DNA of 64,000 bases from Schizochytrium sp. TIO01 (taxonomy: Eukaryota > Protista > Bigyra: Labyrinthulomycetes), in NCBI GenBank assembly GCA_004764695.1, contig SMSO01000035.1, positions 3,732,040 through 3,796,039 of the forward strand, in the 5' to 3' direction. Position 1 is the stretch's first letter; each line of letters opens with the position of its first letter. The translations under genes were made by a program, and so were the position numbers. This document shows positions 1 to 64,000 of the stretch, one piece after another. The notes beneath the pieces were generated by a model. It worked only from the letters and a program-made list of their open reading frames with translations. It was not told where the DNA came from and did no database searches.

Positions 1-3000
1 TGCATGATTCAGATTCTGAAAGGTCGCTTTTAACCTGCTCCAGGTTGCTACGAAGATTCTCCACATCAGTCTTAGCGCGCGTATGTTCTTCTTCAAGGTG
101 TTTTAGCTCCCTTTTTGTAAGCTCAAGCTTTGACAATGCTGATTGTTGTTCTTCATGAAGTTCTGCATGTTTTTTATTCATGAGGCTACGCTCTGCTTCT
201 AAATTGTCTTGCGCAAGTTGCAGCTTTGTTACATAGTCTGCCTCGGTTTTCCTTTGTTCATTCAACAAGACCATCACTGCGGCTTTGTCACTATTCTGCT
301 GCTCAGCGAAGTGAAGCCTTTCTGTTTCCAGCAGCTCACAAGTTTCTTTCAATTGATGCTTTAAATTTTCAATGTCAACCTTCAGTTGTGTTCCCTGTGC
401 TCGCAGTGCAACATTTTCAGTCTTGAGTGCATCAATTTGAGCCTTTAGAACAGTGTGGAGCTTGTTATGCTGTTGTAATCTTGCATTTCGACACTTCTGA
501 TCTTCTAAATCAAGTAAGAGCTGTGCATTCTCACCACGCAGTTGCAGTATAGCATCATTTGCCACACTACCCTCAGATTCCTCACGATGCTCATTCACAA
601 CTTTTTGCTGAATTTTAGCGTTACAGCTACCTCCTAATAATACTGCATCAAAATCTCGATCTGAATTGGAAAGCACTTCACCATAACCTTGATAATTCGC
701 AGCTTCCTCTCCATCCAAGCTCTGCAACTGCTCAAGCTTTCTTCGCGCGTCTTGTAGTCTGTGTTGCAGAGCTTGATTTTGTGCCCGTAGTACTATATCT
801 TCCTCTGAACTGCCTTGTGTAGAGACTGCGCACTCTTGACTGCCACATTCATGAGACACTAAAGTCTGTCTCAACACAGCTACCTCTGCTTTGAGGTCTT
901 CAACATTATATTCCAATTGCAAATTCTGCGCTTGAAGCGCCATACTCTCTGTTGTGGTCGAACTAGTGTATTCTGATTTCTCATCTCTTAAATCACTGAT
1001 TTGCGCGAGTGCATCTTCAAGCCGTTTGCGGAGGGTTTCGCTTTCACCTTGCAATTTTTTCTCTTCGTCACGGAGGCTTTGTACAATATTCTCCAACCTC
1101 TTTTTAGAATCAATTTCGCCACGCAGGCGATCAAGCTCAACTGTATCTCTCTCGTGCTCGCCTTGAAGTCGGGCAAGCCTCGCTTTGAGATCTTCGATAT
1201 CATATCCATGTTCTATGTTTTGCGCTCGAAGATCTGTATTTTCCCGCTCCAGATTCGTTTGCAACTCCTTGTGCATCGAAGCATGGTTTGATAGCTTGAC
1301 GTCTGCTTCATCAAGCTTTGTGGTAAGTGTTGACGCTTGATCCTGAAGTCTTAAGTTTTCTTCGCGAAGCATTCCAAGTTCTGCTTGTAAAGACAAGTTC
1401 ATATCGGACTTTGATTGCATCTCTGCGTCAGCTTTGGCCATCATACAGTCTTGTTCGTCTTTAAGCTTGGCGAATTCCGACTTTAGGTCCTCTACTTCAT
1501 AATGTAAATCCAAATTTTGTGCACGCAATGCAGTGTTTTCAGCGTTTAGGTCTTGCATTTTACTGTCTGTACTATCCTCCTGGTTCTGTGAGTGACTACG
1601 CAATTCATCCCTCTCAGTGCTGACCTCATGCAATTTCGAGCGAAGAGCAGTATTCTCTCCACTCAACTCTTCCACTTGCTCTTTTAGATACACACTCATT
1701 TCCTCCTTGTCACGCAATGCTTCAAGATCGCCTATTATGCGGTCGCGCTCTGCCTGGCCATTTGAAACATCTCCTTTTAGGTCCTCAATCACATACTCTA
1801 GCTCTAGATTTTGCGCTCGGAGTGCAGTGTTTTCTGCGTTCATCTCGACTATTTGATTTTGTAATTTATCATGCATGTTGTCAACCTGGATATTATCCGT
1901 ACTTTTCCCTAAAGTACTATTGAAGTTGTCTTTCACTTCGTTTAGGTCATTGTTCAGGTCAACCATTTCAGATTTCAATCTACTGTTTTCTTCGTCAAGT
2001 TCATTTACATCACTGCTCAGCTGTACATTGTTAACCTCAAGTTCCGTTTTTGACTGGCGTAAAACAACTAAGTCAGCTTGTTGATTCTGCAGCTCCTCTA
2101 AATCACACTCAAGGCTTACAACCTTAGCTCGTAGGATGGTGTTTTCTGCGTTTACTTCCTGAAGGGTAGCTCGCAAACTAGAAACATCTGCTTCCTGATT
2201 TGATATCCATCCCAAATCGGTTTCTGAAAAGTGCATGTCTAGTTTTGTTTTTTCCCTGTGGACAAGTTCAGTGTCAGGTCCTGTGTGAAGCGTTGCATTT
2301 AGCTCCTCGGATGGAGATTCTAACTCAAGGGAAATACTATCACTCTCAATTCCATGCGAGAGACTGGCGTTGCGGGCCTTGTCTAATTCCTCCTCCAGGA
2401 TTCTGATCCTCTCATTTGCATCGTCTAGCTCCTTTCGAATGACAACGACCTCCAAACTACTCTTTTGTCCTGATGTTGGCCGAGTGGCATCTGAACCCAA
2501 ATGCGAAACGTTCGCCATGGCCTTCCCAGTGTCGATATCACTTGTTGATCCTCTTCGAACGCTTGGACGGGGTGGAATTTGAGGTGGATACCGTAAAAGC
2601 CGTTCCTGGCGGCTTTTCATGAGAAGGATGATTTTGGCACGGCGCTGCAGCTCAAGTTGAGCACATCTTAGGAGAAACGAGGCAGTCTGACTTTGATTTG
2701 TGTTTTCGGTCCCCTGGTTGCTTGTTGTTCTTCCTGCTCGCTTGTGCCGGATTTGTTTCTGATATCGCCGTACCTTTTCATTTGCTTCTTCCAAAGCAAA
2801 CTGTAAGCTAGAAATATCCTCCTCATGAGCTCTCTCGGACGCATCCAAGACCTTCTCGAGTTTTTCTTCAAATCGAACCCTTTCTTCTTCAAGCCTGCGT
2901 TGCAGGCATGACGTTAAGACTTGGAGATTTTCGACTTTCTTTCTACAGATTTCGCTTGTGGCGCTTTGCAAACTATTTTGAGTTCGCGGGGATAACTCCG

Positions 3001-3259
3001 TAGGCCTTGGAGGGACAATACGCAAAGAGAGCTCTTTCGTTAGCCTCGGGGTAGACTTTGCATTGCTGTTCTTGAAGTCTGAGAAAGATTCAACATCACC
3101 CCCATGAAGGTGCTTGCTTTCATGAATAACTCTAGCTTTCTCTTCGTCGCTTAGGACCAAAGAATCAAAAGACTGGCGTCGAGGCGATTCTGACGTTGAT
3201 GGAGATGGTGATGATGTTGGAGATACTGATGATATTGACGAATAAGTTCTTGACAACAT
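1..3259 (-). CDS. Large coiled-coil protein, partial (3' end runs off the window), >1085 aa
   Basis: Not in the ORF track because it has no stop in the window. ATG at 3259 (MLSRTYSSISSVSPTSSPSPSTSESPRRQSF...) is in the same frame as ...EQVKSDLSESESC at base 2 (frame spot-checked, not every codon). S/P-rich N-terminus, then E/K/L/Q heptad-rich sequence with a recurring 'NAENTALRAQNLELEYxIEDLK' motif. Confidence 0.85.
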   Translation of the reverse strand, partial: MLSRTYSSISSVSPTSSPSPSTSESPRRQSFDSLVLSDEEKARVIHESKHLHGGDVESFSDFKNSNAKSTPRLTKELSLRIVPPRPTELSPRTQNSLQSATSEICRKKVENLQVLTSCLQRRLEEERVRFEEKLEKVLDASERAHEEDISSLQFALEEANEKVRRYQKQIRHKRAGRTTSNQGTENTNQSQTASFLLRCAQLELQRRAKIILLMKSRQERLLRYPPQIPPRPSVRRGSTSDIDTGKAMANVSHLGSDATRPTSGQKSSLEVVVIRKELDDANERIRILEEELDKARNASLSHGIESDSISLELESPSEELNATLHTGPDTELVHREKTKLDMHFSETDLGWISNQEADVSSLRATLQEVNAENTILRAKVVSLECDLEELQNQQADLVVLRQSKTELEVNNVQLSSDVNELDEENSRLKSEMVDLNNDLNEVKDNFNSTLGKSTDNIQVDNMHDKLQNQIVEMNAENTALRAQNLELEYVIEDLKGDVSNGQAERDRIIGDLEALRDKEEMSVYLKEQVEELSGENTALRSKLHEVSTERDELRSHSQNQEDSTDSKMQDLNAENTALRAQNLDLHYEVEDLKSEFAKLKDEQDCMMAKADAEMQSKSDMNLSLQAELGMLREENLRLQDQASTLTTKLDEADVKLSNHASMHKELQTNLERENTDLRAQNIEHGYDIEDLKARLARLQGEHERDTVELDRLRGEIDSKKRLENIVQSLRDEEKKLQGESETLRKRLEDALAQISDLRDEKSEYTSSTTTESMALQAQNLQLEYNVEDLKAEVAVLRQTLVSHECGSQECAVSTQGSSEEDIVLRAQNQALQHRLQDARRKLEQLQSLDGEEAANYQGYGEVLSNSDRDFDAVLLGGSCNAKIQQKVVNEHREESEGSVANDAILQLRGENAQLLLDLEDQKCRNARLQQHNKLHTVLKAQIDALKTENVALRAQGTQLKVDIENLKHQLKETCELLETERLHFAEQQNSDKAAVMVLLNEQRKTEADYVTKLQLAQDNLEAERSLMNKKHAELHEEQQSALSKLELTKRELKHLEEEHTRAKTDVENLRSNLEQVKSDLSESESC

Positions 3260-4954
3260 TATCGTGACAAGCGGCCGCTAGATTTGACTTGTGTTTCTTT
3301 CGACGTCCTACGAGAGAAGTCCTTATGGAACGAGTACTTATCCAAACTAAATGCCGTACTTATAAATAAGAGAACTCTCAAGGCGTTCCCGAGTACCCTA
3401 GGGCTGCGACGATTGATTCAATACCTCAGGATGGAAAGACTTCACGTGGAGACCATAAGGAGCTTGCTTGATTTGTGGCCAAGAAACCCTTCTAATTTAC
3501 TAACGTTCAGATATTGACTTATTCTCTGTCTTTAAGCTGTGTGTACCATCTTGGGATGAAGTTTTCAACCCATGGAGAACAGTACGTACTTGCCTGCTAC
3601 AAGGCACAATAAATCTATCTAGTAAGAAGAACCCAGTTTCTCAAATAGCCGTTGAAATGTTCCGAAAGTTCTTCCTTGTTCATCTGTTGTTGGGCAGAGA
3701 TGCCAAATTAGAGATTTTTTCCCACTGATGCAGTCAGTTAGCCGGTACGGGTTGCCAAAGCAGACTAGGATCCCTCCACAAGGTGAAATTCTTACCGCCA
3801 ATGTATTAGAATCAGCATACTTCATATTATTTGCTTTGTATTTAATATTCAAGACAACATGCTTATTCCCTTAAGTTGGGAGGAGTTTCGCTTAATCTTC
3901 CTTTTTCAGGTATTTCCTTAGGAGTAAATATAATAAACAAAAAGTCACTATCTTGACTCCACTAAGACTCTGATAAGGAGTCTCATAGTCATGAACGACT
4001 TGTTCTTTTGGAGTCGTTCTGTGCGGTAATGAAATGCTTATCGCATAAAGGTGAGGCATGCAATGCCAACCTCAGGGGGTCGAAATTATTACGGCTCCCG
4101 CGTCATCTTCCATCGCACGATGGCGAGTGCCCGTGGACTTCTCCTCTGGGATTGGCCTTTAGTTGAGCCGGGATGGGATGTCGGTGGCCAAAGACGAAAG
4201 GTAAATCATACCTATGTTTATGTGGAGTCCAAGTTGTAGTCCATTTATCAGTTCGCCAGGCTACGATATCTGTAAACCTGTGACAATAAAACATCATCTT
4301 ATTTTCGATAAAAGACAACAACGACTCCAACAATAACATCTAAGACCCAGTTGCTACAAACGTAGGAGGGCGTGAAGCCGCCCAGTAAGCAGAGAACTAA
4401 TTTCGTGAGCCTTGCTGCCCCAGTACGCAAAGTTGCAGTGCCTGAGGTAGGAGAACCCCGCAAGGGAAGAAAGACTTGTATGACCACATCTTGATGGACA
4501 TCCTACAGTCTTCTCTCAAGCAATAGAGTTGACAAGCAGAAGAGCTAAGTCGGAGGCGACTCCTTGCCGGAACTCCATAACGACAGATTCAAAACCTCGA
4601 ACGCGCGTTCGTTGGTTACGTTGAAGCAATTGCGTTTGTATAAAACGGCAAAACGTGCCCGTCTTGCTTGACTACCTGACTGACTCCTCCAGTACAAAAG
4701 CCTGTTTGAGCAAGCGTCGGAGTGAACGTACTCTTGCGAGTAATCAGCTTCAAACTAACCGAGGCTGAAGCAGCAGAGTCCAAACCTAAAGCTTCTCAGG
4801 TGGTGAGACATTCGTCGTAGAAGGGGACCAATTGCGCATTACGTTCATATCAAACAAAGTCATAGCATCAAGCTAGATCCCCAATTCCAAGCTCATTCTA
4901 TCAAGTTCTTTTGGTCACTCGCATCTTTGCACACGCTCATTCTACCACCACAAA

Positions 4955-6484
4955 ATGCTCCAACGTGACTCGGCAAGAGTTGAAAATGTTTCCTTAGAAG
5001 AGATTCTCGGCACGAGAGACGCTCTTCGACAAGAGGAGAGTGCTAATAGCCCCAAATTGCATCGTGGGAGCCTAGAGATCGATGATGAGCAAGATGACAA
5101 TAATCGATTTCTTGGTTCAGGAGTACCAGGCGTTGGCGGAAGTGCTTGGGGTGTGAGCCCTTGGTATGTCTTTGTGTTGGTTACGACAGCGTTTACTACC
5201 GATAATATCGCTGGCCCCTATGCGTTTCAACAAAGTGGGTGGATCGCCGGGTTCTTCTTTTTTGTATTTGGAGTGGCGTGCTCATACTACACAGGCGTGC
5301 TTCTTGGCAACCAGTCCATTCCGGAGCAGGATGAAGCAAGCTATCCTCGAATTACTGCACGTGCACTTGGTAGAGGAGGTCATTACTTCGCGCTGGTTAT
5401 GCAAGTCGCAAGCTATTTTACTCTGGTCGTGGTGCTGCTAGTCAAGCTCGGACTGTGGATGTCCCTCGCGGCGCGTCATGTTTCGGAGGAGAATCGACTT
5501 TGCATTACCTCACTTGTGATCATTTCAGCGATGATCTTGGTTGTTCTCGTGCAGACTCCTACATTCAAGCATGTCACGCCTCTAGCGGCTCTTGCAGTAG
5601 CTTTTTCGCTGCTTCGTCTGGTCCTTGTTTATGTTCAGATGGGCAGATACGATATGCTGCAGAACTGCGAACCTTCTTACGAGCTCCCCCAAGAAGAAGG
5701 GTCAACCTTCATGACATTTTTCAGAGGTCTTTCGACGTTCATGTGGATGCTTGGTGGTCACGGTATGTTTCCCGAAGAAATTCGTGAAATGCGAGATCCC
5801 GAAGTTCACTATTACAAAGCACTCAACTGGGCATATGGCTTGATTGTTGTCCAATATCTAATGACAATTATTCCAGCATATCTGGTTTGGGGGTCCTGGA
5901 CAACTCCTTTGTTAGTTGATAATCTCCCGGACGATAACATTACTTCGGCAATTGTCATCCTCTCCGTTGTTTGGATGTTTATTGAAGCAGCAATTAGCAA
6001 CTTGTTGCTCTGCTTGACAGTTGAGGTACACGTTTATAACCTGTCTCCTTTGCAGCATTTTATTCGTAAAGAGGGAGAACTCATATTTCCTGCGGTAAAG
6101 CGTGGTTTGCACCGTGTGTTTGTAGTTCTTTTGCAACTCTTTTTTGCAGTAATGCTTCAAGATGCTGGCGTCGGCAATATTCAGGCTTTTGTCGGAGCCT
6201 TTGGTTTCGGAGCTCTCACTTTCTGGCTTCCCTACATTCTCGAAATGTTCCGCGTTCCCAAGTTTCGTGGACTTCATACTGTCCTTCTCATCATCGGCTT
6301 GGTTGTGTCTGTTTTCGGCATGTACACATCGCTTGCCTCAATTCACGAAGCTACTCAGGGTACACTTTTTTCAAGCGAGTGCAAACATCTAGACCTTTTA
6401 GATGAAGAATCAGGTCCATGCGTATACACATTATCTGGCTTCATCGAAGATAATGTGACCGTAATCTATGATGGCCTTAACTAA
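4955..6484 (+). CDS. Amino acid/auxin permease (AAAP, Aa_trans) family transporter
   Basis: 509-aa ORF with ~11 hydrophobic helices and family-like motifs 'PYAFQQSGWIAG', 'SYYTGVLL', 'GGHGMFPEEIREMRDP', 'AFVGAFG'. Confidence 0.85.
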   Translation: MLQRDSARVENVSLEEILGTRDALRQEESANSPKLHRGSLEIDDEQDDNNRFLGSGVPGVGGSAWGVSPWYVFVLVTTAFTTDNIAGPYAFQQSGWIAGFFFFVFGVACSYYTGVLLGNQSIPEQDEASYPRITARALGRGGHYFALVMQVASYFTLVVVLLVKLGLWMSLAARHVSEENRLCITSLVIISAMILVVLVQTPTFKHVTPLAALAVAFSLLRLVLVYVQMGRYDMLQNCEPSYELPQEEGSTFMTFFRGLSTFMWMLGGHGMFPEEIREMRDPEVHYYKALNWAYGLIVVQYLMTIIPAYLVWGSWTTPLLVDNLPDDNITSAIVILSVVWMFIEAAISNLLLCLTVEVHVYNLSPLQHFIRKEGELIFPAVKRGLHRVFVVLLQLFFAVMLQDAGVGNIQAFVGAFGFGALTFWLPYILEMFRVPKFRGLHTVLLIIGLVVSVFGMYTSLASIHEATQGTLFSSECKHLDLLDEESGPCVYTLSGFIEDNVTVIYDGLN

Positions 6485-8319
6485 TTAATAAAAACACACA
6501 AATAAGCACCATCTAGACCTAAATTCGATTCTTTTAATGAAACAACATTCTTGAAGTCTTTGATTATAGAATCAATGTATATTCATGTCCTATTTGACTC
6601 ATGATAAAGTCTTTTTTTATAGTTATGACAACCTTCTCTTTGTGTATTCTTAAAATCCACTGCGTAATCAGGATCTGTGGTGCTTATGCGTTTTGTGAAG
6701 AAACAATTGTGCCTTTAGCGGTACATTCTGGTCAACTTGTATTTTAAACTTGTTATTCGCTCTCAGATCTCCCTCACACTAGCTAGATACTTCCCTCACA
6801 CTAAATATGAATCAGTCTTTATAGCAGCTCCTTTTATAGCATGTGTACATGATCCCGTCGCACAACTTCTGTGAGGGTTCTCTTTCCTCGGCGAAGGCTT
6901 GGTCTTCACCGTGTGCGGTGCCTGGGAGCGTTAGCGAAGAAGGCGGTCAATGTCCAAAGTGCGATTTTACTCCTACCAATTACGCTAACTGGTGACTAAT
7001 CGCTCACTCACTCACTCACTTCGACTGTTGTCTGTTCGTCTGTTTGTTTCTTCTATAAAGGAGCGACGCTTCTCTGCTAAACGTGGAAACAGACAACCCT
7101 CTCAGAGATCAATCGATCCAAGCACAAATGCACGAAACAGAGAAGCAAGTAAGCAAGCAGGTAAAGCAATCAAGTAAAGCAAGCAAGCAATCCAAGGTGA
7201 AATACCATAACGGGAGCGTCTTGTTTGCAATAGACGACCCCAGGAGGGCTCGTGCTAAACATGCAGCCCGTGCCAACGATTTCTTGCAGCGTAAAACCCT
7301 GAGCAAATGATGTGATGGCAGTGGCCTTTGAGGTAGTGCGCACTTCGAAACTATCGAGTGCGATCCTACGTCTTGTCCTCGAATGCCCACCTATCACATC
7401 TTCGTAAGCCGTGGAATTGCACGGAATTCAACCTTACACAGTCATCATTATCTCCATCCTCACCCCGAACACTGCCCAGATACCTAGGTGCGCGGACTCA
7501 AGCCGTCCAGTGAACGAAATAAGGTCTGCGACCGCGATCAGAGCAGCGCAAGACCTTGTGTTTGTCTGCAAGTCTGTCTGTCTGTCTGTCTGTCTGAGAA
7601 AGTGCCATCCACCACCGTGTCCATGGCACCCGGAGATGATCGATCGAAGCGGTTCTCCGCAGGCTGCGTTGCTCAAGTTCCGGCCCATAGCGAGGACAAG
7701 AGCGCACGCGAAGGCCAGGGCTTACGCCACGTGAGAATCACGTTACGGTCGGGGTAAAAGTTTAGGAGCTGGCGCAAGGGAAAGAAGTGAGCCACGCCAA
7801 GATTTTGAGCTGCCTCTCGTGGCCAAGTAGAGCCTAGGTGGAGCAGAGCACTCTTTCTCACTTGGCCCTCCTCCACCTCGATGATTGGTGCCTGCCTCCT
7901 GCTTACTCCCCGCGCCCTCCAGCAGCAGGTAGCTAAGCTAGACCTCAGGTCCGTGGACGTAGAAGTAGTGGACGAAGGAGTTGCTTTGGTACCCAATTTG
8001 TAGTGTACGGTATGTTGTGTATATGCGCATACCCAAGTGTTAAGAACCGGTGCAGTTCCAGGATGATCTTTGACGCGAAAGTTTACACAATTACAGTCTC
8101 TGGGCTGGCCACGTTGGGTTTCATTCACTGCGAGCGGGACGAGGCAAAACCTGAATGAGGTTGAGGAGGCTGGGTACGCACGTACTACCTCAGAAGAGGG
8201 ACTTGCTCATTACGCGCTCACAAAAGCAAAGCAGCCCAAAGTCCCAAGTTGGACGGAGTCAAGTTCCGAGAGGAAAGGGTGCATAAGGGAAGGGGCGAAG
8301 AGGCTTGAGCGCAAGAAAC

Positions 8320-9306
8320 ATGTCGCTGGAGAATGGAGAGCCAACGCCAGCGCTGGTGGAGCCGATTTTTGCAAAGACCATTACCTCGACGGTCTCTGAG
8401 GAAGGTAAAGACGGAAGCGATGCACAGGCGGAGAAAAATATTGCTGTTACTATTGATAGTGAGTCTAAGCCTGTGACGGAAGTTGCGCAAGCTACGGACA
8501 AAAGTATGGAAAACAACTCTTCGGCTACTAGCCTAGAGAAACCCAAGCCCTTGGACTGTTGGGAGCCATACCCAATTGAGTACGACGGCTGGATAATGTC
8601 GCATAATGCAATTCGTCTTGATTTCAATGATTATATTGTTCTCGTTGACAGTATTTTACCCAACCATTTTGCAGCTGACAAGATGCAGCCATGGATGGGA
8701 GACAACCTGGTGTTTTGGTGGGAATTCATCTGCAAACTTGTTCATGAACATCACGACCACGAAGAAGAAATCTTCTTTCCAGAAATGAACAAGCGTGTTC
8801 AACTACCCGCAAAAATGACAGCTGATCACAAGACTCTCATGCAGAATATGCAGAATTCTATTGATGCAACCAAGGCCTTGGCAGAGGCTATCAAAGAATC
8901 AAAACCGTCCGAAGAGCTGGAATCCTTGCGAGCACAGCTTTCAGGAATCGTGCACTCCCTAAATGCGGATATGTGCGCTCATTTTGCTGAGGAAGAAGAA
9001 ATTGGTCTTCCGCTCTTCCGAGCCAACTTTACCAAAAAGGAGTCAGACAAGATCGAAGCTCGTATTCTGAAAACCATACCCCCTCTGCACATTGGCAACT
9101 TCCTTCGCCCGCTCGAGGAGCCAGATCGTCGCATGTATATGAAGAAGGTAGCCAAAATCCCTGCGCCTGTCGTTCATTTTATTCTCTGGCCCAAGGCAAA
9201 GGACAAGGGTGCGTACTACCAAACCTATACTCGTCTATACGACGAAATAAAGCTTGCAGAGCGTATTCCTAAGCAAAAATCAGATGGAAAGTGCATCATT
9301 CTTTGA
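8320..9306 (+). CDS. Hemerythrin/HHE cation-binding domain protein with C-terminal CaaX box
   Basis: ATG at 8320 (the track's start at 8305 is TTG). Di-iron ligand pattern 'SHNAIR', 'HEHHDHEEEIFFP', 'DHKTL', 'HFAEEEEIGLP'. Ends ...DGKCIIL*. Confidence 0.85.
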   Translation: MSLENGEPTPALVEPIFAKTITSTVSEEGKDGSDAQAEKNIAVTIDSESKPVTEVAQATDKSMENNSSATSLEKPKPLDCWEPYPIEYDGWIMSHNAIRLDFNDYIVLVDSILPNHFAADKMQPWMGDNLVFWWEFICKLVHEHHDHEEEIFFPEMNKRVQLPAKMTADHKTLMQNMQNSIDATKALAEAIKESKPSEELESLRAQLSGIVHSLNADMCAHFAEEEEIGLPLFRANFTKKESDKIEARILKTIPPLHIGNFLRPLEEPDRRMYMKKVAKIPAPVVHFILWPKAKDKGAYYQTYTRLYDEIKLAERIPKQKSDGKCIIL

Positions 9307-10170
9307 AAGTGCAGTCGTATCTGCGCCTAATAAGTTAAGCTTTGCAATGCCACATTCAGACATATTAGAACACGCGAAAGAAACTTTGAAAAAGAAATAA
9401 TCTTTTTCTATTTTAAAAAAAGAAAAGAAAAAGGGTTTGCTTAAATTTTTTAATTCTGGAAAAAAGAATTTGCGAATATATGCTTCTGAATCCTTCGTTG
9501 TCAAGGGGGTTTTCTAAGATCATCGATCTAACAAGGCTTACTTGCGGAAATCAAGCCAAGGCTAGTATTTCAGGGCGCATTGCACCCCACAATGCTCCAT
9601 ATTATATATATATATAATAAATCTAGATCAATGCAATAGGCTTCTCTAGTAGGTGTAAGAACAAAAGTCAAACGCAAGAATGCTATCGCTGTCCGTACTC
9701 AAGTGCCAGGGATTAATATCACCTCATGAGACACGTGGACACAAACATGTGACAATTGCATATCACATGTTAGTTCTTTAGAAATAAGAACGAAATAGAG
9801 TAGTGATATTGAGCATCTTTTTCTGCAGAACTATATTTAGATTGTATTGAAGAAGGCCGATTGTACATTGCCACCACCTTCCCTCAGTTCCCTCTTCTTT
9901 CATTTCTCATAAGTAGTTAGGTACCAGACCTATCTACGCTTTCTCAGTCCATAAAAACTAATCTGGATGAAAAACGACTGTCGCTGTAATTGGGACGCCT
10001 GGTAAGTGTCACCACCTTCATTATTTTACCGTTGAAGGAATGCGTAGTTGAATGCGACCACCTACTGCTGTATGATTTTAATTGGTCTATATGATGAGGC
10101 CTTCCTTTTAGTTATCGAGGACTGGTTTTTACGATAAAGCAAAACTGGGATTGCAGGCAGGTGTTTTATC

Positions 10171-13100
10171 ATGAGCTGCGTAGGTCCCGGCAACTCTCGT
10201 GTGTCTGAGGGACGGGAGGTCTGCAGGATCTACCGAGGATACCGCCAGATGAGAAGGGAATCTGTCTGTCAAACATCGAAAGCACACAAAACTCACAAAG
10301 GAAGTATACTATATTCTAAATTAAGCTTGATTCCGCATATTGGGCGGGTCTGGGCAGGCGGCTATGGAAAACCGCATACGATTCGGCCACTCCTCATGTT
10401 GTTTCTCCTTATTTTTATGTTGTTAACCAATGCTGACCAATGTAATGGCTCATCATGCGCTGGTACACCCCAGGTATTCTATGACCAAGACCTTGACGGC
10501 TACGTTCATGTCGACCCTACACAAGGTATTGTGCGAATAGATCTACAAGTATATGGTCTCGGTAGCAGACCAAGTTATTTCTCATGGTGTGAAGTGGACG
10601 CTAATATGGACAATTATCCCGACGTCTCCACAGAATCACCAAACAGCTTTCCGTCAATGTCTCCATCGAAAGCTCCAGCTAACTCCCCAAGTGCTAGCCC
10701 AGTGCAAGCAAAATGCCCAAGCAAGGATGAGAACAAGGTTCAATGCGGTTTGGATGAAATTTCAGTGTATGAATGCTGGGCACTTAGTTGTTGTTTTGAC
10801 CCAACAAGTAGCCCTCGTTGTTACTCACTGGATAGCCAAAGGCTCCTGCAAAGCGCATTGACTGAGGAATACTCAGACGATTTAAGCACTGATGATTATG
10901 ATTATCATTCCTCAGCTAGCACTGATTATTATTATTATTCCTCAGCTCTGTCTCAGGCAACAGACTTACCACTGTGTTCGGAGGCACCAAAAAACGCGTC
11001 TGCTTATAATTTTTCTTTCGGAATTTATCAGCCAAAGACACGAGTACGCGTTAAGGTGTCATTGCATGATGGTTGTGAAATTTTTGACCCAGTGAATAAG
11101 ACGTTTACCTTTGACGCGACATCTACATTTCAATGTCCAGCATACGATGATGAACCTCCGGGTTCTCTAAATTCATGCTATTGTGCTGATAGCTCAATGA
11201 TCGAAGATTCCTGTCCCACATGCGTAGTCCTGGCAAACACTTGTGACAGTGATAACTATGTGGTAGACGCTGTTTCTGGACGATGCATCTTGGATAGTCC
11301 AATTTGCAGGTACTATGAAGGTGCCACCGTTGATCCAAATTCCGCTGAACTGAAAGACCCTGTGGAGTTATACCCAATATATCCTAACAAATGTACAACT
11401 CCTACAAGAACGCCTACAAGCTTTCCTACAGCTAATCCTACGTTAGCACCAGTTGTTCAAGTTTGTGAAATATATGAAGGTAACCCTGGAAAAGTTACCA
11501 CCAATGCGGCATGTGCTCTTCCATTTACTTATCTTGGAGATGACATTGCCACCGAAGTAGTCTTTGAATACCCTCCACTGATTGAAGAAGCAAAACCGTA
11601 CAACGTAACTGAAATCACAAGCAACGTAGATCCAGACAAACTCGCTACCTTACGGTGGTGCCCTGTTAACGGAACATTAGAAACAGATACAGACCCTCCA
11701 CTGTATAGCTTAGAAAGTGGCGATAGTTCCTCATTAGCGCAATGGGGTTTTGTTCAATGTCTTGATCCTGCTTCTCTTCCTACCTTGCAACCGACTATGC
11801 TCCCAACAAAGTCGCCATCACCGTGGCCATCGAAAAACCCGACCGTCTCTCCAACACAGAGACCCACGAAATCTCCAACATATAAACCTACAAGCGACCC
11901 TACAATGGCACCAACCGAAGCCCCAACAGAATCCCCAACACAGTATCCTTCGCTTGCGCCGACTTTGTATCCTACCGAAAATCCAACGCAAGATCCGACG
12001 AAAAATCCAACGCAAACGCCCACATTGTATCCGAGCTTTGCTCCCACTGATTCTCCAACTCGGTCTCCCACTCAACACCCATCTCTGAGCCCAACTGATT
12101 CGCCTTCCAAAGGTCCAACAAAGTCCCCTACGCCGGATCCTACTAAGAACCCAACAATGTATCCGACATCTGAGCCGACCCAGACACCAACAAACTTCCC
12201 GACTCAAGTGCCAACATTATTTCCAACCCTCTATCCTACGAATCATCCAACTCAGTCACCAACCTTGGCCCCTACTCAGTTCCCCACGAGATTTCCAACT
12301 CAAACTCCAACAGTTGCCCCTACATATTATCCAACGCTTTGGCATGGCTGTGTCATCACAGATGGAAACGTTGGATACGTCAAAAATCATCATGATTGCC
12401 AAATTCCGTTCACGTTCAAGCGAGGTACAACAACTATTGACTTCAACTACGCCCCGCAATTTCAAGAGGCGCAACCGTACGGTATATCATATTCGAGATT
12501 CAATACTCTAGATCCAACGTTGCGGTGGTGCCCAAAACTTGGAGTAACCTTTTATTCCGTCTTCAACACAGATTTAAGAAAACGATGGGGACTAGCAAAT
12601 TGTACAGGCGTGGTCCCGACAGCAGCACCAACCGAAATATCGCTGGAGAGTGCAGAATCCAATGAACCAGCTGATTGTGTTAATCTGTGTGGAGTTGGAT
12701 ATACATTCAATAGCACACGTGGCAAATGTGTCCCACTTATTGCTCCGACATGTGCAGCACAGTACTACTATGACTCTGCCACCTGTTCAGTCAGACGATG
12801 CGGGTCCGTAAATGGGCAACAGTTTGAATTGTCATTCGAACCTTACCTAGATATATCTTCGAGTATCATTCGGTTGAAGGTTAAGTCTAATGTTCTTTTG
12901 CGAGATCTTGCTATGATTGATGTCACATGGACTGATGTAGGAGCCGTGGCGAGTTTAATTCCAGTGAATGGCTCCGTGAGGGACGGGGAATTCCTCTATT
13001 CAACGGGTCTTGCCAAGCTGGAACCTGGGTCTGAGTTAAGGTATGCATTCAATGCCAGCGACAATTGCAACCGAACTTTGGAAAACCAAATAGGGACAAT

Positions 13101-16100
13101 CGAGGTTCCTAATGATCCACCTGTGATTTTACTCAATTCGACAATTCAAATAGCTGATGTCGTTGGTAGAGAACCTTTGACAGAAACCAATAGTGGTGTA
13201 ACAACCAATATTACAGTCAAGCGCCCGAAAGGCTATCAACCGAGCGACTTGCTCGTATTTATCGATAGCACTCAAAGCTATGATCCAGAAGGTAATTCGA
13301 TCTCTTATATTTGGAGAGCCACACAAGACCTGAATGTATCCCTCAGCAGTTTGAATGAGGATACTTTAGAGTTCAGCTTTATTACCGATGGTACCTTTTC
13401 AATTGATCTTGAGGTACTTGATGCTAATGGTGGAATTGCAATTAGAAATCTCTCAATTACTTTGCTTCCGAATATCTCTCCGAAAGCAGATCTTACTAAC
13501 ACTAAGACAGACCTGCCGTTTGGTGTGTTTTCGACCATCATACTGAATGGTACAAAATCATCAGACGACCAAATCATAACAAGTGTAAATTGGCAGTACA
13601 GAGGGTATGCACCAATTGATGAAAACGAAGAAGCTTCCTTTGTGTCAACTCTATCAGAATCTTCTGATGAAGAGACTGCATTCGAACATCTTCTTGAAAA
13701 CCTTAGAAACTACCAAGTTCCTGGTTATATCAGTGCAAGTAACACGTCTCTAGTAAATCCAAACATTGTTTCGCCAAATGATCTCTCTACCGAGGTAACC
13801 AACGTTGTCTACCCTGGTTCATACAACTTTAGTCTTCAAGTAGCCGACAATGAAAGCCTGAATGCAAGCGCATCGATACTTCTGTTGGTAAATGGCTTTT
13901 CATCAACCACACTATCTTCAATTAAAGATAGTATCGAACTCACTTTGCCCAATAACAAACACCTTCTGTATGCAGGGTCATATGCCTCCATCTCATGGAG
14001 CACGTCATTATTAGCAAGATCTAGTCACCTGTTCGCGATTTTAGAGTTGCAAGCAGAAGGTTCAAATCAGACAAGGCTGTTGAAAGAGGTTTCGGCGAGC
14101 AATGGAACAACAGAGATTTATCTTCCTTCTGGACTACGTACAGGAAATTACTATGCTGCTCTTCGTCTACGCTATCAATTCAATTCTACAACATCAGTTG
14201 CGCTTCCTTATACGAGCTCAAGTGACGTTTTCACTATTCGTAAAAGGTATAGCTATGCTTCTGGAGGATGGAGCGCCTGTGAGATTGCGAGCAATTGTAC
14301 TGCAAATGAAGTAATGGAGGGAATTCAAAGGCGTAGTCTTTCCTGCGTGGACCTATTAAGTGATGGGGACGAAGTGAGTTCAGAATTTTGTCTGGCGTCT
14401 CCTCACTATGCAAGTCCAGCTACTACTCGCAGGTGCCGTGCTATTTGTCACTCACCCAATATAGTTTTGGGTATAAACGAGTGGACTAGCTGCGAGTACG
14501 CGTCTTGTAATGCGAACACCGCGTCTTCTAGGAGCAGGAGTCTTCAATGTTATGATATTTCTACAGGACAAACACTTGCACTAACTCAAGCAACGTGCGC
14601 TAAACTGGAAAAGTCACCTGTCCTTATAACAACTACGGAGTCTTGTATGGAAGAAGACAGTGAACGCCCGTGGTGGTGCTTAAGCGATGCACAAATCTTC
14701 AAGAAGTACAATTTATCTGAGTTCAGCAGTATTCAAGAGTGCGTTTGTGAAACTCCAGAATTTGACTTTGGGGTTGGCGATGCTGATCAGTTGTGTTATT
14801 CGTTTCGTGAGAATATACCAGTCGAACAAGGCTTGTGCGGTAATGTTGAGGGTTGGACATGGACTCCTAGAGACTGCCTTGCTCAAAACCGTGAGTCCTG
14901 TAATAATCTTGCCTGGCTTGTATCACCATGGTCCGCATGCTCATCCAGATGTGGCGATGGTGCAACAGCCACCCGTGAAGTAACTTGCTATGACTTTTTC
15001 CAAAGTAGTATAGTATCAGACGCAAACTGCAGGACTATTTCCACAAAGCCAGCAACATCAAGAGCTTGTAATCAAGGACTTCCGTGCAGCTTCTACACTT
15101 GGAAAGTTTCACCGTGGGAGGTATGCCCAGAGACATGCAACACGGGTAGCAATGTTACTTCTGCACGAAATGTCACGTGCATTCATGTTGCAACGTCCAC
15201 TGGAGTAGTTACGGAAGTAAATGAAGTCTACTGTAAAGCAATAGAACCAAGACCGGGACAAGTGATGCAGTGCTCGTGCGAGAATACAAAAGTCATCACC
15301 TCATCCACCCTAGAGCTTTCTACAACGAGTAGTGCATGCGTGCGGGACATTGGTGGGACCTGTTGTATGAGTGGAAAGCTCAACGCGTGCGGTGCATGCG
15401 ACGAAGATGGAGATTTTGTAGTCGATGGTATTGGAGTGTGTTGTACAAGTGGGGTTCTAGATGCTTCTCTTGTTTGTTGCGAAAGTGGAGAGCTAGATGC
15501 CTGTGGTGTTTGCGATGGTACTGGTTATTCATGTTCTCAGCGCCTCCTCTATCCAGCACCAGATCAATTAACCAGCTCGACATTGTCCACGGCCTATGAG
15601 GTTGCTGCTGATAATCTTTCACTTAGCCTTGGGATTCGACGAAATCAGATACAACTTGACGTTACGGCTACCCAGGAGCGCTTGAACGCAAGCTCTACTT
15701 CACGCCGCGCGCTTGCCAATGTCGAGAGTATCTGGATTGTTTATCCTAATCAGGACGACGAATCTTGGCTCCGAAGTCTTCGCCTATCCGGGAAGGATAA
15801 TAATATCAGTCTTTTGGATCGTGTAGGGTATTGTGGAAATGGAGTTTGCGAGATTGGCGAGATTTGTTCATCATCGTCGGCTTTGATGTCTTCCTCATCA
15901 TGCTGCCAAGAAGACTGTCCACTTTTGTTCCCGGCTTGCCCTGCGGGATCTTCGACAAAAGAAATGTGTAATAATAGAGGGAAATGTCTTAGTTCAGCCC
16001 CAAGCAATTGTGTTTGTTTCGAGGGATATGCAGGTGAAACATGCGAGGAGTGCGCTGTAAATTGGGTCCCTGGTGTCCTTTCTGATGGTTCGTCAGGCTG

Positions 16101-17163
16101 TATTCCAACTTACGAATTGTCAACCATAGTTCCTACAGTAGGGTCAACATCCAATACACCTTCACAAAACCCTACAACTTCGCCTGGAATAAACAGCACT
16201 GGAGTCCCAACGCAAATTTCAAGCTATGCGCCTACCATGGTCCCAACATTTTCGAATGGAGGAAATATTCAGATTGAGGAGGGCGAGGAGCCTTCACTTT
16301 CTGTGAATGTAAAAGATTGGCTCAAGAAGTGGTGGAAACTATTGGTTGCAGGAGTCATCGTGGTGCTTGCATTGATTGTGTGCTTGGTAGCTCTACTTTG
16401 CAGAGGCTCGGTTCGCTGCTGCTGGAACACTCCAAAGTCAAACTCTAAAGTTGTTGTCGCGAACTCCCCTTGGAAGACAACAAACGAGGGGCCTACCTTG
16501 CAAGATGTATCTCCTGTATTATCTACAAAAGGCGATGATACAGAAGGGGAAGAAAGTGTGGGTTCTCGCGACTCAGATTCTGAAGCTAGCACCGACGAAG
16601 ATATGCACGGAGATCGAAAGATGGCTTTAAGAACCGTTGTGCCACCGGGTGTACATCACGAAGGATGGCTACGCATGCGCACTCAGAACCAAGGCGATGT
16701 TGAATCTTGGAGCAAGCTCTACTTTGTACTATATAAGGACCGGAAACACTTTACATACTACTCTGGTATGAGTAAGACTCATTCTTACAATGTTTATACT
16801 GGCGAATTAGGGTCTTTCTCGCTGTCACACTTGCAGACTGTGCGGTCAAGTAATAAGCGTCGATACCGAGGCCGAGTTTTTGTTTTGTCATTCCTCAGCC
16901 CGCATGGGAAAGGTGAGCTTACAACGCACCATTTTATGACTGAGTCTGACAAGTTGCGTAAGGAGTGGGTTTCAAAGTTGAGCTTTTATGTTGAGACGCC
17001 CTCAACCTCGCTGTCAGCATTGGACGTCCTAGAATGCAATCGAGATCTCTCGCTTCCTGTGGGCCAACGGTCTTTCATTCGCAAAAAACCTCATCAAGTT
17101 CTTGTTGATAATTCAGGAGCGCCCATGGCGCTTTTCTTGCCACCGCCTGCCCCCCCTGGATGA
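10171..17163 (+). CDS. Giant single-pass cell-surface protein: trefoil, 2 FN2-like repeats flanking a P-T mucin stalk, PKD-like, TSP1, Cys-rich/EGF, TM, cytoplasmic PH-like domain
   Basis: 2330-aa ORF. Signal-peptide-like 'MLFLLIFMLLTNA' from ATG 10396 (likely true start). Trefoil Cys pattern ~10711-10825; PTxx repeats ~11767-12340; PKD-type 'SYDPEGNSISYIW' and 'LNGTKSSDDQIITSVNW'; TSP1 'WLVSPWSACSSRCGDG..TREVTC'; EGF 'CNNRGKC..CVCFEGYAGETC'; TM 'LLVAGVIVVLALIVCLVALL'; PH-like 'HHEGWLRM..WSKLYFVL..LRKEWVSKL'. Confidence 0.85.
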   Translation: MSCVGPGNSRVSEGREVCRIYRGYRQMRRESVCQTSKAHKTHKGSILYSKLSLIPHIGRVWAGGYGKPHTIRPLLMLFLLIFMLLTNADQCNGSSCAGTPQVFYDQDLDGYVHVDPTQGIVRIDLQVYGLGSRPSYFSWCEVDANMDNYPDVSTESPNSFPSMSPSKAPANSPSASPVQAKCPSKDENKVQCGLDEISVYECWALSCCFDPTSSPRCYSLDSQRLLQSALTEEYSDDLSTDDYDYHSSASTDYYYYSSALSQATDLPLCSEAPKNASAYNFSFGIYQPKTRVRVKVSLHDGCEIFDPVNKTFTFDATSTFQCPAYDDEPPGSLNSCYCADSSMIEDSCPTCVVLANTCDSDNYVVDAVSGRCILDSPICRYYEGATVDPNSAELKDPVELYPIYPNKCTTPTRTPTSFPTANPTLAPVVQVCEIYEGNPGKVTTNAACALPFTYLGDDIATEVVFEYPPLIEEAKPYNVTEITSNVDPDKLATLRWCPVNGTLETDTDPPLYSLESGDSSSLAQWGFVQCLDPASLPTLQPTMLPTKSPSPWPSKNPTVSPTQRPTKSPTYKPTSDPTMAPTEAPTESPTQYPSLAPTLYPTENPTQDPTKNPTQTPTLYPSFAPTDSPTRSPTQHPSLSPTDSPSKGPTKSPTPDPTKNPTMYPTSEPTQTPTNFPTQVPTLFPTLYPTNHPTQSPTLAPTQFPTRFPTQTPTVAPTYYPTLWHGCVITDGNVGYVKNHHDCQIPFTFKRGTTTIDFNYAPQFQEAQPYGISYSRFNTLDPTLRWCPKLGVTFYSVFNTDLRKRWGLANCTGVVPTAAPTEISLESAESNEPADCVNLCGVGYTFNSTRGKCVPLIAPTCAAQYYYDSATCSVRRCGSVNGQQFELSFEPYLDISSSIIRLKVKSNVLLRDLAMIDVTWTDVGAVASLIPVNGSVRDGEFLYSTGLAKLEPGSELRYAFNASDNCNRTLENQIGTIEVPNDPPVILLNSTIQIADVVGREPLTETNSGVTTNITVKRPKGYQPSDLLVFIDSTQSYDPEGNSISYIWRATQDLNVSLSSLNEDTLEFSFITDGTFSIDLEVLDANGGIAIRNLSITLLPNISPKADLTNTKTDLPFGVFSTIILNGTKSSDDQIITSVNWQYRGYAPIDENEEASFVSTLSESSDEETAFEHLLENLRNYQVPGYISASNTSLVNPNIVSPNDLSTEVTNVVYPGSYNFSLQVADNESLNASASILLLVNGFSSTTLSSIKDSIELTLPNNKHLLYAGSYASISWSTSLLARSSHLFAILELQAEGSNQTRLLKEVSASNGTTEIYLPSGLRTGNYYAALRLRYQFNSTTSVALPYTSSSDVFTIRKRYSYASGGWSACEIASNCTANEVMEGIQRRSLSCVDLLSDGDEVSSEFCLASPHYASPATTRRCRAICHSPNIVLGINEWTSCEYASCNANTASSRSRSLQCYDISTGQTLALTQATCAKLEKSPVLITTTESCMEEDSERPWWCLSDAQIFKKYNLSEFSSIQECVCETPEFDFGVGDADQLCYSFRENIPVEQGLCGNVEGWTWTPRDCLAQNRESCNNLAWLVSPWSACSSRCGDGATATREVTCYDFFQSSIVSDANCRTISTKPATSRACNQGLPCSFYTWKVSPWEVCPETCNTGSNVTSARNVTCIHVATSTGVVTEVNEVYCKAIEPRPGQVMQCSCENTKVITSSTLELSTTSSACVRDIGGTCCMSGKLNACGACDEDGDFVVDGIGVCCTSGVLDASLVCCESGELDACGVCDGTGYSCSQRLLYPAPDQLTSSTLSTAYEVAADNLSLSLGIRRNQIQLDVTATQERLNASSTSRRALANVESIWIVYPNQDDESWLRSLRLSGKDNNISLLDRVGYCGNGVCEIGEICSSSSALMSSSSCCQEDCPLLFPACPAGSSTKEMCNNRGKCLSSAPSNCVCFEGYAGETCEECAVNWVPGVLSDGSSGCIPTYELSTIVPTVGSTSNTPSQNPTTSPGINSTGVPTQISSYAPTMVPTFSNGGNIQIEEGEEPSLSVNVKDWLKKWWKLLVAGVIVVLALIVCLVALLCRGSVRCCWNTPKSNSKVVVANSPWKTTNEGPTLQDVSPVLSTKGDDTEGEESVGSRDSDSEASTDEDMHGDRKMALRTVVPPGVHHEGWLRMRTQNQGDVESWSKLYFVLYKDRKHFTYYSGMSKTHSYNVYTGELGSFSLSHLQTVRSSNKRRYRGRVFVLSFLSPHGKGELTTHHFMTESDKLRKEWVSKLSFYVETPSTSLSALDVLECNRDLSLPVGQRSFIRKKPHQVLVDNSGAPMALFLPPPAPPG

Positions 17164-17581
17164 AAGAGTTATTTATATCTATGCTGGGTATTAAAAAACA
17201 AAACAAAGACTCTTGGGAGATAGCTAACAAGGAAAGCAAACTCTACATACTGTACATGATTAATATGAGTGAATATTACCTCGAATTCTTTGATGATGAT
17301 GATGATGATGATGATGATATTAAATTGTTTTGAATTGTTGGTGGGATGTCCGATGATAATGAGTGACTCAAGCAAAGACTTTCTGATGCAGTAGCAAGAG
17401 GTGAAAGTGAACAAATGAAGTTGTTGGGGCTTCTTCGTGCAACCAGAACCTTATGCAAGCCTAGTCTACTAGAAAGGAGTTCTGCAAAGAGATGAGAGTG
17501 TGATCACATCACAAAAGGTTTCTTCTCGTGAGAGATTTTTGTAAATGCAAACAGGAGTGTTGACAAGTATTCTTGAGACTA

Positions 17582-17848
17582 TTACACAGTCCTGAAGCAA
17601 AGGATTCCAGTCTGGCCAAAGTACAAATATGCTGCGTTTTCCTCCTGATGTGTGAATGACCCACAAAAGTTGCGACCAACAATAACATGCCAGACTCCAG
17701 TGTACGAGCTGGTCATGCGCTTTTTGATGTACGAGGCAATGTCCGTAAAGTTCATTTCCACAGCCATGGCATCCGTCGCATGGAAGATGAGCTCGTCAAG
17801 CATCGACTTCTCCATACGCTGCTCCTTTACAACGCAAGTTGCCGTCAT
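17582..17848 (-). CDS. Dynein light chain LC8 (DYNLL-type) family protein
   Basis: ATG at 17848 gives 88 aa. Signature 'DIASYIKKRMTSSYTGVWHVIVGRNFCGSFTH...YLYFGQTGILCF'. Confidence 0.9.
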   Translation of the reverse strand: MTATCVVKEQRMEKSMLDELIFHATDAMAVEMNFTDIASYIKKRMTSSYTGVWHVIVGRNFCGSFTHQEENAAYLYFGQTGILCFRTV

Positions 17849-18605
17849 TTTGATTTCCTTATTTCCTTTGGCAGAGCCTTTCGCCAAACCTCAACAGTAG
17901 CGCTGGCGCCTAAAGCAGAGAGTAGTGTCACGAATCAACTAAGCTATGACAAGCAATCAAGAACACCCTTTGGACCTTGCTTCAGTGTTTGCCAATTTCT
18001 GCAATATATCCCTCTATTTTTTTGGCTTTAATATTCCTTATTAGTTTATCTCCCTTTTTTTTTTTTGTTAAACTAGGAGAATTGTAGACTCATAGTTGTA
18101 TTCTTCCCAAAACCTGAACCAAAAGTGCCAACAAAGCAAAAACCTCTTATACAAGTATCTCCTTGAGCATTATATGGACGTATGCTCCCCAACTTCATGC
18201 TGAGCAGTCACGCAACACGCCAAGAAAGCAAGAAGTCAAACAGAGTCGCCGCAATTCGAGCACACACTATTACTTTCATTTGCCTTATTAAACTCATGTG
18301 ACCGTTGCGGGGAAGTTTTCCTTCCATAGTTCCAGAAATTCTTTGTTTAATTGTATTTTTTAAAATAGAAATGAACCACTTTATTTAGGTCTTATAGACC
18401 ACTTTGGGGTGGCTGGCGGAGAGCTCCTTTGAGAGCAATTCCGGATTCCGCAGGCTCTCGGAGGGCCCCTCTCTCTCGATTGCTCTGCCTGAATAGCTTT
18501 CTTTAGTGTCCTGTATTTTCTCCCAAAGTTTCCCGAAGGTCTCGGGTTACTTTCCTGCCTCTAGCCCGGCATCGTGGTCGGCATTGCTGCCCATCTCCAT
18601 CACTC

Positions 18606-21275
18606 ATGTCGCGGCGTCGCAGTTTCCGCACCCTTGAGGGCGGCTCAGATGCCACTTCCTCTTCGAAGGGTGCTGGTTTGTCTCGGTCTAAGTCTTCTTC
18701 AAGTTCTTCTTCCCACAGCAAGCGCAATCGCGACTCGTCCTCCAATGGAGCGAGAATTTCCGAGTCACGCTCCGAGCGTCGTGCTCGTGAAGTTATCGAA
18801 CTCGAAAACCGTTCTCTCGAAGAGGCTCCTCCTGCAGGATCTTTGTTCCGTCGCGACGGTAAGATTCCTCGCACTTTCGAGGACCTTCCTCTGTCTCAGC
18901 CGACTATGAGTGGCCTTGAGCGTGGTAAATTCTTCACAATGACCAAGATTCAGCAACTCGCAATTCCACACGCTCTCGTCGGCAGGGATGTTCTCGGAGC
19001 TGCTCGTACAGGCTCTGGAAAGACTCTCGCATTTATTGTACCTCTTCTTGAGAGACTCTTTAGACTTGGCTGGATGCCCGGTCTTGGTTTGGGGGCTGTG
19101 ATCATCTCTCCAACCAGAGAACTGGCCTTGCAGATCTTTGAAGTACTCCGTGTGGTTGGTTACAGACATGGTTTCACCGCGGGGTTGATCATGGGTGGAA
19201 GTGACTTTCGAAAGGAGCAGCAGAATGTGCACCAGCTTGCGGTCGTGATCTGTACCCCCGGAAGACTTTTGCAGCATTTGGAGCAAACTCCGACAATGGA
19301 CCCGAACCAAGTGCAGATGCTTGTCTTGGATGAGGCTGATCGTTTACTCGATCTTGGTTTCAAGACACAGCTTACGCGTATTATTGAATATATGCCGACA
19401 TCTCGCCAAACGATGCTGTTCTCGGCGACACAAACCAAGTCAGTGAAGGCTCTCGCTCGCCTCTCGCTCCGCAAACCTGAGTACGTTTCTGTGCTCAACA
19501 TCCAAGACTCAGCACAAGCGGAAGCAGCATCCAACTCCGAAAAGCCCATGAACAAGGCGCTTGAGACTGTTTCTAAGGGCGGTATGCACAACGATCGTGG
19601 CAAGGCCCCCACCCCTGCCAATCTCGCGCAGGCATACGCAGTTTGCCAGCTCCCGAACAAGGTTGATGTGCTTTACTCTTTCATTCGCAGCCACCTTAAG
19701 AGCAAAGTCATCGTGTTTCTTTCTAGCTGTCGCCAAGTGCAATTCCTTGATGCAGCTTTCCGTAAGTTGCGTCCAGGAGTGCCACTCATGAGCATTCACG
19801 GAAAGATCAAACAGCAGCGCCGCATGCACATTTACTACGACTTCATCTCCAAGCCCGCTGCAGTCATGTTTGCCACAGATATCGCAGCCCGAGGCCTCGA
19901 TTTCCCTGGTGTTGACTGGGTGGTGCAGGCAGACTGCCCTGAAGATGTTGCGACATATATTCATCGCGTAGGCCGCACTGCTCGATTCAAGAACCGAGGC
20001 AACTCGCTACTGCTTTTGCTTCCGAATGAGGCTCCGGCGATGGTAGCAAAGCTACGCGAAGCTCATATTCCAGTGCTTGAGAAGAAAATGAACCCGAACA
20101 AACAGCAGGATGTGCAGAAGAAGCTTTCCAGTGAGGTTGCAAAAGACGCAGAGCTCAAGCTTAATGCACAGCGTGCATTTAAGTCGTATTTGAGGTCAGT
20201 GTACCTACAGAGCGACAAGACCGTTTTCGACGTGAACAAACTGCCAATGGGAGCTTTTGCGCAATCACTTGGACTTGCGAATACTCCAAGAATCAAGTTC
20301 CAAGGTGCTAGTGGTGAAGAAGGCCGAAAGGAACTCCGCAAACAGAAGAATATGCCAAGGGCACTCAACAAACTCAACGAGCTGATGGCACTCGAGGGAG
20401 GCGATCTGGCGCCTGAGGACGACGACGACGATGTTATGGAACTTCTGAATCGCCTCCGTAGCTCAAAGGCTCTGCAGAAGGCCAAGAAGACCAAGTACGA
20501 ACGTCTTCTTGCGCTTAAGGCCAGCGACCCGATGAGTCAATCGAAATTGGCACGGGGAGACGATTCTGATGACGATTCTGATTCTGATGACGACGGTGAT
20601 GATGGCCTTGTGTTCCGCAGCTCACAAGGTCCTCTCGCTGCTCGCAATGCACTCCTTGGAGATGACGAGGATGATGACGAGAACAAGGACGATGACCTCA
20701 TGGACGAAAACTACCTACCCAGCCGTAAGCAAATGCGCAAACTACGTATCGACTCTGCAACTGGTGCAAGTAAGGGCCGCATCAAGCCGCAGCACAAGGT
20801 CTTCGACGAGGAGGGTGACGAGGTTGACCCCTTTGCGAAGCTGGCGAACGAACTTGGTATGGACGAGGACGCTGAAGACAAGCCTGACCGTGATGATACC
20901 GTGCGTGTAAGCGATGCACAGCGGAAGGCGTACTTGGAACGTATCTCAAAGCGACTTGCTGAGGAGGATGTGGATGACCGCGAGCGCGAGCGTGCTCGTG
21001 TTCGTGAGAAGCATCGCACTGAGCGCCTGAAACGCCGGGCCGCCTTGCGTGAAGACCAAGAAGAAGGCGGTGTTGCCTTCTTGGGCGGTGCTGGCGACGA
21101 TGAGGATGGCGGTGAAGGTGACTACAGTGGAGATGAGCAGAGTTATGGAAATGATAGTGATGGTGGTGCATCTTCTGAGGATGAGGGCCGACCTAACAAG
21201 CGTGCTAAGAAGATGGAATCTGTGCAAGATATGGAGCAGGCTGCTTTGAACCTTATTCAGCAGGGTGGTCTCTAA
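18606..21275 (+). CDS. DDX10: DEAD-box RNA helicase Dbp4/DDX10 (40S biogenesis)
   Basis: Motifs GAARTGSGKT, PTRELA, TPGRLLQH, DEAD, SAT, ARGLDFP, HRVGRTAR. Dbp4-typical 'SATQTKSVKALARLSLRKPEYV' and 'AQRAFKSYLRSV'; acidic C-terminal tail. Confidence 0.93.
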   Translation: MSRRRSFRTLEGGSDATSSSKGAGLSRSKSSSSSSSHSKRNRDSSSNGARISESRSERRAREVIELENRSLEEAPPAGSLFRRDGKIPRTFEDLPLSQPTMSGLERGKFFTMTKIQQLAIPHALVGRDVLGAARTGSGKTLAFIVPLLERLFRLGWMPGLGLGAVIISPTRELALQIFEVLRVVGYRHGFTAGLIMGGSDFRKEQQNVHQLAVVICTPGRLLQHLEQTPTMDPNQVQMLVLDEADRLLDLGFKTQLTRIIEYMPTSRQTMLFSATQTKSVKALARLSLRKPEYVSVLNIQDSAQAEAASNSEKPMNKALETVSKGGMHNDRGKAPTPANLAQAYAVCQLPNKVDVLYSFIRSHLKSKVIVFLSSCRQVQFLDAAFRKLRPGVPLMSIHGKIKQQRRMHIYYDFISKPAAVMFATDIAARGLDFPGVDWVVQADCPEDVATYIHRVGRTARFKNRGNSLLLLLPNEAPAMVAKLREAHIPVLEKKMNPNKQQDVQKKLSSEVAKDAELKLNAQRAFKSYLRSVYLQSDKTVFDVNKLPMGAFAQSLGLANTPRIKFQGASGEEGRKELRKQKNMPRALNKLNELMALEGGDLAPEDDDDDVMELLNRLRSSKALQKAKKTKYERLLALKASDPMSQSKLARGDDSDDDSDSDDDGDDGLVFRSSQGPLAARNALLGDDEDDDENKDDDLMDENYLPSRKQMRKLRIDSATGASKGRIKPQHKVFDEEGDEVDPFAKLANELGMDEDAEDKPDRDDTVRVSDAQRKAYLERISKRLAEEDVDDRERERARVREKHRTERLKRRAALREDQEEGGVAFLGGAGDDEDGGEGDYSGDEQSYGNDSDGGASSEDEGRPNKRAKKMESVQDMEQAALNLIQQGGL

Positions 21276-22340
21276 TCAAGCTCATTTACTGGACTAAGTG
21301 AACCGTCGATTATCTCATCTCATGAGATAGCCCGAAGCTCCACATCAGGGGCTGGCCGTTGCCTTATGGCAACTAATACAAAAAACTACAAGGACAAGAA
21401 TGCGTCGCGTGGTTACCTTTTCCTTGAGAGAAATGAACTTGGGAACCAAGGTTTCGGCTGATTCTTGCACGTGGGGACACACTAGCTTTGCTGGTCAACC
21501 ATCGTATAAGAGAATGCCGATTTCGATCAAGGCGGGACACAGTGAGATACACCTCCAAACAAAAACAAAAAAGGTTGAACTGTGTTAAGGAACTTACGAG
21601 AATGCGTGTCCGTCCACCACGTCCGCACATAATAAACATACGTACAACACCACACTTCCATGACATCGTTGAATAAGCTTTTGTAGTGGTGGTGATGGAC
21701 CGCGTCACTAATTAGAAATACACTATCACGAGAATTTTCCTTAGGCTAATAAATTACATAAATCTATCGAACAGATCTCCCGATTACCCCACGTTCTATG
21801 CCCGTCTCCTTTAGACTGATGAGTTACATACGTCTATTGAAAAGGTTTTCCTTATTAGCACACGCTCTAGGTACATATACATTATATTGGTATGACACAC
21901 ATTGCAAGAATCAGATATATGCTACGGTGACGAAGAATTGATCGTTGTACCTGAAGAGTGAAATAAGAAGTATAATTTATTCTATACTCCTTCCTAAAAA
22001 AGCCTGAAAAGTGTCAGTTGGTCTATCTCATTGTTGACTATTAAAAATTGGTTGGTTTATATATATCTATCTGTCCCCCCAAAAATGGTGGCAAAACAAA
22101 ATCTCCAAAATGCAGAGCGAATCCATATTACAAGGAACAATTACGTTTCCAAAACTTCCTTCATGTGAATGCAAGGAAACTTCGAGTCCAAAGGTTCGTC
22201 TTGTTGACCTGCATGTCTGAGAATGATGAAACATCTCTATGTATCAATAGTGTACGCCATCAATGATGGTAGAGGTAGCTTTAAACCTACTAATAGAGTG
22301 AATAAGTAAATTACTAAACATGCATGTGCGGGTTGCTGGT

Positions 22341-22973
22341 TTAGCAAGGACATGCGCCAGATGATTCGTCATGCCAGCCACCGAGATGAGTTTCTGCCGT
22401 GAGCTCGATCTCATTTTCATCCCGAGACTCCATGGCCTCAAGAACATCTGGGCGACCACAAATGTGTTCAACAAGTGCTTTGATTCCTTCGTTCACGTTT
22501 GAGTCAGTCTTTGCAGATGTAGGAAACCACGCAATAAATCCATGCTTGGCACAGAATGCTTCAATTTCCTCGGTGTCATAGCTTGCCTCGGACAGGTCAC
22601 TCTTGTTTCCTAAGAGAACTGTCGGCAATGGCTTGCCATTAGGTAAGCGCGCGCGATCATCGAGTTCGGTTTTCCACTCTGCCAGTGCCTCGAAGGTATC
22701 GTGTCTTGTGGCATCAAAGACCATAATAGCTCCAAGGGCATCCCTAAAGTAGACCTTCTGAAGCGTACCAAAGCGGTCTTGCCCGGCTACATCCCATAGT
22801 TGAAGTCCCACACGGAAATTGTTCACGGAAAGTTGCTTGAGCGCAAAGTCACAGCCTACAGTAGTACGGTGCTGCGCAGAGAAAAGGTCATGACAAAAGC
22901 GTTTAATTAGAGATGTCTTACCCGTCGCGGGTTCGCCAATTACAACAACTTTAACTGTACGCTCGCGATCCAT
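22341..22973 (-). CDS. Rab GTPase, Rab32/38/29-like
   Basis: GEPATGKTS, 'TVGCDFALK', WDVAGQDRF (Rab32/38-type WDxAGQ), GNKSD, TSAK, C-terminal CPC prenylation motif. Confidence 0.9.
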
Positions 22974-24805
22974 GGTGATGTTTACTGCGTTGTGATACAG
23001 ATACTTGCAATTGAAACTTGCTTGACCAACCTAGCAAAAGGAACCTTCTTCAATCCAAGGCTTTGCAATACTTCTTCCTCTACCGTCACAAGAACGAAGC
23101 CTGAGGCAAGCTGTGGGCCTTGAAGTAACTCACGGACAATGCAAGGGCCAGAGTTCCCTGCGAAAAGTGATGAGGAGGCGTGTTGTAAACTGTATCCTGT
23201 TCAGAAACGCAGATCGACCGATATCTTCAACCACCAATCTCGCGCACCTGCTTGTCTACGCAGATTATGTGTCACTGCAAGTTGCTTTGGTGTTTCTTGC
23301 CTTTCACGCTTGCAGCGACCCCGTGGCTTCTCGCTTGGCGCCGTCGTTCCTCTATCTCCGTTTTGATTTTCCGTGGGCTTCGCTCTTTTCCCGTTCTGTT
23401 ACAATTAGAACTCCAAATGGCCAATTAACGCAACCCAAATCGTTGCATAACTGTGTTTATCTTCCGTCCTCCCTCAAGATCTGGCTGGCCCCAGTGGTCT
23501 ACACACTCAAGACTCGCACGGAGGCCCAGCAGAGGCAAGAATCAAGAGTCTTAATCGAACTGCGCTGTGCCTTTGGCCGCCTTTTGGCACACTCGAGGTT
23601 TCTCAAGATTTGCAAAGTCTCAATCGCAATCATTGTGGGCTCAATTTTTAAGACTCTTTTGACTCTCTTCGCTCCTTAGCCTCGACCCGTTCTTTTCTTC
23701 TCCGTTCTTTCGTTCTGCTTTCGCGATTCTTCTTTCTTTCTTTCTTTCTTTCTCTCTTTCTCTCTTTCTCTATCGCTTCTTCCTCTGCTTTTGCCCAATA
23801 AGGTGACCGTGGCCTTCAAAAGCGTCACCTTCGTGCTTGTCATAGCCCAGCTACGGGGTCGTCTTGAGAGCAGGGGCTACGGAAGCATACGGGCACTCCA
23901 AAGCAGCTCAGGCACATTAAGAGTTAGCAGAACTGGAGCCAAGTCGGTTTCTACGTCGCTCTTCGAGATGTGGAACGAGTGGCGGCGGCACCCTCTTTTA
24001 ATGGAGAGTGCTAGCGATGTTTAGCAAAGTGCTACTGTGGTGCATGTGCCATGTCAGAAGGCGAAAGAAATGAATGACAGGAGCGAATAAAACAAACTGT
24101 GCATGCATCGCATTGAGTAAACTCCTGCGATGAATGCAGTTTCAGGTTGTGGGTTTGACCAATGACACACACGATGTGGTGTAGAAGAAGTTGGTGACCA
24201 GCGCCATTAAGAACAGTGAAAGATAAGAAAGAACAAGCGTCATGATCGAAGGCTCTGCAGATGTAGCACTCACTCTATGAGAATTACAATCTCCAACCAC
24301 GGGTCACTCACAGAAGTGAGGAGGTTATAACTCTCGAAATATAGCGTTCGTTGTTGACCAAACGATATCGATCAAGCTGCCTCGATGACTCTGGGTAGGC
24401 ACGATCTCTGGATTTCGCTGGTGCCTTCGCTTTGCTTTGCTTTGCTTTGCTTTGTCTTGTCTTGTCTTGTCTTGTCTTGTCTTGTCTTCGTTTGCAATTT
24501 CATTAATTGTTTCTTTCACCTGTGTTGATTTTTATGAAAAGGTTTACTAGTGGTGTGATAGGAAGTAGGTCCTAGTGATTGGCGTAGTAAACTGCTAAGG
24601 AGGCAGGCCTCATAATGTTGCGAAATGATTGAATGGGCGAATGAGTGGAATGTAGGAATCAATGACATCAGCGGTCAGAACTACAACTACGTTGCGCTCA
24701 CTTTGGCTTCGAAATCGCTCGGATTTGTTGCAGTTGAAAGTCTTTGCGTGAACTTGAACGAAGTTTGAACAAAGCTTATTGAGTCTTCGCAACTTGTGGT
24801 GAAGC

Positions 24806-25387
24806 ATGACCTCGAGGAAGCTGCCCAATGTGCTCGTGACCGGCACTCCCGGCACTGGCAAGAGCTCGCACTGCGCTGCTATTGCAGAGGCATTTTCATC
24901 TTTGGCGCACATTGATGTCAACGCTCTCGCTCGTGAGCAGGGCCTCTTCGATGGTTTTGATGAAGACCGTAAAGTAGAGGTCTTGGATGACGACAAGGTC
25001 TGCGACGCCCTCGAGGAAGTCCTTAAGAACGGCGGCAAGCTCGTGGACACGCACTCCATGGTTGACTACTTTCCGGAGAGGTGGTTCGACCTCGTTGTTG
25101 TTTTGCGTACTGACAACACTGTATTGTACGACAGACTCACCAAGCGTGGTTACGATGATCGCAAGATTCAAGAAAACGTGCAAGCAGAGATCATGCAGGT
25201 GCTCGAGGAGGAGGCCAAGGACTCCTACGCCAAGGAGATCGTGCAGGTTCTCAAGAGCGACTCTGTAGCCGATCTCGAATCTAACGTTGAGCGCATTGTC
25301 GCATGGGCAAAGGCATGGATTGAGAACAACAACGACGACGATGAGGATGAGGAGAACGACGCTCAATCCGCTGTCAAGGAGGCATAA
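24806..25387 (+). CDS. AK6: Adenylate kinase 6 / Fap7 (CINAP)
   Basis: 'PNVLVTGTPGTGKS', 'FPERWFDLVVVLRTDNTVLYDRLTKRGY', 'ENVQAEIMQV'. Confidence 0.95.
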   Translation: MTSRKLPNVLVTGTPGTGKSSHCAAIAEAFSSLAHIDVNALAREQGLFDGFDEDRKVEVLDDDKVCDALEEVLKNGGKLVDTHSMVDYFPERWFDLVVVLRTDNTVLYDRLTKRGYDDRKIQENVQAEIMQVLEEEAKDSYAKEIVQVLKSDSVADLESNVERIVAWAKAWIENNNDDDEDEENDAQSAVKEA

Positions 25388-26246
25388 ATATGTGCGATAT
25401 GCTGATTCACTGGCTGTATGTAAACTCATCTCTACAAGCTGATTGCGAACCAATTTAACGGATGCACCCAATTCCCAGGCCGCTATAACCACGCGACCGA
25501 GAGCTGTGTGGCAGCAGCGGGTCAATAGTTCACAATTGGATTTGCATTCTTAACTTTTGTTCTTCAGCGCCAGCGATATCCAAATGCTCATTCACATGTT
25601 TCTCTTTATATACCGTTTGCTGCGTCACTACGTGGTGGCTCTTGCGAAACGAACCAACCGCCACAGTTTATATCTGTTTGCTGTGTGGCTGCAATGGTTG
25701 TGTTAAAGTACAGCCAACCCTCTTCCTGTTCCGTGCAATCTGGGTGTATGTTTCTCTTCTCAGATGGCGTTGGGAAGAAAGTTGAGCGACGATTAGCGAC
25801 TTTGGCTTACCAAATTCAGATTCCAAACGTAAATCAAACTTTTCTTTTCCTCTCACGCACTTGTGAGTGAGAGGTGGAGATGAAGTTCATGAACAAGTAT
25901 GGGTCTAGCAAAAGGGTACAAAACTTTGTTTAAACAGCTCTAGAAAACTTTCCACACCTGATTCTGTAGCTCTCAGCAGTTTCATGACAAATTTCTCTTT
26001 TCTGCCCTCCCCCCTTCCTTTTTCCTAAACATAATCTATAAACCAAACATTTGGCAAAACATTCTTGTTCCGAAAATTAAATAGACAGAGATTAAATTGT
26101 TATTTTTTTTAAAGATAGCAAAAAGGCTGGGAGGATTTTACCGGTCCAAACTACATGAAGCAAAACCCCTTCATATGTAAATATAATTTGCATACATAAT
26201 ATATATTCTCTCAAAGTCTGTAGGCGCATTATATTTGTCATACTCC

Positions 26247-29200
26247 TTATTTCGGCTGACGTTTCAATGCGAAGCGAGTGTTGGATGCCTCTTGGTGCAA
26301 ATCTCTCAGCCGATTCTCCAGGAAAAGTTTTTGATCAAGAGCTTTCTTAGTCTTAATGCCTTTGTTCATGAGTTTGGAGAGGTCAGCCTCATGTTTCTCC
26401 CTTTCCAGATTAATCATCATAAGTTTACGCTCAAGTAAGGAGAATCCATTATGTAGGTCACGTGTTGAGGCCTCGGTTGCGAAAGGTGCCAAGGATTCTC
26501 GCGAGCTAGCCCATTCCGAAGAGTTTGAACGACCTCGAGATTGAAGTCCTCCTGTCATGTCCCCAGACCCTTTGTCTTCTCCATACACAGATTCGGGTCC
26601 CATAGTTTGCCTTCGATATGCGACAGGGCGAGTGTACTGCTGAGTCGAATGGTAGTCGTCTTCCTGGAAACCTCTATATGGTACCTCTGTCTGTTGCTGC
26701 TGTTGCTGCTGTTGTTGTTGCTGTTGTTGTTGCTGTTGTTGTTGCTGTTGTTGCTGCTGTTGTTGCTGTTGTTGTTGTTGCTGCTGCTGTTGTTGCTGCT
26801 GTTGTTGCTGCTGCTGTTGTTGCTGCTGCTGTTGTTGCTGCTGCTGTTGTTGCTGACGTAATCGTAATCTTTGCCTTGCAGAAGGGGGAGATGAATCGCC
26901 ATCGCTATTTGGGAACATATCTGCAAATGACCATTGACTTTCATTTACGTATGATCGCCGTCGACTGGCAACATTTGCATCAGCAGATACTGGATCAGAG
27001 GGCATAACAATTTCGGATGCGCCGTATTTAGTATGAGCATCCTTATTTGTATCAAATGTTGATTTGGATGAAGGCGGTGACAGTTGCTGCGGAGGTGAAC
27101 CCATATATGAGTTGTTTCTTGTTATTTGTCGACCTGAAGCTTGAGGTAGAGTTGGCGGAGAAGAGTGTTCAGGAGAGCGCATGCTCTGAAAGCCAGTGGG
27201 CTCAGGACTCTTTTGCTGTTCGTATGGCCTGTGCCCATAGTCTTGTTCCATTGATAGCTCTGAAGGATTCATGGACAGCGTTCCTTGATGATTATTCCAA
27301 TTTTCAGACATCCGATGTGGTTGGTCCTGCAGCTCATGCATTGTGTTGTAAGTAGCAGAGGCATGCAAACCAGACGTAGAATTTGATAAAGAGTGCATGT
27401 TACTTTGAGCGCGACGCACTTGAACCTCAAGGTGACGGGCACGTTCCTCTGCTCGAGCGCGTGCCTGTTCTACTGCGCGTAGCTCATTCATAGCATATTC
27501 CAGACTTCGCGAGGATTCCTTACTAGCCCATTTGATACGTTGTTGAGCTTCAATCAATCGAAGTCGCTCCTCTTGCAGGCGCTGGAATACCTGCTCCTCC
27601 TGCGCAAGGATTCTTCCTGGACTATCTTCTGCGGGCTCACCATATTGAAGGTTCATATAGTGACCTGAGAATCGAGGGGGAATCTGTTGCGCAGGTTCAT
27701 ACTGAGAATCAATATTTGAAGTATGATCTCCTTGAGGCAAGTGCTCAACCATTACATTATTTTCATCTTGATTCGCGAACCCAAAAGAGGATGTTGGTCT
27801 AGGCGGCTCCGCAGTGTAAAACGAGTGTGCCGCCTCTTTGGAGCTCTTTTGATTTGCAAGATGCCAGTTTTGTGTCTGAGAATCACGAACCAGAGTCTTC
27901 CCCGTGACATCTGTTTCGACAAGCTGGACTCCAGCTGCCGAGGGGAAAGTCTCTCTGGAATCTTTCTCCTGAGCAACATCTAGCGAAGGTGATATTTTCC
28001 TCTGCCTGGAGGTCATATCCTGATCCTGATCAGAATCTTCGACATGAATTTGTGCTGGAATCTGAGTTTGTGTTTGCGCTCGACCCTGCGCTTGACTTTG
28101 TGCTCCCAATTGACGGTCCAGCTGAATGACTTGTTTTTCAAGTCGTTTTACCTTTGCCTCAGCCTCCTCAAGTTTTTCTTGCAGTTTTAATATTTCGCCT
28201 CCTGTAAAGTCTACATGAACGGCTGTATCTCGCACTTCTGGCTTTGTGGCAGTACTATGATCAGCGGACTCAGGTACGGGCTCTTGAATTTGAACACGCG
28301 TCTCCTCAAGCTCGTTAGTCAAAGATTCTACTTTTCGTTGCAAGGCCTGGATCTGCGCTTGTGCGAATGTAAGCTGGCCATCGGCCACAGATGCTAAGGT
28401 CGGTTTCTGAGAAGACTGTGGAGTTGCTTGCGGCATAATTCCATTTTCCTTCTCCTGAGCCTCCTGCCTCATAACATGCATGCTACTATTTTGAAAAGAT
28501 TGTGAGGCTATACTACGCATGTGGCTGCTCGCAGTACTTGTATTTACACCAGGCTCGAAGTAACTAGACAGTTGGAAGGAATCTTGTAAAGACGCCAGCC
28601 CTTCGTTTCTGAGAGGATACTTTTGCATAGTATTAAACGCTTCACGTGGCTTTTGCATGTATACATTGGGATTAAAAGAACCGTTTTGCACTGGGACTTC
28701 TGCCAGTTCGCTGTCATCGCCCCACAAACTCTTTTCCTCCTCATCTGGCGGGAAAATTTCAGTGATATCTAGCTCTGTTCGAACGAACACACTCGACCCC
28801 TCGAGCTCTGTTTCGTCCTGCAGTTGAAAGCTAGCATCATGATCCACACTCAAGTGCTCCTGACTCTCTTGTATATCTCGAAGACCATTTGCAAAGGCAG
28901 TGGCCAAGTCCTCATCTTCGTACAAGAGCTCTCCACGTACGGTCCTTAATTCAGGTTCCCTCGACGCAGATGGTGGCATGCTACTCGAGAATGAAGACAT
29001 TCCTAATTGTCTTCGTGTTGCAGTCGACTCGGGAGTCATTGTCATATACATATGGAGCCTTGCGATACTCATATCCGAGAATGCGGAGATGTCCATAAGT
29101 GGCGTTCCTGGTGGCGCCCTCGATGGCTGTTTTGCTGGTGTTGGAGTAAAATCTGGCCTTAGCGTCTTCATATGTGGGTCTCGCACGGGACTTAATGCTG

Positions 29201-29792
29201 ATGCAAGCTGTACAATGTCCTCATCATCTTCTGCATGGCTGTATGCAATTTGCTCTTCATCTGTGCCATCTCTACGCCAGTTCTCTTCACCATCTTTGTT
29301 CTTGGTAGTTATTTTTTCAGCAACATCCAGATTGTCATGTCTAGATCTTTCCCAGACACCTATTCCAGACCCCTCAAGGACATCTTCACTTGTCCTGGGA
29401 TCTGGAAAATTAGCTTTTTCATCATTGAGCTGTCGGGTTTGCGCCATGAGTAGCTTTTCAGGATTGCCATTTCGACCCATATTTGTTTTCGATTGTAAAT
29501 CAAGGTTTCGATCTGTACCAAATTCACCACTGTCCTCCTCCAAAAGCCCTTCAAGGTCCTCTAGAGACAGCGCAATATCCCCATCCTGGTCATTGTATTG
29601 CCTCGAATCCTCAAGGTCTTCGTATGCTGTAATATTAGCGTTATTCGCGTGGTGGTTTTCGCCATTCTCCGCGCCGTTCTCCTCGTCAACCTCGCCGATA
29701 AGCGCTAGATCAGCGCCAGATCCCGCTAGGGAGGGACCCAGGTGCTCCTCGCCTTTTTCTGAGGCACCCTCTGGCGTTAAATCAGAGGACAT
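26247..29792 (-). CDS. Low-complexity/coiled-coil protein with 55-Q tract and an MPHOSPH9/enkurin-like C-terminal helical domain
   Basis: 1181-aa ORF. The C-terminus 'APFATE..LERKLMMINLEREKHEADLSKL..KTKKALDQKLFLENRLRDLHQEASNTRFALK' resembles MPHOSPH9/enkurin-type C-termini (recognised from memory, not searched). Confidence 0.7.
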   Translation of the reverse strand: MSSDLTPEGASEKGEEHLGPSLAGSGADLALIGEVDEENGAENGENHHANNANITAYEDLEDSRQYNDQDGDIALSLEDLEGLLEEDSGEFGTDRNLDLQSKTNMGRNGNPEKLLMAQTRQLNDEKANFPDPRTSEDVLEGSGIGVWERSRHDNLDVAEKITTKNKDGEENWRRDGTDEEQIAYSHAEDDEDIVQLASALSPVRDPHMKTLRPDFTPTPAKQPSRAPPGTPLMDISAFSDMSIARLHMYMTMTPESTATRRQLGMSSFSSSMPPSASREPELRTVRGELLYEDEDLATAFANGLRDIQESQEHLSVDHDASFQLQDETELEGSSVFVRTELDITEIFPPDEEEKSLWGDDSELAEVPVQNGSFNPNVYMQKPREAFNTMQKYPLRNEGLASLQDSFQLSSYFEPGVNTSTASSHMRSIASQSFQNSSMHVMRQEAQEKENGIMPQATPQSSQKPTLASVADGQLTFAQAQIQALQRKVESLTNELEETRVQIQEPVPESADHSTATKPEVRDTAVHVDFTGGEILKLQEKLEEAEAKVKRLEKQVIQLDRQLGAQSQAQGRAQTQTQIPAQIHVEDSDQDQDMTSRQRKISPSLDVAQEKDSRETFPSAAGVQLVETDVTGKTLVRDSQTQNWHLANQKSSKEAAHSFYTAEPPRPTSSFGFANQDENNVMVEHLPQGDHTSNIDSQYEPAQQIPPRFSGHYMNLQYGEPAEDSPGRILAQEEQVFQRLQEERLRLIEAQQRIKWASKESSRSLEYAMNELRAVEQARARAEERARHLEVQVRRAQSNMHSLSNSTSGLHASATYNTMHELQDQPHRMSENWNNHQGTLSMNPSELSMEQDYGHRPYEQQKSPEPTGFQSMRSPEHSSPPTLPQASGRQITRNNSYMGSPPQQLSPPSSKSTFDTNKDAHTKYGASEIVMPSDPVSADANVASRRRSYVNESQWSFADMFPNSDGDSSPPSARQRLRLRQQQQQQQQQQQQQQQQQQQQQQQQQQQQQQQQQQQQQQQQQQQQQQQQQQQQQQQTEVPYRGFQEDDYHSTQQYTRPVAYRRQTMGPESVYGEDKGSGDMTGGLQSRGRSNSSEWASSRESLAPFATEASTRDLHNGFSLLERKLMMINLEREKHEADLSKLMNKGIKTKKALDQKLFLENRLRDLHQEASNTRFALKRQPK
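26691..26855 (-). repeat. Mixed CAG/CAA polyglutamine repeat (55 codons)
   Basis: 165 nt consisting only of ctg/ttg triplets on the + strand. Confidence 0.95.
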
Positions 29793-30665
29793 CGCCGCAC
29801 AGCGGCTGCCTCGCTGTCGAGGCTCCGACGGTTTGCAGCGCTCCCGAATTGAGCTTTGCTGTTATTGTTTTTTGTTTTGTTGATTCTCGTTTTTTCCAAA
29901 TCATCATTTTTACTTCTTCTTTTTCTTTTCTACCACTTATTAGTATCTACTCTACTACCGCTCATGTTTTTCTTATTCTTATTTTCTTCTATGATGTGTA
30001 TATTTTTAATTGAAAAAGAAAAAGAAAAAGAAAAAGAAATAAAGACACCGAGTATAAAATAGGATATCAGATGGATACAATAGACTATTGATGAATACTC
30101 TATAGTAGAGGCGGCTTTTGACGTACGGCAAAAGACACGTCGCTTTTACCGTACGTCTTGAATTGAAGGTCGCTCTGCATAGGTACCAGCTCCACGAGCG
30201 TGGAGATTCCCTCCAAGCTTGTGCCGGGTATATTGCATCGTTGCCATGAGCACTGCCGACCTCCTCAGACTCGCATCGACGACCTTTAGAGTTTAAGGTT
30301 TTCATTGTAATGTGAATGCGGCATTCCAGTTTTACGAAGGCAGTTTAGAAACACGACTAGAGAAAAAAGAAAGAAACGGAGGCATTATAATGGCGATAAG
30401 AAGAGAGAGAAAACTTTGTGTAATAATACTCAATGTTTTTGCTTCGAATGGTGTATTTGACGTGTGGCACTCGCATCGATTTTGCGGTGAACAGAACCGC
30501 TTGGAGGCGTCTCTAGGTCGTGGGGCCGATCTTCGCGACGTCGGGGTCTTTGGGATATCAAGGGGCGGGTCTGCGAGTTCGTTGTCTGGTTTGAAGAAAG
30601 TCGTGGAACGAAAGTCTTTTTTGGTTAGAGTTTGGTGCTCATCTAAAAGCAGCGAGGGGCCCAAC

Positions 30666-31850
30666 ATGGCCAAAAACAAGGCTAAGAACAAAACCAAAAG
30701 CGCGCGTGCAAGGAATCGGGCAAAAGATTCAGCGAGACCTGGCATTGGAGAGAGTTCTGTAGATTTACCAGAGTCTGCAGTGCAAAACTCAACGTCCAAT
30801 ACCGAAAATAATGCTCAAACGAACGAAAATAGCACCAGGACTGGTGGCAGCAGTGCAAAGGGCGCGAATTATGTACCAGCGTCCATGCCAGGGTGTCATG
30901 TAGCGCGGTTCAATGCAGACTGGCTTGTAGACATCGAGACAGATCTGGACGAAGACACGTTCGGTGTAAGTCTAGATCAGATTCCAGAGATCTCTGTAGA
31001 TCCTGAGTCCGGACTGCTATCCGTGATCAACAGCGACCAAACTCGCTGCAAAAGCTTCAACTTAACTCTTGCAGGAGCTTGCCTTCCCGCAATTGATGGC
31101 AAGAACCGTCAACTTTCGATGGGGTCTACGCGTGATGATAACGGAGTAGAAATACCATGTGTCAGCTTTGTGCTGGTAGTGAAGCCTTGCCAGATGATGG
31201 ATGTGTGCTTTGTAAGTGCGCTGCCAGATGTGGAGGGTGGCAAGGAGGGTAGTGTGGCAGATCTTGCCTCAGATGTACAGTTCTGCCCACTGGATCTCCC
31301 CGGCGAGAATAATGCTGAGGACCAAATATTGCAAAACCCGATTCCACAGATATACTTCCCACTTGGAGGTGACGGGCCGTTTTTGTGTTCACAAGGTACT
31401 TGCGGCCACTTCACCCATTATTTCCCTGGAAACTGTTTTGCTGTAGATTTGGAATGCCCTGTGGGTACACCTATTCTCGCAGTTGGCCCTGGTGTCATCA
31501 GGGGAGTGCGCCAGCACGAGTGCGTAGAAGGCATCCATGCGCGTAATCTCTTTCACTGGAACTCACTACAGCTCGAACTCGATGCAGGTGGCATCGTCGA
31601 GTACGTACACATACAAAAAGACAGTGTTGTCGTGTCACAGGGAGATCGTGTCGAGACTGGTCAGCTCGTATGCCGAAGTGGCGCTGTAGGTTTTGTCCCG
31701 CAACCGCACCTTCATTTGCAGATGTTGCCTTCTCTTGAAGAGAACGCTGCATCCATTCCTTTTTCGATCTATTGTCGCTGTTCAGACCATATCGATGGGA
31801 TTGTTAAGCCGCAAGAGCCATTGGCAGGTCTGTATTATGCTGCCCAATAA
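30666..31850 (+). CDS. Peptidase M23 (LytM-like) domain protein
   Basis: Likely ATG at 30666 (the track uses an upstream GTG). 'THYFPGNCFAVDLECPVGTPILAVGPGVI', 'EYVHIQKDSVVVSQGDRVETGQLVCRSGAVGFVPQPHLHLQ' give an H...D and HxH Zn site with the usual M23 strand pattern. Confidence 0.85.
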   Translation: MAKNKAKNKTKSARARNRAKDSARPGIGESSVDLPESAVQNSTSNTENNAQTNENSTRTGGSSAKGANYVPASMPGCHVARFNADWLVDIETDLDEDTFGVSLDQIPEISVDPESGLLSVINSDQTRCKSFNLTLAGACLPAIDGKNRQLSMGSTRDDNGVEIPCVSFVLVVKPCQMMDVCFVSALPDVEGGKEGSVADLASDVQFCPLDLPGENNAEDQILQNPIPQIYFPLGGDGPFLCSQGTCGHFTHYFPGNCFAVDLECPVGTPILAVGPGVIRGVRQHECVEGIHARNLFHWNSLQLELDAGGIVEYVHIQKDSVVVSQGDRVETGQLVCRSGAVGFVPQPHLHLQMLPSLEENAASIPFSIYCRCSDHIDGIVKPQEPLAGLYYAAQ

Positions 31851-32102
31851 CTGTGTTTGTGCTTCCATAAATTTACATATATATTCTTCTTCTTTTTGCT
31901 ATTTCCGATCTTATTTTGTGCGGTGTTTGTAATTACATCATACTAAAGCTGTGATGATGAAGTGAAGTAATTCTGGCCCCTTCTCATGAAATACACTGTT
32001 AGATAATCCCGGGAAGCCAATGTACTCTTGCTCGATATCATAAATTATGCACCTCCCAAGTTTTTACCCAAAACATTTTTTTAACATTAAAAAAAAGGGT
32101 TC

Positions 32103-32197
32103 CCTGTAAGGTCTATCTACATGAACTGCTGCATCTCGCACTTCTGTCTTCGAACCAGTCCTGATGAGAGGACTCAGATATGGGCTCTTGTATTTGA
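32103..32197. repeat. Degenerate ~95-bp copy of 28201-28294 (internal fragment of the 1181-aa gene)
   Basis: 'cctgtaaggtctatctacatgaactgctgcatctcgcacttctg...ggactcagatatgggctcttgtatttgaa' vs 'cctgtaaagtctacatgaacggctgtatctcgcacttctg...ggactcaggtacgggctcttgaatttgaa'. Confidence 0.8.
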
Positions 32198-32412
32198 AAT
32201 ATTATTCATCACTTGAACGGAAGCATCACGATACTTGGGATAAAGAACGTGACATTTGCAAAAAGCTAAGTTAGGTTGCCCCATTCCCCATATAGACCAG
32301 TCCTAACACAAACTAAGCGATATTTATTTTAAAAGTTTTCAAAGTAGAAAAAATAAAAATTTATAAACCAAAAAAACTCGATCATGTACTTTTTTCTTGT
32401 TGTTCTAATAAA

Positions 32413-33684
32413 ATGATCGAATCAAATCCGGTTCTTAGCAAGATGCACCCCGCTCTGCGCCTCGAAGCAGACTTCGCTGCATTACACAGTACCCTTAAAG
32501 CTGACGTTGAGGGTGACGCTATCCGAAAAAGGATACGTGCACGTCTGGGCCAACACCGAGGACAACGATGGAGGCTGCCAAGAAAGACCCTTGGCAACGG
32601 GAGCGCGATCAACGACCAACCATCACCGTTGCAAGAATCGCGAGAGCTGCCAGGACTCTTGCAAGAGCTAAGCGAAGCTCAAAGGATATATGTGGAAAGG
32701 CAAACTGTAGCCCGTGAGGAGAGTCTCCGTAAAAAACTTCAGAAACGGGACCATCGTGGGCGACCTGTGGTGCCAGAAGAGTTTTCCCGCGAACTGGCAA
32801 AGTTTGCGAAACCAAATCCCAATAATGTGCGTTTTCAGGCCGATAAAACAGAGGAGCTCACAACCGTGCGAACACAGACATATATGAACTCTTTCGACAA
32901 GCATCAAGATATTCTGCAAAATATCTTGCCGCCCCTGTCGAGCGATTTTAAAGCTTATATGGTTAGTGTTGGCTTCGAACGCAATGGGATGACTCTTGAG
33001 CCAATTAGTGATTCTTGCGCGTGTCTCGGATGCCAGCATCTGCAAAATGGCGGTTGGGGAAAACAACTTGCTTTGACAACCCCGTATAGAACACGTAAAG
33101 GCCCTGTTGTGCGAAATTTAGCACTGAGAGGTGCAGAAATGATTGCAGAGGTGTACACAAAGGACAATTCTAAGAAATTCTGCGCGCGATCCTTCTCAGT
33201 GTCTATGGCTACCAAGCGTCTTGTTGAGTTTGCTGCAGAGAAGGAGGGAGGTTACGAGTCCGTCAACGCACTCAACTTGCGATGTATCTGTACGGGCATT
33301 GTGCGTCTTGAAATGGGGCGCAGGCTTGTACAAAACCGGTGTCTTCCCATGGTTGAGCCGCGACACGAGGAAGCCACCCGGGAAATTTTTCGTGCAATTG
33401 AAGCCAAGAATTTTTCGGGGCGTATCAATAAAGTCTTCGTGCAATACCTGATTGACACATTCTCAGAAGCTAAGGAAGATGATCGTATCGACTTGCTGAC
33501 TTGGGATGAGTTATTGCATGGTCAGCGACACCTTGGATCGCCAGGTAGTAAAGCTCATGTTCTTGCTGTGCGCGCATTCTTCGAGGGCCGTTGTCCATCA
33601 TATGTGCATAAAACATCGTTTGAAAGTGAGGATTTCTACCTACTTATTGGTTTGACTGCAAAGAAGGCCGAGGAAGCAGAATAA
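32413..33684 (+). CDS. Hypothetical 423-aa protein of unknown family
   Basis: ATG-initiated 423-codon ORF with globular-like composition, flanked by AT-rich DNA. No family confidently recognised. Confidence 0.7.
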   Translation: MIESNPVLSKMHPALRLEADFAALHSTLKADVEGDAIRKRIRARLGQHRGQRWRLPRKTLGNGSAINDQPSPLQESRELPGLLQELSEAQRIYVERQTVAREESLRKKLQKRDHRGRPVVPEEFSRELAKFAKPNPNNVRFQADKTEELTTVRTQTYMNSFDKHQDILQNILPPLSSDFKAYMVSVGFERNGMTLEPISDSCACLGCQHLQNGGWGKQLALTTPYRTRKGPVVRNLALRGAEMIAEVYTKDNSKKFCARSFSVSMATKRLVEFAAEKEGGYESVNALNLRCICTGIVRLEMGRRLVQNRCLPMVEPRHEEATREIFRAIEAKNFSGRINKVFVQYLIDTFSEAKEDDRIDLLTWDELLHGQRHLGSPGSKAHVLAVRAFFEGRCPSYVHKTSFESEDFYLLIGLTAKKAEEAE

Positions 33685-34101
33685 CTCTCCAGCAGGTTTC
33701 ATTTCTCTCCATCTCGCGTTATAAAAATAAGAGATAGCAAGTTATCACCAAGCTGACTTTATTCGCTTTTCAAAAATTTTAATGATGATGCATGGGCGTA
33801 TAGATACATAGTGCATAGCATTTTCTCTTTTAACTTAGCCGAATCATTATCTTCAAGCGATTGTATTATGTTTTAGTGCGACGCGCTACGATTGTATGCC
33901 TTAGGTATCCTGCACCCCTATAATAGCAGGCGAATACTAGATGTGTAGCTCTTAGTGAAATTTGTAGGTCTTCATTTAAATTAAGTGAACTTTGATTAGG
34001 ACGCGTTGGAAATTGGGAGATTTATCAAAACGTTTTATGAAAATTAACTATGCTTCCGCTATTGTGTTCCTGATGTTGCTTCAGTTCCCCTGTACAGGAT
34101 A

Positions 34102-35022
34102 TTAAACAGCTGCAGCTTCTTCGCGCTCCTTGGGCTTGATGAGAATATTGTCGATCTTGACGAGTGCTTTGTTTGCAGACATGTGTTGGAGGACCTTTAT
34201 GCGAGCCTCTTCTGGACTGACGTCGTCATAGCACGGATTTCCAACAAGCAAAATGTCCTTCAATTTGGTACAAGCAGACAATTTTTCCAGCTCCGACCAG
34301 TCTTTAATTGCATTGTTTGATAAATACAAAACCTCCAGCTCCGGAAGACAAGACAGACCATCAAGGGAGGAGATCTGATTGTACGAGGCCCAAATTTCCT
34401 TGAGAGACTCTGCATTCTCTTCCAGCTTTTCAAACCGCTTCAGATTATTCCGCCCTACTGATAGGACTCGAAGCTTTGTCATTCCACCTAGAGGGATCAA
34501 ACGTTCAATAGCGTTTGTTGAAAGGGCAAGGTGTCTGTAGGTGATGGGCGCGTGAAACATTTGAGGATTCGTCAGACTTCAAGAACATTCATATTACGAA
34601 CTACCTATGACAACGTACTCGCACTTCGTCAAACCATTCAACGTATTGTCCAGCTTTTGGATTGGAGGCATTTGGCAATAGAGCTGGACAGAATCAGCCT
34701 CTGAGGAAGGAGTTCCTGTTTTCTCCTCCTTTGTACATATATCAAAAAATAATGTTAGCGAACTCCTGTATTAGAATAACCTCATCCAACCTTGTTGTCC
34801 CTGATAAAGAATAGGAATATCTCTCTCAATTTTATCCACGTACCCATGCTTTGATTGCTGCTGCGCAGGTAGTCTGTTGGCCTCCGCAAAAGTAGGTTTA
34901 ACACGTTAGTTCTTGTCTGTCTCATATTATAGAAGTACGAATGCCTTATAGCGAGACTGCGGCAACGCAGAAGAAAACAAACTCTCAAATCAGCACACGT
35001 CCAGCGATACGCTACTTACCAT
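34102..35022 (-). CDS. DNAL1: Axonemal dynein light chain 1 (LC1, LRR), 4 exons: 35022-35020, 34873-34844, 34728-34619, 34534-34102; 191 aa
   Basis: Manual splicing with GT-AG introns (ATG|gtaagt..cag|, TGG|gtacgt..aag|, GA|gtacgt..cag|) gives MTTCAAAIKAWEEKTGTPSSEADSVQLYCQMPPIQKLDNTLNGLTKCEHLALSTNAIERL...LSVGRNNLK...WASYNQISSL...LVGNP, colinear with LC1. Confidence 0.93.
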
Positions 35023-35305
35023 GCTGTCTGCTGGGCAATGCAGTACTTCTCTTGATCGAGTGCGACGCCAAGTTTGGGTATTTATGCAAAAGAAGAGTCC
35101 TTTCCTGAGCTTTATTACTTTTTCGGTACGTTGAACCCAAAGTGGACTAATTATGAATAGGCCTTTTAAATCGTTTCCCGTCGCTGGTATTAAAAAAATC
35201 GATGGTATTAGCGACAAAGAAGTCTTTATATTTTATAGCTTGAGTGTGCGCTTGCTTCTGGGCCGCCCTGCTTGGGAATGCGCTTTAATTAATAAAATAA
35301 ATCAT

Positions 35306-38194
35306 TTATTGGACAATATTAGGTAATGAAAAAGTTGATTGTAATGATTTCGAGGACATAGGTTCGGATTTGGAATTTACCGAATCATTTACGTCTTTCA
35401 GGGTTTGCTCCTTGGAGCTAAGACCGAGTTTAGGATGTGCACTGATCCAATAGTATTTACGAATCCATCTCTGTAAGCGAATGATGCAAATGGCTACACG
35501 TGGGTCTCGCATCATAAAGTGCTCCGCAACGTAGCGAAACGCTGCTCTTTTACGCCACCGGTCTTTAAGAAAATAAGGGTAGACATTTTGATGTAAATTA
35601 TCAACCACTGCGTCTAGCGCCGGATCAAAGCACTCTGGACCAATAGCAAGTGAGGCTCTGATGTTCTCACGCATGATTTCAGGAATGCATCCCAAAATTC
35701 TAGTACGCAAGAACATGTTGTAAACCTTCATCGTTTCTGGCTTCACTAGGTCAATCAAATAGGGATGACCGGGGCAGAATTTGCAAGTAAAGGGTGGATC
35801 AATGGAGATCTCCGCTGTTGGACATTTCCAGTCACATGCTTCGCAACAATGTAGTCCCTGACCAGCCATTTCACGCAGTCTCCGCACTGCGCTACAAAAG
35901 TAAACAAGTTGATGGCGCTGCATTCGCATGGCATATGAACGGAACAATGGCCAACCAACGTCTTGGTCAGATGTGAGCTCTACAAACGTGGAGCGAGCAT
36001 ACAGTCTCATGTGCCATGCCTCTGCTCCAGATTGAATATGAACCAAGATTTGCCTTTGTGCACGACGCCGATGCTTCTCGTGAGCCTCCAATTTTGTTTT
36101 TGAGATTTCTCTTGCACGTTCTCTCATAGCTCGAGATAGTTTGCTTTTTCTTCCTAAGGCAATTGCTTGCACGTTTTGAACTTTCTCACATAGTTGCTTT
36201 GCGCAATCAAAGCGATTCCCTTCTAACAAGATGGATAAACCTTTTTCTACGGTTGAGAGTAAGACTTTTCCGTCTGCTCGATCTAGAAGCAGACACTCTT
36301 GAACTGCTGTTTGCACAAACCTATCAACATCCTGGTATCGTTCTAGAGCGAGGGTCCCTTTTGCAATGCAGAGAAGCGTTGGTACTGCTGCAAGGCCAAA
36401 GTGGCCTCCAACCTCGGACTGCGTATGATTATGTTGTTGTCGTTGTAAAGCAAGTAAATCCAGGGCGTATCGCAATCCTTTGGCTGGGTCGTTTCCTTCA
36501 TTAATTAAATGCTCTGCCATTTGTAGCTGTACTGGACGAAGTATTAACATTGCTGGGTTTTCTGCATCTGGATCTTGCTGTTCAATGTTTTCGAGTAGTT
36601 TCTCAAACTGAAGATGAATGTCAATGTTACTGTCGACAGACACGTGGCAGCTTTGCAATATTCGGCGCTTATGTAGAGCTTGTTTGGCCCGATGTTGCTT
36701 CACTTTATCGCAATTATCAGTAATAATTTCTATTGCTTTCTTTGCGGCGCTCCGATCTAATGTCCACAAACTATCCTCGTCATCACGTTCTGAGTACTTC
36801 AATTCGTCTACTTGTGGTAAACTCAATAAACTTTCTTTTACTCCAACGTGCTGCGTTGTCGAATCTCCGACATCAAGCTTAGTAACGCGAGATTTGAACT
36901 CTAACTGTTCGCAGATTAAATCGATCTCTCCCTCCTGCCGTTCAAATTTATTTCGATCAAGGCGATCATCGACCATGCAAAAGAGCCCATACTCTACGTA
37001 GCCTTCGTCATTGTCATAGGCGCGCAAAAGCTCTACAATATCATTTTGGTGGGCTCCAAGTGCGACAATTTTAGCATCAAGCCCATATGCAGATTTTTGT
37101 CGAGCAAGAGCTCGACTCCCGAGTAAGAGCTGTACAACCTCGCGGTGACCACCCTGAGCAGCAAACATGAGTGCTGAGTAAGGCTGGTAGTCAAGGAGAT
37201 CTGGGTCAGCCGATAAAACGTGCAATAGTATTCGTGTTGTCATGACGCAACCAATCTCACAGGCGCCCATGAGAGCTGTGCGCCCTTGAACATTTTGAAA
37301 ATCTATGTTCGCTCCAAGTTTTGCTAGTTGGAGGAGTAGTTTCCCATGATTATATTTTGCTGCAAACGATAGTGCAGTTTCTCCCTCAGGGGTTTCGTGA
37401 TCAATTGGGATAGCTTTGGTCCGCATTGCGCTTAAAATCTGTTGTTCATCATGAGAACGGATTACTGCATTCCACATTGTACTGATATCGTTTGCACTGT
37501 TACCATGAAGTCGCACACATTGGTCCTCTGGAGCTACAAATATATGCTCTTTAAAATAACGCGCAATAGTCCATTGCCGATGCTGTTCTGCAAGCTTCAC
37601 TAGCTCCTCTGTTGGCTGAACTCCTTTGCGAATAAGGAATCTGGCACATTCTAATCCTAGATCAAAGGTTGAAATGCACTGCATTAACGGGGTCTGTCCG
37701 TATCGGTTGGTGCGATCAATCCGAGCACATCCTTCATCGACAAGGTAGCTGGCAAGTCTGTCAATGCGTCCTTTCTTCAACGCCATTGTAAGTGCTGTAA
37801 GTCCGCTAGGCGCTTCAAGATCAACATCCGCCCCGAGACTCAGAAGACACCTTATCATCTCTAAATCGTCCAAACATACTGCTAATATTAGAGGTGATTG
37901 TTCAGATCCACCTTGACATATGTAGTTCACATTGACTCCAAGGTTTGCAAGGGTTTCAGTCCGTTCGACAGATCCTGACGCAACGCAAGATAGTAACGCT
38001 GTCCACCCATGGCGCGTTGCAGTATCAGCTGGTGCTCCTTGTCGTATGCATTCGCACGCCCGAAAGTAATCATTTTTAGCTATGGCGTCGCGAAGATCAT
38101 TTGCAGTTGCCTTTTTTGCGCTGCTTTGACCTCGAGCGGGTTTCTGTTCCCACACAAGGAGCAATAGCCTTGGCATCCATCTCCATCTTGGCAT
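35306..38194 (-). CDS. Ankyrin-repeat + TPR-like + RGS-like + IQ motif protein
   Basis: First ATG at 38194. Multiple ankyrin repeats (GWTALL, QSPLILAV, GLTALTMA, GQTPLM, GETALSFAA, GRTALM, SALMFAAQGGHREVV), then a helical TPR-like region. RGS-like 'GWPLFRSYA..LVYFCSAV..VYNMFL..CFDPALDAVVDNLHQNVYPYFL'; IQ 'IIRLQRWIRKY'. Confidence 0.8.
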   Translation of the reverse strand: MPRWRWMPRLLLLVWEQKPARGQSSAKKATANDLRDAIAKNDYFRACECIRQGAPADTATRHGWTALLSCVASGSVERTETLANLGVNVNYICQGGSEQSPLILAVCLDDLEMIRCLLSLGADVDLEAPSGLTALTMALKKGRIDRLASYLVDEGCARIDRTNRYGQTPLMQCISTFDLGLECARFLIRKGVQPTEELVKLAEQHRQWTIARYFKEHIFVAPEDQCVRLHGNSANDISTMWNAVIRSHDEQQILSAMRTKAIPIDHETPEGETALSFAAKYNHGKLLLQLAKLGANIDFQNVQGRTALMGACEIGCVMTTRILLHVLSADPDLLDYQPYSALMFAAQGGHREVVQLLLGSRALARQKSAYGLDAKIVALGAHQNDIVELLRAYDNDEGYVEYGLFCMVDDRLDRNKFERQEGEIDLICEQLEFKSRVTKLDVGDSTTQHVGVKESLLSLPQVDELKYSERDDEDSLWTLDRSAAKKAIEIITDNCDKVKQHRAKQALHKRRILQSCHVSVDSNIDIHLQFEKLLENIEQQDPDAENPAMLILRPVQLQMAEHLINEGNDPAKGLRYALDLLALQRQQHNHTQSEVGGHFGLAAVPTLLCIAKGTLALERYQDVDRFVQTAVQECLLLDRADGKVLLSTVEKGLSILLEGNRFDCAKQLCEKVQNVQAIALGRKSKLSRAMRERAREISKTKLEAHEKHRRRAQRQILVHIQSGAEAWHMRLYARSTFVELTSDQDVGWPLFRSYAMRMQRHQLVYFCSAVRRLREMAGQGLHCCEACDWKCPTAEISIDPPFTCKFCPGHPYLIDLVKPETMKVYNMFLRTRILGCIPEIMRENIRASLAIGPECFDPALDAVVDNLHQNVYPYFLKDRWRKRAAFRYVAEHFMMRDPRVAICIIRLQRWIRKYYWISAHPKLGLSSKEQTLKDVNDSVNSKSEPMSSKSLQSTFSLPNIVQ

Positions 38195-39161
38195 CCCTCC
38201 ACGGAAGAAGCACCTTTGCAACCTTGTGGCAAAGCTTCCCGCAAACCTGCAGCTGGTTCAGAAGGTGTCCCCAATTGGATCTGAGGCGATGGAACCCTTG
38301 CCAAGCTTCAAGAATCAAATCTCGCCTTGAGTGAAGCCTTCATCGCTCGCGAGTCCAAGCCCTCTTAATCCTGAGGAAAATCAATGAGTTTCCATAAGTC
38401 CAGAAATAAGGGGTCCGCGCAGACCATCCGCGGTACTATCTGGACCTAGCTTAAACGTGTAGAACCTTTTCTTAAATTATTTTTTCAATTATTATTAGTT
38501 TTATTATTTGCAAAAAAACAAAAAACAAAAAAATGTAGTAGAAGGTGCATACAAAACCTGGGCGGCTATGCAGCATCACTCGAATAATACCGCTCTCGCT
38601 AGTCAGAACTTATTCCTGTCAACCCTGCGACTTGGGTTGAAACTCGCGTGGAAACACTAATACCTGAATAATATAGCCCAGGTGGGGGAAGCAAACTGCT
38701 ACTGTTGCATGAACATGTATCAGTCAGTACACACCGTTCACTCAGACAGAGATGAAGCAAAACTTGCATTTCCTATGGTAACGAAGTGAGGCTACGGCCC
38801 AATCGTGGGTTTAGAACTAACCAGCGACTCAAAGATCATTCTTAAATCATGTCCTTGTATAGGTAGCGCATAAGGATACCTCTGGCGGCGTGGATGGACA
38901 GGCTGGGATACTGACAATAATGTCATTTTAATTAGAAAGCAGCCAGGATTAGTTAGTTGCCTATAGTGTACATGAACAGCGGTACCTGAAGGAATGAATG
39001 AATGAACAATCGTTCAATAACGGCTTGAAGCAAGGCGGGTCATAAAACAAGTGCAAGAAATCCTATCAAGAGAAGAGGAATAAGATGGATGAATATCAAT
39101 AAACACATTGGAAAGATAGTTTGACATGGTTTGGTTTCTAATAGCTAGGAGTAGTAGTAGT

Positions 39162-40286
39162 TTACAAATGCTTGGCAAGCTCAGTGCGCTTGGAGGATTC
39201 CTCAGGAAATTTAATATTGAAGCGCACAATCAGGTTTCCCTTTACACCTGTTTTTGTGTTTGGCATACCGCGCTCGCGCAGGACAACCTCTTGCTTGGCT
39301 TCGCGGAGCGCTCCGTAAGGGACGCGGATGTGGTGATTGTCCAGAGTTTTGACGATAGCGTTGCCGCCGATAAGGGCATCCTTAAGGCTGACGTCGATTG
39401 TGGTGTAGAGATCATCGCCCTTGCGAGTAAAGACCTCATGGGGCTTTTCCTTGAGTTTGAAGACCATGTCTGCTGGCTCATAACCGGGTTCTTCGGAACC
39501 GAGGTTCTTAAAGGTGAACTTAGTGCCCTCCTTCATCTGCGGCTTCAGCTTGAGCTCGACGACTTGGGCAGCATCTGTGTAGCGGCCACTGGCGCCATCG
39601 TAGAGTTTGCGTGTAACCTTGAGTTTCTTCGTTGCACTGGTGAAGAGATCTTCAAGGGAAACTGCGAAGTCCTTCTCAATTGCAGGCCGCTTCTTGGGCG
39701 GCTCCTGGCGTTGACGTTGATGCTGCTGCTGCTGGCTGAACGGGTTATGGCCGCCCTGAGGGTTTGCATCAAAATCGACATCCATACCGTCCATTCCAAA
39801 ACCTCCAAAGCCACCGCCCATGCCGCCCATGCCGTTACCTCCAGAGTTGAAGACGAAAGTGCGGCCGCCCTTGCCGCCACCCATTCGAGAGCTGCCTCCA
39901 AAGCCGCCCTGACCGCCACCAAAAAATTGAGCGAAGAGGTTTTCTGCAAATTCAGGTGGCATGGAGAAGCCGCCTTGGCCGCCTCCCATACCTCCCATAC
40001 CTCCCATGCCGCCCATGCCGCCCATGTTGTCGGCCTGCTCGCCGGTCATACCAGCCTTGAGGCCTTCTTCTCCAAAGCGATCATAAACCTTGCGTTTTTC
40101 AGGATCGGAGAGCACTGCGTATGCCTCTGCAATATCCTTAAACATGGTGTCATCGCCCTTCTGCTTATCAGGGTGGTACTTGAGCGCGAGTTTTCTGTAT
40201 GCCTTCTTGAGTTCTGCCTCTTGGGCATCCTTGCCTACTCCGAGGATTTTGTAGTAGTCGCGACCTGAGTTGCGAGCCTGCACCAT
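39162..40286 (-). CDS. Hsp40 class B J-protein (Sis1/DNAJB-like), copy 1
   Basis: J-domain '[36 protein letters not shown]', G/F and G/M region, C-terminal substrate-binding domains, no Zn finger. Confidence 0.95.
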
Positions 40287-40337
40287 TGTTGCTTGCCGCG
40301 GTGCTGGGTCTCTCTTGCTACCTTCTGCTGGCTAACT

Positions 40338-40340
<3 letters not shown>

Positions 40341-40381
<41 letters not shown>

Positions 40382-40490
40382 GTTCGAGTTTTGCTTGCTG
40401 CTGGGTCGAGTCCTTGAGGCCTCTGGCTTTCCTATCGAAATACTTTGAGTCGAGTTGAGTCGAGTCGAGTTGAGTCGAGTCGAGTTGACT
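40341..40490. repeat. (CTG)13 and (GAGTC/GAGTT)n microsatellites upstream of DnaJ copy 1
   Basis: Directly visible at 40341-40380 and ~40447-40490. Confidence 0.85.
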
Positions 40491-40560
40491 TGAGTTTTGG
40501 GTTTGCTTCATCGAGGTCATCGTCGGTTGCCGACGACCTTCGTTTTAGTCCTTCGCGACT

Positions 40561-40590
40561 TTTCGAGAACACTCGAGAACAGTTAAGAAC
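40561..40590. promoter_or_regulatory. Imperfect heat-shock element near DnaJ copy 1
   Basis: tTTCgaGAAcaCTCgaGAAcaGTTaaGAAc, with GAA at 40567, 40577 and 40587 in 10-bp phase. Confidence 0.7.
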
Positions 40591-40701
40591 ACTCTCGAAA
40601 AAATACATCTTCCAGCAGTTCTACATTACCCCCTTTAGACGACTTGGGAAGAACAGCTAAGGGGCTCTAAGGGAGTATTTCAAAACTTTGAGAATTAATC
40701 T

Positions 40702-40726
40702 CGAAACTTCTGGAACGTTCCGGAAG
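40702..40726. promoter_or_regulatory. Perfect five-unit heat-shock element in the bidirectional DnaJ/Hsp104 promoter
   Basis: cGAAacTTCtgGAAcgTTCcgGAAg, an exact alternating nGAAn array 200 bp upstream of the Hsp104 ATG. Confidence 0.9.
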
Positions 40727-40925
40727 AGCTTCGGACTAATCTGGAACGAGTGTGGGAACGAGTGTGGGGAAAAGGTGGAATGTGGAGTGCCAAGAATCTT
40801 GGAACCAGCAAACCCGAAACTCGAATCAATCGAACAAGCAATCAAGAAACAAAGCGAAGAGAGCTCGACAACCAAGAGCTGACGTTGTATTTTGTAGCAA
40901 AAGTAAGAGAAGAAGAACTAGCAAG

Positions 40926-43688
40926 ATGACCGATTCCTCCAAGTGGTCTGATGAAACGATCAAGGTGATCAACGCCGCACACGAGACGGCTGTAAGCAGG
41001 GGCCATTCTCAGCTTACACCGGCGGCAGTGGCACAGGCGATGCTCGAAAACACCAACTCGCTTGCAACACGTCTTGTGGATCGCGCAGGTGGCGACCGTG
41101 CCACTCTGCTTCATGAAATTAATATGATAATGGGAAAGATGCCAACGCAGAGCCCGCCTCCTCAAGAACTTGCGCCCTCCAGTGGACTGCTCAGTGTTTT
41201 GCGCGCAGCAGCCAACTTTCAGAAGAAGCAAGGTGACTCATTTCTTACCCTCGACAGCCTCCTCAAGGCCTTAGCTAACGACTCCACGCTCAAGACTGCC
41301 TTCCAGGCTGCAGGTATTACTCCAAGTGCTATTGAAGAAGCCGCTAAGGCTGCCCGAGGCGCGAGCAACCGCCAGGTGCACACACGCAGTGGTGAACAGA
41401 ACTTCGAGGCCCTCGCCAAGTACGGACGGGACCTCACACAGGATGCCATGGACGGAAAACTCGACCCTGTCATTGGACGTGACCGTGAAGTTGCACGTCT
41501 TGTACAAATCCTCTCCCGTAAGACAAAATCCAACGCAATCCTCGTCGGCCCACCCGGTGTTGGTAAGACTGCCATATGTACTATGTTTGCCATGCGCATT
41601 GTTCAAGGTGATGTACCAGAGTCCATTATTAACTGCAGACTCTGGGAACTCGATGTTGCAGCACTCTTGGCTGGTGCTTCGCACCGTGGTGAATTCGAGG
41701 AGAGACTCAAGTCTGTACTCAAGGAGATCGAGGACTCCAACGGCCAGATCATCCTCTTTGTTGATGAAGTCCATCTTCTCATGGGCGCCGGTGGTGGTCA
41801 AGGTGCAGCAGATGCAGCCAACATTCTCAAACCTGCTCTTGCCCGTGGTCTCAAGTGTATTGGCGCCACCACACTCGATGAGTACCAAAAGCACATCGAG
41901 AAGGACAAGGCGTTCTCACGTCGATTTCAGAAGGTAGATGTATTGGAGCCCAGCGTAGAGGACACTGTCTCTATTCTTCGCGGAATCAAGGACAGCTATC
42001 AGTCACACCATGGTGTAACGATTCAAGATGCAGCTGTGGTTCTGGCTGCCAAGCTTGCGAAGCGTTACGTGACTCAGCGCCGTTTGCCGGACTCAGCTAT
42101 CGATTTGTTGGACGAGGCAGCTGCTCATGTACGTGTACAGCTCGACTCTCAGCCTGAAGAGATTGACCAGCTGGAGCGTCGTAAGCTTCAGCTGGAGGTT
42201 GAGGAGACCGCGCTCAAGCAGGAGAAAGATAAGGCCAGTAAGGACAGACTTAAGATTTGCCAGAAGGAGCTCAGTCAAATTGAGGAGGAGCTACGTCCGC
42301 TGCGCCTTAAGCATGAAGATGAGAAGAAGCGTGTAGACGAGCTTCGTCGTCTTCGTAATAAGATCAAGGAGGTACACCAGAAGATTGCACAAGCTGAGCG
42401 TGATCGTGACTTGACTCGAGTTGCTGACCTTCGCTATGGTGCCATTCCAGAGCTCGAAGGTCAACTGGAGCGACTCACCGTAGAGGATGCCAAGCGTAAG
42501 CGTGAGCAAGCCGACACTCGTCTTCTCACGGAGATCATCGGACCTCAGGATATTGCAATGGTAGTAAGTCGCTGGACTGGCATTCCTGTAGACCGTCTGC
42601 AGAGCTCTGAGTCTGAGAAGCTTCTAGAGCTTGCCGCGCGCCTGAAGACTCGTGTGATTGGTCAAGACAGTGCCATCGATGCCGTTGCCGATAGTATTAT
42701 TCGTGCACGTGCTGGCCTCGCTCCAGAGACTCGTCCTATTGCCAGCTTTCTGTTCCTGGGCCCTACAGGTGTGGGTAAGACTGAGTCTGTGAAGGCATTG
42801 GCTCAGGAACTCTTCGATGATCCCAACAGTATGGTTCGCATTGACATGTCAGAGTACATGGAGAAGCACGCTGTTTCTCGTTTGATCGGTGCAGCGCCCG
42901 GCTATGTAGGCTACGAGGAAGGTGGTCAGTTGACAGAGGCTGTAAAGCGTCGCCCATACACCGTGATCTTACTTGATGAGGTGGAGAAGGCTCACCGGGA
43001 TGTATTCAATGTACTTCTTCAAGTGTTGGACGATGGACGTCTTACGGATGGTCAAGGAACGTTGGTAGACTTTCGGAACACGATCATCATCATGACATCA
43101 AACATTGGAAGTCAGTACCTTATTGAGGCGATGTCTTCCCAGGCGACGAAGCGTCGGCGTATGAACCAAGTACCAGAATCTGACTCTGACTCCGACGACG
43201 ATCGTGTGGACATGTCTATGGAGAAAGCTAAGGAAAGTGTCATGCGAGATGTGCGCGCTCATTTTCGCCCCGAGTTGCTGAACCGTTTAGATGATATCAT
43301 TGTCTTTGAACCTTTGGCGCAGTCACGTCTCCATGCAATTGCAGAGCAGCAACTCAATATCTTGATGCGTCAACTAATGACGGATCGCAACATTACTGTG
43401 AAGGCTTCACCGACCACTCTGGACCATATCGTCAATGTTGCATATGACCCAGCATACGGTGCTCGTCCTCTGCGCAGATGGCTCGAGCGTTACATTGGCA
43501 CTGATGTCGGTCGCCTGGTACTTTCCGGTGCAATCGCCGATTCTGCCTTGGTCATTATTTCCACCAAGGATGAGCCTGTGAGCGCATCTGTGACAAGGTC
43601 ACTTCCTGCACCCGGTACAAGCGGTCTTCGTTATGACATCACTACATTCCCCGAGGATGATGTCGACATGATCACAAGCAAGTACTAG
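40926..43688 (+). CDS. HSP104: Hsp104/Hsp101/ClpB disaggregase, copy 1 (920 aa)
   Basis: ATG at 40926 aligns with the start of copy 2. Clp-N domain; NBD1 GPPGVGKT/FVDEVH; M-domain coiled coil 'ADLRYGAIPELE'; NBD2 [37 protein letters not shown]. Confidence 0.97.
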   Translation: MTDSSKWSDETIKVINAAHETAVSRGHSQLTPAAVAQAMLENTNSLATRLVDRAGGDRATLLHEINMIMGKMPTQSPPPQELAPSSGLLSVLRAAANFQKKQGDSFLTLDSLLKALANDSTLKTAFQAAGITPSAIEEAAKAARGASNRQVHTRSGEQNFEALAKYGRDLTQDAMDGKLDPVIGRDREVARLVQILSRKTKSNAILVGPPGVGKTAICTMFAMRIVQGDVPESIINCRLWELDVAALLAGASHRGEFEERLKSVLKEIEDSNGQIILFVDEVHLLMGAGGGQGAADAANILKPALARGLKCIGATTLDEYQKHIEKDKAFSRRFQKVDVLEPSVEDTVSILRGIKDSYQSHHGVTIQDAAVVLAAKLAKRYVTQRRLPDSAIDLLDEAAAHVRVQLDSQPEEIDQLERRKLQLEVEETALKQEKDKASKDRLKICQKELSQIEEELRPLRLKHEDEKKRVDELRRLRNKIKEVHQKIAQAERDRDLTRVADLRYGAIPELEGQLERLTVEDAKRKREQADTRLLTEIIGPQDIAMVVSRWTGIPVDRLQSSESEKLLELAARLKTRVIGQDSAIDAVADSIIRARAGLAPETRPIASFLFLGPTGVGKTESVKALAQELFDDPNSMVRIDMSEYMEKHAVSRLIGAAPGYVGYEEGGQLTEAVKRRPYTVILLDEVEKAHRDVFNVLLQVLDDGRLTDGQGTLVDFRNTIIIMTSNIGSQYLIEAMSSQATKRRRMNQVPESDSDSDDDRVDMSMEKAKESVMRDVRAHFRPELLNRLDDIIVFEPLAQSRLHAIAEQQLNILMRQLMTDRNITVKASPTTLDHIVNVAYDPAYGARPLRRWLERYIGTDVGRLVLSGAIADSALVIISTKDEPVSASVTRSLPAPGTSGLRYDITTFPEDDVDMITSKY

Positions 43689-44144
43689 AATAATTAATAT
43701 ATCATTACAACAGAATAATTTGAAATAGCCAGTAAAAAACATTGAAAATATCTTCAAACATATAGAACATATGAATTCAGTTCCTTTAGCATGTTGTCTT
43801 TATGCTTAGTGCTCCAATACGCCATTTAAAAATCTTGTTGAGGTCTTGCAACTCTTGTGAAATTTCGTATATAAATAGAATGCTACTTGCGCCCTTTATA
43901 ATCCGAAAGAAGCAGAAACAAAACCATCGTGATTGCCCTCAAAGCTGGAGCGATGAGCATGATGTATTGAATCCGATAAATGGAACTTGATCTTTCACTT
44001 TCTTGCTTCGATCGAAATTTATAGCAAAGAACCACTGTTATCATTTAAAACTAAATCTACACTTTTGAAAGCTTTTCGACGAGCTCGCTACGTGTGGAGG
44101 AGTCTTCAGGGAACCTGACATTGAAACGAACAATCAAATTACCC
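42642..44144 (+). repeat. 1,503-bp direct repeat, left copy (3' 1,047 bp of HSP104-1, intergenic, last 88 bp of DnaJ-2)
   Basis: Matches 47988-49490 at a constant offset of 5,346, with about 16 substitutions counted by eye and no indels seen. Confidence 0.95.
44057..44144 (-). pseudogene. Orphaned 3' fragment of DnaJ copy 2 ([28 protein letters not shown])
   Basis: Identical to 49403-49490 and truncated at the cassette junction. Confidence 0.9.
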
Positions 44145-44362
44145 CCAAGCAGGACCACACTTTCTGTGTCATGGCATACGCCTCGCGACTTGTGCCTTCC
44201 GATGCGCCGCTGGCCCAAGCTGCTGCGGAACTAGTGCGACTGCAAGGGCGCCGGGTAGAGTGAATGGAAAAATGAAAAAAAGCGAAAGAAACTTGATCTC
44301 AATTGAGAGTAAAAAGGATATTTGAAGAAGAGAAGAACGTAGGAGTATCTGCGAGTGAGTGC

Positions 44363-45346
44363 TCAGTAGCCGTCAAAGTACGTCCAACCCAGTTCATTCT
44401 GCTCGACAATCCCAGCGTAGATGCGTACAATATCCTTACCACACTCAATGTCTCTTAGTCGCTCCATGCTCATTTGAGGGTCTGCAATTGAATAGTCTCT
44501 GAGTTTTAGCTTTCCAAAACGTTTCAATTGAGTACTCTTCGGCCCAGTGCGACGAGGCGTTGGTAAAACAGAGCTCGTGGATTCGAAGTATGCACTCACG
44601 GGAATCACAGGAGCAGTTTGCCGGTGCTTACAAGGCGTTTTTACAGGTGTCGTGTATGCGTCTCCTCAAATGAGATGAACGAGTGTGTATCACAGTCCTC
44701 CTTCTCTTCCTCTTCATCCTCCTCCTCCTCAATGACAGATGATTCTTTGGCTCCACTGTTCAATTCAGCACTAGCTAGAGTGCGTTGAATACAATGACCG
44801 GGTCCAGCTGCTTGTAGCGACTCAATGTCTTGTAGGATACTTTCTAAGTGGGCAAAGAATGGATAGTACACAAGGAATTTGGCCTTGAAGAAGAAGTCAT
44901 CCGATTCCTGGAGAGGGAGGGAACTCCTTCATCAAATGCACAACCATTCGCACCTTGAAACAAAGCGGTTTGATTGAGGCTTGCCGCAAATGAGGGATCA
45001 TCTTGGAAGAGAATATTCAGATCCTCAGTTTGATTGAAGATGTGAAGTGCGCAAGTAAAAGCTTTCATGGCACGCAGAGTGGAGTCGTCAGTGGTAAAGA
45101 CACACCCGACCAAAGGAGTGATGGTAATCTCTTCCGGGGCTATATTTTCATTAAATACAGAACTGTAGAAAGAAAAGGGCCAAGTTCTCTTTGATAAGAG
45201 TAAAGGCGTGTTTGTGAATGACTGCACTGGTAAATTATTTTGCAAGTAATGGTCGCAAAGGCAGCTTTGATCTGCGCAGGGAGGAGCATGCAAAAGGGTT
45301 CAAGGAACTCCTTCGCAGACTCTAGACTCTCATCAATGACAATCAT
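44363..45346 (-). pseudogene. Frameshifted gene remnant (~325 codons, about 3 frameshifts), unknown family
   Basis: Four overlapping or abutting minus-strand ORF pieces (45346-45140, 45293-44844, 44871-44641, ~44665-44363) with protein-like composition, starting at ATG 45346. Confidence 0.55.
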
Positions 45347-45959
45347 CCGACTCGTAAGTAAGTGTTTGTGCTATTGATCCGCGTCAACTCTCGTTAGATT
45401 TCTGCTGCTCCGGTGCCTCTGACTTTGTTATTCCCAATCCAGAAGACAAGAAGAAGGTCCAGAACCGCTAACCTTAAGAACTAGATGGGCTTAGTGCGAT
45501 CTTGAGCGGTTGCACACGAAAGACGAGTCTACCTTTAAACCAACAACTTCATACAGGTTTGGACAATAACTCCCAATTCAAATCGACTCTGAGGGGGGTG
45601 GAGGTCACTAAAGGAGTCAGGTTTCGCAAGTATAAACAGGGATACAACTTCTTCCAAAATAAAAAATAAAAATAAAGAAATGAAAAGAATAAAAATGGGA
45701 ACTCTTTACGGTCCTACATTATTCCATAAGTTCTAAGCGCTCAGTAGTACCTCGTATTGAATTTGCTTGAGTGACCAAGAACTATTTTGAAAATTCTTTT
45801 AAAGGTATCAAAGAAACCATTACGAGGTACGCTTTTCTCATTACAAGTTGCACACACAGTTGCACACGCGAGTGAGCGAGGGAAAAGCTTCAATTGCAGC
45901 AAAACATCATCAGCGGCAAGCAAAACGCAAACGACAAGCAGGCCAGGCCAGGCGACAAC

Positions 45960-47849
45960 ATGCCGGACTCCGACATTGACGAAGAAAATGTACTTTCACT
46001 CGCTAGCGTGCAGGATATGTCTGACGAACAACTTCGGGATCTAGACCTGGCTAGTGTAGACGTGGGTGACGAAGTCCTTGAATTTCTCCTCAACAAACGC
46101 CAGCAATTGACCGAGAACCAAAGAAATCTGCTCCAACGACTCAAGAAATGGGCACGGAGATCCCGTCGACGGGAAGAAATAGGCACAGAACGGGGAATAC
46201 AAATAGGCACAGAACGGGGCATTGCTAGCACTCAGGAGACCGTGGCGGTGGCGCTAGACAAAAACCTCTTTTCTAGCATTTCGCGGAAACTGCTAAAGTC
46301 TACAGCGAAAACACCATCGACATGGGCTTTGCCGTATACCTCACTCAATGTGTGGGAGGAATTCGAAACAGAAGTAATTGAAAGTGAAGACTTTCTACTC
46401 TCCGGTGTCCTAGAAGCAATGATTGTGAACGTTATTTTCAAGCCCTTGCTAACCCTCGACATTCGCGCAAATGCCGAGAATGCAAAATTAAATTTCCTTG
46501 CTAGGGTCTGTAATCCACTTCAAACCTTGGGGCAGGATGTTGCTGACTTCCCTGAAATCGAAATTCAGCCTGAACAAAACATTGGTCTCGCACTGAAGTC
46601 GGATATTAACCTATCGGCAATTGAAAATGAAAACGGGAGGCAGGTTTCCAGGGTTTTCTGTGTCATCGAGGCAAAGCGACCAAACCAGTTCCTGACAGAA
46701 CATGGGCGAACCGTGGAAAAACGCAGGGAGAGAGCAGAAAAAAACGTAGTATGTATTGGGCTAAGCAAGGATTTTGAAAATGGTCTCTGTCAGTTGCTTG
46801 GATACATGGTGCTCTACGGCCTGAAGTACGGAGTTTTGACATCTTTCGAGGTCACGTACTTCTGCAAGCGAGACGAAGTAGGTCATATGTGGATTTCAAG
46901 GGGATTCTACGGAATTCAGAAAATAACAGAACCTAGTGTCAATTATGCGATGGCTGCCTTCATCTATAAAATCCTTCACGACAACGAAAGAAGGCTCCCT
47001 TACCCGTCCGCGGAGAGCGACTCGATTGAAGTAAGGGACTTTTATGCACAATGCCAGGAGAGCTGGGGCGATAAGCGGGTCGATAAGAAGGACACACTCA
47101 AGTTTTTGAAGGAGATGATCGGACCAGCTTGCGCAAATTTCATCAGATCCACGATAACGAGCGCGGCCAATCAGGCCGGTCAGGAAGATGAGATCGAGGG
47201 TCTCCGCAATAAAGTCGCCAGCTTCCTACCACTGAGCGAGAAGGCCTTCAGCATGCCTCTACCCTGGGAGGAGGATTTTAAGATTGTGGCGGAAGGTGTG
47301 GCTCGGATTCCTTGGATTTCTTATGAAGGTTTCACATGGGACGTCTTTGTCAAGGCTATGCAAATTTCGAAGGATTGGTCGAAGTGGGTTTTTGCAGAGA
47401 ACAAGGAGTTCTTTCTCAAAGAAGTTGAGTTCTATAAGGGCCCCCTGCACAAATTGCAAGGTCTTTACATCCCTTTCTTGGTGTATGGCGGCGTGTTCCA
47501 TGGCCAAGTAATCATCGCCACGACCTCTTCAGGTGTAACTGCGACTAAAGAGCTGATGATCACTCATCGTGATTGGGCGCCCCGTTCCATCAGAAAATCG
47601 CTTGCGCGCGTGCATCAGGCGGGCGTCTTACATGGCGACATTGCCTGGCGCAACATCGCACTCAACCCGGAGTCCAAGACTGCACATTTGATCGATTTTG
47701 GCCGCGCCACCCAACATAAAGACCCCAAGAAGTTTGAGAAGTTGCAAACTAAAGAAAAGGAGGCGCTTGAGGACTTGCTGTCCTGTGTCAGCGCGCGGAA
47801 GCGTCTGCGCAACTCATTTAGATCTCTCAAGCAAGCACTTGGCGTGTGA
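45960..47849 (+). CDS. PD-(D/E)xK (REase-fold) nuclease + atypical protein kinase fusion (Crinkler/CR-effector-like), 629 aa
   Basis: First ATG at 45960. Nuclease motifs 'PEQ..KSDINL..FCVIEAKRP..LCQLLGYMVLYGLKYGVLTSFEVTYFCKR'. Kinase motifs 'VFVKAM', 'EVEFYKGPLHKLQGLYIP', 'VHQAGVLHGDIAWRNI', 'LIDFGRA'. Confidence 0.85.
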   Translation: MPDSDIDEENVLSLASVQDMSDEQLRDLDLASVDVGDEVLEFLLNKRQQLTENQRNLLQRLKKWARRSRRREEIGTERGIQIGTERGIASTQETVAVALDKNLFSSISRKLLKSTAKTPSTWALPYTSLNVWEEFETEVIESEDFLLSGVLEAMIVNVIFKPLLTLDIRANAENAKLNFLARVCNPLQTLGQDVADFPEIEIQPEQNIGLALKSDINLSAIENENGRQVSRVFCVIEAKRPNQFLTEHGRTVEKRRERAEKNVVCIGLSKDFENGLCQLLGYMVLYGLKYGVLTSFEVTYFCKRDEVGHMWISRGFYGIQKITEPSVNYAMAAFIYKILHDNERRLPYPSAESDSIEVRDFYAQCQESWGDKRVDKKDTLKFLKEMIGPACANFIRSTITSAANQAGQEDEIEGLRNKVASFLPLSEKAFSMPLPWEEDFKIVAEGVARIPWISYEGFTWDVFVKAMQISKDWSKWVFAENKEFFLKEVEFYKGPLHKLQGLYIPFLVYGGVFHGQVIIATTSSGVTATKELMITHRDWAPRSIRKSLARVHQAGVLHGDIAWRNIALNPESKTAHLIDFGRATQHKDPKKFEKLQTKEKEALEDLLSCVSARKRLRNSFRSLKQALGV

Positions 47850-47874
47850 AAAAATGAACAGTATTGATTCATAA

Positions 47875-47896
47875 CTTCTTCTTCTTCTTCTTCTTC
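47875..47896. repeat. (CTT)7 microsatellite just 3' of the nuclease-kinase gene
   Basis: cttcttcttcttcttcttcttc. Confidence 0.8.
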
Positions 47897-47987
47897 TGCA
47901 GCAGCGTCGGTTAGCTCGACAGTTCTACCCGACTGGGCTTCAAGGTGCCTCGATTCAACATACCTTCAGTCTTCGTCGTGCCTCCAA

Positions 47988-49034
47988 CTGAAGACTCGTG
48001 TGATTAGTCAAGACAGTGCCATCGATGCCGTTGCCGATAGTATCATTCGTGCACGTGCTGGCCTCGCTCCAGAGACTCGTCCTATTGCCAGCTTTCTGTT
48101 CTTGGGCCCTACAGGTGTGGGCAAGACTGAGTCTGTGAAGGCATTGGCTCAGGAACTCTTTGATGATCCCAACAGTATGGTTCGCATTGACATGTCAGAG
48201 TACATGGAGAAGCACGCTGTTTCTCGTTTGATCGGTGCAGCGCCCGGCTATGTAGGCTACGAGGAAGGTGGTCAGTTAACAGAGGCTGTAAAGCGTCGCC
48301 CATACACCGTGATCTTACTTGATGAGGTGGAGAAGGCTCACCGGGATGTATTCAATGTACTTCTTCAAGTGTTGGACGATGGACGTCTTACGGATGGTCA
48401 AGGAACGTTGGTAGACTTTCGGAACACGATCATCATCATGACATCAAACATTGGAAGTCAGTACCTTATTGAGGCGATGTCTTCCCAGGCGACGAAGCGT
48501 CGGCGTATTAACCAAGTACCAGAATCTGACTCTGACTCCGACGACGATCGTGTGGACATGTCTATGGAGAAAGCTAAGGAAAGTGTCATGCGAGATGTGC
48601 GCGCTCATTTTCGCCCCGAGTTGCTGAACCGTTTAGATGATATCATTGTCTTTGAACCTTTGGCGCAGTCACGTCTCCATGCAATTGCAGAGCAGCAGCT
48701 CAATATTCTGATGCGTCAACGAATGACGGATCGCAACATTACTGTGAAGGCTTCACCGACCACTCTGGGCCATATCGTCAATGCTGCATATGACCCAGCA
48801 TACGGTGCTCGTCCTCTGCGCAGATGGCTCGAGCGTTACATTGGCACTGATGTCGGTCGCCTGGTACTTTCCGGTGCAATCGCCGATTCTGTCTTGGTCA
48901 TTATTTCCACCAAGGATGAGCCTGTGAGCGCATCTGTGACAAGGTCACTTCCTGCACCCGGTACAAGCGGTCTTCGTTATGACATCACTACATTCCCCGA
49001 GGATGATGTCGACATGATCACAAGCAAGTACTAG
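47988..49034 (+). pseudogene. 5'-truncated HSP104 fragment (NBD2 + C-terminus only)
   Basis: ~99% identical to the 3' part of HSP104-1. No initiating ATG and no N-domain, NBD1 or M-domain. Frame still open, with 6 missense changes (G>S, M>I, L>R, D>G, V>A, A>V). Confidence 0.88.
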
Positions 49035-49490
49035 AATAATTAATATATCATTACAACAGAATAATTTGAAATAGCCAGTAAAAAACATTGAAAATATCTT
49101 CAAACATATAGAACATATGAATTCAGTTCCTTTAGCATGTTGTCTTTATGCTTAGTGCTCCAATACGCCATTTAAAAATCTTGTTGAGGTCTTGCAACTC
49201 TTGTGAAATTTCGTATATAAATAGAATACTACTTGCGCCCTTTATAATCCGAAAGAAGCAGAAACAAAACCATCGTGATTGCCCTCAAAGCTGGAGCGAT
49301 GAGCATGATGTATTGAATCCGATAAATGGAACTTGATCTTTCACTTTCTTGCCTCGATCGAAATTTATAGCAAAGAACCACTGTTATCATTTAAAACTAA
49401 ATCTACACTTTTGAAAGCTTTTCGACGAGCTCGCTACGTGTGGAGGAGTCTTCAGGGAACCTGACATTGAAACGAACAATCAAATTACCC
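47988..49490 (+). repeat. 1,503-bp direct repeat, right copy
   Basis: Begins ctgaagactcgtgtgatt and ends caatcaaattaccc, as does 42642-44144. Confidence 0.95.
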
Positions 49491-50545
49491 TTGTTTCCAG
49501 TTCTTGTATTGGGCATGCCTCGCTCACGAAGTGTGACTTCGTGCTTGGACTCTTTGAGGGTACTGAATGGAACACGAATGTTTTGTTTGTCAAGGGTCTG
49601 TACAATAGCCTGGCCACCTTGCAAGGCATCCTTGAGGCTGATATCCACTACCACATAAAGGTCATCTCCTTTTCGTGTAAACTTCTCATGCGGCTTTTCC
49701 TTGAGTTTAAAGATCATATCAGCAGGTTCATAGCCAGGTTCCTCGGAGCCAAGGTTCTTGAAGGTAAATTTGGTCCCTTCCTTCATCTGCGGCTTCAGCT
49801 TAAGCTCAACAACCTGTTGTGAGTCTGTGTAGGAATTCGTAGACTCGTTAAAGAGTTTACGTGTGATCTTCAATTTCTTGGTAGCACTAGTATACAAGTC
49901 CTCTAGTGAAACGGAAAAGTCCTTTTCGACAGGAGGCCGCTTCTGGCGCTTGGCAGGACGCTGGGAGTCCTCGAATCCATTTCGTGAACCTCCAGACATA
50001 CCGCCCATCCCTCCAGGCATACCACCCATGCCACCCATTCCAGGCATGCCACCCATGCCGCCCATACCACCACCCATGCGGCCTCCCATGCCTCCTGGCA
50101 TGCCGCCCATGCTGGAAAACATAAATGGTTCGTCGTCATCGGCGCCGTTCATGAACGAGAAACCTCCATTGCTTCTAGACCCTCCAAAGAACTGCGAGAA
50201 GAGGTTCTCTGCAAATTCTGGAGGCATCGAGAATCCGCCAGCACCACCAGGACCTCCGCTAAATCCTCCGCCAAATCCTCCACTGCCCATATTGTCGGCC
50301 TGGTCACCGGTCATACCAGCCTTAAGGCCTTCTTCGCCAAAACGATCGTAAACCTTGCGTTTCTCGGGATCTGAGAGCACAGCATAGGCCTCGGCAACTT
50401 CTTTAAACATCCTCTCGTCACCAGTTTTGCGATCGGGGTGGTACTTCATAGCAAGCTTCTTGTAGGCCTTTTTCAGGGCAGGTTCGTCGGCATCCTTGCC
50501 CACGCCAAGGATTCCATAAAAGTCGCGGCCGGAGTCCTGCGGCAT
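49403..50545 (-). CDS. Hsp40 class B J-protein (Sis1/DNAJB-like), copy 2
   Basis: J-domain with HPD ('KYHPDRK'), G/F and G/M linker, C-terminal domains; clear paralogue of 39162-40286. Confidence 0.95.
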
Positions 50546-50719
50546 TGTTGCTCGTCAAACGCAATCTTGTGCTTTTCGGCAGCCAGTTTTGTATCAATCA
50601 GTCAGGCGGCGTGCGCAATCTGCTGTATCCTGCCACTACTGCTACGGTATCAACGAAGAATTGATCTCCTGTCGAAGCCGAGGGAGGGTACCATTCGTGT
50701 TTGCTGCTCGATGCTCTCC

Positions 50720-50739
50720 TGAATATCCAGGAATGTTCA
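50720..50739. promoter_or_regulatory. Four-unit heat-shock element (one mismatch) upstream of DnaJ copy 2
   Basis: tGAAtaTCCagGAAtgTTCa, 175 bp upstream of the ATG at 50545. Confidence 0.7.
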
Positions 50740-51922
50740 AGCACCTAGACACTACCAAGTTAGTCCTAATCTTCAGAAAAAGACTGCTTTATCACTGGCC
50801 ACCCTTAAGGACCATATGCTTTCCACTCATGGTGGTGTCAGCGCATCGATTTGCCTGCTTAGCTAGTGCCTATCCTCAGGCTCTTTCTTCCCAAGCAGAA
50901 CTGAGATCCCCGAGTTCAGGTATACATCGACTTCAAGTCTCGAGCACAAACGTAAAGGCCATGGCGAGGAAGAGTAGACTCTGCTTGTGAAACCTACCAG
51001 CCTCAGAGATATACACACGAGGGCCTCGATTGTGTTGATTGCTTTTCCGCTGCGTTCTCTCCCGCGTTCTCCGCCTCGTTCCCCCAAACTTCCGCAGTGC
51101 CTCACCTAGTGTACCTCCTACTCTAAACCATAGCTAGCCCCTTTTGAAATCCCGCAGCTTCGTCCCCCCTGTTCCCGCTTCTGCAAAGATGGGTCTCAGG
51201 CGACCTGGAGCCATCGAGAGACGAATTGAGGATGGGAATGTGCTGCCAAATGCGCTTTCCGTCCAAGGTTATGTCTCCATCATAGATTGCGTCCAGGAAA
51301 GGCGCTAAGAGTTAAGATGCGCACAAGGTCGGTTTCGATTCGATGATGGCAGTGAAGTTTGGCGGCGAAAGCAGCAGAGGCTCAAGCTTGAGGCTGAGAT
51401 TTACAACTACTTCAGGCACGCTTCTACGAGAAGCATCCTTTGTACTTCATCTGAACTGCGTTGATCGAGACTGGTTTCGTTTTGATGATCGTGGCGAAAG
51501 CACCCACTGCGCGAAGTTAAGCACGCGTAGCCTGTAGGTCCCTAGCAGCGAATGGCGGACGAGCGATGGATTAGCATTTCACCTCTAGTGCCACACCCGA
51601 AAGCAGCAGAACCTGCTGGGCTTGCCTAGGCTTGCGTTGGCAGATTGATTCACGCCGAGGAAGAATCTCGCAGAAGCATTGCCAGTTGCTAGCCTTTGAA
51701 CTCCATTCTGCTGAGAACTTGAGGAGGCTACACGTCTTGTAGAATCAGGTGCAGACTGACTGCTAAGAACCAGTACAAAGTAGGTAGGTATGTATGTAGG
51801 TAGGTAGGTGGGTAGTAACGAGGGAACTGGCCAGCTCAGAGTGGCACTGCAAACCCGAAATCACATTGACTGCCTAATCTGGAAACTCGTATCGTTGGGA
51901 TTTGCTTGCATACAGATAGACG

Positions 51923-54706
51923 ATGACAGATCCTGCAGGCTGGTCTGATGAGACGTCCAAGGTGATCAATGCCGCGCATGACGCTGCAGTGAACCATGGT
52001 CACTCTCAGCTCACACCAGCTGTTGTGGCGCAAACGATGCTCGAAAATTCTAATTCTCTCTCTGCAAGGCTAGTGGACCGAGCTGGCGGAGATCGTGCAT
52101 CCCTGCTTCATGAAATCACAATGATGGTCACCAAAATGCCGTCTCAGAGTCCAGCACCTCAACAACTTTCGCCTTCAAGTGGACTCCTGAGCGTGTTGCG
52201 AGCAGCGGATAATTTTAAAAAGAAACAAGGTGACTCATTTCTCACCCTCGACAGCCTCCTCAAGGCCCTTGCTAACGACTCCACGCTCAAGACTGCCTTT
52301 AAAACGGCGGGTCTGACACCTAGTAAGATCGAAGAAGCTGCTAAGGCTGCCCGCGGCACGAGCAACCGCCAGGTGCACACACGCAGTGGTGAACAGAACT
52401 TCGAGGCCCTCGCCAAGTACGGACGGGACCTCACACAGGATGCTATGGACGGAAAACTCGACCCTGTCATTGGACGCGACCGTGAAGTTGCACGTCTTGT
52501 ACAAATCCTCTCCCGTAAGACAAAATCCAACGCAATCCTCGTCGGCCCACCCGGTGTTGGTAAGACTGCCATATGTACTATGTTTGCCATGCGTATTGTT
52601 CAAGGTGATGTACCAGAGTCTATCGCGAGCTGCAAACTCTGGGAACTCGATGTTGCAGCACTCTTGGCTGGTGCTTCGCACCGTGGTGAATTCGAGGAGA
52701 GACTCAAGTCTGTACTCAAGGAAATCGAGGACTCCAACGGCCAGATCATCCTCTTTGTTGATGAAGTCCATCTTCTCATGGGCGCCGGTGGTGGTCAAGG
52801 TGCAGCAGATGCAGCCAACATTCTCAAACCTGCTCTTGCCCGTGGTCTCAAGTGTATTGGCGCCACCACACTCGATGAGTACCAAAAGCACATCGAGAAG
52901 GACAAGGCGTTCTCACGTCGATTTCAGAAGGTCGATGTGCTGGAGCCCAGCGTAGAGGACACTGTCTCTATTCTTCGCGGAATCAAGGACAGCTATCAGT
53001 CACACCATGGTGTAACGATTCAAGATGCAGCTGTGGTTCTGGCTGCCAAGCTTGCGAAGCGTTACGTGACTCAGCGCCGTTTGCCGGACTCAGCTATCGA
53101 TTTGTTGGATGAGGCAGCTGCTCATGTACGTGTACAGCTCGACTCTCAGCCTGAAGAGATTGATCAGCTGGAGCGTCGTAAGCTTCAGCTGGAGGTTGAG
53201 GAGACCGCGCTCAAGCAGGAGAAAGATAAGGCTAGCAAGCAAAGGCTAAAACAGTGCCAGAAGGAGCTCAGTCAAATTGATGAAGAATTGCGACCTCTTC
53301 GCTTACGCCATGCTGAAGAAAAGGAGCGTGTAGACGAGCTTCGTCGTCTTCGTAATAAGATCAAGGAGGTACACCAGAAGATTGCACAAGCTGAGCGTGA
53401 TCGGGACTTGACTCGAGTTGCTGACCTTCGCTATGGTGCCATTCCAGAGCTCGAAGGTCAACTGGAGCGACTCACCGTAGAGGATGCCAAGCGTAAGCGT
53501 GAGCAAGCCGACACTCGTCTTCTCACGGAGATCATCGGGCCTCAGGATATTGCAATGGTAGTAAGTCGCTGGACTGGCATTCCTGTAGACCGTCTGCAGA
53601 GCTCCGAGTCTGAGAAGCTTCTTAAACTTGCAGACCGTCTGAAGACTCGTGTGATTGGTCAAGACACTGCGATTAACGCCGTTGCCGATAGTATTATTCG
53701 TGCACGCGCTGGCCTCGCTCCGGAGACTCGTCCTATTGCCAGCTTTCTGTTCCTGGGCCCTACAGGTGTGGGTAAGACTGAGTCTGTGAAGGCATTGGCT
53801 CAGGAACTCTTCGATGATCCCAACAGTATGGTTCGCATTGACATGTCAGAGTACATGGAGAAGCACGCTGTTTCTCGTTTGGTTGGTGCAGCGCCCGGCT
53901 ATGTAGGCTACGAGGAAGGTGGTCAGTTAACAGAGGCTGTAAAGCGTCGCCCATACACCGTGGTCCTTCTTGATGAGGTGGAGAAGGCTCACCGGGATGT
54001 ATTCAATGTACTTCTTCAAGTGTTGGACGATGGACGTCTTACGGATGGTCAAGGAACGTTGGTAGACTTTCGGAACACGATCATTATCATGACCTCGAAC
54101 ATTGGAAGTCAGTATTTAATTGATGCCGCCGCTCACGAGGCCACTCGCAAGCGTCGTCGCGTTTCGAAAGATCGGCCGGAAGCAGATTCTGACTCTGATG
54201 AAGCTTCCCAAGATACAGATCAAGCGAAAGAGCTTGTTATGCGAGATGTGCGCTCTCATTTTCGCCCCGAGTTGCTGAACCGTTTAGATGATATCATTGT
54301 CTTTGAACCTTTGGCGCAGTCACAACTTCATGCAATTGCCCAGCAGCAACTCAGTATTTTGACAAGACAGCTCAAGACTGATCGCAATATTGCTGTCTTT
54401 GCCACGCGAAATGCGCTCGACTTTATCGTTGAGGTGGCTTATGATCCAGCGTATGGCGCACGCCCGTTGCGCAGGTGGCTTGAACGTCATATTGGTACTG
54501 ATATTGGTCGCCTTGTTCTGTCGGGGGCAATTGCAGATTCTTCTACGGTCACTGTTGCTATGAAGGATGAACCAAAGTCTTCAAGTAAAGTGAGCAAAGT
54601 GATTTCCTCAACGATGACATCTAAGCTGCGCTACGAAATTGCGATGGGCATTACTGATGATGAGATGATGGATACGAGTTCTCAAAGTTCTATGAGTACT
54701 ATCTAA
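51923..54706 (+). CDS. HSP104: Hsp104/Hsp101/ClpB disaggregase, copy 2 (927 aa)
   Basis: Same motifs as copy 1, with divergent N- and C-termini. Confidence 0.97.
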   Translation: MTDPAGWSDETSKVINAAHDAAVNHGHSQLTPAVVAQTMLENSNSLSARLVDRAGGDRASLLHEITMMVTKMPSQSPAPQQLSPSSGLLSVLRAADNFKKKQGDSFLTLDSLLKALANDSTLKTAFKTAGLTPSKIEEAAKAARGTSNRQVHTRSGEQNFEALAKYGRDLTQDAMDGKLDPVIGRDREVARLVQILSRKTKSNAILVGPPGVGKTAICTMFAMRIVQGDVPESIASCKLWELDVAALLAGASHRGEFEERLKSVLKEIEDSNGQIILFVDEVHLLMGAGGGQGAADAANILKPALARGLKCIGATTLDEYQKHIEKDKAFSRRFQKVDVLEPSVEDTVSILRGIKDSYQSHHGVTIQDAAVVLAAKLAKRYVTQRRLPDSAIDLLDEAAAHVRVQLDSQPEEIDQLERRKLQLEVEETALKQEKDKASKQRLKQCQKELSQIDEELRPLRLRHAEEKERVDELRRLRNKIKEVHQKIAQAERDRDLTRVADLRYGAIPELEGQLERLTVEDAKRKREQADTRLLTEIIGPQDIAMVVSRWTGIPVDRLQSSESEKLLKLADRLKTRVIGQDTAINAVADSIIRARAGLAPETRPIASFLFLGPTGVGKTESVKALAQELFDDPNSMVRIDMSEYMEKHAVSRLVGAAPGYVGYEEGGQLTEAVKRRPYTVVLLDEVEKAHRDVFNVLLQVLDDGRLTDGQGTLVDFRNTIIIMTSNIGSQYLIDAAAHEATRKRRRVSKDRPEADSDSDEASQDTDQAKELVMRDVRSHFRPELLNRLDDIIVFEPLAQSQLHAIAQQQLSILTRQLKTDRNIAVFATRNALDFIVEVAYDPAYGARPLRRWLERHIGTDIGRLVLSGAIADSSTVTVAMKDEPKSSSKVSKVISSTMTSKLRYEIAMGITDDEMMDTSSQSSMSTI

Positions 54707-55044
54707 GCTAACGTTGGCGCTTCTCTAGGCTGTTGCTGAACTATTAAAAAGAATTATTTTATAAGAATTATTGCTGTTGGAGTTGACTCAGTTTGCTTGC
54801 AAGCCAAACAAATACCGCATAGTATGGGGATAAAATTTTGAAAATAGGGCAAGCGTTAGTGAAAGAAACACCGTTCAAAGTGCGCGGACACGAACAAGCT
54901 TGTAAGCCTTCGTATACTTATCGACGAGTTGTCGAACTTTTTGATGTTATCGCGCATATGTCTTATCATATTGGATTTCCAAAGATTTAAGATAAGGCGG
55001 TACTTGGACCAATGTACAAAAAAGGAGAAATCAACAAAATCAAT

Positions 55045-57231
55045 CTAGCGACGGTACCTGGGCTTCTTGAGTTGAAAGTTGAGGTGAAGGATACCCCGTT
55101 CAAACGAGTTAAAGAAGCCTTGTTTGCGGCGAACACGCCATTCTCGGTTAACAATCTTGAAAGCAATGTCCAGGTAAGGGGGTCCTGCCTTGAAACGCAA
55201 AATTGCATAATCAGGGTCCTCAGGATATGGAAGCACCTTGTAAGTTGGTGCCTTGGACCTATCAATAAGCTCAGTGTAGTCAAGACGAAACTTGTAACCT
55301 TGGACCACCTTTGGCGGTGGGTTTTCTTTGTCATAATGGGTTTTGTTGTACTTGTTCCATTCGTATCCAGTGCGCACCTTGTTGAAGTATCTTGGTTTTC
55401 GTGGTTCATAACGAGCAAACCACGGCTGAATCTCGCGAGGCAGAGGTATTTCATCACGTTCTGACATGAACTTAAGAACGTCAACCTCGTCAGCATCATC
55501 ATCTTTTCCAAATCTAGCAGATCTATGAGGGGTTTTGAGCTTCGCTGCTGCAGCTGCTGGGGAGGAAGAAAAGTACACCAATTCGGCATTACGCTCTCGC
55601 TCCTTGTCCAAAACCTCGAGGCGAAGCTTATGGCGAGCCAGGCGGTCTTGGGACTCATCAATGGTTGTTCCAATGTAAGGCTCATCACGAGGGCGAAAAT
55701 GAGACTCGTCAAGCTTAACAATTTCTTGGCGCCGCCGACGCTCTGCTTCTTCAGCTTCACGACGTTTCTCTTCAGCCTCTTTTCTGGCTTGAGCTGCAGA
55801 GTCACGTTCAGCTTGGCGTGCCTCGGCAGCATCAAGGCCGAGTTTACTAAGAAGCTCTTCGTTGTGACGAGCACTCTGGCTTTTGGCCAGGCTTACAGCA
55901 AGCTCTTCCAATACTTTTTCCCAATATGCGTCATCTCCAAGGCCTTTGCCGATACGATTATTTTGGATGTCTGTACGTAGTGCAATAAGCTCGTTTTCAG
56001 TTTTTCCATGCAACAGGGTATCAATACGAGCATCAAAAATTTTCTCGCCCCTCATTTTTGATAGAATGTCATCCATGATCACAAGGATAACTTGCCAGAA
56101 TTCTGAATTCAGCTCGCTCTTGATGAAGCGGTCCGCCACCTCACGAGCCTTCGCCAGATCTTGCTGTGAGGCACGGTCAATGATATCTGCTGGGTTCTGC
56201 AAATTGGGTTTGACAGAGTCCTTGAGATGCAGACCTTCTGCGAGCTCCTCAGCATCGTTTGTTTCTTCGACAAGAAGGGTATTCATGTACAACTTATCAA
56301 TTAGTTGTGCACGGTGGTTAAGCAGGCGAAGCCTGCTGCGATTCTTTTCTTGCATTCGATCAAAAGCCTCGTCTTTATCCTCCCAGGTACCATAAAGCTC
56401 AATTTCACGTTGAGCTTGCTTCTCGTCGCGGAGTTTTTGAAAGGCTTCTTGGTCAATAATCCGCTGTTGTCGGCGCTGGCGGACCTCCTCAAGCTCACGA
56501 ATGCGATCTTGCATATCCCTGTTGCGTCGCAAACTTCTGTCCACATCATCTCCTCTACGCCGTGATGCGCTTGAACCTATAGATGAATCAGAGGATGACC
56601 CTGAACGAGAATCCGAATCACTGTCACCCCTGCGTCTGGACTTCTTGCCTTGTTTTCGGTCCTTCGATGACGAAGATTTGTGACGACTGCTACTCTTTTT
56701 ACGTTTCTCACGTTCTTCGAGCTGGTTCTTCTTTTTCCAGACAAATTGTTTTGTGAGCTCATTATCTCCAAAAGGGTTATCCTCATTCGAGTATCCCAGC
56801 ATTTGCACAAGTTGCTTTGATCTTTCGTCCACACCCTCACTAGCCTCGCTCATATACTCTTCATCACCATCTCTATCCCGTTTATGTTTCCTGCTCTTCT
56901 TATGCTTCCTGTGTTTCTTCGTTTTCTTCGATGATGGTGAAGAAGATCGCCTTGAAGATTTCTTAGATCTACGTCTTCTTGAGTCTTCAGAATCATCGGA
57001 ATCTTCGGAGTTTCTGTCGCGACGACTTCTTTTGCTGCGTTTTCTTGAGCTGTCCTCTTTCTTCAGGTCCTTCTTAGAACCCCGCTTGCGATCCCTTCGC
57101 ATATCAGCAGAGGATCGACTGTCATCAGATTCTGACTCAGAGTCGGAGTCGTCTCGCCGCCGGCTGCTGCGACGTCGCTTCCGTTCGCGACGGTCATCAG
57201 AGTCATACGAATCCTTGCGGCTCCGCGCCAT
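55045..57231 (-). CDS. CACTIN: Splicing factor Cactin
   Basis: RS/K-rich N-terminus, 'GYSNEDNPFGDNELTKQFVWKKK', and C-terminal 'KPRYFNKVRTGYEWNKYNKTHYDKENPPPKVVQGYKF...AGPPYLDIAFKIVNREW...RYRR'. Confidence 0.96.
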   Translation of the reverse strand: MARSRKDSYDSDDRRERKRRRSSRRRDDSDSESESDDSRSSADMRRDRKRGSKKDLKKEDSSRKRSKRSRRDRNSEDSDDSEDSRRRRSKKSSRRSSSPSSKKTKKHRKHKKSRKHKRDRDGDEEYMSEASEGVDERSKQLVQMLGYSNEDNPFGDNELTKQFVWKKKNQLEEREKRKKSSSRHKSSSSKDRKQGKKSRRRGDSDSDSRSGSSSDSSIGSSASRRRGDDVDRSLRRNRDMQDRIRELEEVRQRRQQRIIDQEAFQKLRDEKQAQREIELYGTWEDKDEAFDRMQEKNRSRLRLLNHRAQLIDKLYMNTLLVEETNDAEELAEGLHLKDSVKPNLQNPADIIDRASQQDLAKAREVADRFIKSELNSEFWQVILVIMDDILSKMRGEKIFDARIDTLLHGKTENELIALRTDIQNNRIGKGLGDDAYWEKVLEELAVSLAKSQSARHNEELLSKLGLDAAEARQAERDSAAQARKEAEEKRREAEEAERRRRQEIVKLDESHFRPRDEPYIGTTIDESQDRLARHKLRLEVLDKERERNAELVYFSSSPAAAAAKLKTPHRSARFGKDDDADEVDVLKFMSERDEIPLPREIQPWFARYEPRKPRYFNKVRTGYEWNKYNKTHYDKENPPPKVVQGYKFRLDYTELIDRSKAPTYKVLPYPEDPDYAILRFKAGPPYLDIAFKIVNREWRVRRKQGFFNSFERGILHLNFQLKKPRYRR

Positions 57232-58494
57232 CGTGGCAGAACGAGCTTACTCGTCCTCGAGCGGCCCCGCTTTAATACTTCACCAAGACAGCGACAACTT
57301 CAGCGCTCTTCGCAGAGCCACCAACGGCGACCACGAAGAACAAGATCTGGTTTGCCTTAATTCGCTTTGGTCTGAGATGTGCTTTGTGATTGATTTACAA
57401 GTAAAGTTGGAAAACCATCGAATAAGATGGCCAGTGAAACAAAGAGAACTCTTAAAGTGAAGTATCGATATTGAAACAGTGAACTATAAAGCAGTTACAA
57501 TAGAGTTTAGAAAACTACTATAGTAGACAATTAAGCCTATTCCATTTCACTTGAGGACTGGAGAGTGTTGGAATCGAAGGGAAGATGAATTGGAATTGGA
57601 ATTGAACTTGTTCGGCGGATATCTCGAAAAGGAGTTCGTAAAGTCGAGGAAGAGCATATGATGCAGGCACATAACATTAAAACCTTCGTCTTTTTCATGG
57701 CCTCTCCAACTGCCAAAACATATAAAACAGGGATTATGTGCTGGTATGCTAAACATACTTGCGAAAGAGGCAATTGTATGCTCTAGACTAATGTACATGG
57801 CAACGTCAAAGTCAGGATAAATGGGCGGCGGCGAAACGAAGAAACTTTAAGACCGGCTTGTAAAGAGTGCAAATGACAAGTATGGTGGCTTGCTCCTCTT
57901 CGTCGTCTCGCTGCCAGATTTCACTGTCCTCCACATCTTCGAGCAAGTTCCCAAGACCACCACAATCGTTCCACATTTCAATTGCCCCATTCACGCCTCG
58001 TATAGTTTTCCATGAGATACCCCTATCCGCGCCCCACATTACTTTTTCCCGCCTCATCCGCTAAATTCATCCCCAAATTAGATTGTGGCACATGTTTCCT
58101 GCGCTTCGGTCAAGTAAGCCCAGCAAACTATATGGTTATAGCTGTGCAGGACTCCGGTTTGCAGAAGCAGTCTGTCGCACCATCGATCTGCGAGACACCG
58201 TCAACGAGCAGAATAGAGAATAAAGGAGCTCGTGCCTCAAAATATGTACTTTGCAAAGTACTATTCTCGATTTAGCATTATCCCTAGAACTCTGAAAGTA
58301 AAACAAAACTTTTTTCTTCTTTTCCTCAACTTCCATCGACACCAGAAATGGAAATCGTCATCCAATTGTGAAACCAAACACAATTCAATTCCATTCGACT
58401 CAGTTCCAACCTACTTCATCTTCGCTCCGCTTCACTCCGCCAAAGTCCACACGGGGTCTCTGCAGACGCTCTCTAGAGCAGACCAGCATAAGCG

Positions 58495-59797
58495 ATGGAA
58501 GCCCCCTCTGGTAGTGAAGCCAGAGATGCTGCAATGACAACGAGAGATGGTGCGCAAGGCGTCAGCGCTGCAGAAGCTCTCGCAGAAGGTGACTTTGGAC
58601 GCGTGGTGCATGTCCTTTTCAGACACGGTGCGCGTGGACCAAGCCTGAATGCATGCAAAGCTTTGGGAGGAGGTCCCGTGGCATCATCGTGGGCAGAGGA
58701 GGAGCTCGAGGAGCTCACGCCTCACGGACTAGACCAGTGCGAAGCACTCGGCAGGTTCTTTGGAGAGGCGCTTGCGGCAAAAGGCTTTGGGAAAGACACA
58801 AAAAGCGAGGTTTCAAGCGATGTTGACAATGAGGGCAGAAGAGTAAAGGTCACGTGGCACTCGAGTCCTATTGATAGGACAATTGCTAGTGGAAAGGCAT
58901 TTTTGAAGGGCATGGCACGTGCAGGTGTTATCACGGACGAGGACGGCGAAATTGCTGCTGATAACGATCCTGATGCTAGCTCTGTGCATTATGGCGTTGG
59001 TAGTGATGAAGGAGGTGCCAGGGATGAAGAAATGGTGCACAAACTGTTTCCGGAGCCAGAACCTGTGGATCAGCATGATTCTATGATGTTATACAGAGGG
59101 TTTGTTGAGGTTCCTGAGTACACGGAAGCGGTTGCAAAGATGCGTCGCGGAGAAGAATTCGGCGAAGCTGGGAAGGATGCCAAGAATAAATTGGAGCGCG
59201 TGAAGCCGTCTCTCTCTGATCTTTTTGACTCATGGGCTGCGCGTATTAACATTACAACTTATCTTGAGGAGATCATGGATTGTGAAGCGGCGAGGGAAGC
59301 CGGGTAAACCTCGTCCACTCACCGAGCTTAACTCCCCTGAAGTCAGGCGTGATGTTGAGGAGTTAGCACACTGGTGTTGGAGTAAGCGATTCTTCCAGGT
59401 TGAGGAGGCTAAGTCTCTCGCTGCGCCTTTGTATGCATACATTCAGTCAACCTTCGCTGCTGCTGCTGATGCTGAAAATGGTGGCAGCGAGGGTCCTTCC
59501 TCCACAGATGAGGAGACACCTAACAAGACTTCAATGGACAAGGATAGCTTCCAAGACGTAGTTCCTAACGAAGGCAATGGCTCAGTTGCACCACTCCACA
59601 TCTATGTACACTCTGTGCATGACTATTCTATCCTGCTGCTTTTGCAGCAACTCGGCTTAAGTGAGTATCCTGATGGGCCTACGCTGGGCTATGGAGGATA
59701 TTTAGTCCTTGGCTCAAGCGGCAAGCAAATTCTTAACTGTCGACCATTCTCTGGCCGTGATCTCTCCGTTAGCACACAACATAGCACATCAATCTAA
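58495..59797 (+). CDS. Histidine acid phosphatase (branch 2), split by a +1 frame change at ~59304 (43-nt intron 59304-59346 or a frameshift)
   Basis: ORF1 has RHGARGP and 'LTPHG..Q..LG', 'SSPIDRTIASG'. The overlapping +1 ORF carries the catalytic 'HSVHDYSI'. Confidence 0.8.
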
Positions 59798-60224
59798 TCT
59801 AGGCAGATGTTTATCATATGGCAAGAACACAATGCCTTGTGTAGACTACATTCCAAGCAAATCATAGCCGATTCGGACCCTGTGCGTTTAAACCTTATAT
59901 ATATATATGCGCTGAGGAATTCATAGATAGATAAGTCAAACTTTTCTCTTCTCGTCAAACGTAGAAGATCTGACACATCCTTTTATAGGACAGATTGTGT
60001 TGTTCTTGTGTTTGTTTTCAAATGCGATTATCCTCCTAGTTGCAATTACGATGGAAAATCATGGGAAGGGGTGAGAGAGGTGTTTAGGTTGAAAAAGCAT
60101 GTCGGGATTTTTGATCAGACAAGCTCTCACTTATCATTCATCGTAAATTTGAAGAAAAGGCGAAGCTTCCTCTCTAGATGCAGTACGCTTTCCTACGACT
60201 CTTCTTGAAAAGCAATATAGGAGG

Positions 60225-60480
60225 TAAGTTGTGGAGTCTCCGATTGAAACGACTTAATTAAAGACGAGAATTATAGAGGAGATATCTTTAAATTGTTTTA
60301 ACTGCACTTATTGTTGTAAGGGCAATCATGAAATATCTGAAACACCAGATACGTTTTGGAGCCTCCGATTAAAACGATTCCATCGAAGACGAGAATTACA
60401 AAATTTTAAAAGCTCTCAAGCTTTCTTTCGTTTCCGTCTTTGTTGGAAGTGTAATAATGAAAGATCTTCAGATAGTCACA
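60225..60480 (-). pseudogene. Two degenerate ~125-bp tandem units, possibly a decayed FNIP/LRR-repeat gene
   Basis: 'ggagtctccgattgaaacgac..aagacgagaatta' vs 'ggagcctccgattaaaacgat..aagacgagaatta'. The minus strand reads ILVF../RFNRRL.N twice, with stops and frameshifts. Confidence 0.35.
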
Positions 60481-63400
60481 ATTTAATTTGAAGGTCATGG
60501 CTTAGGTGTGTCGAAACCTGCAAAAAACTTGGTGATAAGTTCTTACTAAGCAATCAAGGCGAATTCAGAGAGAACATCCAGTCTAAATTAATAACAAGTT
60601 CGTGCCGCATTCGTCGTGATCTTCCTCTCTGCCTTCGGATTTGTTGCTCGAGCTTTATGGCGATAATTATCATAAGTATGTTGCTTGCGCTTATGATGTA
60701 TATGAAACAAACAATATAAGAACAGAAAACATAAAAACGAACACAACAGTTAAAAGGTGGGGCAAGCTAATATCATTTCCTCATGCGCTCTCCTCAGGCA
60801 CAGGCGTAGTCCTCTAAGACTCCCTCATAGGTCTGACTCAACACTTAGTGAAAAGGCCATGCGCGCTTTTTAAAGTTGCCGCACAGAGTGCAGTGCGAAC
60901 AGAACAAACCTTACCTACACAATAAGGGAAACTACTGTATGTAGTGGGTTTCAACCTTGCGAGCCACTCTTATAGTTCGGCTTTAATGGGTGTCAAGAAG
61001 AACCCACGAGCCATGCGAATCTCACCTTGTGAGCTCGCTGGTTCTCTTCGAACGAATTGAGCTACACATGTCATTAACTTGAACGTCCCAAAAGGCAGTT
61101 AGCTAGCTAGGTAAAGCGGGTGGTAGCTTTCTTTTTGTTATCCTAGCTGGACCCGAACACAGGTACCTAGTTGCACCATGAGTAACTAACTAGCTAGCTA
61201 CCTGGGTAGCAACTTCACTCGCAAGTTGAGCAGCATTATTACAATCTTCCGTTGCTTTAATCTATCAAACCAAAACATCAAAACAGCATTAAATAAAAAA
61301 CTACCAGCACCTTTTTTTGCGAATTCTTTTTCAGACCTTCAAATTGTAGTAACATGCCTACTTCACTCCAACAACATCATGACCTCAATTTTGCTTTTGT
61401 ATCACCATGGCAACTTAAGCTGTCCAACTTCAACAACTGCAGTGCACAAAACCACCTCGGATCCAAAATCCCTCAGTCCTCCCCTTTCGCGGCTTTCGAG
61501 ATTTCCATTTCGTGGCCTTTCTTTTACCTCCCCACGAGATGTGTGATGTGAAAAAAGAAAAGAAAAGAAAAAAAGTTGACATGAAATGATTAAAACATGG
61601 TCAAGCAAACTGCATACTACCTTTTAGTGCTATACACCAACACTACATATATTAGGAATTAGGAATCGCCCTCTTAAAGGTCGCTGTCTTTTGTGCGTCC
61701 GCCAGTGTTTTCGCCCATTTCCGTCTCCGTGCCGTACCTCAAGTGCCTTCCAAGTGAATTGGAAAACGGCTTACGCCGATTTATTTACTTTATAATATGT
61801 AATTTACCAAACACGAAACAAAAAACAAAAAACAAAAAACAAAAAACAAAAAAGCAGAAAACACAACTTGAGAACGAGATTAATAAATAAGACTTATGCA
61901 ACTGCATCGCAGAGCTTTCGCATTTTAATGCACTTCAACACAATCGCATTTCATTCGCGCTGCACTCCGTTCGTGGCCGACTCGAATTGCACGGTTGGCC
62001 ATGGCTTGTGACCACACCTGTCGCAGCTTCAAGCCTTACAAGCTGATGCTCTGAATCTGCTGCACCACAAGCGCGGAAAGAGGCCTCTCAGTGGTCATTC
62101 AGCTGAGCCCATAGCTTGTTCCAGCCTCTCCAAAGTCCAAAGAACTTCAAGGTGTTTTGATAGATTTGGTTGGACGGACGTCATCCCCATCGCTGTCACC
62201 GCCGTCGTCGCCATCTTCGCCGCCGTCGTCGTTGGCGCCAGTTCTGCCTTTAGAGTTCGCGTTCGCGGGATCGCTCAAGGTCCTCGAGAATTTTGATTTG
62301 TCTGTAAGCAAAGAACGCGATGCTTTAGGGAATAAACTCTGTCCGTTTCTTCTTCGTTTCTTCTTCAACGTCGGCCTCCACTTCTTCTCATCCTTTTTTT
62401 TCAATTGATTTAGATGTAGGCGCTCGCTCTCGTGATTCGATTGTGCTGTCGTGGTGCTGGGCTTCTCTTCGCTTGGCTTTGATTCTCGAAGGCTTATTCA
62501 AGGCTTTTAACAGTGGTGCATTGTGAATTGATTTGATTTGATCTGATCTGATTGATCCGATTGATGGGTTTGGTTGAATTGATTAAGTTTTGTAAAAAGA
62601 TATCGTCAACTGCGAAATCTGGACCGCTCGGTTCCGATCGTTTAAACCTTTCCGAGAACGTGGGACCATCATAGGTATAATAAATAGATCAAACAAATGC
62701 ACATCTGTCTTGAGCTCCACGCAATGAGCAACGATATCCTCACTTCTTCTGCGAGGAAGTCTTCGTCATTTTATGGTCGTCAGCGCCGTTGCCGTCATCC
62801 TCCTCGTGCGTGTCTTAAATCTTCAGGCTGGACAACCGGACCGAGAGACTTGAGAGAGTCGAGAGAACCGATGTCCTGAGAAATCAATCTCACATGGCCT
62901 GGGTGTCATTCTTCACGACGAGGGATCTCGGGCTATCCATTCCTTAAGCTCTGAGTCGTGAGCTCTGGCCGTAGATTCGTGCAGCTCCTTTGCCTCTTCG
63001 TGGCAGGCTCTGGGCTGGCCATCACTTGGGAGCACCTCCTGGCATTTCGAAATAAAGCACCAACCTTTCGTGGCACCCATAGGTTTGATTCGATGATTTG
63101 AAGGATTTCACCCTCGATTTGGGCATCGATGATGGCATATTTCCAATGTTCAATCATCACACTGTAATTCATGCTCGTGCATCTTGAAATTTAGTCTTTG
63201 CATACTAGGTACCTGCATTTTCTGGCCCTTAGTTCTCAGGGAGGATGCCCAGAATTGCGCAGCGAAGTAACGGGTGCTAAGCGTTAGTGCGGGTTTCGTT
63301 GAGCTCCGAGTGCAGATCAAGTCCGAGCAAAGCTTTCTTCGAGGTTCACAATCATTAGATTGCATTCGTATTCACTAATATTAACATTCATTTATTATTT

Positions 63401-64000
63401 ATTATTTATTATCATTATAATTATAAAATCAATCAAATAGCATAGCAATAACAATAACTATAGGGCAACAAAAAGGAGGGCTCCCTCAGGTCGTCCAGTA
63501 AAAGAAAAACTAAAGAAGAGAAAAGGAAAAGAAAAGAAAAAGAAAAAGGAAAAAGTTAATTCTCATACTACTGCTACTACTATAATAGGTACAATAAGAG
63601 AAGGATAACTAAGTGAATCAACTTTTATCGAACAAAACTTGCTTCTTCAAGGACACTCGAATAAAAGCACATCGCAGCACCAAACTGCAAACTCGTGGCA
63701 GAACCGAATTGCAATTCCAAAGCCGCTCCATATCCGGCGCCCGCCTTTCAATTCTGGGTTGGCAACAAGGTACGTACGGTGTCTTCAAGTTCTTCGATCT
63801 ACTCGAGAGCGCGAGCAATCTCATTGCCTCAGTATCGAGACGAGTTGAGGGCAAGCAAGGTTTATTGGTAAAACAGGGCTGCCTTGTGTGGACGCAGTGG
63901 GCATATATTACAAAGGGAACGCGGGGAACGTGTCAGTGGCGCAGAGCAGGTGCTGCGGAGGGAGGAGATCTTGAAGATCGATCAAATTGCAATTCGATCG

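Follow-up and report, generated by a model that had tools for sequence, protein, structure and literature searches.

A Crinkler-type nuclease–kinase gene, fronted by a helical header of its own, on a 3.8-kb insertion amid chaperone genes of a likely thraustochytrid

A single gene that joins a predicted DNA-cutting domain to a predicted kinase raises the question of whether the second domain exists to hold the first in check, and of how such a gene comes to lie inside an insertion between intact chaperone genes. Such a gene, P0001, occurs in the 64-kb stretch of DNA analysed here (the window). A first-pass annotation, made from the sequence alone, had proposed either a Spok-like toxin–antidote gene or a Crinkler/RHS-type (CR) effector. 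The reading preferred here, at a probability of roughly 55%, is that this is a CR-type nuclease–kinase gene with its own helical header, carried by a 3.8-kb insertion, and that its product would act inside the cell as a conflict nuclease restrained by its kinase. The features on which the argument turns are collected in Table 1.

Table 1. Coordinates within the window of the gene, its domains, the insertion and the neighbouring host genes
Feature	Position	Strand	Basis
Header, REase and kinase gene P0001	45960..47849	+	Frame, phmmer, model, structure match
Helical header, aa 1-99	45960..46256	+	Model; kinship with P0007
PD-(D/E)xK (REase-fold) nuclease domain, aa ~125-345	46332..46994	+	Structure match, family alignment
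Helical stretch linking the two domains, aa 356-422	47025..47225	+	Model
Minimal RIO/Bud32-like kinase, aa ~430-615	47247..47804	+	Weak Pfam match, structure match
3,843-bp insertion	44145..47987	.	Self-comparison; without terminal inverted repeats or transposase family match
Direct repeat, left: intact ClpB1 3' half, spacer, orphan DnaJ2 3' end (44057-44144, minus)	42642..44144	+	
Direct repeat, right: orphan ClpB 3' half (47988-49034), spacer, intact DnaJ2 3' end	47988..49490	+	
Broken reading frame in four pieces, divergent orientation	44363..45346	-	X15 and X17 contigs cover it without joints
ClpB/Hsp101-type chaperone gene 1, intact host gene	40926..43688	+	
DnaJ gene 2, intact host gene	49403..50545	-	

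The gene is an unbroken frame of 629 amino acids, intact as first described, and self-comparison finds one copy of it in the whole window. Its start codon is backed by the homologue P0007, whose N-terminus begins in register, and its codon use lies at the low end of the window's range but still inside it. The encoded protein runs from a helical header through a PD-(D/E)xK nuclease domain to a minimal kinase of the RIO/Bud32 type, which terminates about 45 residues past its DFG motif. The nuclease half carries D215, E237-A-K239 and Q278xxxY282, and the kinase half K465, E488, H558-G-D560xxxxN565 and D579-F-G, the last two being the HGDxxxxN and DFG motifs earlier reported as intact. Pfam recognises the kinase core alone, with a score under its cut-off. 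The gene had also been described as intronless; the frame is indeed unbroken, but this state is not diagnostic because many other long frames of the window are unbroken as well.

Prediction of the structure from the single sequence reached a pLDDT of only 33.5, and a model built from an alignment of 89 homologues was used instead (mean pLDDT 82.7, pTM 0.61). When this model was compared with 48,161 solved chains, residues 157-343 matched the type IIG endonuclease BpuSI (Z 12.7, rmsd 3.1 Å, 145 residues aligned) and residues 425-613 matched Rio1/Rio2 (Z 14.0) and Bud32 (Z 12.2), so that both of the folds originally proposed, REase and kinase, are correct. Foldseek matches of the protein against the PDB were driven by the kinase only; PADLOC and NCBIfam returned generic kinase matches only, and the NCBIfam scores for housekeeping kinases all fell far under their cut-offs. 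A viral structure library yielded kinases and two whole-length matches to Pandoravirus DUF5898 proteins, whose TM scores of 0.17-0.21 are too poor to serve as evidence.

The nuclease motifs had been read as an E..D..EAK series followed by QxxGYM. All of this stands except the first glutamate. The family has a conserved glutamate column in helix 1 (glutamate in 80 and aspartate in 4 of the 91 filled rows), which in P0001 is occupied by Ala172, both in the MAFFT alignment and with a profile built without the protein's own clade; E173 stands one residue off the column. Non-acidic residues are also present at this position in P0156/P0006 and apparently in P0009. As Ala172 takes the place of a mostly kept glutamate, the predicted nuclease may be weak. 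D215, E237, K239, Q278 and Y282 are retained in relatives down to 29-44% identity.

A phmmer search with the protein recovered 216 proteins at E<=1e-3, including 7 at E<=1e-30, among 1.84 billion representatives; the best 150 of the 216 matches were retrieved, and the family set comprises 158 proteins. Both domains are present in 115 of the 158, with the REase domain first in all 115. The Pfam Crinkler N-terminal domain was found in 9 of the 89 aligned homologues, one of them from Entomortierella parvispora, and a REase profile built without the P0001 clade scores the REase domain of P0001 at 100.6 bits. One homologue, P0008, gives a weak HSDR_N match (E 0.003). The closest relatives, from JGI and MMETSP records, share 29-81% identity. 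A FastTree tree was built from 83 of the two-domain proteins, the other 32 of the 115 being short or near-copies. It puts the protein in an 11-row clade (SH-like support 97) together with proteins from MMETSP records and from Hondaea fermentalgiana, and separates this clade from the Crinkler-headed rows; as a reservation on the preferred reading, FastTree was the sole method and long branches were flagged. The folds, together with the homology to Crinkler-headed proteins, bear out the CR half of the initial proposal. Judged by sequence, P0001 belongs to a multicopy lineage of CR-type REase–kinase proteins that is likely thraustochytrid, a new lineage within a known class. In the portions available of a review (PMC5289972), REase–kinase combinations account for about one-sixth of CR C-termini, the REase is regarded as the toxic part and the kinase as the regulator, and both helical headers and free-living CR hosts are already on record.

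Searches in other collections were less productive. A word-index search returned nothing with the whole protein and three matches with the kinase region. No related loci were found in metagenome, viral or prokaryote contigs, plasmids or phages, by searches that are insensitive to distant relatives. The literature search found no description of this family, of a link between Spok and Crinkler or of such a duplication, although the supplements of Zhang et al. 2016 may list such proteins. One relative, P0011/P0160/P0161, combines degenerate nuclease and kinase motifs with a long Gln/His-rich N-terminus, and is possibly a domesticated copy. The source taxid given for P0010 and P0164, 87120, denotes a basidiomycete at NCBI, and is one digit swap away from Aurantiochytrium limacinum, 87102. 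A housekeeping protein encoded in the window clusters at 90% with a record carrying the source taxid of P0010, and this, together with the Hondaea clade, makes a thraustochytrid the likely host.

The helical N-terminal header seen in the first pass is all-helical in the model, at a pLDDT of about 80, with two short acidic helices followed by a long helix (residues 37-99) that includes a basic patch at residues 62-71. Its kinship with the N-terminus of P0007 is strong, the score being reached by none of 1000 shuffles, whilst that with P0083 is marginal (14 of 1000 shuffles reach the score). Among the N-termini of ten homologues, strong kinship was found with P0007 alone, and 8 of the 10 were not significant. 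As first noted, the protein has no signal peptide; it contains no hydrophobic leader or signal stretch (maximum KD 0.55). It has no match to the Pfam Crinkler domain at E<=0.1, and a ubiquitin-like header and the LxLFLAK and HVLV motifs are absent by motif scan and from the helical model; a classical CRN was rejected on these grounds.

Export of the protein as an effector, its helical header routing it into prey, host or competitor cells in the manner of oomycete and fungal CRNs, would agree with the homology of its C-terminal module to Crinkler-headed proteins. Some CR headers, in the available text of PMC5289972, are unrelated helical domains with a presumed role in translocation, and no signal peptide is required. 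The lack of a Crinkler domain, of an LxLFLAK-like motif and of a hydrophobic leader nevertheless argues against export, as does the conservation of the header at high significance in just one of the ten homologues tested, and this reading is very improbable.

The long helix of the header also includes a 24-nt tandem repeat (46177-46222), and a comparable Gly-spaced repeat occupies the corresponding place in the relative P0156. Gly-spaced helical repeats occur in bacterial Rpn nucleases, of which the tandem repeat in the header is reminiscent. It also recalls the variable coiled-coil repeats of Spok described in the accessible part of PMC6660238.

The discrete insertion on which the gene had been placed can now be delimited. 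The gene is carried by a 3,843-bp insert lying between direct repeats of 1,503 bp, which self-comparison shows to be 98.9% identical, with 16 mismatches and no gaps. Each repeat comprises the 3' half of a ClpB/Hsp101-type gene, a spacer and the last 88 bases of a convergent DnaJ gene. Because the repeat spans the 3' ends of both, both host genes are whole and each is accompanied by an orphan piece. The differences between the repeats were polarised with the second ClpB gene as outgroup, which left 1 of the 14 coding differences not polarisable. Of the 13 coding changes that could be polarised, 11 fall in the orphan ClpB half, among them every one of the 5 that alter an amino acid. The low number of mismatches and the concentration of changes in the orphan half fit a young duplication, one copy of which would have been released from constraint.

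No terminal inverted repeats occur at the ends of the insert, and, in keeping with the transposase-free insertion described earlier, none of the four pieces of the broken frame beside the gene matches a transposase or any other Pfam family at E<=0.1. A DNA transposon was rejected on both counts, and also because the target duplication measures 1,503 bp instead of being short. This 1.5-kb target duplication is the unusual part of the locus. There is no Rfam match in 43600-49600. The neighbour had been called decayed, and its frame is indeed broken into four pieces, the 130-aa piece of which has no homologue among 129 candidates; as no homologue was detected, it is treated here as a putative former gene.

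The wider setting has some features of its own. Two divergent DnaJ/ClpB pairs stand in tandem (39162-43688 and 49403-54706), with the insert between them; they represent an older duplication, with ClpB 88.7% and DnaJ about 70-74% identical at the DNA level. Elsewhere, the window contains a 2,330-aa frame with trefoil, PT repeat, PKD, TSP1, EGF and PH matches (10171-17163), a Peptidase M23 domain gene of possibly bacterial origin (30390-31850, E 4e-10), two frames with no significant Pfam family (26247-29792, 1,181 aa; 32413-33684, 423 aa) and an 85-bp stretch, 28210-28294, which resembles 32116-32198.

Public sequencing runs bear both on the reality of this arrangement and on copy number. At least half of the insert's words are contained in 20 of the 24 runs among the matches listed, from 10 studies. 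Contigs were compared for four runs, X15, X17, X18 and X20, which are RNA by guess only. The left junction is bridged by a contig without differences from X17 (44084-45383), and the right junction by such contigs from X18 (47466-48036) and X20 (47700-48600). Since these contigs cross both junctions and the repeat copies differ at 16 sites, the arrangement is no assembly artefact, with the proviso that one run may be the window's own source. The same X20 and X18 contigs continue past the end of the gene into the orphan ClpB half, and the X17 contig connects the broken neighbour with the orphan DnaJ end; should these three runs be RNA, transcription of both inserted units would continue into duplicated host 3' ends.

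Contigs about 84-87% identical to the gene overlap the exact copy in X15, X17 and X20, and divergent contigs overlap each other in X15 (two) and X20 (two). Two overlapping divergent contigs beside an exact one mean that a single run contains three or more sequence types. The loose ends of the divergent contigs lie close to the start (45901, 45947) and the stop (47818, 47854) of the gene, from which it follows that the copies share the gene and not its flanks. A single-copy syntenic orthologue, fixed across related species, had been put forward as the finding that would speak against a selfish gene; the public runs hold divergent copies instead. Some relatives are short or frame-shifted (P0010, P0162) and others degenerate in both domains (P0011, P0022), and, with the divergent copies, this is the pattern expected of a birth-and-death family.

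Selection on the frame had been proposed from its intact motifs beside a decayed neighbour. Intactness is no proof of selection, since a young insertion would be intact even without it, and the feature by itself fits youth. Variant sites speak weakly for selection. The 40 variant rows listed (there are 177 further rows) include 27 sites within the gene, 13 synonymous and 14 not; a synonymous share of 13/27 compares with an expected share of 0.31 (p=0.04), and none of the 27 listed sites alters a scored catalytic residue.

The state of the catalytic motifs was scored in 91 of the 115 two-domain proteins, 24 having been dropped because their core was uncovered, in a set of homologues selected largely by their kinase. 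Both motifs are intact in 69, the nuclease alone is degenerate in 13, the kinase alone in 4, and both in 5. The 13 proteins with a degenerate REase motif and an intact kinase would suit an attenuated or drifting passenger, that is, a weakened nuclease–kinase gene captured with neighbouring DNA, intact through youth or on its way to becoming a kinase or DNA-binding protein. Ala172 and its non-acidic counterparts in other relatives would be explained in the same way, as would a divergence of only about 1% between the repeat copies, the broken neighbour and the broken relatives. Such a passenger would not, however, be expected to keep five nuclease residues in common with relatives at 29-44% identity, nor to show mildly enriched synonymous variants that spare every scored catalytic residue, and the idea is judged unlikely.

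The 4 proteins in which a degenerate kinase accompanies an intact nuclease motif count mildly against strict self-protection by the kinase, as judged from motif states. Conversely, the nuclease is degenerate in 5 of the 9 kinase-degenerate rows, an association for which Fisher's test gives p=0.013 raw and 0.12 with near-copies collapsed, and in which some states may be alignment error. Joint loss of this kind would be anticipated if the gene were a Spok-like poison-antidote element, its nuclease killing non-carrier cells or daughter spores and its kinase protecting carriers, so that the gene spreads selfishly; pseudogenes, however, also decay jointly. In the available parts of two reports, SPOK killing requires the nuclease lysine and resistance requires the kinase and a cysteine cluster (PMC6660238), and a kinase-dead Spok1 causes DNA damage in E. 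coli and yeast (PMC9972908). P0001 has both catalytic modules in the SPOK order, including QxxxY and an ELK-like kinase as given in the accessible text of PMC6660238, is multicopy with some members broken, and has recently arrived at a new locus. Its Atlas look-alikes include SPOK2_N clusters at 0.94 and 0.95 and a Crinkler cluster at 0.92, but these are outranked by unnamed or kinase-labelled fungal clusters at 0.97-0.98. The cysteine cluster that precedes the Spok kinase, C-x3-C-x13-C-x5-H-x7-H, is absent from P0001 and from all 115 two-domain homologues, which rules out membership of Spok, and the literature search found no evidence of a sexual stage. The first-pass likeness to Spok is thus kept as an analogy in module order, and a poison-antidote function of this kind is a tentative possibility, of rather low probability.

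A more ambitious synthesis may be considered, in which thraustochytrids harbour single-gene nuclease–kinase selfish elements, self-protected by the kinase in the style of Spok and free of transposase. The element's own nuclease would break the target and repair would copy the gene in, with a kilobase-scale duplication which spares the flanking genes and supplies the insert with their 3' ends. Crinkler-type effectors and Spok drivers would then belong to one poison-antidote superfamily; the synthesis is considered distinctly improbable.

In the preferred reading, that of an intracellular, kinase-restrained conflict nuclease, the product likely stays inside the cell of its likely thraustochytrid host, where basic patches and the absence of a signal stretch would point to the nucleus. 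The nuclease domain is predicted to cut DNA, and the minimal kinase likely holds it in check, perhaps through (auto)phosphorylation. The protein may be one of the fast-turnover conflict proteins, directed at foreign DNA or at rival cells. This copy would have arrived by break repair, or by an integration that duplicated its target, with both host genes left whole. Set against this are Ala172 at the family glutamate, which may weaken the nuclease, and the 4 of 91 homologues in which the kinase is degenerate but the REase motif intact. The host label, too, is indirect, as the closest named records bear a taxid that denotes a fungus at NCBI. The REase-bearing RiCRN1, in the available part of PMC6131194, causes no cell death in plants despite an intact REase motif, so that motifs are no proof of toxicity.

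At this locus a Crinkler-type nuclease–kinase family, distinguished by a header of its own, is seen in what is likely a free-living marine protist. The intronless, directly expressible gene is well suited to the question of whether the kinase of CR REase–kinase proteins is an antidote like that of Spok, and the 1.5-kb duplication around the insert offers a rare, datable record of transposase-free arrival at new loci. Should the kinase be no antidote and the insert have been passively captured, the gene would be no more than one further member of a class already known and widespread.

A number of parallels can be drawn with known systems. Like the CR REase–kinase proteins (Zhang et al. 2016, as presented in the available text of PMC5289972; for example PiCRN8), P0001 has a header, a REase-fold nuclease and a kinase in the same order, is homologous over both domains to Crinkler-headed fungal proteins, and belongs to a multicopy family with some broken members and no signal peptide. 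It differs in its lineage-specific helical header, which lacks the ubiquitin-like fold and LxLFLAK, in its separate clade with thraustochytrid proteins, in the alanine at the helix-1 glutamate and in its position within a kilobase-scale target duplication. With BpuSI type IIG and type I HsdR-like endonuclease domains, and with Rio1/Rio2 and Bud32, it shares folds (Z 12.7 and 12-14, respectively) at only 12-19% identity; it has no methyltransferase and is no orthologue of the housekeeping kinases. Podospora SPOK, as far as the accessible texts describe it (PMC6660238, PMC9972908), likewise has a PD-(D/E)xK domain with QxxxY ahead of an ELK-like kinase, and its N-terminal coiled coil may be set beside the predicted long helix 37-99, the comparison being made with published features of SPOK. 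P0001, by contrast, is a non-fungal protein of 629 amino acids without the cysteine cluster. Finally, AACRNL is presented in the available part of PMC12957317 as a Crinkler-like selfish gene of free-living eukaryotes and a proposed genomic parasite. AACRNL is an ADP-ribosyltransferase which spreads with adjacent transposons, whilst P0001 combines nuclease and kinase with no transposon detected, yet in both a toxin module derived from CRNs lacks a functional host-targeting header.
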